A stretch of DNA of 35,083 bases. Source: an uncultured archaeon (lineage in GTDB: Archaea > Altiarchaeota > Altiarchaeia > IMC4 > SCGC-AAA252-I15). The notes beneath the pieces are model-generated. The model saw only the letters and a list, made by a program, of their open reading frames with translations, was not told where the DNA came from and did not search any database. The DNA is taken from contig CAZPLO010000007.1 of NCBI GenBank assembly GCA_964587725.1, positions 1 through 35,083 of the forward strand, read 5' to 3'. This document shows, in pieces, positions 1-35,083 of the stretch. The translations under genes were made by a program, and so were the position numbers. Numbering within the stretch: position 1 is the stretch's first letter; each line of letters begins with the position of its first letter.

Positions 1-3000
1 CCCGCCGGAGCCGGAAAACACCACCTCAGTATTCTGCTGCTCGGCATAATATTGCTTTCAGCAACAGCACACATCCCCGGCGAGGGGTCCGCTCAAGGAG
101 GCACCGAAAAAGCAGGGGACGCAGTCCAAAACACGGTGACCATGAACATCAGGGAGTTCAAGGGAACCTTCCTGCCGCTGCTGTTCGGACGGTCGGCCGC
201 ACTGCCCTTCAGCAACGTATCCTTCGACAACGTGTACAACGCAAACCACCCCCTGGTACAGAGGATGGGGAGGATCATACTGGAGCTCCTGATACCCATA
301 TACATGATACTCATACTGCTCACGGGGATGTATTACATCTGGGGTGCGATGTCCCCCAGAACCAGGTCGCATGCGAAGACCATGCTGCAGAAACTTGTGA
401 TGGGCATGGTAGCCTGCAGTATCGCCTTTCCCCTGTTCAACATGGCCTTCGACCTCAACAACTTCATAGTCGCGTCCATACTGTCCGTTGAAACCTCGTC
501 CGGAAGCAGGGTGGTTCCGACATGGTGGGGGCCGGTAACCGGCTTCTACAGCGCAGCGCCCGGTCTGGCCGTGGCAGGGGGGATCATAGCGTTGATAGGC
601 GCACTGACGTTCGGGGTGGGGTGGATGTTCATAATAGGGCTGGTGTGCATGCTGATAGCGTTAATGTTCATGCCCTACCTGATTCTCTCCTTCAGGAACG
701 TGCTGCTCCTGGTTTTGGCCATCTTCTTCCCCATGACCATATTCTTCATGTCCTTCGACTTCCTGAAGGGGCTGGGGTACAAGCTGTTCAAGACCACCAT
801 GACCTGGATTTTCATCCCCGTCCCCATGGCCATATTCATACTGCTCTCCAACCTGCTGATAAGGTCCCTACTCTCGGTGTTGGGTCCGTCACCCTCCAAC
901 CTATTCGGCATAGCCGATTTCGTAGGCCTGTCCTTCGCGGCATTCGCCGCATGGGCTCTCGTCGGGATGGCGCCTATGATGATGACCAGCTTGATGAGGA
1001 TAGCGGGCGGCGCATTCATCTACGTCGGACAGGCCGGCGGCAGCACAAAATTGAGTTTCATGGGATTCGTCATGCAGGGGTACAGTGCGGGTGCGCTTAC
1101 CCAGGCGGCGTTCCAGTCCCAGCGGATGCAGTCCCGCGGAATCAGCCAGCGCGAGACCGCGGAAAAATACGACAGCCACATAGGCGCCATGGGCAGCGGA
1201 GCGCCCACCGCAGTCGACGCCGCCCAACCTCCTCCCCCGTACGCCGAGCAGAAGGCCATCAAGGGACGGGACGTGTTCGGTTTGGGTACGCTGTTCGGCG
1301 CCGAAAAAGACAGTACTGGGATGCCCCGCGCCAGCATGGGCACCGCGCCGGAGGCGAACTACGTGAGCGGGGTAGAATATGCCAGAAGCCGGGCGGCGGA
1401 GGCGGCCGCCAAGGGAGACAAGAGGGATGCCCGCAGGTGGCGGAGAGTGGCCAGGGCCCAGAGGATGAAGGTGGCGGCGGCTCCAGCTGGCAAGTTCCTG
1501 CGGAACATGATGAGGCAGACCATAGGGAAAACCGCTGTTGGGAAGGCGCTGATACAGGCTTCATGGAATATGACAGGGTATTGGGAGAAGGACTCGAAGA
1601 CGGGGAAGAGGGTTTTCAACTACGGATGGATGAGCTACGGAGGCATGTCCCGGGGCGCCAAGAAGGCGGCGGCCGGCTCATACGAAGGGTTTAACGATGG
1701 GGGGGTGAAAGGGAAGGGCACCCCCCCTGCCGTGAAGGCGGCCATCACCGCCGCAGGCATAGCCCTCCCCGCAGCCATCCTCGCAGCCCCTATCATAGGA
1801 GGTGCTGGGTTGGGGCTGAGTCTCATAGGCGGAGCCGCACTGGCAACCGGGATAGGAACACACATAGCAGGAGGGATGGGGGGGAAAGCCAAGGAGCGAA
1901 TGGACAAAGGGGAAAGCCAGGGGTTGGATGAAACAGACTCGTATGTGAGGGGGAAGTACCAGGATAAGACGGCGGCCGACAACGCAACCCGGAAAACCAT
2001 GGTAGATTCCATGGGCCGCGGGAAAAAGAACGAGGAAATAGGGAGGGCGTTGGACGACTTCAGAAAAGCCAAGACCGACAGCAACATAGGATACTTGAAC
2101 TCCCACCTAGACGACCTCCCAGACGAGAAGAGACTAATCCACGACAGGACCAGGGCCGAGATGGGCAAGAAATACGACGCGGAAAACGGGGAAGGCGCCT
2201 GGGCTGAACTTGGGGAAAGCGAACAGGATAAGTGGATGAATGGGAGAAGCGAGGAATACAATAGAGAATTCAACCAGCAGCTCAGTAGACGCGCTGGAGA
2301 ACTTGACGTAGCCGACCCGAATGATTTCATGGGCGCTTACCTGGACCAGCGACCCGATGAACGGGAGGTCTTTGATGAGAGGGTTAGTGAGGGGATGGGC
2401 AAGAAATACGACGCGGAAAACGGGGAAGGCGCCTGGGCTGAACTAGATGGGAGTCAGCAGACTGAGTGGATGACGGGGCATGCAGACTACCAAGATGAAG
2501 TGAAAAAACAGGCTGGAAAACGGGTTGGGGAGCTGGAGAACGGAGAGTTCGCAGTGAATGACAAGTGGGCTCGGCGGGAGAGGGAGGCTGGGAGACGGGC
2601 TGAACTGGCGGACCACATGACCTCCGGCCTCAGCAAAAAACAGATGGACGAGCTGGTGGGCGGAAAGAGGAAAGAATTATTGGACGGTGAAGCGAGGGGG
2701 ATGGCGTTCAGGGATAATAAGGTTTGGAGCCAGCTGGGGGAACGCGAGCAGGAGACATACAGGAGGGAAGCCATTGGGGCGCGAGCGCGGAAGCTGGCTT
2801 CTGCGGAAGGCAAGGACTTTAACCGGTTAGGGGCCGATGAGAGAATAGGCTACATGGACAGGGCGAAAGCCGACGTCAACCGCGCCGCGGAAGCGCAGGC
2901 GAAAAGACACCTGTATGAGACGGGTAGGGATAACGCGTGGGATGCAGTGGACCAGGACAAGAGGTCAAAGTACGCCGACATGGTGTGGGACGGACTGTCC

Positions 3001-3303
3001 GACCGCCAGAGGAAAACATACATGGAGACCGCGAGAGACCGGCTTGGGGCGAGTGACAACAGAGTGGTTGAATACGAAGCCAAGGCGGAGGCCGCCAAAG
3101 ACTCCGCGCTGCTGCAGCGGGAATACGTATGGGACAAGGAGTCGATGAGGGGGGGGAAGAAGGCTTCATCGAAGGCATCCGGTGAGAAAGACCACCGGGA
3201 ACTGGACATGGCCCGGCTGGAGGACGCGAAAAACACAGCATACCGGAGCCATGACATGTGGGAGGACGACATGTGGAAAGAAGGTGAAGACGGTGTGGAT
3301 TGA
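1..3303 (+). CDS. Giant polytopic membrane protein, VirB6/TrbL/CedA-like N-terminal core plus repeat-rich charged helical tail (5'-partial)
   Basis: The frame is open from base 1 (PAGAGKHHLSILLLGIILLSATAH, signal-peptide-like), so the true start lies upstream of the window. There are about 7-8 hydrophobic segments in the first ~330 aa, including G-x-Y-Y..SPRTRSHAK..L..LVMG and R...L.VLAIFFPMTIFF..F..LKGLG motifs, a Gly/Ala hydrophobic hairpin at ~1740-1880, and a long acidic/basic tail. The family assignment is inferred from topology and motifs. Confidence 0.6.
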   Translation, partial: PAGAGKHHLSILLLGIILLSATAHIPGEGSAQGGTEKAGDAVQNTVTMNIREFKGTFLPLLFGRSAALPFSNVSFDNVYNANHPLVQRMGRIILELLIPIYMILILLTGMYYIWGAMSPRTRSHAKTMLQKLVMGMVACSIAFPLFNMAFDLNNFIVASILSVETSSGSRVVPTWWGPVTGFYSAAPGLAVAGGIIALIGALTFGVGWMFIIGLVCMLIALMFMPYLILSFRNVLLLVLAIFFPMTIFFMSFDFLKGLGYKLFKTTMTWIFIPVPMAIFILLSNLLIRSLLSVLGPSPSNLFGIADFVGLSFAAFAAWALVGMAPMMMTSLMRIAGGAFIYVGQAGGSTKLSFMGFVMQGYSAGALTQAAFQSQRMQSRGISQRETAEKYDSHIGAMGSGAPTAVDAAQPPPPYAEQKAIKGRDVFGLGTLFGAEKDSTGMPRASMGTAPEANYVSGVEYARSRAAEAAAKGDKRDARRWRRVARAQRMKVAAAPAGKFLRNMMRQTIGKTAVGKALIQASWNMTGYWEKDSKTGKRVFNYGWMSYGGMSRGAKKAAAGSYEGFNDGGVKGKGTPPAVKAAITAAGIALPAAILAAPIIGGAGLGLSLIGGAALATGIGTHIAGGMGGKAKERMDKGESQGLDETDSYVRGKYQDKTAADNATRKTMVDSMGRGKKNEEIGRALDDFRKAKTDSNIGYLNSHLDDLPDEKRLIHDRTRAEMGKKYDAENGEGAWAELGESEQDKWMNGRSEEYNREFNQQLSRRAGELDVADPNDFMGAYLDQRPDEREVFDERVSEGMGKKYDAENGEGAWAELDGSQQTEWMTGHADYQDEVKKQAGKRVGELENGEFAVNDKWARREREAGRRAELADHMTSGLSKKQMDELVGGKRKELLDGEARGMAFRDNKVWSQLGEREQETYRREAIGARARKLASAEGKDFNRLGADERIGYMDRAKADVNRAAEAQAKRHLYETGRDNAWDAVDQDKRSKYADMVWDGLSDRQRKTYMETARDRLGASDNRVVEYEAKAEAAKDSALLQREYVWDKESMRGGKKASSKASGEKDHRELDMARLEDAKNTAYRSHDMWEDDMWKEGEDGVD
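2160..2444 (+). repeat. Intragenic direct repeat: identical 51-bp copies (2160-2210 and 2394-2444) inside a diverged 78-aa tandem duplication
   Basis: gatgggcaagaaatacgacgcggaaaacggggaaggcgcctgggctgaact occurs twice, 234 bp apart, encoding MGKKYDAENGEGAWAEL. Confidence 0.95.
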
Positions 3304-3328
3304 GAATACAGACGGCGGAGGGGGGAGG

Positions 3329-6300
3329 TTGGTTGACCGTCGGAATCTAACGTTGGCTGCATCAGCCCTGCTGATTCTTCTGGTGGCGGCACCGTACGCG
3401 AACGCCGACGCCAGTTCATGGATTATGAAGATGCTGTTATCCCCCACCTACGCCCTCGTGGAGTATATTGCAGCCAAGATAGCGGAGGGCGCCAGCAACA
3501 TGCTGGTGGTCATGGCGGCGTTCATCCAGATAAACCCGTGCGTTTACTCGACCGGAACGTCCTGCCCAGACTACCAGATGGTGACCCCCAAGGGTTCTGT
3601 GACGTGGTCGATGCCGTTGGACCCGGGGATCAGGGACATAAACGTGACCCTCATGCAGATGCTTCAGCTGTGGTATATCTTCGCCATAGTGGTGGTGGGT
3701 GCCTATCTTATCTTCATGGCCGGCTCCCCCCACGGACGGTCCAACGCCAAAGACGCCTTCATCCGACTCATAATAGGCATGATCCTGGTATCCCAGTCCC
3801 CCGTCATATTCCAGTTCATGATAGACCTGGTGAAGTTCCTCACCGAAAGCCTGATGGGCGAAGTCGGGGGCGGGAAGGACATGTCCGCGTTCTTCAAAAG
3901 CACCAAGTTCCTGTGCAGCAACATGTGCCTCCTCCTCACGGCGGTGTCGGCAACATTCATCGCGGCAATCAGATATTTCATGGTCTACGCCATGGCGTCC
4001 CTGTTCCCTTTAACGCTGTTCCTCTACTTCACCGACATACCCAACCCGTTCTTCTCCACCAGAGGCCTTGGGACCAGGCTGCTGCGGTTCACCATACTAC
4101 TGTTCATCGTTCAGCTGCTTCAGGTAGTGTTCATTGCGGTGGCGTTCGCCCTCACTCAGACGTCCGGAGGGGGTTTCGTGGCCAACATCCTCGACATGCT
4201 GCTGATTATAGGCGCCTACTTCGGCGTATTGTACACGCCCATGATAGGGTTGAAGCTTATGGCGTGGGTTGGTGCGGTGCTGCACCTTTATTCGACTAGA
4301 GGACAGGGAGACTTCACCCGCTTCATCGCCACGTGGATGAGGACAGGCAGAATATCCAATGCCCTTGTGACCGCCAGCGGCCAGTACATGATAGGCCACA
4401 ACATGGGAGACCACGCCGGGGGGGAATCATCCGGTCCCAGTTCACCGTTCAGATACGGCGTCGCAGACGGGTTCGGGAAAGCATTCAGCGCACCCGGCGT
4501 GTCACCGTATCTGAGCCGGAGGGGATACTCCGCCCCCAGAGGCCTGGGGTCTGCCAGGGCCATGGGCGCGTTGGGCGTCGCAGGAACCGGCAGAAGCATG
4601 TACACGCCATCCGTATTCTCCAGGGCCCCTGGAGGGCAGGGGAGAGGCGCCCACCCCGTAAAGCACAGGGGAGTGGGATCCGGCACAGCAGAGGCGGTCT
4701 CACATTCAACATCTCATACGGAGATGGACATTAGAGGCGGTGGCACACTAGTTGATATGACAGACGGAGGGCTTCAGACTGCCACAACATTCACGGACAA
4801 GGGTAGGGTTGTGAGACAGGAGTTCGAGCCTGGGGGTACCTCAACCCGTGACCGGCGGAGGAGTAAGCAGGGTGGAGGCAACGTCCGCAGGCGAGAGATG
4901 GTGGGGGCCAGGTTGGACAGGAGGCGGGGCGCCGCAGTGGGACAGCATATGGCCGCGAAAGGAGTCGCACCGCCTGCCGCGGGGGAGGCGCCTGCCGCTC
5001 CGGCAGCCCCCGCCGGCGGAGGAGGGGGGAGCAGGATGCCCGCAGGAGGCACCGGCGGGCCAAGCGGAGCCGCCGGACCCGGTAGCGCTACCCCAGGTAC
5101 TCCGGGCGGAACAGCGGCGGTCGTTGCAACCGCCGCAGCAGCCGGAGGACGGGCAATGTCGGCGGAGGAGCGAGCCGAGGACAGGAAAACCCAGCGCGAC
5201 ATAATGAATGCGTGGAGGGACTGGGATAAACTCGGTGAAGAGGAGCGGCGGAAGACGGAAGATGCTACCAGAGAGTGGGTTAAAAAATACTATGCCAGGA
5301 TGCGCGGCGGCAAACCCGAAGACCATGGCAGAGCGGCGGACCGGAGTGTGAAAAACTTAAGGGACTTCCACACACTCAAGGCGAAGGCCGCGGGAGACCC
5401 CGGCGACTACGCGGCCGGGCAGGCCGTGGAGATGGACAGGCGCCTGGACGACATGGCGGGCAGGGGCGAAGATGAACGAGGACACCTTGAAGGTCCGCTG
5501 GCCGCGAAGACTAACATCCTCGGCCTCGCAGACAAACACGACGGCAACATGACGGAGATGTTCAAACGGGAGGACCCCAACAGCATATTAGCCAAGGCGG
5601 CGGCGGCCGACCCGGAATACACAACAACAGACCAGCAGATACGGGAGAAGGTGTCGGCCAGGATGCCAGCGCCCGACGCCGGAATCGAGAGGCCGCTTAC
5701 CCGGCCGACTGTGGATGAGATAATGGACGAGGCCCTGGCGGAGGATGTCGTGCGCAGCGCCAGAATAAACGGCGATGAGATACACGGTATGAAGCTGACA
5801 AACGAGATGCTGCTGGAGCACGGGATGCAACCCAGGTACAGGATAGACCTGGGCGAGGAGAGGGTGTGGTTGTCTTCGGAGGCATTCGTCGTACACAACG
5901 AAAGGAGGGCTGTGATAGCGTACGTGGAGAGGGGGGGTGAAACATTTGTCAGGACATATTACAGGAGCAACTCACAGGATGTGTGGAGGTACCTGCCGGA
6001 GTACCGTCTAGAAGAAGGTGAGATTAAATGGTACAGTAAGGCCTTCAGTGAAGACTCCATAACACTGCCCATCAGCATACAGAAGGCACTGGCCAAAATC
6101 CCCACAGACGAAGCGTCGGTCAGGAGATTCGACGACCCCCGGATGCGCGATGTTTTCTTTGCCGGAACCGCGAAGAAGCTTACGGGAGACAGGCAGCCTG
6201 GTTTCACGCTGACTGAGATTAATCAGAGGCCGGATAAACTGGAGGGCAGCTTCTATGGAAAAGTCAGCCCGGAAAACATCGTGTTCAGCAACCCAGACGA

Positions 6301-7498
6301 CAGACCAGACTTCAACGCAGGCCTGGTGGACGGGTGGGTTCAGAGGGACTCCCCCATCTACGGGGAGACGAATGTTGAAGTCTTCCAGTCCAAAAACGGC
6401 AGATACGCTTACATGATGTGCAGCGACGGCGAAGGGCGGGCATGGGTCGGCGGAGTGGAGGATTTGACGAGCCCCATAACATCCACGGGACTTAGGAAAA
6501 ACTGGATATACGGGGGCAACTTAAACACGCCGGTATTCGAGTACGATACACAGGACGGAGGATACGGCGGAGAACGGCATCCCGTCTACCATGGATATAA
6601 GGACATGATGGAGGGATACCACAGTAAAGTAGGAGTCATAAGGGACTACCTGACATACAAGGCAGTCGGCAGGGTCGCGGAGCCGCAGGCACCATCGTCG
6701 CCCGCAACAATTGAAGGGTTGAGGCAGGCAACGACAAGCCGGGAGTTCGTAGAGCTGACCCACACGCTAAAGGGACAACACGCAACAATCACTGGGAGGG
6801 AGGACGAGGGTCTGGAAATCCTGGGAGGCACTGTAGACGGATACAACAGGCGTGCGTTAACAGTGAAGAACCGCTCCGGAGAGTCAACGCAGATAACCCT
6901 GAACGAGGTCACCGGCATACAGGAGCCAAATGCTGCAGCACCAGCTGTGGCGAAATTGGAGGAAACTCTGAGGAGGGGGAGGATGTCTGAGGAGGCGATA
7001 GAACGCGTCCACGAAGTAGTAGAAACCGAGGAGGAAGCTGGTGAGGTGACGCGGCTGGTGCGGAACGCCAAGGAGAAGGGCGTGTCTACGGAGACGATAA
7101 GCGAGGTGTTGAGACAGTCAACCAGTTACGCGATGATAAGGAAAGGCCTCGAAGAGGACGTATTTGAGAAGGATTATGCGGTTGCTGAAGAAGAATACGG
7201 TGTTGCGCCGACGGAAGCCACGGTGAAATCAGAGCCCCCGGATGCTGGTGAAAGGCCCTCCGAACCAAGGAAAACAGGGGGAAAACCACCTGCCACAGAG
7301 GTCAAAGAGAAGACGCCAGGAGACGCCGAGCCCCCGGAACAGCCGAAGCCCGACGGCCAAGACCTGAAGGCGATGGCGAGGATTCGGGCAGAGTACATGC
7401 GGGAGAAGGAACGGAGGGAGAAAGAACAAGGGGAAAAGGAGAAAGCCCAGGAACAAAAGAAGAAAAAAGAGGATGAGGATGAAGGGGGGGAAGACTGA
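3329..7498 (+). CDS. Second giant VirB6/TrbL/CedA-like membrane protein with multi-domain C-terminal tail
   Basis: Probable TTG start at 3329 after GGAGGGGGGAGG; signal peptide MVDRRNLTLAASALLILLVAAPYANA. The TM core aligns with the upstream gene (GAYLIFMAGSPHGRSNAKDAFIRLIIGM; RYFMVYAMASLFPLTLFLYF...RGLGTRLL). It is followed by a G/A/P linker, a globular domain at ~5700-6665 and a charged C-terminus. Confidence 0.6.
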   Translation: MVDRRNLTLAASALLILLVAAPYANADASSWIMKMLLSPTYALVEYIAAKIAEGASNMLVVMAAFIQINPCVYSTGTSCPDYQMVTPKGSVTWSMPLDPGIRDINVTLMQMLQLWYIFAIVVVGAYLIFMAGSPHGRSNAKDAFIRLIIGMILVSQSPVIFQFMIDLVKFLTESLMGEVGGGKDMSAFFKSTKFLCSNMCLLLTAVSATFIAAIRYFMVYAMASLFPLTLFLYFTDIPNPFFSTRGLGTRLLRFTILLFIVQLLQVVFIAVAFALTQTSGGGFVANILDMLLIIGAYFGVLYTPMIGLKLMAWVGAVLHLYSTRGQGDFTRFIATWMRTGRISNALVTASGQYMIGHNMGDHAGGESSGPSSPFRYGVADGFGKAFSAPGVSPYLSRRGYSAPRGLGSARAMGALGVAGTGRSMYTPSVFSRAPGGQGRGAHPVKHRGVGSGTAEAVSHSTSHTEMDIRGGGTLVDMTDGGLQTATTFTDKGRVVRQEFEPGGTSTRDRRRSKQGGGNVRRREMVGARLDRRRGAAVGQHMAAKGVAPPAAGEAPAAPAAPAGGGGGSRMPAGGTGGPSGAAGPGSATPGTPGGTAAVVATAAAAGGRAMSAEERAEDRKTQRDIMNAWRDWDKLGEEERRKTEDATREWVKKYYARMRGGKPEDHGRAADRSVKNLRDFHTLKAKAAGDPGDYAAGQAVEMDRRLDDMAGRGEDERGHLEGPLAAKTNILGLADKHDGNMTEMFKREDPNSILAKAAAADPEYTTTDQQIREKVSARMPAPDAGIERPLTRPTVDEIMDEALAEDVVRSARINGDEIHGMKLTNEMLLEHGMQPRYRIDLGEERVWLSSEAFVVHNERRAVIAYVERGGETFVRTYYRSNSQDVWRYLPEYRLEEGEIKWYSKAFSEDSITLPISIQKALAKIPTDEASVRRFDDPRMRDVFFAGTAKKLTGDRQPGFTLTEINQRPDKLEGSFYGKVSPENIVFSNPDDRPDFNAGLVDGWVQRDSPIYGETNVEVFQSKNGRYAYMMCSDGEGRAWVGGVEDLTSPITSTGLRKNWIYGGNLNTPVFEYDTQDGGYGGERHPVYHGYKDMMEGYHSKVGVIRDYLTYKAVGRVAEPQAPSSPATIEGLRQATTSREFVELTHTLKGQHATITGREDEGLEILGGTVDGYNRRALTVKNRSGESTQITLNEVTGIQEPNAAAPAVAKLEETLRRGRMSEEAIERVHEVVETEEEAGEVTRLVRNAKEKGVSTETISEVLRQSTSYAMIRKGLEEDVFEKDYAVAEEEYGVAPTEATVKSEPPDAGERPSEPRKTGGKPPATEVKEKTPGDAEPPEQPKPDGQDLKAMARIRAEYMREKERREKEQGEKEKAQEQKKKKEDEDEGGED

Positions 7499-9004
7499 TC
7501 AGGTGACTTCCCCTAGTATGACTCCGCCGACGCTCAGCGGCTGCGTGTCTGCGGCGACCTGTATGGCGTAGTCGAGTTTACTTTCGCTGTTTGAATATAT
7601 GGTGAAGAGTTTACCGCCTTTCTCCACCCGGTCGCCGAGTGTGGCGTGCAAGTATATTCCTGCGCCGCGGTCTTTGGGTGCGCCGGCGGCCCGCGCCACC
7701 TTAGCAACTAATTTGTTGTCTATGAAACGGACTTTCCCGGTGATTTCGGATGTGACTTCAAATGATTTGTCGCCGACTGGGACGTCCTCCGGCCTGACCT
7801 TCGGGTTGCCGCCCTGGGCTTCGATGATTTCGCGCATCTTCTCCAGCGCCTTACCAGAGTTCAGCAGTTGTTCGGCGTATGTTCTGCCGCCGCCGGGCTT
7901 GACCTTACCCGACAACTCCAGCAAAACAGAGCAGAGGTCCAGGCTCTTGTTAACCAAATCCGTCGGTCCCTTCCCCTCCAACGCCATCATGCAGTCCCGG
8001 GCCTCCAATGCGGGGCCGATGCCGTTTCCTATCGGGCTGCTGCCGTCGGTGACCACGCATTTGGTCTTAATCTCCAGACGCTTCCCCAACTTGATGAACT
8101 TGCGGGCTAACTCGTTGGCGCGCTCCATGTCGTCGAGTTTCGCGCCCCTCCCCACCGGTATGTCGATGACCAGGTAGTCTGAGCCCACGCTCTTCTTCTT
8201 CGCCATCACGCTCGCCAGCACCTGACCCTCAGGGTCGATTGAAAGCGGGTATTCGACGCGTATTATCTTGTCGTCTGCGGGGGCAAGGTTGACGGAGCCG
8301 CCCCAGACTATGCACCCGCCTATGCTGTTGACTATGTTCTGCAGCTCCTCGATGCTGAACTCCACGCCCGCCAAACACTCCATCGTGTCGGCGGTGCCCG
8401 CCGGCGAGGTTATGGCGCGGGAGCTGGTCTTAGGCATAGTCAACCCCGCAGCCGCTATTATCGGCACCATCACCATGGTGGTGCGGTTGCCTGCGACGCC
8501 GCCGATGCAGTGTTTGTCCACCACCTCGTCGCCGAAGTCGATTTGGTCGCCTGTTTCAACCATCGCCTGCGTCAACGCCACCGTCTCGTCCATGTCGTAG
8601 CCGTTTATGTAGGCGGAGACCATCAACGCAGTCAACTCGATGTCGGACAGGTTGTTGTCGACTATGTCCTGGACGATGGAGGTTATTTCGTGGCCGTGGA
8701 GGTGCTGGCCGTGCATCTTCTTCTTGATGAACTCGATGCTTTTGGGGCTGGAGGCGGCGCTTATGTCCACGATGTCGCCGGAATTCAAATCCAGCATCTC
8801 CTTAACCTCCTCGAAGATGCCTATCTCCCCCTCCGGCACCAGGGTGGTGGTTGCGTCGATTATGGCTGAAACCGCGCACTTGCTTTCATTGCATATCTTG
8901 ATTCTGTCGCCTATGTGGACGCCCAAGTCCTTCATGTCCTCTTCGTTGAGGACCACTATGGGTTTGCCGGTCTCGATCTCGTACAAATCGACTTTAACTT
9001 TCAT
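7499..9004 (-). CDS. deoA: AMP phosphorylase (archaeal thymidine phosphorylase family)
   Basis: 501 aa with the extra N-terminal domain, DKHCIGGVAGNRTT, PKTSSRAITSPAGTADTME, NLAPADDKIIRVEYPLSIDP, GIGPALEARD. Confidence 0.95.
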   Translation of the reverse strand: MKVKVDLYEIETGKPIVVLNEEDMKDLGVHIGDRIKICNESKCAVSAIIDATTTLVPEGEIGIFEEVKEMLDLNSGDIVDISAASSPKSIEFIKKKMHGQHLHGHEITSIVQDIVDNNLSDIELTALMVSAYINGYDMDETVALTQAMVETGDQIDFGDEVVDKHCIGGVAGNRTTMVMVPIIAAAGLTMPKTSSRAITSPAGTADTMECLAGVEFSIEELQNIVNSIGGCIVWGGSVNLAPADDKIIRVEYPLSIDPEGQVLASVMAKKKSVGSDYLVIDIPVGRGAKLDDMERANELARKFIKLGKRLEIKTKCVVTDGSSPIGNGIGPALEARDCMMALEGKGPTDLVNKSLDLCSVLLELSGKVKPGGGRTYAEQLLNSGKALEKMREIIEAQGGNPKVRPEDVPVGDKSFEVTSEITGKVRFIDNKLVAKVARAAGAPKDRGAGIYLHATLGDRVEKGGKLFTIYSNSESKLDYAIQVAADTQPLSVGGVILGEVT

Positions 9005-9040
9005 GTGGAATACAGATTAGCTCCAGGATAATAAATACTG

Positions 9041-10042
9041 TCAGCCTTCCCGGAGCTCCCGGTACCTGAGCTCCAAGCCACGGTCGGATACTATGCGGTC
9101 TAGGACGCCGCCGACGCTCACCCGCCTGGTAAGGTGGTCGGCCATCCGCACCGGATACAGCTGCGGGTGGATGAGTTCAAATTCACTCAACCAAGCGCCC
9201 GCAATGCAGTCAATGTCTTTCTCCCATCCGCCGCCGGTGAACTCCCACCGGACCGTGAGAGGCATGCTAATGCCTGACGGGTTGGAAGGCAGCTTCTTCG
9301 AAGGCAGCTTCACATAGCAGATGCTTATGTTGTCGCGGACGTCCGACACGTACTCGCCCGGCTTCAACGCTATGTCGAACAGCAACATGTTGGTGAAGTT
9401 GTATCCCAGGTCGCGTGAGAGGTCGGTGGCGTGGCTGTCCTCCACCAACCCCACCGCCTTGCCCGTGTCGAGGACTCTGTTGAACGCGGACGACGCGTCG
9501 GCGTGTTCGGCGTAGGAGCCTTTCTTGTTGCCGAGGTTCTGGAGGTTGGTGTACAGGCTGCCGTCAACCAGCAGGTAGTCTGGTTCCACGCCGTCGGCTG
9601 CGAGCTCCCCGTACGCCTTCATAAGGGAGTCGAACTCGAACGCTACGCGCATGGAATTGCGTCTGCTGTCCAAGTCGCTGTATGGGATGAAGCGGCCGAC
9701 GTCCATGTATGTCGAGTAGAGGAGGTCAGTGTAGGGTAGGGTTCCGCGGCCGGCGAGGGGGTCTACGTGGTCGCCTCCGTCGTATCGCGCATATACGGCG
9801 GCCGCATGGACAGCCCACAACGCATGATACCTCAGCTCCCGCGAGGCCACGGAGCAGTCCACCGTTAGATAGGTTGACTCCCGGGCGGACGGGTTTATGG
9901 AACCGAATTTGAAGCCTGACGAGGTGAGTTTGTCGCGGAGCCCCTGGGGGTCGATTTTCTCCCGCTCCTCCAGGTTAAGGGACTGTATCCTGGACTGCAG
10001 AAGGTTATAGTCCGCCTTGAAGTCTGGGTCCAGGGGCCGCAT
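9041..10042 (-). CDS. NurA-family (RNase H-fold) nuclease, divergent
   Basis: Motifs in NurA order: YLTVDCS, LLVDGSLY, VGLVEDS and C-terminal YPVRMADH. Start placed at ATG 10042, just after the upstream stop codon. Confidence 0.75.
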   Translation of the reverse strand: MRPLDPDFKADYNLLQSRIQSLNLEEREKIDPQGLRDKLTSSGFKFGSINPSARESTYLTVDCSVASRELRYHALWAVHAAAVYARYDGGDHVDPLAGRGTLPYTDLLYSTYMDVGRFIPYSDLDSRRNSMRVAFEFDSLMKAYGELAADGVEPDYLLVDGSLYTNLQNLGNKKGSYAEHADASSAFNRVLDTGKAVGLVEDSHATDLSRDLGYNFTNMLLFDIALKPGEYVSDVRDNISICYVKLPSKKLPSNPSGISMPLTVRWEFTGGGWEKDIDCIAGAWLSEFELIHPQLYPVRMADHLTRRVSVGGVLDRIVSDRGLELRYRELREG

Positions 10043-10043
10043 G

Positions 10044-10973
10044 TTAGGGTGTGAACTCCCGCAGCTCCCTTCCAAGGAGATGGTACTGCTGACCCGTTAT
10101 CGCGGAGGGATCGACTGCGACGACAAGCCTCGAACGGTTCTGGACGACGACGTCGTCGAGTCCCTGTATCATCTTCAATACGTCGCCGAAGCTGTTGTGG
10201 AGGATGAGGTACTCTATGCCCTGCAGCAGGACGACGGTGTCGTCGCCCTTCCAAACGAAATCCTTTATCATGTGGCTGAGTTCCGTCAAATCCGACGGGT
10301 GAACGCGGTCCTCGTAGTCCTTCTCCTGGGTAAGCCACACCATCGGCGTCTTCACCAGCCCGTACTGTTTCCGAAGCTTCTCCGGGTACGTTCTGGTGGC
10401 CGCGAAACCCATTACGCCGTGGGTCACCAGGTCTGAGAACAAATCCAGGGAAGACAGCTCCCGGCGGTCGCTGTGCAGGTAGTATTCGCGCACGTCCCCG
10501 CCCGGCGGACCCTCCTTCACCAGGTAGCTGCAGCCGGGTTCGAGACTGTATTTCGCCTCGGAGGCACTGTGGTTTTCCGTCACCAGCACCACCGGCTTGA
10601 ACTGGAACTTCACGTCTCCCCGGGACTTCATTGAATTGTATAGAAGGTAGGCGCCGATGGTCATGGAAATCGCCATCACCGTCCTGCTGAAGGTGGTCAC
10701 AAAACCCAGGGTGCTGACGTCGACGGTGAACACGCGGCTGGCGCCCAACGTGACTCTGCCGTTGCTCGCCACCAGCAGCATCGTCGACAGATTCAGCAGC
10801 AGCACCATCAGCACCGACGCGAAAATCCACAGCCAGCCCTCATCATGCCTGCCGGAGATGGAAATCCTCTTGAACAGCTTCACCCAATAGATTACCGCCG
10901 CCAGGGACACGACTATGGTTGCTATGTTAAGCTGGAACTCCAGCCCGCCCAAACTCATTAAAGCAGCCTCCAT
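10044..10973 (-). CDS. Membrane-anchored DUF835 domain protein
   Basis: 3 N-terminal TM helices. The C-terminal G-x-SYLVKE...TRTYPEKLR...VWLT...VHPSDL...VVLLQGIEYLILHNSF..VLK pattern is typical of DUF835. Confidence 0.85.
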   Translation of the reverse strand: MEAALMSLGGLEFQLNIATIVVSLAAVIYWVKLFKRISISGRHDEGWLWIFASVLMVLLLNLSTMLLVASNGRVTLGASRVFTVDVSTLGFVTTFSRTVMAISMTIGAYLLYNSMKSRGDVKFQFKPVVLVTENHSASEAKYSLEPGCSYLVKEGPPGGDVREYYLHSDRRELSSLDLFSDLVTHGVMGFAATRTYPEKLRKQYGLVKTPMVWLTQEKDYEDRVHPSDLTELSHMIKDFVWKGDDTVVLLQGIEYLILHNSFGDVLKMIQGLDDVVVQNRSRLVVAVDPSAITGQQYHLLGRELREFTP

Positions 10974-11013
10974 GGTGAGGTCATATTAATATGTAGGGGA
11001 ATATTTAAAGACC

Positions 11014-11646
11014 ATGCTGAAGACACTCGTGTTCGACTTCGACGGCACCCTCGTGGACAGCGTAGACAGCATATGGTGCGAGTACCAGAGGGTGATGGAT
11101 GAGATGGACCTGCGGCGGGTCAGCCACCGCGAGTTCACCCGCGTCATAGGCAAGACCTGGGAGGACATACTCGCGACGCTGTGGCCTGAAATGGACCCCT
11201 TGGAGTTCACCAGCAGATACAAGGTCAACTCCGAATGCTTCAAGCTCGTCGACGGCGCCGGTGAGGCGCTGAGGGAGCTTGCAAAAGACTACACGCTGGT
11301 GATTATGACGTCCAGGGGCGAGGAGACACTGTACAAGCACCTGCGGGGCTCCGGACTGGATGAGGGACTGTTCAAGGCCGTGTACCATAAAGACAACCTC
11401 GGATACAACAAGCCGGACCCCAGGGCGCTGCTGCAGATAACCGAGGACCTGCAACTGAAGCCGGAGGAGACCGCCTACGTGGGGGACAGCATAGTCGACG
11501 GCGAATGCGCGTTGAACGCGGGCATGGACTTCATCGCCGTGCTTACGGGCGGCTCATACCCCGAAGACTTCCAGGCGATGGGGGCGGACAGTATAGTGGA
11601 TTCAGTCGCGGACCTGCCCGCATTCCTCAATGAAGGCGGCGACTGA
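11014..11646 (+). CDS. HAD-superfamily hydrolase (phosphoglycolate phosphatase-like)
   Basis: FDFDGTLVDS, MTS, KPDP, YVGDSIVD motifs I-IV. Confidence 0.92.
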   Translation: MLKTLVFDFDGTLVDSVDSIWCEYQRVMDEMDLRRVSHREFTRVIGKTWEDILATLWPEMDPLEFTSRYKVNSECFKLVDGAGEALRELAKDYTLVIMTSRGEETLYKHLRGSGLDEGLFKAVYHKDNLGYNKPDPRALLQITEDLQLKPEETAYVGDSIVDGECALNAGMDFIAVLTGGSYPEDFQAMGADSIVDSVADLPAFLNEGGD

Positions 11647-12708
11647 CTCAATAGGCGCGTCCGACTTGAAGCCGACGCCGATGAAATGCGTTCTAGTGAA
11701 GGCGTGACCCTGGGATGTGAGATACTCTTCCAGGTCGCTCATCTTAGGGGCGCCCACGCCGGCCCTGCTGCACAGCTTATGGAGGTCATAGTAGGGGAGG
11801 TCCACCCCCTGCTCGGCGGCTACCGTTTGAACCAGGGACAACGCCTGCCTGGAGTATGCGCCGTCTGATAGTTCATCCGTCATCTTCCCGCATAGTTTCA
11901 CGTCCGCGTATGCGCCGTTCCACATGGGGCCCGCGGTCTCAAGGCTGCTGCCGCATCCGCACGTACGTTGCAGCTCCTTAAGTTTCCTGTACCCGCGCCA
12001 ACCGCACCCGAAACAGTACTGGAGGTGAGACAGATGCTTCAGCGTCCGAGAGTGCCTCCTGTTCAACCGCACCTGTGCGCGGGCGTAGTGGCGTGTGACA
12101 TGGGAGAACAACGGCTCTATGCCGCGGCCGTGCCGCAGCGCAGTGCGGGCAATGAACCCAACCAGTATCCGGAGGGCGAGTTCGTTGTAGCAGTCGCACC
12201 GGAGCGGCACCGCATCGTATTTCCGCATGCACGCCCTCGGATACGTTCCAGACAGCGCACTGGTGTCGGTGGCGCAGACACCCAATACGCCGTTGTGTGC
12301 GACTGAATTGACGGCCGCGTCCGCGTATTCCACGGGCGGGCCGAACGGGTCCACGTCCACGTAGTCGAATAACCTCTTGGACATCAGCCCCCGCGCGTCC
12401 TCGGACACAATTTCCACGTCGACTTGGTTCAACGCCGCATTCTCTCTGATTAATTCCACCGCATGGGGGTTCAGGTCGTTCAACGTCGCGTTCACGCCCG
12501 CCTCGTTGGCTGCGCGGACGCCTCTGGCTCCGCTGCCGGCCATCGCATCCAAGAAGGAGTCGGGTTTCAGCCGCCTGCACATTACGACGGACAGGTCCCG
12601 GTTCAGCTTCATGTGGGGGTTGTAGAAGACCTCCTCCCTCCTGCTTATCCCGCCGCCGACCGGCACTTTAAGTTTTGTGGAGCCCTCCACCAGAACCTCA
12701 TAATCCAT
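11602..12708 (-). CDS. trm1: tRNA (guanine26-N2)-dimethyltransferase Trm1
   Basis: VFYNPHMKLNRDLSV, DAMAGSGARGVR, VDVDPFGPP, ATDTSALSG, CFGC...CGC zinc motif, RTHF. Confidence 0.95.
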   Translation of the reverse strand: MDYEVLVEGSTKLKVPVGGGISRREEVFYNPHMKLNRDLSVVMCRRLKPDSFLDAMAGSGARGVRAANEAGVNATLNDLNPHAVELIRENAALNQVDVEIVSEDARGLMSKRLFDYVDVDPFGPPVEYADAAVNSVAHNGVLGVCATDTSALSGTYPRACMRKYDAVPLRCDCYNELALRILVGFIARTALRHGRGIEPLFSHVTRHYARAQVRLNRRHSRTLKHLSHLQYCFGCGWRGYRKLKELQRTCGCGSSLETAGPMWNGAYADVKLCGKMTDELSDGAYSRQALSLVQTVAAEQGVDLPYYDLHKLCSRAGVGAPKMSDLEEYLTSQGHAFTRTHFIGVGFKSDAPIESVAAFIEECGQVRD

Positions 12709-12743
12709 CAAGTATAATATTTAAGGGGGTGTTATATACTACC

Positions 12744-13283
12744 ATGCGTGTCGTAGTGGCTGTGACCGGGGCTTCGGGGACCGTGTTGGCGAAGCGGCTG
12801 GTTGAGGAGCTGAGAGGTCATGAACTCCACCTGATAGTGAGCTCCGGCGCCGAAAAGGTGGCGGAACACGAGGGCGTCGATTTTAAGGCGTTGGAGGGCG
12901 TTCAATTCCACGACGAACAAGACATGTACTCGATGCTCGCGTCCAGCAGCAACCGCGTCGACGCCATGGCGGTCGTGCCCTGCAGCATGAAATCCCTCTC
13001 CGCCATCGCGAACGGCTACGCCGGCAACCTCATAACCCGCGCCGCAGAGAACGTTTTGAAGCTGGGCTCCACATTGGTGGTGGTTCCGAGGGACACGCCG
13101 CTGACGCTGGCTGCGATAGAGAACATGCGCAGACTGAAGCTCGGAGGCGCAGTAATACTGCCTCCGAACATAGCATACTACCATGAACCAGAGTCGGTCG
13201 ACGACCTGACAGACTTCATAGTCGGGAAGATACTCGACGTCCTGCGGATAGACCACAGCCTCTACAGAAGGTGGGGGGGTTAG
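12744..13283 (+). CDS. ubiX: Flavin prenyltransferase UbiX
   Basis: VAVTGASG, VVPCSMKSLSAIANGYAGNLITRAA, VVPRDTPL, YYHEPESVDDL..FIVGKILD...RRWG. Confidence 0.93.
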   Translation: MRVVVAVTGASGTVLAKRLVEELRGHELHLIVSSGAEKVAEHEGVDFKALEGVQFHDEQDMYSMLASSSNRVDAMAVVPCSMKSLSAIANGYAGNLITRAAENVLKLGSTLVVVPRDTPLTLAAIENMRRLKLGGAVILPPNIAYYHEPESVDDLTDFIVGKILDVLRIDHSLYRRWGG

Positions 13284-13682
13284 TCACTTTATCCCGTGTT
13301 CGCGGCGCCAGTCCTTGCAGAGTTTGCAGTTGTCTTCGTGGGGTTCGTCGTATGTCCATTTGTTGCCCCATTTTATCATGTCGCGGATTATGTCCTTGAA
13401 GTCCGCACCCTTTTCTGTAAGCCTGTATTCGACCCGGACGGGGGTCTCATCAGGGTATACTATGCGTTCTATGATGCCGCTGGCTTCAAGCTCCTTCAGC
13501 CGCTGCGAAAGCACCTTGGGGGTGATGAAAACCAGCGACTTCATGAGCTGATTGTATCTTCTGCTGGCGCCGTTGCAGATGAGCTCCGCCACTATGTCCA
13601 TCGACCAGCGCTTCCCCATCACCTTCAGTGTGCGGTATACGGGACAGTTCTCCCTCAGCTCCTCATAGCCTTTCTCCTTCAT
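13284..13682 (-). CDS. HxlR/MarR-family winged-helix regulator
   Basis: CPVYRTLKVMGKRWS, ITPKVLSQRLKELEASGIIER..PVRVEYRLTEKG. Confidence 0.93.
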   Translation of the reverse strand: MKEKGYEELRENCPVYRTLKVMGKRWSMDIVAELICNGASRRYNQLMKSLVFITPKVLSQRLKELEASGIIERIVYPDETPVRVEYRLTEKGADFKDIIRDMIKWGNKWTYDEPHEDNCKLCKDWRREHGIK

Positions 13683-13695
13683 CTTAGGGGGTGGT

Positions 13696-13730
13696 TAGTA
13701 TGCAATAGTATGCTACTATCCATATAAAAA
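13696..13730. promoter_or_regulatory. Probable HxlR operator palindrome ATAGTA-TGC-TACTAT (13705-13719) beside the minus-strand TATA box (13722-13730)
   Basis: Perfect 6-3-6 inverted repeat, plus TAGTATGC direct repeat at 13696 and 13706, lying between the TATA box and the hxlR start. Confidence 0.6.
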
Positions 13731-13748
13731 GTTGGGTTCTGAACGGAC

Positions 13749-13756
13749 TTTATATA
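13749..13756 (+). promoter_or_regulatory. Archaeal TATA box for the ferritin-like gene (probably leaderless mRNA)
   Basis: TTTATATA ends 25 nt before ATG 13781; no SD sequence visible. Confidence 0.6.
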
Positions 13757-13780
13757 TCCTCTGAAGATTATATTTTTTAG

Positions 13781-14275
13781 ATGGAACGGGTCAACGCCCT
13801 CGAGATACTCCGGGAGGCCATGGAGCTGGAGAAGGACGGCATCAAGTTCTATTCAAAGACCGCCAAGTCCTGCAAGGACGCCGACATCGAATCGGTGTTC
13901 AAGCAGCTCGCCGAAGACGAGCTCAACCATTTGGAGAAGCTGGAGCTCCTGTACGACAGCCTGGCTGAAAACAACGAGTGGCTGGTGATGCAGGACATGA
14001 TGGACGAGGGCTCCAGGAAACTGGAGGACACGGACCTGTTCGAGGAGGACTTCGAGTGCGAGGACGTCAGCGAACTCGAGGCCATAGACCGCGGCATAAA
14101 GGCCGAGAAGGACTCCATAGAATTCTACAGGAAGGCGCTGACGGAATGCAGGGTGGAGGCGGAGAAGGGCTGCGAGCTTTTCAAGTGGCTGGGGGACTTC
14201 GAAAGAGGACACCTGAGGCTGTTGAAGGAACACAGGAAGGCGCTGGTTTCAAAGAAGCCGGTGAAGGAGACCTAG
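13781..14275 (+). CDS. Ferritin-like / rubrerythrin-family diiron protein
   Basis: Two repeats A.ELEKDGIKFY...LAEDELNH and GIKAEKDSIEFY...FERGH (E...ExxH ligands). Confidence 0.9.
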   Translation: MERVNALEILREAMELEKDGIKFYSKTAKSCKDADIESVFKQLAEDELNHLEKLELLYDSLAENNEWLVMQDMMDEGSRKLEDTDLFEEDFECEDVSELEAIDRGIKAEKDSIEFYRKALTECRVEAEKGCELFKWLGDFERGHLRLLKEHRKALVSKKPVKET

Positions 14276-14500
14276 TTTGTCGTGGTCTATCCTGTAATAA
14301 ACTCTCCTGCCGTCCCGCCGTGAAGTGACCAGACCCAGGTTCTCCAGCTTCCTCAGCTGGAGGGACGTCGTCGACTGCGCGCGTTTGCAGTGGGCCGTCA
14401 CCTCCTGGACCGACTTCTCGCCCGACAGCAGGTGCTCAAGGATCCTGTATCTGGTCTCGTCCGACAACGCCTTGTAGACCTGGAGCTTATCCTTCCTCAT
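14249..14500 (-). CDS. ArsR/SmtB-family transcriptional regulator
   Basis: YKALSDETRYRILEHL..GEKSV.E...QSTTSLQLRKLENLGLV.SRRDGRRVYY. Confidence 0.9.
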   Translation of the reverse strand: MRKDKLQVYKALSDETRYRILEHLLSGEKSVQEVTAHCKRAQSTTSLQLRKLENLGLVTSRRDGRRVYYRIDHDKLGLLHRLL

Positions 14501-14536
14501 CAGTTATATTTACGTATTTAGATTTATAAATTATGA

Positions 14537-14794
14537 AGTCTGGGGGGTGGAGACGCTCTTGGCAGCCATGTCCTGTTATACTAAGGCTGCGCCGTCCTGA
14601 GAGGCGGGCTGACCAGCCCCGAATCGCAGTGGGATTTCCTGAAGGACTACTACGCCGCGGAAGCATACGGGAGGGGCCTGAACCCGTACAAGAACATCGT
14701 GTTGTCGGAGGCCGGCGGCATGGCCGGTTACTATCTGCTGGCCTTGAACCCCCCTAATATGGAGCCTGTACGTGAACAAAACAAGAGTAGATAA
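14537..14794 (+). pseudogene. Possible degraded gene fragment
   Basis: One frame reads ...LTSPESQWDFLKDYYAAEAYGRGLNPYKNIVLSEAGGMAGYYLLALN... with genome-like G/C third positions, but has an in-frame TAA at 14582 and no convincing start. Confidence 0.3.
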
Positions 14795-14831
14795 GAGATA
14801 GTATTTATTCGCGTGGTTCCAGTGATTAAAC

Positions 14832-14996
14832 ATGGGCAGAGGGCACAACTACAAACAGGGAGGAACCCCGCAGTGGGTTAGAGACAAGGCGAAGGCACAG
14901 CAGGCCAAGGCACAGGCCGAGGTTTCCCAGCAGGAAATCGGTGAAAAGGTGCATCCCAAGGAACTGAAGAGGAAGCGGGAGACCGTTCAGGTTTAA
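14832..14996 (+). CDS. Small basic hypothetical protein (54 aa), absent from the ORF track
   Basis: MGRGHNYKQGGTPQWVRDKAKAQQAKAQAEVSQQEIGEKVHPKELKRKRETVQV. TATTTATT lies ~25 nt upstream, GTGA precedes the ATG, and the stop overlaps the gatC stop. Confidence 0.6.
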   Translation: MGRGHNYKQGGTPQWVRDKAKAQQAKAQAEVSQQEIGEKVHPKELKRKRETVQV

Positions 14997-15211
14997 ACGC
15001 CTTTTTCAGCGACCACGTAGCCTTCCTCGGTTTTGGGAGCCAGTTTCAGGAACTTCTCCCGGAAACCTCCGCAGTCCCCGGAGTCGGGGCGGCGGACGTT
15101 CTTCAAGTCGACTACATAGTGCGTTTCCTCGGTTTCCGGGACATCCTTGAGTTTGTCACTGAACTCCTCCAGCAATTTCACGCCCTCCGACCTGATTTTG
15201 TCCGCGTCCAT
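14993..15211 (-). CDS. gatC: Asp/Glu-tRNA amidotransferase subunit C, archaeal type
   Basis: MDADKIRSEG.KLLEEFS..L...EETHYVVDLKNVRRPD...FREKFLKLAPKTEEGYVVAEKG. Confidence 0.8.
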   Translation of the reverse strand: MDADKIRSEGVKLLEEFSDKLKDVPETEETHYVVDLKNVRRPDSGDCGGFREKFLKLAPKTEEGYVVAEKGV

Positions 15212-15239
15212 TGATATACACCATTCGAACACTATATTA

Positions 15240-15482
15240 TTAATCGAAGACCACGGACTCCAATACGCAGTCGCGGCCTCCAACGACCTCCACCTCCAGT
15301 TCGGCGCCCTTCAGCAGGGAATCCCTGGTCAGCAGGTCCCATGCGCTGTAGAGTTCATCCAACTCCTGGAACACCGCGTCGCCAACCTTGACCGTGACTT
15401 TGACAACCCTGGAGTCCGGCCTCCTCCCATGCTCCTCCATGACCTGCCTGATTATGGCGTCGGCGTAGGACATGCCGTTCAT
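15240..15482 (-). CDS. Shortened HypA/HybF-like protein lacking the MHE motif and zinc finger
   Basis: MNGMSYADAII...RVVKVTVKVGD....DEL.SAWDLLTRDSLLKGAELEVE..GGRDCVLESVVFD matches the HypA N- and C-terminal parts, with the CxxC domain absent. Confidence 0.7.
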   Translation of the reverse strand: MNGMSYADAIIRQVMEEHGRRPDSRVVKVTVKVGDAVFQELDELYSAWDLLTRDSLLKGAELEVEVVGGRDCVLESVVFD

Positions 15483-15514
15483 AATAGCTCATGCGACCCC
15501 TGCAATAAAAAAAG

Positions 15515-16033
15515 CTACCGCAGCAGCTTCAGAACATCGTCCGGCAGCGAATCCCGGTTCTCCTTCGTAACCTCAATCAACTCCACGCCGTCGCCCATCT
15601 TCAGATTCTCCTCGAAGGGGCCGCCGTATTTGCTGATGGTCGCCAGGACGGTCTTGCCAGAGCGGACAACCTTCAACACCGCGTCCCGGAAGCGGTCCGA
15701 GAACAGCTCCATCCGCCCTATCTCGTCTATGACCACGACGTCGGCGGATTCCACCGCCTCCAGCACGGATGTTACGCCCACTTCCTCCAGGTCGCGGATG
15801 TTTATCCTGTACTCTGATTTGTCGTCCTGGACAAAGTAGGTTCCCTCCCCGCTTTTGTGGGCGAGAACCCCCTTCCCGCCGTCGACGGTCCGTATCATGA
15901 ACCCCACGCGCCTGCCGCCCTCCCGCATCTCCTCCGTGTAGAAGCCCCCCACCAGGCCGGAAAGCCTGCTCACCACCTTCCGGACCACCGTCGTCTTCCC
16001 AACGCCGGGGCGGCCGGTCAACAACACGATCAT
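15515..16033 (-). CDS. Nucleoside-triphosphatase (THEP1/NTPase_1)
   Basis: LLTGRPGVGKTT, GGFYTEEMREGGRRVGF, VVVIDEIGRMELFS, VTKENRDSL. Confidence 0.93.
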   Translation of the reverse strand: MIVLLTGRPGVGKTTVVRKVVSRLSGLVGGFYTEEMREGGRRVGFMIRTVDGGKGVLAHKSGEGTYFVQDDKSEYRINIRDLEEVGVTSVLEAVESADVVVIDEIGRMELFSDRFRDAVLKVVRSGKTVLATISKYGGPFEENLKMGDGVELIEVTKENRDSLPDDVLKLLR

Positions 16034-16087
16034 CGTTAGAGAATGTGACCGCCAGCTTTTAAAGAAACCCATGCATGGTTAACAGGG

Positions 16088-16315
16088 ATGAAGGTGGTGG
16101 CTGGCGTCTGCATACTGCTGCTCATAGGATTAGCGTCGGCGGCTGAGATGAAGGCTTACGTTTACATCAACACCACGACGTCAACCACCGTAACAACCAC
16201 GTCAACAACAACCACCGCGGCGGTGCCGTTGGTCGCTGGGGCGGCGGTGGCGGCTGAACCAGACCCGCCATCCCTCTGGGATTGGCTGAAAGATTTCTTC
16301 AGTCTATGGCTTTAA
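16088..16315 (+). CDS. Small secreted Thr-rich protein
   Basis: Signal peptide MKVVAGVCILLLIGLASA, poly-Thr tract, amphipathic C-terminus SLWDWLKDFFSLWL. Confidence 0.65.
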   Translation: MKVVAGVCILLLIGLASAAEMKAYVYINTTTSTTVTTTSTTTTAAVPLVAGAAVAAEPDPPSLWDWLKDFFSLWL

Positions 16316-17399
16316 CGTCCTTCCGCTGCGCCATCCGGTAGCCCATAACCACCCTCCTGTATCCGGCAAGTTCACGGTCCAGTTCCCGGTCGCCGGTGTC
16401 CACCAGGAGATACGGTGTTCGGTTGAGTTTGTTCGGCGTGGACACGTAGATGATGTTTCCGACGCCCACCCGCCTCAGAACCTCCGGGCTTATCTGCTGG
16501 GTGCCGCGGCCGAACACGAACCCCTGCGCCCCGATAGGCGACACAATAACCTTCACATTCTCCTCTGAATCCAGGAGTTGAAGCAATTCCCTCTCCCCCA
16601 CATCCTTCATCAGCACCTCCCCGTTCTTTATGACGTCCACTCCGAGCAGGGTCTTGTCGACTCCGAGGCGGTCTCCCACGGCCTTGGTTGTGGAGCCTGC
16701 GCCGACCATGTAGGCGGAGCCGTCGGACATGAACTCCGCCGCGAACTCCGCAATACCCTCCTTGGCTTCCTCGTCGCCTGTTGACTGGAAGGTCATCTTG
16801 CTCGCCTGCACCATCTGCGGCTTATACGGCGTCTGCATTATACCGTACAATCTAGTCTTCAGCTCGTTGCCGCGGTAGGCTTCCTCGTCCACGTCCACGA
16901 CCTCTGCGTCATGGAGGCCCGCTTCACCTGAAGCGTAGTCGAGTGCCAGCTCGCCGGCGGCGTGGGGGTTGACTGCGAACACCGACGAATGCATTTTAAC
17001 GCCTGCTGGAACGCCCAGGACGGGAACCTTCGAGTCGACTTCGGAGTAGACGTCGCGGGCGGTTCCGTCGCCGCCGCAGAACAATATCAGTTCGGCATCG
17101 GATTCAACGAACTTCCGGCACGCCCTTATGGTGTCGTCCGCCGATAACTCACCTCCGGGCCCGTATACCGCCTCATATTCCATGCCTTTCAGGACGTCTG
17201 CGCCCATGGCCCCGGAGCAGGTTAGGATATCCAGTTTATTTTTGCCGGCCTTCAAAACTTCGACGCATTCCCTCGCCCTGTCGGCGGCCACAGGCTCGGC
17301 CCCCCTCTTCAACGCCTCCTCCACCATTCCGTCGGTGCCCTTCAAACCCACGCGCCCGCCCATGCCGGCGACGGGGTTAACCAGGAAACCCAGTTTCAC
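16299..17399 (-). CDS. ATP-NAD kinase family protein (COG3199-like)
   Basis: GFLVNPVAGMGGRVGLKGTDG, FCGGDGTARD, GVPAGVKMHS, SPIGAQGFVFGRGTQQISP, LLVDTGD. Confidence 0.9.
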   Translation of the reverse strand: MKLGFLVNPVAGMGGRVGLKGTDGMVEEALKRGAEPVAADRARECVEVLKAGKNKLDILTCSGAMGADVLKGMEYEAVYGPGGELSADDTIRACRKFVESDAELILFCGGDGTARDVYSEVDSKVPVLGVPAGVKMHSSVFAVNPHAAGELALDYASGEAGLHDAEVVDVDEEAYRGNELKTRLYGIMQTPYKPQMVQASKMTFQSTGDEEAKEGIAEFAAEFMSDGSAYMVGAGSTTKAVGDRLGVDKTLLGVDVIKNGEVLMKDVGERELLQLLDSEENVKVIVSPIGAQGFVFGRGTQQISPEVLRRVGVGNIIYVSTPNKLNRTPYLLVDTGDRELDRELAGYRRVVMGYRMAQRKDVKAID

Positions 17400-17429
17400 G
17401 TGAATAGAATTCGAGTGAAGGGGTAAAAA

Positions 17430-18044
17430 CTATTTTTTCTCCAGCAGCCGGGTCACAGCCTCCACCGTCTCCGGCTCCCCTATGACGTGCTCCGGACGGA
17501 CGACCAGACGGTAGCCGCGCCCCATATGTTCGGTCCCCTCCTTGGGCGGGCTTCCAACAGGCAGGTGGAGTTCAAGCGCATTAGGCAGGGTTTTCTCCAG
17601 CATCTCGGGGTTGTTGCATTCCACGAAGTTGATGCCCAGGCTTTCCGGGTCCTTGATGGTCTGGCCTTCGAGGCCTGTGTTCTCTTTTATCCTTTTCTCG
17701 AGCAGACGTGAGGGTTTGGCGACGCGTTCGTAGTTGGTGACTTGGGAGCGGTAGGATTTCCCCTCCTCGGGCGGCGGCAGCTCCGACGTGTCCAAGACCG
17801 TGATGAAGTCCACGTCCCCTGGCATCTTGTTCCCCCTGGTCAGGCTGCCGTAGAGTATCACCGCCTTGAGGGTGGCGCAGTCGTCCATTTCCGCGGTCTT
17901 GCCCATGACGTCGGCCACCGCCGCGACGACGCCGTCGAATATCTGGCGCAGCCGCCTCTGCTTTGCGGGTTCGAGGTTTTTGAGCCCCGGCATCACCGTC
18001 TCCAGGTCAGGGTGTGACATGCGTTCAGAAGGTTTGATTACCAT
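17430..18044 (-). CDS. Pol-beta superfamily nucleotidyltransferase-domain protein
   Basis: VILYGSLTRG...PGDVDFITV (hG[GS]x9-10DhD). Start uncertain (18044, 18020 or 18074). Confidence 0.7.
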   Translation of the reverse strand: MVIKPSERMSHPDLETVMPGLKNLEPAKQRRLRQIFDGVVAAVADVMGKTAEMDDCATLKAVILYGSLTRGNKMPGDVDFITVLDTSELPPPEEGKSYRSQVTNYERVAKPSRLLEKRIKENTGLEGQTIKDPESLGINFVECNNPEMLEKTLPNALELHLPVGSPPKEGTEHMGRGYRLVVRPEHVIGEPETVEAVTRLLEKK

Positions 18045-18125
18045 TGGTGTTATAAGACACGGAAGGACACACATATAAATAATTTAAAAATATTATCAAT
18101 TATTTTGAAAGAAGTATAAATTATT

Positions 18126-18887
18126 TTAAATTCTTTTCTGCTGGCCCTGGACTACCACGCCCTCGCCCTCCGCCAGCTGCATCACCAGCGGCTTCAATGT
18201 GTGGTCTATGCCACGCATCTTAATCACCTTCACGGTCCGCATGTCCAAGGCCTCGTTCACCTTCAACTCTATGACCCCGTCGACGGTGAAGTTGATGAAC
18301 CCGTATTTGTCGTCTTCGTCGCCTGTTTTTTCGCTGAGCGTGTAGGTTGTGATGTCCTCCTTCTTCAGCAGCACCATAATCTTGGAGACGGTGCGGCGCA
18401 GCTCCTCCACGTCCTTCTGACCCGACAGGTCATAGAACGTTGTCGCGAACGTCTGCAGGCCGTCGATTACGACCCGCTTGATGGTCTGCCCCCTGATGTC
18501 CAGTATCTTGTCCTCGACGTATGCTATGGAATCCACGCGCTCCTTGGAGGGGATGGTGACTTTCTCGTCCCCCACCACCTTCTCCCTGTCATGGTATGTG
18601 TGGTGGGGGCTGAAGTCCATTATCTGAATAATGCCGTTGTCCACATGCTCCCGGAGGTCGGGGAAGAACTTGCTCCCGTACTTTATTATCTGCTCGCTGG
18701 ACTCCTCAAAAGTCAGGTACATGCCCTTCTGGCCTTCACGCGCGCCCTGAACCAGGAACTGAAGAGACACCGTGGTCTTCCCGGTGCCTGTCGCGCCGGA
18801 CACCAGTATGTTAACACCGTGGTAGACGCCGCCATCCAATACCTCATCCAGTCCGGCGACGCCAGTGGAGAACCGCTCATCAGCCAT
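18126..18887 (-). CDS. Single-domain KaiC/RAD55-family ATPase
   Basis: STGVAGLDEVLDGG, GATGTGKT, YLTFEES, RVVIDGL, VDGVIEL, VIKMRG. Confidence 0.92.
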   Translation of the reverse strand: MADERFSTGVAGLDEVLDGGVYHGVNILVSGATGTGKTTVSLQFLVQGAREGQKGMYLTFEESSEQIIKYGSKFFPDLREHVDNGIIQIMDFSPHHTYHDREKVVGDEKVTIPSKERVDSIAYVEDKILDIRGQTIKRVVIDGLQTFATTFYDLSGQKDVEELRRTVSKIMVLLKKEDITTYTLSEKTGDEDDKYGFINFTVDGVIELKVNEALDMRTVKVIKMRGIDHTLKPLVMQLAEGEGVVVQGQQKRI

Positions 18888-19076
18888 TACAGTAAAATAT
18901 TTCACCCGGGAGAGTATAAAAGGGGGGGCCGCCGAAGCCACAGGGCCGCCTTCAAGGCCTTTCCCGGCCGCGGAGCCCGCACGGCAGATGCAATCCCGAA
19001 CACAACAAAGAAGAATACGAATCCGATTAAAAACACCTTACGGTAGAGGAGGGGAAAAATAAAGGTGGGTGAGGGG

Positions 19077-20447
19077 TTACTTCCCCTTCACCTTCGGCAG
19101 GTTCTTCAGACTCTGCTCTATCAGCTCCGTGGGGTACTCGTAGTCCACGAGCTCGCCCTTCAGGTACGCGTCATACGCGGCGAGGTCGAAGTGGCCGTGT
19201 CCGCTGTTGTTGAAGAGTATGACCTTCTCCTCACCGGACTTCTTGCACTCCTTGGCGGCCTCTATGGCTGCGTGGACGGCGTGGGCGGTTTCAGGCGCCA
19301 CAATGAAGCCTTCGGTCTCCGCGAACAGTCTGGCAGCGTCGAAACACTCCAGCTGATGGTAGGCTTCCGCCCGCATTATGCCCTCGTTCACCAGCATACA
19401 AAGCTGGGGGGCGTCGCCGTGGTATCTCAGCCCCCCGGCGTGTATGGGCTTCGGGATGAAGTCGTGGCCGAGGGTGTACATCCTCACCACCGGCGCCATC
19501 TTCGCGGTGTCGCCGTAGTCGTACGCGTACAATCCCTTCGTCAGCGTGGGACACGCCATAGGCTCCGCAGCCAAGATGTCGACGTCCTCGTTTTTGCCTG
19601 TGAGTTTGTCGTGGGCGAACGGGAACGCCATCCCGCTGAAGTTGCTTCCGCCGCCGCAGCATCCGATCACCATGTCCGCCTTCTCCTCGCCGGCGACCTC
19701 CAGCTGCCTCTTAGCCTCTATTCCCACAACCGTCTGGTGCATGCACACGTGGTTCAACACGCTCCCCAGGCTGTAGTGGGTGTTCTCGGCCTTGACCGCG
19801 TCCTCCACCGCCTCGCTGATTGCGAGGCCCAGGCTGCCGGGGCAGCCGGGGTCCTTGGCGAGCATCGCCTTCCCCGCCTCCGTGAGGTTGCTGGGGCTGG
19901 GAACCACCTTCGCACCCCACGTCTCCATCATGACTCTGCGGTAAGGCTTCTGCTCGAAACTGCATTTCACCATGTATATCATGCACTCGAGGTCGAACAG
20001 CTTGCACGCGAACGCTAGGGAGCTGCCCCACTGGCCTGCGCCGGTTTCGGTGGCAAGCCGCTCCGTACCCTCCTTCATGTTGTAGTATGCCTGGGGGACG
20101 GCGGTGTTGGGTTTGTGGCTGCCGGGAGGCGACACGCCCTCCCACTTATAGTATATCTTCGCCGGCGTCTTCAGCTTCTCCTCCAGGCGGCGGGCCCTGT
20201 ACAGCGGCGAAGGCCTCCACAGGCGGTATACGTCCCGCACCTCATCCGGAATGTCCACGTACCGGTCGGTGCTCATCTCCTGCTTAATCAGCTCCATCGG
20301 AAACAGCGGCGCCAAATCCTCCGGCCCCACCGGCTCCAGCGTCGCCGGATGCAGCGGCGGATCCAGCGGCCGCGGCAAATCAGCGTTTATGTTATACCAC
20401 TTCTTCGGAATCTCGTTCTCGTCCAAAACAAACTTGACATCATCCAT
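19077..20447 (-). CDS. trpB2: Tryptophan synthase beta chain type 2 (stand-alone TrpB2)
   Basis: [50 protein letters not shown]; SD GGTGA 6 nt before the ATG. Confidence 0.96.
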
Positions 20448-20549
20448 CTGCAATCACCTGGGATGAGAATAGATTACGAACACACAATAAAAACACATGA
20501 ATGCACGGAAACGGACATATTTTAGGGATTGGGTCGCATATTCTAGGGT

Positions 20550-21062
20550 ATGAGGAGGCTGGATGGACTACCGCCTGAGGAAATAAGAGCCGAGTATGAT
20601 AGGTCTGTGAAGCGCGCCGCAGAGGCGGAGAGGGGGGGCGGGCTGGCTTTGTCGGCGTCCCAACACAGTTTCGCAGGGGAGGCCGCCAGCAGGATGGGGA
20701 TGGCGACGGAGGCTTATGGACACTATAACACGGCCGCCGACTACGCAGAACAGCTGCTGAAGAACCCATCCGATGCACGGGAAAGGGAGGATTACGGGTT
20801 GGATGCGGCCTACTGCAGATTGAACGCGGGCAGAAACGCCTTCACCGCGGGACACATGACGGACGACCCTGGCGAGAAGGACGAGTGGTGGATGAGGGGC
20901 GTCGGCCAGCTGTGCGACTGCAAAGCCCACATCAACCAGCTCAAGTCACAGGGGGTTCCGGTGGATAGGATACGCAGTAGGTTCACTGGATCCCTGGAAC
21001 GCATAAGGGACCCTGTCGTTGAAGAAATGCTGGCCGACGGCAGACGGAAGCTGACCCACTAA
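20550..21062 (+). CDS. Hypothetical all-helical (TPR/SNAP-like) protein
   Basis: 170-aa ORF filling the trpB2-trpA gap, with Ala/Tyr-patterned helices (AYGHYNTAADYAEQ; AAYCRLNAG); its stop overlaps the trpA stop. Confidence 0.6.
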   Translation: MRRLDGLPPEEIRAEYDRSVKRAAEAERGGGLALSASQHSFAGEAASRMGMATEAYGHYNTAADYAEQLLKNPSDAREREDYGLDAAYCRLNAGRNAFTAGHMTDDPGEKDEWWMRGVGQLCDCKAHINQLKSQGVPVDRIRSRFTGSLERIRDPVVEEMLADGRRKLTH

Positions 21063-21823
21063 CCGCACGCCGCCTTCATCTGTTTGACTAATGACTTGAT
21101 TTTCTCCCTGTCACCATTTGCAACCAGTTTCACTATTGCGCTGCCGACTATTGCGGCGTCCGCGCCGTATGAAATGACTTCCCTGGCGTGGTCGGGGGCG
21201 GATATGCCGAACCCCACCGCAACAGGCAGGCTGGTGTGTTTCTTAACCCGCTTAATCAGCTTCTTAAGGTTTTTCGACACCTTCTCCCGCGCCCCCGTAG
21301 TGCCTAACAGGGCTACGACGTAGACGAACCCCGACGCCCTGGAAAGTATCTTGTCCAAACGTTCATCAGGGGTGGTCTCTGACACGAGGAAGATGAAGTC
21401 GACGCCCTGGTTCCGTAGTTCACGGGTGAAGGAGCCCGCCTCCTCCACCGGGAGGTCGGGGACGATGACTCCTTCGACGCCGGAGTGGTAGCACTTCACC
21501 GCGAACCTCCGCAGACCATACTGCAGAATGAGGTTGTAGTAGGTGAGGCACACCAGCGGCGTACCGTATTCCTTGCTTATCCTAGACGCGAGTTTGAAGT
21601 ATTCGTCGGTGTTCATGCCGGCCTCCAGCGCCCGCTGGCCGGCGGCCTGTATGGTGGGGCCGTCCGCAATCGGGTCCGAGAACGGGAGACCCAGCTCCAA
21701 CACGTCCGCCCCCGACCCGATAATGTCGCATGCAATCTCATATGAGTCCTCCACCGACGGGTCGCCTGCGGTGATGAACGCGATGAACTTTCCGCCGCCC
21801 TTCAACGCCTTCTCCAGCCTCAC
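21059..21823 (-). CDS. trpA: Tryptophan synthase alpha chain
   Basis: [52 protein letters not shown]. Confidence 0.97.
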
Positions 21824-22989
21824 AATTCCACCCCCAGGGCGTCGGCTATGGTGTGGACGTCCTTGTCGCCGCGCCCCGACAGATTCACCACCACCGTCTT
21901 ACCCTTCAGCTTCTTCCGGTCCTTCATCACGTACGCGATGGCGTGGGCGCTTTCGAGCGCGGGGAGTATGCCTTCGAGTTCGCACAGCAGGGTGACCGCC
22001 TCAACCGCTTCGTCGTCTGTCGCGTACGCGGTCTTCATCCTGCCCGTAGCCTGAAGGTGGCTTAGCTCCGGTCCGACGCCAGGGTAATCAAGGCCTGCGC
22101 TGATGCTGTGTGAGATTCTTATCTGGCCGTAGCTGTCCTGCAACAGTTTGCTGTGCATGCCGTGGAGTACGCCGTCGGTGCCCTCGCACAATGTGGCGCC
22201 GTGTTTACCGGACCTTATGCCGTGGCCGCCCGCCTCCACGCCGACGAGTTCGACTTCTTCTTTGATGAAGTCGTAGAACAACCCCATGGCGTTGCTTCCG
22301 CCTCCGACGCACGCCACCAGCACGTCCGGCAGACGAGGCTCCACCCCCCTTATCTGACGCTTAGTCTCCCTGCCTATCACACGCTGGAACTCCCTGACAA
22401 CCGTCGGATACGGGTGGGGTCCGACGACGCTGCCGATGCAGTAGTATGTGTCGTAGACGTTCGCCAACCAGTCCCTCATCGCCTCGTTCGTCGCGTCCTT
22501 CAGCGTGCAGGAGCCGGAGGTTACTGGAATGACCTTCGCGCCCATCAGCTCCATCCTGAACACGTTCAGCCTCTGGCGTTCGATGTCTTCAGTGCCCATG
22601 TACACCTCGCACTTCAGGTTCAAACGGGCTGCCGCGATGGCGGTTGCGACGCCGTGCTGGCCCGCCCCCGTCTCCGCTATGACGCGCTTCTTCCCCATCT
22701 TCCTGGCCAGCAACACCTGGCCGAGGGTGTTGTTGAGTTTGTGGGCTCCGCCGTGCACCAGATCCTCCCGCTTCAAATACACCTTCACGCCCAAGTCCTT
22801 CGAAAGGTTCTCGGCATGATACAAGGATGTGGGGCGGCCCGCGAACCTCTTCAACAACGTGTTGAGCTCGCCCTTGAACCCCTGGTTCCGCCTGTACAGC
22901 TTGAACGCCTTGTCGAGTTCCTCCAATGCTGGCATCAACGTTTCGGGGGCGTATCTGCCGCCGTATCTCCCGAACTTCCCTACAGGCAT
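21820..22989 (-). CDS. trpB: Tryptophan synthase beta chain type 1
   Basis: [63 protein letters not shown]. True start is ATG 22989; the longer ORF is a shadow over trpF. Confidence 0.97.
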
Positions 22990-23621
22990 GCCGTCACCTC
23001 CATGAACTTCCTCACCTTCTCCGGGTCCTTTTTCCCCGGTTCGGATTCGACGCCGCTGGAAACGTCCACCGCATACGGCTTCACCGCCTTCACCGCGTCG
23101 GCTACGTTGTCGGGGTTCAGGCCGCCCGCCAGTATGATGCGCTTCCCCGTCTCCTCCCTTATCTTCCTGTCCAGGCCGTAGTCGTGCTGGGCGCCGGTGC
23201 CTCCGACTTTCCCGCCTGCTTTGGTGTCGAGCAGCAGCATGTCCGCGTACTCGGAAACGGATTTCACATAGTCCATGTCCACGTCGTCTGAAACGTGGAT
23301 GGACTTTATTATCCTGCAGCTTACGCGCTCCTGCAGCTCCCTGAGGAAGTCCTGTGACTCGGTGCCGTGCAATTGCACGCCGTCCGGCTCCAGCCGGACG
23401 CACGCGTCAACCACTTCGCCGACCGTCTCAGGCATCAGCACCGCTATGAACGTGTGGCTTATGTGGGATACTGAATCCCGTATCTCGGCGGCGCGCTCCA
23501 ACGTTATCTTGCGCGGAGTCTCCACAGGCACACCTATTATGACGCCGATTGCGTCGGCGCCGGCCTCCAACACCATCCCCGCATCCCCCTGGCTGGTGAT
23601 GCCGCAGACTTTCACGTTCAT
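22980..23621 (-). CDS. trpF: Phosphoribosylanthranilate isomerase
   Basis: VKVCGIT, VQLHGTE, LLDT...[23 protein letters not shown]. Confidence 0.96.
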
Positions 23622-24331
23622 CCAATCAGCTCCCTGATTTTTTCGGCGATATTCTCGGATTCCATGACCGCGGTGCCGACGAGCACCGCCTTCGCACCGG
23701 CCTTCCTCATCCGCTCCACATCTTCCCTGGATTTCACACCGCTTTCAGCCACCAGAATGCGGTCTCCGGGTATCATAGATGAGAGATGCTCCGTAGTGCC
23801 TAACTCTATGCCGAGGGATTCGAGGTCCCTGTTGTTGACTCCAATCAACTTCGCCGTTGAAGCGAGGGCGTGGCATAAATCCTCTTCCCCGTGCACCTCC
23901 ACCAGGCACTCGAGGCCGAGGTCGCGGGCCATGACCACGTAGTCGGCAGTCTTCCCCCCCAGTATCGACGCAATCAGCAACACCGCGTCTGCGCCGTACA
24001 GTGCGGACTCCGTCAGCTGCCGTTCATCCACTATGAATTCCTTCCGCAAAACGGGAACCTCGACAGCCTTCTTCACGGCCGACAAATCCTGCAGGGAGCC
24101 GCCGAAGTACGTCGGCTCCGTTAACACTGAAATCGCGGAGGCTCCGGCGGCCTCCATCTCCAACGCAGCCTCGACAGCGTCCACGTCGCGTATGTCGCCC
24201 CTGCTGGGGCTGCGGCGCTTAACCTCCGCAATCAATGAAACGCGGTCGGATTCCAACGCATCCACCAGGCTACGCCGCCGGAACGAAAACGCCTCACGCT
24301 TCTCGCCCGCGACCTTGTCGAGGAAATTCAT
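23618..24331 (-). CDS. trpC: Indole-3-glycerol phosphate synthase
   Basis: IAEVKRRSPSRG, ISVLTEPTYFGGS, PVLRKEFI, LVEVH, GVNNRDL, VAESG. Confidence 0.96.
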   Translation of the reverse strand: MNFLDKVAGEKREAFSFRRRSLVDALESDRVSLIAEVKRRSPSRGDIRDVDAVEAALEMEAAGASAISVLTEPTYFGGSLQDLSAVKKAVEVPVLRKEFIVDERQLTESALYGADAVLLIASILGGKTADYVVMARDLGLECLVEVHGEEDLCHALASTAKLIGVNNRDLESLGIELGTTEHLSSMIPGDRILVAESGVKSREDVERMRKAGAKAVLVGTAVMESENIAEKIRELIG

Positions 24332-25338
24332 TTCGTAGACTCTATGAACTCCTCCAGCTTATTATATGCGGCGCCGGAGTCAATGAGTTCCGCAGCCTTC
24401 TCAAGGCCGCCACCCATGTCCTTCTCCTCCCCTGCGACCATCAGTCCGGCGGCGGCGTTCAACAGCACGATATCCCTTTTCGCGCCCGCTTCCGAGCCTG
24501 AGAGTATTTTGCGCAGTATGTCCGCGTTTTCAGGCGGGGAGCCGCCGACTATGTCCTCCAGTTCGGCCTTTTTTATCCCGTACTCTTCCGCGTCGACGAT
24601 GAACGACTTCACATTCCCGCCGGACAGTTCGCTGACGTTGGTGGCGCCGAGGTTGCTGAACTCGTCCAGCCCCGGGTCGCCGTGCACTACCATCGCGCGT
24701 TCGGAACCCAGCCCCTTGAAAACGTATGCGAGCTTCTCCGTCAACCCGCCGTCGAACACTCCCATAAGCTGCTTCTGGGCGCCGGCGGGGTTGGTGAGCG
24801 GCCCCAGTATGTTGAACACCGTCCGGATGCCTATCTGCTTCCGCGCAGGCATCACGTATTTCATGGCCGGGTGGTGCATGGGCGCGAACATGAAACCGAT
24901 GCCCGCGTCCTCTATGCACGCTTCAATCTCCTCCGGCTTCAGGTCTATGCGCGCACCCAATGCTTCGAGAACGTCGGCGCTGCCGCAGTTCGACGTGAGG
25001 CTGCGGTTCCCGTGCTTCGCCACAGATATCCCTGCCGCCGCCAGCACGAACATGCTGGCCGTGGACACGTTGAACGTGTTTTTGTGGTCTCCGCCGGTCC
25101 CGCAGACGTCCACCAACGCACCCTTCACCTCCGGATTTATCCTCACCGAATGGTCGCGCATCACCTTAGCGAACGCCGCAATCTCCTCCGGCGTCTCCTC
25201 CTTAATCTTCAGCGCCGTCAGAAACGCCCCCGCCTGCGCGTCACTGGCCTGCCCGGTCATAATCAGCGTCATAGCGTCCTCCGCTTCCGCGGGCGTCAAG
25301 TGCATGCCCGCGGACACCTTCCTTATGTACTCCTTCAT
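24328..25338 (-). CDS. trpD: Anthranilate phosphoribosyltransferase
   Basis: DVCGTGGD..TFNVST, KHGNRS..S..GSADVLEALG, RTVFNILGPLTNP, GLDE. Confidence 0.97.
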   Translation of the reverse strand: MKEYIRKVSAGMHLTPAEAEDAMTLIMTGQASDAQAGAFLTALKIKEETPEEIAAFAKVMRDHSVRINPEVKGALVDVCGTGGDHKNTFNVSTASMFVLAAAGISVAKHGNRSLTSNCGSADVLEALGARIDLKPEEIEACIEDAGIGFMFAPMHHPAMKYVMPARKQIGIRTVFNILGPLTNPAGAQKQLMGVFDGGLTEKLAYVFKGLGSERAMVVHGDPGLDEFSNLGATNVSELSGGNVKSFIVDAEEYGIKKAELEDIVGGSPPENADILRKILSGSEAGAKRDIVLLNAAAGLMVAGEEKDMGGGLEKAAELIDSGAAYNKLEEFIESTK

Positions 25339-25913
25339 TTTTTCACACCCAAAAAGTTTTCTATGATTTTTTTCCCGTCGACTGTGAGTATGGACTCGGG
25401 GTGGAACTGCAGCCCGTACAGGGGGTAGTCTCGGTGCTCCAACACCATCACCTCATTGTCGTCGACGCTCCTCGCAGTCGCAACAAGCTCGCCCGGCAGG
25501 TCGTCGACGACGAGGGAATGATACCGTGTGGCCTCCAGGGGATTCACCATGCCCTTCAGCAGTCCCGTGCCGTCGTGCTCTACCCTGCTGACCTTCCCGT
25601 GCATCAATGTCCGCGCATTCCTTATTGTGGCGCCGTGGCAGTATCCGATGCACTGGTGGCCGAGGCACACGCCCAGAAGCGGCGTTTTCGGTCCGTACTC
25701 GCGGATCACATAGTTGGAGACGCCCGCGTCCTCCGGCCTCTTCGGCCCGGGACCCACTATGATGTGTGAGACGTCGCCTGCGGACATGATGTCGTCTATA
25801 GCCTGTTCGCCGACCCGGTTGTCGACCACCACGGGGTTGCCGCCCAGCTCCCCCACGTACTGCACCAGTATGTACACGAACGAGTCGATGTTGTCTATGA
25901 CAAGGGTTCTCAT
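25335..25913 (-). CDS. trpG: Anthranilate synthase component II (glutamine amidotransferase)
   Basis: IDNIDSFVY, GPGPKRP, LGVCLGHQ, RYHSL, QFHPES; start ATG at 25913. Confidence 0.96.
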   Translation of the reverse strand: MRTLVIDNIDSFVYILVQYVGELGGNPVVVDNRVGEQAIDDIMSAGDVSHIIVGPGPKRPEDAGVSNYVIREYGPKTPLLGVCLGHQCIGYCHGATIRNARTLMHGKVSRVEHDGTGLLKGMVNPLEATRYHSLVVDDLPGELVATARSVDDNEVMVLEHRDYPLYGLQFHPESILTVDGKKIIENFLGVKK

Positions 25914-25957
25914 CCGTCCACCCCCAGCGCCTTCAACAGCGCCCGCCCCTTGTTCAT
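25910..25957 (-). repeat. Stranded duplicate of the trpE 3' end (MNKGRALLKALGVDG*)
   Basis: Encodes the same first 13 of the last 15 residues as 26041-26088, 131 bp away. Its TGA overlaps the trpG ATG (ATGA). Confidence 0.93.
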
Positions 25958-26006
25958 GCACGGCTCGCTCCGTGCACACGCGTGAGCGACCTCGCTACGC
26001 TCGGTC
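25957..26006. repeat. Cluster of short GC-rich hairpins (REP-like)
   Basis: TGCACGG-ctcgct-CCGTGCA (25957-25976), CACGCGTG (25977-25984), GACC-tcgctacgctc-GGTC (25988-26006). Confidence 0.6.
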
Positions 26007-26040
26007 CCTCTGAGATTCGCCGCCAAAGCCACACATAAAT

Positions 26041-27429
26041 TCACTCCCGCACCCCCAGGGCTTTGAGTAATGCTCTTCCCTTGTTCATGGTTTCATCATA
26101 CTCTTTCTCCGGCACGGAGTCCGCGACTATGCCGGCGCCCGCCTGCACGTACGCCTTGTCTTTTTCGAACGCTATGGTGCGGATGGCTATGGCGGTGTCC
26201 ATGCTCCGGTTGAAGCTGAAGTAGCCTACGCAGCCGGCGTACACGCCGCGACGGTCCGGCTCCAGTTCGTTGATTATCTCCATCGCCCGCACCTTCGGGG
26301 CGCCGGAAACCGTGCCGGCGGGGAATATGCTCTCCAACGCGTCAAACTCCGTCCTGCCAGCTGCGAGTCTGCCCGTTACTTCGGAGCTCAAGTGCATGAC
26401 GTGCGAGTACTTTTCGACGGCCATGAACTTCGTAACATCCACTGAACCATACTCAGCCACCCTGCCGACGTCGTTCCGGCCCAAGTCCACGAGCATGACG
26501 TGCTCCGCCCGCTCCTTCGGGTCCGACAGCATGTCCTCAGCCAGACGTTCGTCTTCGGCGTCGTCTTTTCCGCGCCTTCTCGTCCCCGCTATCGGATAGG
26601 TCGACACAACACCGCCTTCAACCCTGGCGAGCGTCTCCGGGCTGCTCCCCACTATCTTACGGTCGCCGAAATCGAGGTAATACATGTATGGACTGGGGTT
26701 GATGTCCTTCAGGCGGAGGTAGGCGCCGAATTTGTCGCCGCCGTATTCCGTGGCAAGCCGCTGCGACAGCACGGTCTGGAAGGTGTCGCCCGCGCGGATG
26801 TACCCCTTTATTGCGCGCACTCCATCCTCGTATTCGTGTTCGGTGGTGTTGCTTTCGAACCCGTCTGCGACGGCGCCGTCGTCGAACCCAGTCTCCTCCA
26901 ACCCCGCGGCTATCTCCTCGAGCCTCCGCAGCGATTCCTCCACGTCCACGTCGTGGCCGTTGAGGAAGTGGTTCTCCACCAGGTAGGTTTCGCCTTTCAC
27001 GTGGTCGAATATGATGTTGTTCCGGGTGAGGCAGAATTCCGCGTCCGGCTGCCGCAGCGCGTCCACCCCGTTTTCGAGGTCGACGTAGTATCTGACTGCG
27101 TCATAGCTGAGGTAGCCTACGAACCCTCCGCTGAACCGCGCCAGCGACGGGCCCCGCTGCGGATACTGCTCCACAAGACCCCGTATCACGGTGAGGGGGT
27201 CGCGTCCTTCCGGTTCGGCCTTGAACTCGCGGTCGAATACGGTGAAGTCCACGACGCCGTCTTTCACCTTGACTTTGGCGGCGGGGTTGAATCCTATGAA
27301 ACTGTACCTGGCTTTTTTCTCGCTGCCTTCTATGCTCTCCAGCAGGTACGTGTTCTCACCCCTAAGGCTCAGGTAGGCGTGCTCCGGGTCCCGTGCGGGA
27401 ATCTTAACGTAGGTTTGATTAACCTCCAT
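26041..27429 (-). CDS. trpE: Anthranilate synthase component I
   Basis: YLLES...ARYSFIG, GGFVGYLSYD, NPSPYMYY, GSSPE, PIAGTRRRG, AEHVMLVDLGRND, GTVSGAPK, QAGAGIVADS. Confidence 0.97.
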   Translation of the reverse strand: MEVNQTYVKIPARDPEHAYLSLRGENTYLLESIEGSEKKARYSFIGFNPAAKVKVKDGVVDFTVFDREFKAEPEGRDPLTVIRGLVEQYPQRGPSLARFSGGFVGYLSYDAVRYYVDLENGVDALRQPDAEFCLTRNNIIFDHVKGETYLVENHFLNGHDVDVEESLRRLEEIAAGLEETGFDDGAVADGFESNTTEHEYEDGVRAIKGYIRAGDTFQTVLSQRLATEYGGDKFGAYLRLKDINPSPYMYYLDFGDRKIVGSSPETLARVEGGVVSTYPIAGTRRRGKDDAEDERLAEDMLSDPKERAEHVMLVDLGRNDVGRVAEYGSVDVTKFMAVEKYSHVMHLSSEVTGRLAAGRTEFDALESIFPAGTVSGAPKVRAMEIINELEPDRRGVYAGCVGYFSFNRSMDTAIAIRTIAFEKDKAYVQAGAGIVADSVPEKEYDETMNKGRALLKALGVRE

Positions 27430-27484
27430 GAACAACAAATAGGTAAAATGAATATAAAAATGTAAAAATGAACAACAATATACA
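27428..27484. promoter_or_regulatory. trp operon promoter region with phased ATGAA(C/T)A repeats
   Basis: ATGAACAACAA at 27428 and 27468 and ATGAATA at 27448 (20-bp period); minus-strand TTTTTATA at ~27453-27460. Confidence 0.5.
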
Positions 27485-27564
27485 TATTATGTGGAAGATG
27501 ATAAAATTCTATCTTTCACTCAAAAAGTGCATGAAAGCTTTAAATTATTCAACCCAATATTTTA

Positions 27565-27584
27565 GCCCATATGGGCATTTATAT
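27565..27584 (+). promoter_or_regulatory. Perfect palindrome GCCCATATGGGC abutting TATA box TTTATAT; candidate DUF134-regulator site
   Basis: 12-bp palindrome at 27565-27576 in AT-rich intergenic DNA; TATA at 27578-27584, ~24 nt before ATG 27608. Confidence 0.6.
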
Positions 27585-27607
27585 TCTCTGATTCCGAAGG
27601 AACATAC

Positions 27608-27919
27608 ATGGTAGGTCGCGGACGGCCGAAGTGCATACGGGTGGTGGGCGGCATGCCGGGAGCGGACTACTTCAAACCCCGCGGCATACCGCTGATAGAG
27701 TTGGAATCCAATACCCTCACCGTCGAGGAGGTGGAGGCCATCCGCCTCACAGACTACGAGGGCATGAGCCAGGAGGACGCCGCAGCCGAGATGAAGGTTT
27801 CACGCCGCACCTTAGCCCGCGACCTCGGCTCCGCCCGCAAAAAAATAGCGGAGGCGTTCATAAACGGGAAGGCAATCGAAGTACGCGGCGGATGCTTCAA
27901 GATAAAAGATGAAGGCTGA
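27608..27919 (+). CDS. DUF134 (UPF0251) predicted DNA-binding protein
   Basis: GRPK..R.V...P..YFKPRGIP...LTVEEVEAIRL.DYEGMSQEDAA.EMKVSR.T......ARKKIAEA...GKAI. Confidence 0.93.
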   Translation: MVGRGRPKCIRVVGGMPGADYFKPRGIPLIELESNTLTVEEVEAIRLTDYEGMSQEDAAAEMKVSRRTLARDLGSARKKIAEAFINGKAIEVRGGCFKIKDEG

Positions 27920-28724
27920 ACAGAAGACAGGGCTGGAGGAGATGATGGAGCGGCTGCGCGAGAACATGACAGACGTAAAACACACCATGGCGGTGATATC
28001 CGGCAAGGGAGGGGTGGGCAAGTCAACGATAGCGGTGAACCTCGCATACACGCTCTCCGCAGACAAGAAGGTGGGGCTGCTGGACGCGGACATAACAGGA
28101 CCCAACGTGCAGCAGATGACGGGAACCGCAGACATGAAGGCCGGAGCCTCCGACAGCGGCATAAACCCTGTGGACGCGGGAGGCGTGAAGACCATGTCCG
28201 TGTCATACCTCATGGACGACGCAGACACACCAATCATCTGGAGGGGCCCCCTGAGGGGGAACGTGATAATGCAGTTCCTCTCCGACGTGCGGTGGGGTGA
28301 ACTGGACTACCTGATAGTGGACCTGCCTCCGGGAACAGGCGACGAATCCCTGACGGTTGCTCAGACGCTCCCAGGCATCGACGGATTCATAGTGGTGACG
28401 ACGCCGCAGGAGGTGTCGGTGATGGATGCGAGAAAGGCAGTCAACTTCGGCAGACGACTGAACGTGCCGGTACTGGGGGTGATAGAGAACATGGCCGGCA
28501 TGCGGTGCCCCCACTGCGGAAAAGACATAACGTTGTTCGGCGTCGGCGGAGGAGAGAAGGCTGCCGCGGAACTGAAGGTGCCGTTCCTGGGCGGGATACC
28601 GTTCACATACGGTATGACGGAGTCCTGCGACGCGGGAAGGCCGTATGTGCGAGAACACATGGGGGAAGAGACGACATCAGCGTTCAACAGCATAGTAGAT
28701 AACATTAAGGCTAACATGAGGTGA
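27909..28724 (+). CDS. Mrp/NBP35/ApbC Fe-S cluster carrier ATPase
   Basis: SGKGGVGKST, DADITGP, IIWRGP, WGELDYLIVDLPPGTGD, VTTPQ, ENMAGMRCPHC. Confidence 0.96.
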   Translation: MKAEQKTGLEEMMERLRENMTDVKHTMAVISGKGGVGKSTIAVNLAYTLSADKKVGLLDADITGPNVQQMTGTADMKAGASDSGINPVDAGGVKTMSVSYLMDDADTPIIWRGPLRGNVIMQFLSDVRWGELDYLIVDLPPGTGDESLTVAQTLPGIDGFIVVTTPQEVSVMDARKAVNFGRRLNVPVLGVIENMAGMRCPHCGKDITLFGVGGGEKAAAELKVPFLGGIPFTYGMTESCDAGRPYVREHMGEETTSAFNSIVDNIKANMR

Positions 28725-28730
28725 TTGAAG

Positions 28731-29033
28731 ATGCCAGGATACGACGGAACAGGACCACAGGGCAGGGGACCAGTGACAGGTAGAGGGCTTGGATTCTGCG
28801 CCACCGGACAGCCCAGACGATTCTACGGGATCGGATTCGGACGGGGCGGAGGATTCGGCCGCGGGAGAGGCAGAGGCTGGAGGCACATGTACTACGCCAC
28901 AGGACTCCCCGGGTGGACCGGGCATGACACGCCAACGAAGGAGGAGGAAGCGGAGTATCTGAAACAGGAAGCCGATTCACTGGAGCAGGAGTTGAAGGCC
29001 GTTCGGCAGCGGATAAGCGAATTGGGTGACTGA
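28731..29033 (+). CDS. DUF5320-like Gly/Arg-rich protein with C-terminal coiled coil
   Basis: MPGYDGTGPQGRGPVTGRGLGFC...GRGRGRGWRHMYYATGLPGW...EYLKQEADSLEQEL. Confidence 0.85.
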   Translation: MPGYDGTGPQGRGPVTGRGLGFCATGQPRRFYGIGFGRGGGFGRGRGRGWRHMYYATGLPGWTGHDTPTKEEEAEYLKQEADSLEQELKAVRQRISELGD

Positions 29034-29034
29034 G

Positions 29035-29223
29035 ATGCCGGGCGGAGACGGAACAGGCCCCCGCATGGGGCCCGGCCGCGGAGGACGCGGCATGGGAGAC
29101 AGAGGCCGCAGCCCCACAGCATGCAGATGCCCCAGATGCGGGCACATGCAACCCCACAGTCGGGGAACCCCATGCAACAGAGTTAGGTGCCCGAAGTGCG
29201 GGTCGCCGATGGCCAGGGGATGA
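29035..29223 (+). CDS. Small GR-rich zinc-ribbon protein
   Basis: MPGGDGTGP...CRCPRCG....H.RGTPCNRVRCPKCGSPM. Confidence 0.8.
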   Translation: MPGGDGTGPRMGPGRGGRGMGDRGRSPTACRCPRCGHMQPHSRGTPCNRVRCPKCGSPMARG

Positions 29224-29498
29224 TGGAATACGACAGCATAGAGGAGGCGAGGAAGAGGCTGGGGCTGGGTAAGACAGCCACATTGGATGAGGTGAAGGAA
29301 GCCTACCGGCGGGTGGCGCGGGAAGCCCACCCCGACCGGGGCGGAGACGCCAAGGCGATGGCTGAGATAAATAGGGCATACGACACAGTAATACAGTACA
29401 TCAGCGGGTACAGGTACTCCTTCCGCAGCGAAGACGTCATGGAGCAGAACCCAGACGAAAAGATGTGGGAGGCATACAGGAAGAATCCGCGGTGCTGA
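29220..29498 (+). CDS. Stand-alone J-domain (DnaJ-like) protein
   Basis: LGL...ATLDEVKEAYRRVAREAHPDRGG...MAEINRAY; ATGA coupling to the upstream gene. Confidence 0.9.
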   Translation: MMEYDSIEEARKRLGLGKTATLDEVKEAYRRVAREAHPDRGGDAKAMAEINRAYDTVIQYISGYRYSFRSEDVMEQNPDEKMWEAYRKNPRC

Positions 29499-29512
29499 AG
29501 GAGGACGTGAAA

Positions 29513-29767
29513 ATGACCGGAGAACACGAGGGAAGGAAGAACCTTACGGACGAGACATTGGATTTGGAGCGGGGCAGACAGAGCCTCATAGAGGAACTGG
29601 AAGCCATAAACTGGTACCAAGAAAGGGTTGAGGTCTGCAAGGACCCTGAATTGAAGAGGATACTGGAGCACAACCGCGACGAAGAGAAGGAACATGCGGC
29701 GATGCTGATAGAGTGGCTTCGCAGCAGGGACGAGACGCAGGACAGGATGTTCGAGGAGCACGACTGA
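29513..29767 (+). CDS. Encapsulated-ferritin-like (EncFtn/Flp) half-ferritin
   Basis: SLIEELEAINWYQERV...ILEHNRDEEKEHAAMLIEWLR. Confidence 0.88.
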   Translation: MTGEHEGRKNLTDETLDLERGRQSLIEELEAINWYQERVEVCKDPELKRILEHNRDEEKEHAAMLIEWLRSRDETQDRMFEEHD

Positions 29768-29769
29768 AG

Positions 29770-30219
29770 ATGAGAGTTGCGGTGGCGACGAACAAGGGAG
29801 GGCTCGGAGACAGTGTGTCGCCGGTGTTCGGCAGGTGCCCCACCTACACGGTCGTCGAGGCAGATGATGCTGTGAAGGGCGCTGATACCGTCGGCAACCC
29901 GGGGCATACTGCGGCCGGCGGCGCGGGCATACAGGCGGCGCAGTATGTCACGGAACTGGGCGTGAATGCGGCGTTGGCGGGGAACTTCGGACCGAACGCC
30001 GCCGCAGTGCTCGAGCGCAGCGGGGTTGAAATGGTCCGGGCAGAAGGCAACGTTAAAGACGCCGTGGAAGCCTACTTGCGCGGGGAACTGAAGCCCCTGG
30101 AGGAGCCAAACGTGAGAGGCCATTTCGGCATGGGCCGCGGAGGAAGGGGCGGCGGAGGCCGCGGAGGAAGGGGCGGCGGAGGCCGCGGAAGAGGCGGCGG
30201 CAGAGGGGGACGGTTGTAG
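29770..30219 (+). CDS. NifB/NifX-family dinitrogenase FeMo-cofactor-binding domain protein with RGG tail
   Basis: MRVAVAT...VSPVFGRCP...GGAGIQAAQ...GNFGPNA; HFGMGRGGRGGGG tail. Confidence 0.9.
   Translation: MRVAVATNKGGLGDSVSPVFGRCPTYTVVEADDAVKGADTVGNPGHTAAGGAGIQAAQYVTELGVNAALAGNFGPNAAAVLERSGVEMVRAEGNVKDAVEAYLRGELKPLEEPNVRGHFGMGRGGRGGGGRGGRGGGGRGRGGGRGGRL
30133..30189 (+). repeat. 24-bp tandem repeat (2.4 copies) encoding GRGGRGGG
   Basis: ggccgcggaggaaggggcggcgga x2 followed by ggccgcgga. Confidence 0.9.
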
Positions 30220-30220
30220 A

Positions 30221-30559
30221 ATGGATGACATGAACGACATATTAAAGGAAGTGGAGGGGTCGCTGAAGCAGTTGGGCAAGGAGTATCCGGAGCAGATGAA
30301 TGCGTTCGCCAGCTTCATGCACTCCGCCGAAAAGGAGGGTGTTTTGCCGCATAAGACGAAGGAGCTGATAAGCATCGCGCTGTCGGTTGCGACGCAGTGC
30401 AAGTGGTGCGTAGCATACCATGTGAAGCATGCGCTGGAGGCCGGAGCAACAGAGGACGAGATTATGGAAACCTGCTTTGTGGCGGCGTTGATGGGCGGTG
30501 GTCCGTCGCTGATGTACACGCAACTGGTGGTGAAGGCCTTGGAGGACTTCAGAGAATGA
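30221..30559 (+). CDS. Carboxymuconolactone decarboxylase / AhpD-like protein
   Basis: GVLPHKTKELISIALSVATQCKWCVAYHVKHALEAGAT.DEI.E...A..MGGGP. Confidence 0.92.
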   Translation: MDDMNDILKEVEGSLKQLGKEYPEQMNAFASFMHSAEKEGVLPHKTKELISIALSVATQCKWCVAYHVKHALEAGATEDEIMETCFVAALMGGGPSLMYTQLVVKALEDFRE

Positions 30560-30951
30560 GGGTTGCTGTGCCCACGCAGGGAGGAGGGGGCCTGGAAGAC
30601 ACAGTGGGGGAGCACTTCGGCCGCACACCCACTTACACCCTCGTGGACCCTGATTCGATGGAGGCTGAGGTGATAGAGAACATCAGCCACCACATGGGCG
30701 GAGCAGGTTATCCGCCGGAGCTGCTGGAGAAACACGGCGTCAACGTGCTGCTGTGCAGGGGCCTGGGCAGGCGGGCGATTCAGATGTTCAGCGAGAAAGG
30801 CATAGGCGTCTACTGCGAAGCCTCCGGAACCGTGGAGGACGCGCTCCGGCAGTGGAGGAACAACGAGCTCGTGAAGGCCACGGAAGACACCGCCTGCAGC
30901 CGGCACGAGTTCCGCGGCAGAGACCATGGGACTGAGAAGTGCGGGCATTGA
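30556..30951 (+). CDS. Second NifB/NifX-family protein
   Basis: MRVAVPT...VGEHFGRTP.Y...HHMGG...LLCRGLGRRA...GTVEDAL; C-terminal Cys/His tail. Confidence 0.9.
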   Translation: MRVAVPTQGGGGLEDTVGEHFGRTPTYTLVDPDSMEAEVIENISHHMGGAGYPPELLEKHGVNVLLCRGLGRRAIQMFSEKGIGVYCEASGTVEDALRQWRNNELVKATEDTACSRHEFRGRDHGTEKCGH

Positions 30952-30970
30952 ATTTTTCACTGTCACGGTA

Positions 30971-31585
30971 ATGGCTCATACTGAAGCTGGAGACTACAGA
31001 GGCTACTATGACACGCCTTTGGGGAGGCGTGTGCTGAAGGCGGAGGCAGACTACATTAGGCCCTGGCTTCGGGACTGCGACATGGTACTGGACGTGGGCT
31101 GCGGTCCGGGGGCGTTCGAGGAGGAGCTGGCAGACCTCAACATAGTGGGTGTGGACGTTGAAGTGGGCATGGTTAAGGCTGCGGGTGAGACGGGGATGTT
31201 CACGGCGGCTGACGCGAAGAACCTGCCGTTCCGCGACGCATGCTTCGATGGAGTGTTTTCGGTTTCCACCATGGCTTTCACAGACGACTACCGGGCGGCC
31301 GCAGAGGAAATCGACAGGGTGCTTTCTCCCGGCGGGCGGACGGTGTTCCTGCTCTGCAACACCAACTCAGAATATTTCAGGAAGAAGCTGCACGGGGGAG
31401 GCTACACCACAAAACACATAAGACACGTGGACGTCAGACCCATAGCGGATTTTCTGCGTGAGAGATTCGACCTGCAGGGACAGTATCTGTTGGGCATCGA
31501 AGGGGACAACGTGTTCAAGACGTCTGACCCTGAGCGGGCGTGCATGTACGCTTTGAGGGGTTACTCCAGGGGGGAGGGGGGATGA
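30971..31585 (+). CDS. Class I SAM-dependent methyltransferase
   Basis: VLDVGCGPG, GVD, ADAKNLPFRDACFD, RVLSPGG. Confidence 0.9.
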   Translation: MAHTEAGDYRGYYDTPLGRRVLKAEADYIRPWLRDCDMVLDVGCGPGAFEEELADLNIVGVDVEVGMVKAAGETGMFTAADAKNLPFRDACFDGVFSVSTMAFTDDYRAAAEEIDRVLSPGGRTVFLLCNTNSEYFRKKLHGGGYTTKHIRHVDVRPIADFLRERFDLQGQYLLGIEGDNVFKTSDPERACMYALRGYSRGEGG

Positions 31586-32424
31586 GAGTCAACCTGGACT
31601 GCATACCCTGCCTCATGAGGCAGGCCTTGGAGGCGGCTCGGATGTCGTCCGACGACCCCGGCGTCCACGAGCGGGTTTTGAGGGCGGTGGCGGAGTTGAT
31701 GCACGAGACACCATACCGGAGGACGCCGCCTGAGATGGCGCATGAGATACACGCGCTGGTTCGGGAGATTTCAGGCAACCCGGACCCGTACCTGAAGCTC
31801 AAGGAGAGGGACAACCGTCTGGCCATGGAGATGTACGGTTGGATGAAGGACACCGTCGCCGACTCCGACGACCCCCTGCACACCGCGTTGAAGCTGGCGG
31901 TCGCAGGCAACATAATAGACTACGGCGTCGGCGGAGTGTTCGATTTGGAGGGGACGGTGGAGGACGTGTTGGCCAGGGACTTTGCGGTGGACCGGTGCGC
32001 GGCCTTCGCCCGCGACCTGGAGTCCGCCGAAAACATGCTGTATCTCGCGGACAACGCGGGCGAGATTGTGTTCGACCGGGTGCTGATTGAGGAGTTGGAC
32101 GGCGCCGACGTGACAGTGGTGGTCAAGGGCGGGCCCATACTCAACGACGCCACCGAAGACGATTTGAAGGCTGCGGGGATACGCGGAGTAACGGTGGACT
32201 ACATGGGCAACGGCAGCCCCGGGTCGGGGCCGGACAGGAACGACCCCGGGTTCATAGAGAAGCTGAAGGCCGCTGACCTGGTGTTGAGCAAGGGCCAGGG
32301 CAACTACGAGGCGTTGAACGGAGAGGGATACATTTACTTTCTGCTGATGGCCAAGTGCGGGCTGGTGGCCCGCGACCTAAGCGTGTCGAAGGGGGACATA
32401 GTGTTCTGCGGGGGTGCGCGGTGA
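31582..32424 (+). CDS. DUF89 / ARMT1-like damage-control metal-dependent phosphatase
   Basis: DCIPC, DPY..K..N, AGNIIDYG, YLADNAGEIVFD, PILNDAT, SKGQGNYE. Confidence 0.92.
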   Translation: MRVNLDCIPCLMRQALEAARMSSDDPGVHERVLRAVAELMHETPYRRTPPEMAHEIHALVREISGNPDPYLKLKERDNRLAMEMYGWMKDTVADSDDPLHTALKLAVAGNIIDYGVGGVFDLEGTVEDVLARDFAVDRCAAFARDLESAENMLYLADNAGEIVFDRVLIEELDGADVTVVVKGGPILNDATEDDLKAAGIRGVTVDYMGNGSPGSGPDRNDPGFIEKLKAADLVLSKGQGNYEALNGEGYIYFLLMAKCGLVARDLSVSKGDIVFCGGAR

Positions 32425-33329
32425 AGCACGTGTTCGGTCCGGTGCCGTCCAGGCGCCTGGGCAGCTCCCTGGGGGTGGATTTGGTGCCGCATAAAGTGTG
32501 CTCGTTCGACTGCATCTACTGCCAGCTAGGGGGTACCACGGATAAGACGCTGGAGAGGAGACACTACGCGCCGGTCGAAGACATCGTGGGGGAGGTGGGG
32601 GATTTCCTGGACCGCGGCGGCTGCGACTACGTGACCATGTCGGGTTCGGGGGAGCCGACGCTCAACGCCGACATGGGAGCAGTCATAGACGGGGTGAAGT
32701 CGCTGACGGACACGCCGGTGGCGGTCCTGACCAACTCGTCCCTCATAAACGATTCCGGTGTGAGGGCGGAGCTGGCCGCCGCGGACGTTGTGGTCCCGTC
32801 CTTGGACGCGGCCACACAGGAGGTGTTCGAACGGGTGAACCGGCCCGTGGATGGCCTGCTGGTGGAGGACATAATAGACGGGCTCGCGTCATTCAACGGC
32901 GCGGAGGTGTGGCTGGAGGTTATGCTGGTGGACGGAGTCAACGACACACCCGATGAACTGGAGGCCCTATCATCCGCAGTGGACGGGATAGAACCAGATA
33001 AGGTGCAGTTGAACACGGTTGTGAGACCGCCGGCGGAAGATTATGCGGGGGCGATTAGGAGGGACAGGATGGACGAAATCGCGGGTTTCCTCGGGGCGGA
33101 GGTGGTGGCTGACTTCAGCCGCGCCGCAGCGGAGTCCTACAGCGGCGACGTGGAGGAGGGGATACTCGAACTCCTTATGAGGCGGCCTTGCACTGTGGAT
33201 GACCTGTCTTCCGCGCTCGGCGTGCACGAGAACGAGATACTGAAGTACGTGGGCGAGCTCCGGGACGACGGCAGGGCTGTTGAGGAACGTCGGGGTGGAA
33301 GAAGATACTTCAAGGGTGTTGTGGAATGA
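32421..33329 (+). CDS. Radical SAM protein with C-terminal HTH-like extension
   Basis: FGPVPSRRLGSSLGVDL..K.CSFDCIYCQLG, SGSGEPTL, LTNSSL, SLDA; GTG start overlapping the upstream stop. Confidence 0.92.
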   Translation: MKHVFGPVPSRRLGSSLGVDLVPHKVCSFDCIYCQLGGTTDKTLERRHYAPVEDIVGEVGDFLDRGGCDYVTMSGSGEPTLNADMGAVIDGVKSLTDTPVAVLTNSSLINDSGVRAELAAADVVVPSLDAATQEVFERVNRPVDGLLVEDIIDGLASFNGAEVWLEVMLVDGVNDTPDELEALSSAVDGIEPDKVQLNTVVRPPAEDYAGAIRRDRMDEIAGFLGAEVVADFSRAAAESYSGDVEEGILELLMRRPCTVDDLSSALGVHENEILKYVGELRDDGRAVEERRGGRRYFKGVVE

Positions 33330-34144
33330 TTCTGTCTGTTGCGAGCGGCAAGGGGGGGACGGGGAAGACCACGGTGGCGGTGAACATGGCGCTGTCCCTG
33401 GACGACGTGCAGCTGCTGGACTGCGACGTGGAGGAGCCGAACTGCCACGTCTTCCTCAACGCGGAGACATCCGAGGATGATGTGAAGGCCGTGATGCCCG
33501 TGGTCGACAGGAGTAAATGTGATTTCTGTGGCAGGTGCGCAGACTTCTGCAGATACAATGCGTTGGCGGTTGCCGGCGAGAACGTGATGGTGTTCAAGGA
33601 ACTCTGCCACGGATGCGGAGGCTGCGTGCTGGCGTGCCCCCGGGACGCGATAAGCGAGGGTGAGAGGGCGGTCGGCGTGGTCCGGTGCGGGAAGGCGGAC
33701 GGCATGGACTTCGCCTACGGGCTGTTGAACGTGGGAGAGGCCATAGCAACTTCCGTCATCCACGCAGTGAAAAACAAGGCGGGGGAAGGCGACGTCATAG
33801 TGGATGCGCCGCCCGGTACTTCGTGCGCTGCCGTGGCTGCGGTGGAGGGCTCCGACTACTGCGTTTTGGTTGCGGAGCCGACGCCGTTCGGGTTGAACGA
33901 CCTCGAACTGGCTGCGGAGATGCTGGATTCAATGAAGATACCGTATGGGGTGGTGGTCAACAAAGACAGGACCGGATACGACGGCGTAGACCGCTTCTGC
34001 GGAGAGAAACACATTCCCGTACTGATGAGGATACCCGACGACCGGCGGATAGCCGAACTGTACAGCGACGGCATACCGTTTGTGGGGGAGATGCGGGAGT
34101 ACCGGGAAAAATTCGGGAAACTGTTCCAGGAGGTTAAGAAGTGA
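33326..34144 (+). CDS. MinD-superfamily P-loop ATPase with inserted 2x[4Fe-4S] ferredoxin domain
   Basis: ASGKGGTGKTT, DCDVEEPN, CDFCGRCADFC, CHGCGGCVLACP, DAPPGTSC, EPTPFGLNDL. Confidence 0.93.
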   Translation: MILSVASGKGGTGKTTVAVNMALSLDDVQLLDCDVEEPNCHVFLNAETSEDDVKAVMPVVDRSKCDFCGRCADFCRYNALAVAGENVMVFKELCHGCGGCVLACPRDAISEGERAVGVVRCGKADGMDFAYGLLNVGEAIATSVIHAVKNKAGEGDVIVDAPPGTSCAAVAAVEGSDYCVLVAEPTPFGLNDLELAAEMLDSMKIPYGVVVNKDRTGYDGVDRFCGEKHIPVLMRIPDDRRIAELYSDGIPFVGEMREYREKFGKLFQEVKK

Positions 34145-35010
34145 AGCAGCTGACCGTCGTAAGCGGGAAGGGCGGCACGGGGAAGACCAGCATCGTCGGC
34201 GGATTCGCGTCATTGGCGGAAGACAAGGTGCTGGCGGACTGCGACGTCGACGCATCAAACCTCCACCTGCTCCTGCACCCCAGCGTAAAGTCGCGCGAAG
34301 ACTTCAATGCCATGCAGACTGCGTCCATAGACCGTGCGAAGTGTGTGGAGTGCGGTCTGTGCGCGCGGCACTGCAGGTTCAACGCCATAAAGGATTGCAT
34401 AATAGACCCGCTGCTGTGCGAGGGCTGCGGCGTCTGCGGGCTCGTATGCCCCCACGGTGCCGTGGTGATGGAGGACGTGGTGGCGGGCGAGTTATTCGTC
34501 TCCGACACACGCTGCGGGACGATGGTTCACGCTAGACTGGGGCCGGGACAGGACGCGTCCGGCAAGCTGGTTACCGCGGTTAAGGAACGGGCGGTCAAAC
34601 TGGCCGAACGGGAGGGTTCAGAGCTCGTGCTGGTGGATGGGTCCCCCGGCATAGGGTGTCCGGTGATAGCGTCTATCGGGGGCGCGGATTTGGCGCTGGC
34701 TGTGACGGAGCCGACGGTGTCCGGCATACACGACCTCAAACGCGTGCTGGATGTGGCGGACCACTTCAAGATAGATGCGGTGGTGTGCGTGAACAAACAC
34801 GACCTCAACCCCCGCAGGACGGAGGAGATAGTGGATTACTGCGGCGGCAGGGGCGTGGAAGTCGTCGGGAGAATACCCTACGACAAGTCGTTCACGGACG
34901 CGATGGTGGATGGGAAGACGATTGCCGAATACGGCGGAACCGCAGCCGACGATGTTGCGGCGGTGTGGACGCGGATTAAAAAACGCCTGGGGGTAAATGA
35001 CTTAGGATGA
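34141..35010 (+). CDS. Second MinD-superfamily P-loop ATPase with ferredoxin insert
   Basis: SGKGGTGKTS, DCDVDASN, CVECGLCARHC, CEGCGVCGLVCP, SGKLV, DGSPGIGCPVIAS, EPTVSGIHDL. Confidence 0.93.
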   Translation: MKQLTVVSGKGGTGKTSIVGGFASLAEDKVLADCDVDASNLHLLLHPSVKSREDFNAMQTASIDRAKCVECGLCARHCRFNAIKDCIIDPLLCEGCGVCGLVCPHGAVVMEDVVAGELFVSDTRCGTMVHARLGPGQDASGKLVTAVKERAVKLAEREGSELVLVDGSPGIGCPVIASIGGADLALAVTEPTVSGIHDLKRVLDVADHFKIDAVVCVNKHDLNPRRTEEIVDYCGGRGVEVVGRIPYDKSFTDAMVDGKTIAEYGGTAADDVAAVWTRIKKRLGVNDLG

Positions 35011-35083
35011 GGTTAGCTGCCATTGCGTTGGTCTTGTTGGTCGCGGGGTGCGTGGGAGTCGAGGAGGCGACGACAACGACTTC
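35007..35083 (+). CDS. Predicted lipoprotein with Thr-rich linker (3'-partial)
   Basis: MRLAAIALVLLVAGCVGVEEATTTT: lipobox LVAGC; ATGA overlap with the upstream stop. Confidence 0.7.
   Translation, partial: MRLAAIALVLLVAGCVGVEEATTTT

Follow-up and report, generated by a model that had tools for sequence, protein, structure and literature searches.

The question raised by this locus is what two very large neighbouring proteins, encoded at the end of an archaeal contig, have in common and what they might do together. In the window, the whole 35,083-nucleotide (35-kb) stretch of DNA that was analysed, positions 1-7498 are occupied by two co-oriented open reading frames, gene 1 and gene 2, and the rest past the pair contains housekeeping genes (Table 1). 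Gene 1 is open at its 5' end because the window begins at the contig end. Residue 1 of gene 1 matches residue 5 of its paralog on contig C22, where the alignment starts, which suggests that only about four codons of the N terminus are lost. The start codon of gene 2 is most likely TTG 3329, 25 nt past the gene 1 stop codon and right after GGAGGGGGGAGG, and the two genes are probably co-transcribed. The AMP phosphorylase-like gene next to gene 2 has the Pfam domains Glycos_trans_3N, Glycos_transf_3 and PYNP_C.

Table 1. Features of the gene pair and its flank (window positions; residue numbers are those of the translated reading frames)
Feature	Positions	Strand	Basis
Gene 1 (position P1), extended VirB6-like	1..3303	+	ORF list, translation; 1100 aa seen
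Gene 1 core	1..1050	+	Hydrophobic segments; alignment to gene 2 and family
P1-specific conserved module after the core, gene 1 residues ~490-580	1468..1740	+	Ortholog comparison
Gene 1 second hydrophobic segment, Gly/Ala-rich, residues 576-616	1726..1848	+	Kyte-Doolittle scan
Gene 1 variable tail, highly charged	1918..3300	+	Composition and motif scan
25-nt spacer with Shine-Dalgarno-like GGAGGGGGGAGG ahead of TTG 3329	3304..3328	+	Direct sequence reading
Gene 2 (position P2), extended VirB6-like, 1389 aa	3329..7498	+	Translation
Gene 2 signal peptide (residues 1-27) and VirB6-like core (residues 28-360)	3329..4408	+	AF2 model, fold matches
Gene 2 pilin-like helical hairpin in core, invariant SP..GR..AK loop	3623..3823	+	
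Gene 2 linker, Gly/Ala/Pro/Ser-rich, basic, low-complexity, residues ~400-640	4526..5248	+	Composition per 100 aa
Gene 2 globular tail domain, residues 797-1150, no family assigned	5717..6778	+	Matches in four proteins
Gene 2 C-terminal charged region, Lys/Glu/Asp-rich end	6779..7498	+	Translation, composition
AMP phosphorylase-like gene, convergent with gene 2; conserved flank marking the syntenic locus	7499..9004	-	

The preliminary description held that the two adjacent giant genes encode a common signal peptide and multi-helix membrane core followed by unrelated tails, and BLASTP and hydrophobicity analysis confirm this. The two proteins give a single significant BLASTP alignment (21% identity over 212 residues, E 3e-14), between residues 84-289 of gene 1 and residues 148-327 of the gene 2 reading frame, which includes both stretches quoted in that description. 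No alignment of the tails better than E 0.5 was found by BLASTP. In both proteins an N-terminal hydrophobic segment is followed by several hydrophobic helices; in gene 1 the order is a signal-peptide-like segment (residues 7-27), a pilin-like hairpin (residues ~84-150) and transmembrane helices up to residue ~330. The core similarity is far beyond chance, because a profile built from four core sequences matches, at E<=1e-3, 1014 cluster representatives among 1.84 billion. The best 150 of these 1014 matches have a total length of 270-2584 residues, with the core always near the N terminus. The family profile matches gene 1 at C7:16-1131 (E 1.2e-83) and gene 2 at C7:3341-4429 (E 1.0e-87).

As had been proposed, the core is homologous to VirB6/TrbL and has its fold, which is borne out by Pfam TrbL matches in relatives, profile links, hhalign and fold matches. 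Of 63 short relatives, 5 match TrbL at E<=1e-3 and two of these reach or pass the cut-off; a paralog on contig C28 combines TrbL (E 5.8e-4) with T4SS_pilin (27.1 bits). Taken singly, gene 1 and gene 2 have no Pfam TrbL score, and profile searches over the sequences of solved structures (PDB) gave no match for the core. The family profile matches TrbL-domain proteins among 5.8 billion sequences (E 6e-8 to 2e-6), and hhalign of this profile with one TrbL-domain protein gives a probability of 93.8% and E 1.8e-7 over 252 columns. When the AF2 model of the gene 2 core (pLDDT 80.3, pTM 0.71) was compared with 48,161 solved chains, only DotA (Z 9.3, 219 residues aligned) and TrwI/VirB6 (Z 8.6, 210 of 261 aligned) reached Z>=8, and by the fold-comparison tool's own caveat Z 8.6-9.3 is a range that helical models may attain through arrangement alone. 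Both are channel subunits of a T4SS; transporters do not come close to them in the ranking. Foldseek, the check suggested at the outset, matches the gene 2 model to TrwI with a probability of 0.96 and a weak E value (0.28). The hairpin of gene 2, with invariant columns P134, R137, A140 and K141, scores 23.7 bits (protein) and 29.9 bits (six-frame search) against Pfam T4SS_pilin, for which the cut-off is 26.6, and matches the fold of conjugative pilins at Z 6.4-6.7. An N-terminal hairpin resembling pilin is reported as a trait of CedA and VirB6 (PMC9905601).

The VirB4 ATPase and VirB2-like pilins that such a core led one to expect are encoded in the genome, together with a PrgI/VirB3-like protein. 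The VirB4-like protein (756 residues) scores 84.5 bits against P-loop_TraG and matches the PDB VirB4 4ag5 at E 7.8e-36; the PrgI/VirB3-like protein (PrgI, 33.8 bits) carries a TraC/TrsD-like extension. Above its cut-off PF18895 matches 15 times, and 13 of these matches fall in small VirB2-like pilin genes. All these genes, VirB4, PrgI/VirB3-like and the 13 small pilin genes, sit on contigs other than that of the pair, and the pair has no VirB4 neighbour; it is therefore through paralogy that the pair is tied to the apparatus. Further paralogs, also anticipated, include copies on C22 and C28; two VirB6-like paralogs stand directly upstream of VirB4, likewise away from the contig of the pair. 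A genome of the same genus carries, in this order, genes for a pilin, a giant VirB6-like protein, a 155-residue protein, a mid-sized VirB6-like protein, a 398-residue protein, a PrgI-like protein, VirB4 and two further pilins. Of the 27 relatives with VirB4, at least 15 have a core gene no more than ~16 kb away from it. Family members immediately precede the PrgI-like and VirB4 genes (at least 15 genomes) and also occur right behind a pilin gene. No match of coupling-protein (T4CP) size was found in the genome, and no relaxase match to Pfam Relaxase PF03432, the sole family tried; with 92% completeness and 48 contigs, the assembly could lack either.

The module that follows the gene 1 core is the only part of its tail common to P1 orthologs: it occurs in 5 genomes, where 54-90 residues align at 33-49% identity. 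The second hydrophobic segment possibly forms a membrane hairpin, and the charged part beyond it contains five W-x2-[LV]-x4-[KRQE]-x2-[YW] repeats, at residues 734, 812, 909, 980 and 996. A match of this tail to HMG_box_2 was at chance level (E 0.23-0.29), and no other Pfam family was found in it. The ~350-residue domain of the gene 2 tail is 36-46% identical to four proteins that have neither the core nor any hydrophobic segment. It is under constraint, because 84 columns are invariant in the alignment of the five sequences. The domain was not found in 60 other genomes of the phylum, and its AF2 model is poor (pLDDT 51.8). Some ortholog tails have DnaJ, helix-hairpin-helix, metallophosphatase or TPR domains; of 19 scanned proteins, orthologs and paralogs together, 15 have no Pfam domain. 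DnaJ and TPR domains are typically cytoplasmic.

The tails are hypervariable. Among syntenic orthologs they are not conserved, as the idea of interchangeable tails had implied: tails match in 17 of 190 pairs, compared with 169 of 190 for the cores, and tail coverage is at least 50% in 2 of the 190. The variable tails of genes 1 and 2 were found in none of 30 relatives. For two genomes that belong to the same genus, an alignment of the P1 tails covers 1229 of 1271 residues with 26.7% identity, whereas the cores are 53% identical; homologous tails thus diverge fast. Reading frames of 1000-2400 residues are open in almost all copies, with a stop in two of the copies listed.

Among 48 other genomes of the order, 46 have the VirB6-like family; it was found in none of 12 genomes from two other families of the class. 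The named relatives closest to this order are Altiarchaeales/Altiarchaeota MAGs. The tandem pair adjoins AMP phosphorylase in nine relatives (full-length AMP phosphorylase orthologs are 61-79% identical), and orthology is position-specific, the best core partner occupying the same position, P1 or P2, in 20 of 20 proteins. By these comparisons genes 1 and 2 appear to be an ancient tandem pair with cores orthologous by position. The pair had been taken for the end of an array, which is supported in part. Exactly two such genes stand at the syntenic locus in the nine relatives. In this genome contig C22, put just upstream by synteny, terminates in another N-terminal fragment, the third, which could be either an additional copy or an allelic variant. 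This variant N terminus has one exact 20-mer in common with the window start. The earlier statement that no archaeal system of this kind has been characterised still holds for this lineage, for which no publication on such a system was found.

The pair probably represents extended VirB6/TrbL-like proteins of a chromosomal, minimal T4SS-like apparatus, with tails serving as cytoplasmic adaptors. In 30 family members Lys and Arg are concentrated in loop 1, in loop 3 and in the stretch that follows TM5. This charge distribution predicts a core with its N terminus outside and its C terminus inside, and therefore places the tails in the cytoplasm. The gene 1 tail could nevertheless be outside by way of hydrophobic segment 576-616, and the C termini of extended VirB6 proteins of Anaplasma are reported to be surface exposed (PMC7648143). 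The signal peptide would be cleaved and the core inserted with five transmembrane helices, and it would form or join a membrane channel or assembly platform. On this platform VirB4 would build VirB2-like pili and move substrate. The tails, 700-1000 residues long, would be adaptors specific to each paralog and lineage and would bring in substrates or partners; no coupling protein was found in this system. Another possibility is that the tails themselves are released through the channel.

Another reading, which we regard as unlikely, is that the VirB6-like module anchors or exports interchangeable surface or delivered tails (adhesins, receptors or effectors), in a polymorphic contact or delivery system resembling polymorphic toxins, F-plasmid TraG or the extended VirB6 proteins of Rickettsiales. 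Hypervariable tails at a conserved locus, differing tail domains among orthologs and a gene 2 tail domain that recurs in differently built proteins beyond the searched genomes of the phylum would suit such a system. So would the surface-exposed C termini of Anaplasma VirB6-3 and VirB6-4, for which release has been proposed (PMC7648143), and the variant N terminus on C22 with its common 20-mer, a possible sign of allelic diversity within the population. However, the toxin or adhesin analogy of the preliminary description is unsupported because no toxin domain or immunity gene is seen. Neither tail was found to contain a domain of a toxin, an adhesin or a peptidase, and there is no immunity-like small ORF after either gene: only 25 nt separate the two genes, and the convergent housekeeping gene abuts gene 2. 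The DnaJ, helix-hairpin-helix, metallophosphatase and TPR domains of ortholog tails are not toxin modules, and from general knowledge of J domains DnaJ suggests a cytoplasmic partner. A cytoplasmic C terminus is also what the positive-inside analysis predicts, and the four proteins with the gene 2 tail domain have zero hydrophobic segments.

It is quite improbable that the tails of real VirB6-like cores are roleless, fast-drifting and largely disordered spacers or scaffolds, shaped by neutral divergence and not by module exchange. The 84 invariant columns of the gene 2 domain, the long frames kept open, the 90-residue P1-specific module kept in 5 genomes and the defined domains of some orthologs all argue against this, even though large stretches are compositionally biased, charged or Gly/Ala/Pro/Ser-rich, the same-genus P1 tails are alignable yet only 26.7% identical, and most of the scanned orthologs and paralogs (15/19) have no Pfam domain. 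An unrelated membrane family, such as a transporter or envelope protein with a generic helical-bundle resemblance and no secretion link, was already disfavoured and is extremely improbable. The lack of a direct Pfam TrbL match in genes 1 and 2 and of a PDB sequence match, fold scores that are moderate for a helical protein and the lack of a VirB4 gene next to the pair would fit such a family. Against it stand independent profile links to TrbL-domain proteins, the two top folds, both T4SS channel subunits with no transporter close to them, and the gene neighbourhoods, which place family members just upstream of PrgI-like and VirB4 genes (at least 15 genomes) and just behind a pilin gene.

The extended VirB6-like pair can be compared with four known systems. 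The T4SS of Patescibacteria (CPR), related to the monoderm class MPF-FATA, also has VirB4, PrgI/VirB3, a TrsD-like piece, VirB6 and several copies of PF18895/VirB2-like pilins, and is chromosomal (PMC12102498). Relaxase is mostly absent from it, just as no PF03432 match was found here, and a role other than conjugation has therefore been proposed (PMC12102498). However, it is bacterial, the sections of PMC12102498 used here do not mention giant tails or an order-wide VirB6 expansion, and VirD4-like T4CP homologues are common there, whereas none was found here.

The Ced and Ted DNA import systems (CedA/TedA, CedA1/TedC, CedB/TedB), described in Sulfolobales and Thermoproteales, are likewise archaeal, chromosomal, domesticated minimal T4SSs with a VirB6-like membrane protein, a VirB2-like pilin and a VirB4-like ATPase (PMC9905601). 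The N terminus of their VirB6-like protein resembles pilin as well; the core is set beside CedA/TedA by description, and even Ced and Ted have no recognisable sequence similarity to each other (PMC9905601). The archaeal system described here differs from both in the presence of a PrgI-like gene. To our knowledge, CedA and TedA have no long tail, and tandem giant paralogs have not been described for them.

TraG of the F plasmid and SXT also fuses a VirB6-like membrane part to a large hydrophilic domain, the variation of which gives specificity in mating-pair stabilisation and, with TraS, in entry exclusion (PMC7648143). Unlike the archaeal pair, TraG comes from a mobile element that also encodes a full conjugation system; the archaeal system has no evident exclusion partner, and the tails are unrelated in sequence.

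The vir-homolog T4SS of Rickettsiales belongs to intracellular bacteria and not to an archaeon, and its tails have no detectable sequence relation to those described here. The apparatus parts seen here besides the VirB6-like proteins are VirB4, PrgI and pilins, and counterparts of VirB8-11 or VirD4 are not among them. Trypsin shaving found the Anaplasma tails surface exposed (PMC7648143), whereas the archaeal ones are predicted to be cytoplasmic. Nevertheless, VirB6-1 to VirB6-4 of Anaplasma phagocytophilum consist of a TrbL/VirB6 core with long hydrophilic, repeat-bearing extensions, several VirB6 paralogs are in tandem, the T4SS genes are scattered over the chromosome and VirB2 paralogs are many, 8-15 in Anaplasma compared with 13 small pilin genes here (PMC7648143). 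By this analogy, the extended VirB6 paralogs of the archaeal apparatus appear to parallel those of Rickettsiales.

The two giant genes are co-oriented and their open reading frames together occupy the first 7498 nt of the window, which itself covers bases 1-35,083 of contig C7. The genome comprises 1.56 Mb in 48 contigs and is 92% complete. The 5' end of gene 1 is cut by the contig start. Only about four codons are missing, because residue 5 of a paralog at the end of another contig, C22, aligns with residue 1 of gene 1. TTG is the most likely start of gene 2. In a BLASTP comparison, the two proteins give a single significant alignment of 212 aa with 21% identity (E 3e-14), and their tails, which are about 700-1000 aa long, give none better than E 0.5. 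The alignment spans exactly the stretches quoted in a preliminary description of this DNA, which had recognized two giants with a common core and unrelated tails, and the description was correct in this respect. Gene 2 ends at 7498 and is convergent with an AMP phosphorylase gene that extends from 7499. Neither the 35-kb window nor the syntenic locus of G001, a more contiguous genome of the same genus, contains VirB4, PrgI or small pilin genes, so that the pair itself is not encoded beside the genes of a type IV secretion system (T4SS), whereas other paralogs of the family are. The stretch is present, as contigs, in four runs of one study labelled as a microbial mat metagenome, no RNA dataset being listed as containing it, and one of these contigs extends 212 nt past the window start.

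Coordinates of the tandem pair, of the apparatus genes and of neighboring features (C, contigs of the source genome; L, loci)
Feature	Location	Strand	Size	Remarks
Gene 1	window 1-3303			5' end cut by contig start
Gene 2	window 3329-7498		1389 aa	TTG start 25 nt past the gene 1 stop, directly behind GGAGGGGGGAGG
Internal repeat of gene 1	window 2181-2444		unit of ~78 aa	two near-identical copies (GMGKKYDAENGEGAWAEL...); public contigs of all four runs end exactly here, short pieces are deeper, as expected for a collapsed internal repeat
NurA-like gene, then DUF835 gene	window 9041-10973	-		DUF835 gene has overlapping alternative frames; two DUF835 copies there in the same-genus genome
Co-oriented cluster	window 29,700-35,010	+		two dinitrogenase FeMo-cofactor-binding-domain proteins, CMD-family protein, methyltransferase, ARMT1-like phosphatase, radical SAM protein, two MinD/ParA-like proteins with 4Fe-4S motifs
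PrgI-like protein	C41:4839-5747	-	302 aa	PrgI 33.8 bits; C-terminal part weakly TraC_F_IV-like (E 0.013)
VirB4-like ATPase	C41:2568-4838	-	756 aa	P-loop_TraG 84.5 bits; PDB VirB4 4ag5 E 7.8e-36; TrwK E 3e-5
Second VirB4-like fragment	C45:3-515	+		at contig start; 40% identity to residues 131-299 of the C41 protein; in-frame TAA inside
Nine-pilin array	C3:52,900-56,300 (L023 ~7,800-11,300)		ORFs of ~110-135 aa	far from any VirB4; directly adjoins a 957-aa AglB/STT3 oligosaccharyltransferase gene
Two to three paralogs beside a pilin gene	C34:3,926-9,383; G001 L038:16,057-19,723	+ (C34)	~570-625 aa	no Pfam family; neighbors of the T4SS-locus pilin gene; conserved in G001
Signal-peptide protein	C28:10,778-11,323	-	181 aa	directly upstream of the C28 VirB6-like paralog
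Cys-rich protein	C28:11,325-14,870	-	>1181 aa	no Pfam family; directly upstream of the C28 VirB6-like paralog; G001 ortholog of 2241 aa, which also matches contig C24

Neither protein alone has a match to the Pfam TrbL/VirB6 family (PF04610) at E<=1. The sole Pfam signal in the cores of the pair is a T4SS_pilin (VirB2-like, PF18895) match in gene 2, which is sub-threshold at 23.7 bits for the protein and reaches 29.9 bits in a six-frame search (cut-off 26.6). The VirB6 link therefore runs via relatives. The paralog on contig C28 shows T4SS_pilin at 27.1 bits, inside the core as in gene 2, and then TrbL at 20.1 bits with E 5.8e-4 (TrbL range 20.1-22.1 bits; cut-off 25.9). TrbL is found at E<=1e-3 in 5 of 63 short relatives, 2 of them at or above the cut-off, and T4SS_pilin in 9 of the 63. 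A family profile built from 30 sequences retrieves TrbL-domain proteins of ~950 aa from a 5.8-billion-sequence collection at E 6e-8 to 2e-6. With hhalign, the profile aligns to one TrbL-domain protein with a probability of 93.8% (E 1.8e-7) over 252 columns overlapping the TrbL region. Sequence homology to PF04610 is thus found at the family level only.

An AlphaFold2 model of gene 2 residues 1-384 (pLDDT 80.3, pTM 0.71) was compared with 48,161 solved chains. Only two of these have Z>=8, and both are T4SS channel subunits, namely Legionella DotA (9ngy; Z 9.3, 219 residues aligned) and R388 TrwI/VirB6 (7o3v_F; Z 8.6, rmsd 5.1, 210 of 261 residues aligned); in helical models Z values below ~13 can come from arrangement alone, and Z 8.6-9.3 is not decisive by itself. 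Foldseek matched TrwI with a probability of 0.96 and a TM of 0.41-0.43, but with an E value of 0.28, which represents a weak agreement. Profile searches of PDB sequences with the core gave nothing meaningful. The hairpin formed by gene 2 residues 93-167 resembles conjugative pilin folds at Z 6.4-6.7, including that of Aeropyrum CedA1 (8dfu). The N-terminus of CedA is described as homologous to the CedA1 pilin, and VirB6 and VirB2 are related likewise (Beltran et al., PMC9905601), so that a pilin-like hairpin in the core fits a VirB6-class protein. Judged from the TrbL profile links, the hhalign result, and DotA and TrwI/VirB6 as the top folds of a predicted model whose fold is VirB6-like, the core belongs to the VirB6/TrbL-like class to which it had been assigned earlier.

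The source genome has five core-bearing ORFs. A VirB4-like ATPase and VirB2-like pilins, which the preliminary description had anticipated together with further paralogs, are also found, all on other contigs. Contig C41 carries, in a single direction, the last 200 aa of a contig-cut protein, the PrgI-like gene, the VirB4-like gene and two small pilin genes. The PrgI-like protein may be a fusion of VirB3 and a TrsD-like piece, as is seen in the gene set of the pGO1 type. The C-terminal extension of the VirB4-like protein (~170 aa, residues ~584-756) matches no Pfam family and by eye resembles a candidate restriction-endonuclease-like motif. In three relatives (G001:C4, G006:C85 and G011:C7) this region also forms separate ORFs, which are 183-238 aa long (38-43% identity). 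The VirB4-like fragment on C45 is either a pseudogene or an assembly remnant. PF18895 scores above its cut-off at 15 places, 2 of them inside giant proteins and 13 in small genes; nine of the latter form the tandem array on C3, and the others are on C14 (one), C34 (one) and C41 (two). On C34, a further core-bearing gene comes immediately after the pilin gene and is truncated where the contig ends, and the ~570-625-aa paralogs beside this pilin gene may belong to the apparatus. In the 92%-complete genome no coupling protein of T4CP size was found with PF02534, PF10412 or PF01580; the matches to these families were rejected, being only Walker-A-sized and located in ATPases of ~500 aa. A relaxase of PF03432, the one relaxase family searched, was not found in this genome either.

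Three loci of G001 clarify the arrangement. The first has the order pilin, giant core protein (1665 aa), 155-aa protein, mid-size core protein (682 aa), 398-aa protein, PrgI-like, VirB4, two pilins and a SepRS-like gene, and C34 and C41 are therefore parts of one T4SS locus. The second, matching C28, consists of aTrm56, a 1443-aa core protein and the 2241-aa Cys-rich protein. The third matches the window and contains HAD, two DUF835 genes, NurA, AMP phosphorylase (79% identity), two giant core proteins (1570 and 1450 aa) and orthologs of the last genes of C22, which should therefore sit just upstream of the window. The last coding sequence of C22 is an N-terminal fragment of 118 aa with 57% identity to gene 1. 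A 20-mer in this fragment is identical to the window's first 20 nt, and the two diverge after that (74% over 216 nt). The fragment may represent a third copy in tandem, or else an allelic variant where the assembly branched. A mobile-element origin of the pair was rejected, because synteny across genera extends over the locus and both of its flanks.

The closest named proteins come from Candidatus Altiarchaeota and Altiarchaeales MAGs. The core profile finds matches at E<=1e-10 in 46 of the 48 other genomes of the same order (20/20 in its family f1, 21/22 in f5) and in none of 12 genomes from two other families of the class. Core copy number ranges from 1 to 17 per genome in the 30 genomes with a match at E<=1e-5 (29 relatives and the source genome). 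The f1 copies are mostly 600-900 or 1100-2400 aa long, and f5 and a further family, f7, have tandem arrays of five or six copies of ~300-400 aa. Of 30 relatives, 27 have a VirB4 ortholog (64-86% identity), and at least 15 of these 27 have a core gene within ~16 kb of VirB4 on the same contig, among the core matches listed. In a 1.84-billion-protein library the core retrieves 1014 cluster representatives at E<=1e-3, of which 146 reach E<=1e-30; this large family is caught only marginally by Pfam models. AMP phosphorylase occurs in 26 of the 30 relatives. It adjoins two core-bearing ORFs in nine (G001, G002, G004, G006, G007, G011, G012, G013 and G015), a count that leaves out other f1 genomes, whose phosphorylase gene ends short contigs.

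The nine pairs of the relatives and the window pair (P1 and P2 at each locus) were compared all against all. Among the 190 pairings of these 20 proteins, cores match in 169 and tails in 17, the tail match spanning half the tail in only 2; the tails are thus not conserved among syntenic orthologs, as had been suspected earlier. The best core partner is at the same position (P1-P1, P2-P2) for all 20 proteins, and the P1/P2 duplication therefore predates these genera. In the gene 1 tail, only a module of ~90 aa (residues ~490-580) is common to five P1 orthologs, and none of 30 relatives has a match to its last 460 aa. The same is true of the gene 2 tail, and none of nine giant homologs aligns with gene 2 past residue 465. 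The tails of two same-genus P1 proteins align end to end at 26.7% identity, their cores being 53% identical. A globular domain of 350 aa in gene 2 (residues 797-1150) has 36-46% identity to a domain of four proteins that lack the core, and has no counterpart in 60 other genomes of the phylum. To judge from these alignments, both fast divergence and the exchange of modules contribute to the tail variability.

The AF2 model of the gene 2 tail domain, built from only 5 sequences, is of low confidence (pLDDT 51.8). An ESM Atlas search with either tail gave no usable match, and a search of PDB sequences with the tail-domain profile gave nothing meaningful. Among 19 proteins scanned, three have an ortholog tail with DnaJ (45 bits), Metallophos (23.9 bits) or HHH_5 (27.1 bits). 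TPR/SNAP repeats are found in 5 of 63 short relatives. An HMG-box identity of the gene 1 repeats was dropped, the match being confined to one of four repeat segments at a chance-level E of 0.29.

In 30 family members the mean number of K+R is 3.1 in loop 1, which is an invariant SP..GR..AK turn, 1.5 in loop 3 and 2.1 after TM5; the N-region is acidic, as are loops 2 and 4. This charge distribution predicts an N-out/C-in topology with five helices. The prediction agrees with the model of Agrobacterium VirB6, which has its N-terminus outside, about five transmembrane helices and a cytoplasmic C-terminus (as cited in PMC7648143). Hydrophobic segments are entirely lacking in the four proteins with the tail domain of gene 2. 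J domains work with cytosolic Hsp70. From the charge pattern, the segment-free tail-domain proteins and this habit of J domains, we infer that the tails, or at least that of gene 2, are cytoplasmic. The location of the gene 1 tail is less settled, because there is a second hydrophobic, Gly/Ala-rich segment at residues 576-616.

A functional reading has to join several observations: the core is of the VirB6 class, the genome has a set of VirB4, PrgI and pilin genes, inheritance is vertical, orthology follows position and the tails are hypervariable. The family proteins probably provide alternative subunits for the channel or platform of a minimal apparatus that is driven by VirB4, forms pili and is similar in kind to Ced/Ted or to the Patescibacteria system. 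The tails, predicted to be cytoplasmic, would serve as adaptors specific to each paralog, in an apparatus for which no coupling protein was detected. The preliminary description instead pictured polymorphic modules, surface-exposed or delivered, by analogy with polymorphic toxins and adhesins. Variable C-termini are a property that polymorphic toxin and contact-dependent inhibition systems have in common with the present proteins, and the C-termini of the Anaplasma extended VirB6 proteins are reported to be surface exposed (PMC7648143). However, genes 1 and 2 contain no toxin, nuclease or peptidase family, and there is no immunity gene directly downstream, since gene 1 is followed after 25 nt by gene 2 and then by the convergent AMP phosphorylase gene. 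Without these marks the toxin analogy is not supported, and the picture as a whole is unlikely.

The tails might themselves be cargo, the C-terminal region being cleaved and passed through a VirB4-powered, pilus-forming channel into biofilm neighbors or episymbionts, so that the paralogs would deliver themselves. We give this reading only a slim chance. If it were correct, the multiplication of the family throughout the order, with up to 17 copies in a genome, would represent an archaeal arsenal of lineage-specific, contact-delivered proteins that arose independently of, and in parallel with, the Rickettsiales extended VirB6 proteins. The sole hints of DNA import between cells are the helix-hairpin-helix domain in one ortholog tail and one short relative. 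The adaptor role in an alternative channel or platform subunit is the reading preferred here. The function is putative. Should the system prove active, contact-dependent DNA or protein exchange would be suggested for Altiarchaeales communities, and there would be a second, independent example in which to ask why the tails of VirB6 diversify, which is of interest to specialists in T4SS and in archaeal cell surfaces.

Among open full texts, none combining Altiarchaeota with VirB4 was found, and those that mention type IV secretion together with Altiarchaeota do not, to judge from titles and abstract openings, deal with such a system. The archaeal relatives of T4SS described in two cited papers comprise the crenarchaeal DNA importers Ced and Ted and a small number of conjugative plasmids (PMC9905601, PMC12102498). 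The present T4SS-like gene set differs: it is chromosomal, inherited vertically and conserved throughout an entire order of uncultured archaea, and its VirB6-like subunit has been multiplied to 1-17 copies per genome with tails of up to ~2000 aa. Ced and Ted are the closest archaeal relatives in kind (PMC9905601); the present genome combines a VirB6-like protein having a pilin-like N-terminal hairpin with a VirB4-like ATPase and VirB2-like pilins. The same gene set has been reported from Patescibacteria, for their chromosomal T4SS, and from the monoderm MPF-FATA class (PMC12102498). Among known systems, the vir-homolog system of Rickettsiales is the nearest parallel; it has four extended VirB6 paralogs in tandem and 8-15 copies of VirB2 (PMC7648143). 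Many extended VirB6 and many VirB2 paralogs are otherwise a hallmark of these obligate intracellular bacteria, in which they are linked to host interaction, and the archaeal genome has the same combination of a TrbL/VirB6 core with a long hydrophilic tail, tandem paralogs and 13 small pilin genes.

Follow-up and report, generated by a model that had tools for sequence, protein, structure and literature searches.

The window analysed here is a stretch of 35,083 nucleotides from an uncultured archaeon of the Altiarchaeales (genome G000, 92% complete) and carries a trp operon. The gene trpE, encoding anthranilate synthase component I, occupies positions 26041..27438 on the minus strand and was identified from its translation and from Pfam matches to Chorismate_bind (E 2.9e-94) and Anth_synt_I_N (E 7.4e-32). 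Its listed start is the TTG at 27438. The ATG three codons further on is the likelier start, with a protein (MEVNQ...) that matches the N-termini of relatives. On the same strand trpE is followed by trpG, the glutamine amidotransferase subunit (25335..25913; Pfam GATase, E 9.6e-48), and downstream of trpG we found trpD, trpC and trpF. At all three further junctions that we examined (trpG/trpD, trpD/trpC and trpC/trpF) the neighbouring genes overlap as ATGA, in agreement with a first-pass annotation of this DNA, which had reported the overlap for most other junctions of the operon.

Between trpE and trpG the end of trpE is present twice. The active copy, here called X, comprises the last 16 codons of the gene (26041..26088, minus strand; ATGAAC...GAGTGA) and encodes MNKGRALLKALGVRE followed by the stop. 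The second copy, X', is a stranded, host-like duplicate of this end (25910..25957, minus strand; ATGAAC...GGATGA) and encodes MNKGRALLKALGVDG followed by the stop. The TGA of X' overlaps the ATG of trpG (ATGA), and X' retains a GGGGGTG that looks Shine-Dalgarno-like, a judgement made by eye only. X and X' are offset by 131 nt (26088 minus 25957) and have the 12-nt core CATGAACAAGGG in common; both end sequences, the core and the offset are exactly as the first-pass annotation had given them. The two copies are separated by an 83-nt spacer (25958..26040, minus strand), a two-hairpin element in which a T/G-rich linker is followed by hairpins 1 and 2. Hairpin 1 (25984..26010, minus strand), identified by folding, has a GACC/GGTC stem, a tandem G.A internal loop and a short GC stem. 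The signature GTGTG and hairpin 2 (GCACGG-AGCGAG-CCGTGC) lie at 25958..25979 on the minus strand as an exact pattern match, and the final base of hairpin 2 directly adjoins X' (offset 0). The ORF list and its translation also contain a putative relay ORF of 44 codons (25910..26044, minus strand). It begins at a GTG that shares bases with the trpE stop (GTGA), and its frame crosses the element and X' to the ATGA of trpG.

The two copies of the gene end are identical at only 33 of 48 positions, i.e. there are 15 changes in 48 nt. Alignment confirmed that codons 1-13 of X and X' encode the same residues, and that the 10 nucleotide differences within them fall in seven consecutive codons and are all synonymous, as had been noted before. 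The last two sense codons differ (RE in X, DG in X'). When 10 random substitutions were simulated 20,000 times, none of the runs was free of amino-acid changes, which upholds the earlier view that both copies diverged under coding constraint and are not a simple fresh local duplication. The active end is the atypical one: GC3 over codons 4-10 was 0.29 for X versus 1.0 for X', and X carries the rare AT-ending codons AGA, TTA, GCA and GGA (in the operon AGA accounts for 4 of 91 Arg codons and TTA for 3 of 106 Leu codons). X' has the operon's commoner codon at six of the seven differing positions. Its tail, GVDG before the stop, resembles the GVEG found before the stop in a congener (G001), and together with the host codons this supports the claim that the stranded copy is host-like and ancestral. 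We also observed a strain variant in Logan contigs, a C>A change at 25947, which would replace Gly by Val in X'.

We defined the element family by a covariance model (R1) and by the 22-nt signature GTGTG-N-ACGG-AGCNAG-CCGT-N-C, of which two N positions are able to pair. R1 matches the window at 25958-26026 with 61.1 bits (E 2.4e-20). The whole 83-nt spacer represents one complete member of a family of two-hairpin elements that occur in low copy number, measure ∼50-110 nt, encode no protein and have a near-invariant 3' hairpin. The first-pass annotation had proposed a genome-wide search with the spacer, and this did reveal further copies: the right part of the spacer recurs elsewhere in G000, and nhmmer detected seven strong and two weak copies in the genome. 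Five of the strong copies adjoin tRNA genes and show the same order of intact end, linker, hairpin 1, hairpin 2 and stranded duplicate. Their targets include tRNA-Met, tRNA-Asp, tRNA-Gly and one other intron-bearing tRNA (called SeC by aragorn). Among species-representative genomes we found the 22-nt signature at 49 loci, 47 of them with archaeal titles, and a further 37 loci were found in metagenomes. In the Altiarchaeota the signature was present in 14 of 61 genomes with 1-6 copies each, compared to 0 for the reversed-pattern control. It was also observed in MAGs labelled DPANN, Thermoplasmatota and Methanosarcinales. Neither signature nor core was found in viral, phage and plasmid collections, including 2.9 million viral contigs, apart from one chance 30-nt phage match, and the sole match of Rfam over 25500-26500 at E up to 10 was a chance snoRNA elsewhere in that region.

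The structure of hairpin 2 is supported by covariation. The closing pair was C-G in 38 and A-T in 29 of 78 distinct cores, and in the alignment it was CG in 33 and AU in 27 of 63 sequences. The sequence of hairpin 1 varies from copy to copy. The hairpin-1 region is nevertheless structured across the family, with a mean z of -2.34 and 39 of 63 copies below -2, and one compensatory change (A-U to G-C) was detected relative to the copy in G002, an Altiarchaeales genome of a different genus. MAFFT and RNAalifold returned hairpin 2 alone as the consensus structure, and hairpin 1 is backed by the folding of individual sequences. The folding energy of the G000 copy itself was unremarkable (z of 0.19 for the 83 nt and -1.61 for the 55-nt core).

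To characterise the duplications we used 39 distinct copies in which hairpin 2 is followed, at a distance of 0-3 nt, by a direct repeat. The duplicates range from 15 to 125 nt with a median of 27 and an overall identity of 93%, and the gap between the two repeats never exceeds about 300 nt. The targets are many and unrelated. The duplicated segment is whatever gene end was hit, and as this end is duplicated the target gene stays whole. Elements occur in both orientations relative to the neighbouring genes. About one third of the motif copies have no nearby duplicate, and a distant left repeat was not found within 8 kb of any of the 37 metagenome loci. None of the copies carries cargo. No terminus is common to the left ends of clean-duplicate copies, and these ends are no mirror image of the right end. 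We further looked for microhomology between the end of hairpin 2 and the bases that precede the duplicated segment: 14 of 39 copies have a C at -1, and about 3 of 39, counted by eye, match over 2 nt, which is not clearly above chance.

The first-pass annotation had also suggested comparing the trpE-trpG junction among relatives, with a view to empty sites and to larger inserts with cargo. Among 21 trpE loci with an adjacent trpG we observed both empty sites, i.e. overlapping or nearly abutting genes (13 loci), and sites filled by the element (3 loci: G000, G001 and G002); none of the inserts bears cargo. In the three filled genomes hairpin 2 abuts ATGAACAAGG. The duplicates are identical at 48 of 48 positions in G001 and at 60 of 62 in G002, so the repeat length at this shared site differs (48 versus 62 nt). 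Such close duplicates fit either a recent independent insertion or an old insertion homogenised by gene conversion. Two further loci, L014 and L016, contain other hairpin-plus-duplicate inserts at the same junction. They were unrecognised by R1 at E up to 1 and were therefore left out of the family. The TrpE protein nearest to that of G000 is found in G009, which has an empty site. A manual count over the aligned core gave ∼91% identity between the elements of G000 and G002, and the hairpin 1 of G001 is of a type different from that of G000. X of G000 and X of G002 are only ∼70% identical. A three-taxon test of informative sites was weak: it hinted at a G002-like tract over the last ∼190 nt of trpE, with the strongest single breakpoint at the 5' end of the alignment. 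The relay frame is open in all three filled genomes, beginning with TTGA in G001 (41 codons) and with ATGA in G002 (42 codons).

We consider it probable that the junction in G000 results from three things combined, namely the insertion of a family member with a long target duplication, the acquisition of a foreign X by recombination, and coupling through the relay ORF. The element would have inserted 45 nt before the trpE stop and duplicated at least the last 48 nt of the gene. An intact trpE would thereby be left on the linker side of the element, and the displaced duplicate would stay joined to trpG on the hairpin-2 side, together with the upstream signals of trpG and the ATGA overlap. X and most of the element probably derive from a diverged Altiarchaeales lineage via homologous recombination, with the right-hand crossover presumably placed either in the 12-nt core or in hairpin 2, which is invariant. 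Such DNA could have arrived at an empty site in a homing-like manner, or it could have replaced the allele at an already filled site. A foreign origin of X appears most likely from the sequence comparison: the synonymous-only differences, the host codons in X' and the resemblance of the element to that of another genus together point to a diverged lineage as the source of both the working end and the element, and the differences between X and X' would be synonymous only because X came from such a lineage. A second Altiarchaeota locus, L074, has a comparable pattern: 13 of the 16 codons that differ there do so synonymously, and the copy on the element side is the AT-richer one. Starting in the GTGA that contains the trpE stop and ending in the ATGA that opens trpG, the 44-codon relay ORF would maintain the translational coupling of the two genes, provided that it is translated, as its open frame suggests.

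A similar junction could have formed without foreign DNA, by local insertion and target duplication in the G000 lineage and subsequent divergence in place. Both copies would then have been kept under selection, for instance if X' is translated as part of the relay ORF, or they would have been held together by gene conversion until recently. The (near-)identical duplicates of G001 and G002 indicate that X and X' are able to stay alike; near-identity is the norm of the family, and the relay frame holds X' open in all three genomes. However, it is X that has 15 changes in 48 nt and the rare codons, whereas X' is host-like and close to the end of the congener, and a selected copy is not expected to drift beyond a spare copy. 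The Gly to Val variant suggests moreover that the amino-acid sequence of X' is unconstrained, and hairpin 1 is closer to that of another genus (G002) than to that of the congener. We therefore regard divergence in place as rather unlikely. We assign a clearly lower probability to the idea that the spacer serves the host as an RNA or DNA device, for example as an attenuator that adjusts trpG relative to trpE, as a stabiliser, as a processing site or as an excisable switch. A hairpin 2 that is nearly invariant across phyla, with a covarying closing pair, would suit such a device, and so would an insert that sits between coupled genes in three genomes with the frame open. Against this, most relatives do without the insert here, the two genes overlapping or abutting at 13 of 21 loci. 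Copies of the element are few and are scattered over 14 of 61 genomes, they lie in either orientation to their neighbours, and Rfam gave no match to the element at E up to 10.

The excisable switch, one of the options raised by the first-pass annotation, was pursued in the Logan contigs, which were assembled separately from four runs of a single study that is possibly the MAG's own source. No contig of these runs lacks the 131 nt or shows the corresponding deletion joint, which speaks against a switch; rare variants are lost from contigs, so a missing deletion form does not prove its absence. The same contigs bear on a possible chimeric assembly of two strains at the junction. G000 is a 48-contig MAG from a metagenome and such a join is conceivable in principle, but the independent contigs of all four runs bridge the whole junction unchanged (three with no differences and one with a single difference) and two other genomes have the same architecture. 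The probability of a chimera is close to negligible. The first-pass annotation had favoured the scar of a large integrative element, a virus or plasmid that targeted the trpE C-terminus, supplied a replacement end of its own (attP-like) and has since lost its cargo. The layout of a recoded intact end, an insert and a native end that begins with a short identical core does recall prophages in gene 3' ends, and G000 has one tyrosine recombinase gene. This explanation is nonetheless largely refuted and very improbable, as the spacer on its own constitutes an entire member of a dispersed family. In all 39 copies with flanking duplicates the repeats lie within about 300 nt of each other, the same short module is found at many unrelated targets, the repeats at the identical trpE site measure 48 and 62 nt, and searches of the viral, phage and plasmid collections did not yield the signature. 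The further option of a minimal non-autonomous element fits the data and is retained in our preferred explanation of a family insertion with a foreign gene end.

We then compared the family with known systems. Phage 21 and e14 in icd of E. coli are prophages in a gene 3' end with a phage-borne replacement end. They resemble the trpE junction in the foreign, synonymously diverged working end and in the native end stranded after a short identical core, but they have an integrase, tens of kb of cargo and one dedicated att site, whereas the present family has no cargo and many targets. An integrase-type element with attL and attR was rejected, given the 83 nt between the repeats without integrase cargo and the lack of a single att site or fixed repeat length. 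The elements are not MITEs either, having no terminal inverted repeats and duplications of 15-125 nt that are not short and fixed. IS1634 and IS1549 are IS4-related insertion sequences with long, variable direct repeats and share this type of target duplication with the family; they differ in being autonomous, with a DDE transposase and terminal inverted repeats, and the elements described here have no conserved left terminus. REP/REPIN sequences are likewise short extragenic palindromes and non-autonomous mobile DNA, but they generate no long target duplication and need a Y1 (RAYT) transposase.

In a search for a possible mobiliser we found no match to RVT_1, TnpB-type (PF07282), DDE_Tnp_1 or Y1_Tnp in G000 (92% complete), and only one tyrosine recombinase gene. 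A REP/REPIN-RAYT system was dismissed for the missing Y1_Tnp, and a TnpB/IS200-IS605 guide-RNA element (PATE-like) for the missing PF07282 and Y1_Tnp and for the long duplications that are the rule in the family. DDE_Tnp_1 was also missing from G001 and G002. Across the 61 Altiarchaeota genomes (completeness 57-97%) it was present in 5 of 14 motif-positive and 25 of 47 motif-negative ones and hence shows no association with the motif, which disfavours a derivative of the IS1634 family as well. A SINE-like retroposon would be expected to have variable duplications, one precise end and one variable A/T-rich end. The family shows the variable duplications and a precise end at hairpin 2, but its linker, T/G-rich and of variable length, may be decayed target sequence. 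A retroposon driven by a host reverse transcriptase is disfavoured, as RVT_1 was detected in only 1 of 21 family genomes and in none of G000, G001 and G002. Four other candidates were discarded. The housekeeping target and the pattern of differences do not suit a diversity-generating retroelement, visual inspection showed no bulge-helix-bulge motif of an intron, a remnant of a group II intron had no support from Rfam, and the 'spacers' of a supposed CRISPR-like array are identical target copies.

Small palindromic, protein-less repeats that can lie within or beside coding sequence have reportedly been described in an archaeon by Suyama, Lathe and Bork in 2005 (FEBS Lett 579:5281) as MJRE1-3 of Methanocaldococcus jannaschii. 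No Methanocaldococcus title occurs among the 49 exact-signature genome loci. Insertion with long target duplication is said to go back to Nobusato et al. in 2000. Furuta, Abe and Kobayashi 2010 (PMC2853133) describe inserts with variable direct duplications of >30 bp, often at gene 3' ends or tRNA genes, which have no transposase or integrase and are kilobase restriction-modification units in bacteria; no archaeal case survived their screen. The present family shares with these inserts the variable long duplicates at gene and tRNA ends and the lack of an enzyme gene in the insert, and differs in being a hairpin module of 50-110 nt instead of a kilobase unit. We found no matching report of an archaeal element of this kind in the literature searched, which does not prove that none has been published.

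What looked like an odd scar in an operon thus becomes a case study of widespread, apparently undescribed archaeal mobile DNA, namely an element below the size of any transposon and devoid of genes, which is conserved between phyla and rebuilds each gene end that it hits. The family accounts for isolated pieces of tRNA genes and gene ends in DPANN and Altiarchaeota MAGs, which annotation pipelines would otherwise misread. As a foreign, synonymously recoded gene end adjoins a native one, the element also offers a naturally occurring marker for recombination among lineages of uncultured archaea, and the relay ORF illustrates how an essential, coupled operon junction may tolerate an insertion. 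The discovery of a machinery that generates duplications of 15-125 nt and uses neither transposase nor integrase nor reverse transcriptase would amount to new biology. We tentatively suggest, as a possibility that is still doubtful, that the protein-less module of ∼55 nt represents a new mobile class. It would be copied into gene ends by universal host replication or repair machinery with long target duplications and would spread between lineages by homing, where the copy of the gene end acts as a homology arm and replaces the end of the recipient, as at trpE and at locus L074.

Pfam confirmed trpE (27438-26041) and trpG (25913-25335) on the - strand of the window, as well as trpD, trpC and trpF in the same operon and on the same strand. 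Also on this strand, the active trpE end (26088-26041) is followed by an 83-nt spacer (26040-25958) and by a second copy of the trpE end (25957-25910), the TGA of which overlaps the ATG of trpG. The sequences that the first-pass annotation had quoted for both ends were exact when we re-read the window. The two copies have a 12-nt core in common and specify identical residues over the first 13 codons, and their 10 nucleotide differences fall within 7 consecutive codons and are all synonymous. The synonymous recoding and the shared core that had been claimed were confirmed, and the peptide remained unchanged in 0 of 20,000 simulations of 10 random substitutions. ATGA overlaps, described earlier for other junctions of the operon, were found at trpG/trpD, trpD/trpC and trpC/trpF. 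A 509-aa ORF at 29437-30966 (- strand) showed no Pfam match at E 0.001.

The first-pass annotation had interpreted this arrangement as an integration scar whose cargo was lost, or else as a minimal non-autonomous element or an excisable switch. We found the spacer to be a complete tiny hairpin element accompanied by its customary duplicated target. The proposed genome-wide search with the spacer was productive: in the window's own genome (G000, a 1.56-Mb MAG of 48 contigs, 92% complete) further copies of the spacer's right half occur elsewhere, and an nhmmer profile detected 7 strong and 2 weak copies. The other strong copies adjoin the 5' ends of tRNA-Met, tRNA-Asp, tRNA-Gly (two in tandem) and another intron-bearing tRNA, where the copies stand in tandem beside a run of N. 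The layout of these tRNA-linked copies is that seen at trpE: the intact gene end is followed by a linker rich in T and G, a hairpin 1 of variable sequence, the near-invariant hairpin 2 (signature GTGTG-N-ACGG-AGCNAG-CCGT-N-C) and, directly after it, the stranded duplicate of the gene end. For 39 distinct motif copies we observed a direct repeat beginning 0-3 nt past hairpin 2, with a length of 15-125 nt (median 27) and an overall identity of 93%. The DNA between the repeats measured 47-160 nt in the genome set, and the gap from left repeat to signature was at most 293 nt in the metagenome set, searched with 8-kb flanks. No cargo was found between the repeats of the genome copies or, within the 8-kb flanks, of the metagenome copies. 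We rejected a cargo-less prophage scar because the spacer is a full element copy and the repeats around none of the 39 copies enclosed cargo; the supposed scar belongs to a dispersed, cargo-free hairpin family.

The minimal unit of the element comprises hairpins 1 and 2 and spans ∼51-55 nt. In hairpin 2 the closing pair shows covariation, with C-G in 38, A-T in 29 and other combinations in 11 of 78 distinct cores (CG 33 and AU 27 of 63 in the aligned set). Hairpin 1 differs in sequence from copy to copy, and its region folds better than mononucleotide shuffles (mean z of -2.34, z < -2 in 39 of 63 copies, which are not independent of each other). By inspection, many hairpin 1 variants appear to contain a tandem G.A internal loop. 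The folding thermodynamics of the G000 trpE copy by itself were not unusual. The left boundary is variable, and the compared copies revealed neither a shared left terminus nor a left end mirroring the right one as an inverted repeat. The intact gene was found to the left or to the right of the element and in both orientations, with insertions at the 3' ends of CDSs and at both ends of tRNA genes, as predicted by symmetric DNA-level insertion with target duplication if only intact-gene insertions survive.

The exact 22-nt signature was found at 49 loci in species-representative genomes. Going by record titles, 13 of these are Altiarchaeales/Altiarchaeota and the labels of the remainder include Iainarchaeota, Woesearchaeota, Nanoarchaeota, Thermoplasmatota, Methanobacteriota, Methanosarcinales and plain 'archaeon'. 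Two loci bear bacterial titles; they look like chance matches, as they have neither hairpin 1 nor a duplicate beginning at the hairpin 2 end. With up to one mismatch, the signature occurred in 14 of 61 Altiarchaeota genomes at 1-6 copies apiece, and the reversed pattern gave 0 matches in the same 61. A metagenome scan added 37 loci. None of 2.9 million viral contigs contained the signature, and no real match to a 60-nt element copy turned up among phage and plasmid records. Several genomes outside Altiarchaeota carry the element at the identical nucleotide of orthologous gene ends (L081, L104, L106; L044, L059; L036, L079, L102), among them a thiolase-like C-terminus ...VHVFKRLK* and a gene ending ...GGKQSGL..W*; repeated occupancy of orthologous sites thus seems characteristic of the family. 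The signature is also borne by Thermoplasmatota MAG and metagenome contigs (L047, L049, L063, L080, L087). In one Thermoplasmatota genome it forms part of a longer multi-copy repeat, has additional conserved hairpins to its left and right, and shows no obvious duplicate in the flanks; this repeat may be composite or may represent a larger relative of the element.

We then compared 30 trpE loci from 40 relatives, 21 of which have trpG adjacent. Hairpin 2 abuts the same ATGAACAAGG in 3 of the 21: G000, its congener G001 (L046; 74-nt element, duplicates 48/48 identical) and G002 from another genus (L076; duplicates 60/62 identical and reaching 18 nt into trpG). In 13 loci trpE and trpG overlap or are at most 5 nt apart, including G009, the genome with the TrpE nearest to that of G000 (78% identity). 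Both filled and empty variants, which the annotation had named as informative, thus coexist at this junction. The remaining loci have other spacers (3 of 21) or other hairpin-rich, two-hairpin inserts with short duplicates that model R1, the covariance model of the family, did not recognise (2 of 21). The latter are L014 in G018 (77-nt insert, 8-nt duplicate), whose 3' hairpin has the hairpin 2 layout with a different sequence, and L016 in G023 (82-nt insert, duplicate of ∼17 nt). At L029 (G021) the trpE stop is followed by a hairpin-rich stretch and a stranded internal trpE fragment (residues about 381-403, 78% identical), a rearrangement of a different kind at the same gene. The window's junction was spanned by Logan contigs of four runs from a single microbial-mat study; three of the four may be the MAG's own source, though the assemblies were made separately. 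Contigs of three runs were identical to the window, and the remaining run had a single change, C>A at 25947, predicted to change one codon in the stranded trpE copy. The annotation had suggested looking for DNA without the 131 bp, and the Logan contigs of the four runs contained no deletion joint at trpE-trpG.

The stranded copy uses the commoner operon codon in 6 of the 7 differing codons; codons that are rare in the operon appear in the active copy, namely AGA (4 of 91 Arg codons) and TTA (3 of 106 Leu codons). The stranded tail GVDG* is also similar to the congener's GVEG*, and the active tail GVRE* is dissimilar; the earlier view of the stranded end as the host-like one therefore holds. 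A freely drifting spare copy should gather amino-acid changes, and the selected copy should change least. Here this expectation is reversed, which argues that each end evolved in a working gene of its own lineage before the two were united. The pattern recurs in another Altiarchaeota genome (L074), where a gene has its last ∼28 codons duplicated. Of the 16 codons that differ there, 13 are synonymous, and the AT-richer copy is the element-side one. L072 (Nanoarchaeota) follows the pattern in part, with 79 of the first 80 nt identical before a series of synonymous differences. At trpE, L074 and L072 alike, the working copy is diverged in the part that adjoins the element. From these sequence patterns we infer that the element probably moved between lineages jointly with the gene end beside it, via homologous recombination. 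The right-hand crossover would lie within either hairpin 2, which is invariant, or the short identical core, and the event would be either arrival at an empty site (homing-like) or allele replacement at an already filled one. The G000 and G002 core elements are ∼91% identical (counted by hand over the 55-nt core alignment), hairpin 1 shows one compensatory change between them, and hairpin 1 of G001 is of a different type from that of G000. In a three-taxon informative-site map the last ∼190 nt of trpE gave a weak, G002-like signal. The non-coding trpE leader (27430-27500; L009) matches G002 over G001 at most informative sites, so the 5' end of the operon may also be mosaic. The unusual feature here would be a foreign, synonymously diverged version serving as the working gene end.

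A 44-codon frame runs from a GTG overlapping the trpE stop (GTGA) across the element and the stranded copy to the ATGA of trpG, and the stranded copy retains a G-rich stretch just 5' of trpG. Equivalent frames exist in G001 (TTGA, 41 codons) and G002 (ATGA, 42 codons), and the spacer lengths of 83, 74 and 77 nt in G000, G001 and G002 are each 2 mod 3. The frame is predicted to be translated. There is modest support for the idea that only insertions keeping such a relay of translational coupling persist, G000 and G002 not being independent.

No mobiliser was found in the genomes searched, all of which are incomplete. In the 92% of G000 that is covered, RVT_1, TnpB-type, DDE_Tnp_1 and Y1_Tnp had no match and one tyrosine recombinase was present. 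RVT_1 occurred in 1 of 21 family genomes. DDE_Tnp_1 was not enriched with the motif, occurring in 5 of 14 motif-positive versus 25 of 47 motif-negative genomes, again from incomplete assemblies. Speculatively, host enzymes could perform target-primed, run-off copying (SINE-like) or templated insertion during repair; either would fit the long variable duplications with one precise and one variable element end. IS1634 and IS1549 make long variable repeats and require a DDE transposase. The icd/phage 21 system shares the recoded replacement end with trpE but includes an integrase along with cargo. Among archaeal repeats, the nearest candidates are MJRE1-3 of M. jannaschii. Literature searches returned no description of an archaeal element of this kind. 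The nearest published concept is the 'insertion with long target duplication' of bacterial restriction-modification gene units (PMC2853133). In kind, the element belongs with miniature non-autonomous mobile DNA and with such insertions.

Several element copies lie together at some tRNA genes of G000. At C22:2700-3070 (L005) we observed a tandem array of identical units, each with 12 nt of the tRNA 5' end, 34 nt of upstream sequence and a 63-nt element, with a run of N inside. The hairpin 2 loop of the third unit is split by ∼51 nt of further hairpin-rich sequence, which looks like a nested insertion. At C1:144677-145140 (L003/L004) two successive copies precede tRNA-Gly(GCC), each with a stranded duplicate of the gene's promoter and initial 15 nt. 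Downstream of the gene there is a third and weaker hairpin insert, beyond which the tRNA 3' end occurs again as a stranded copy; this gene has thus been struck three times.
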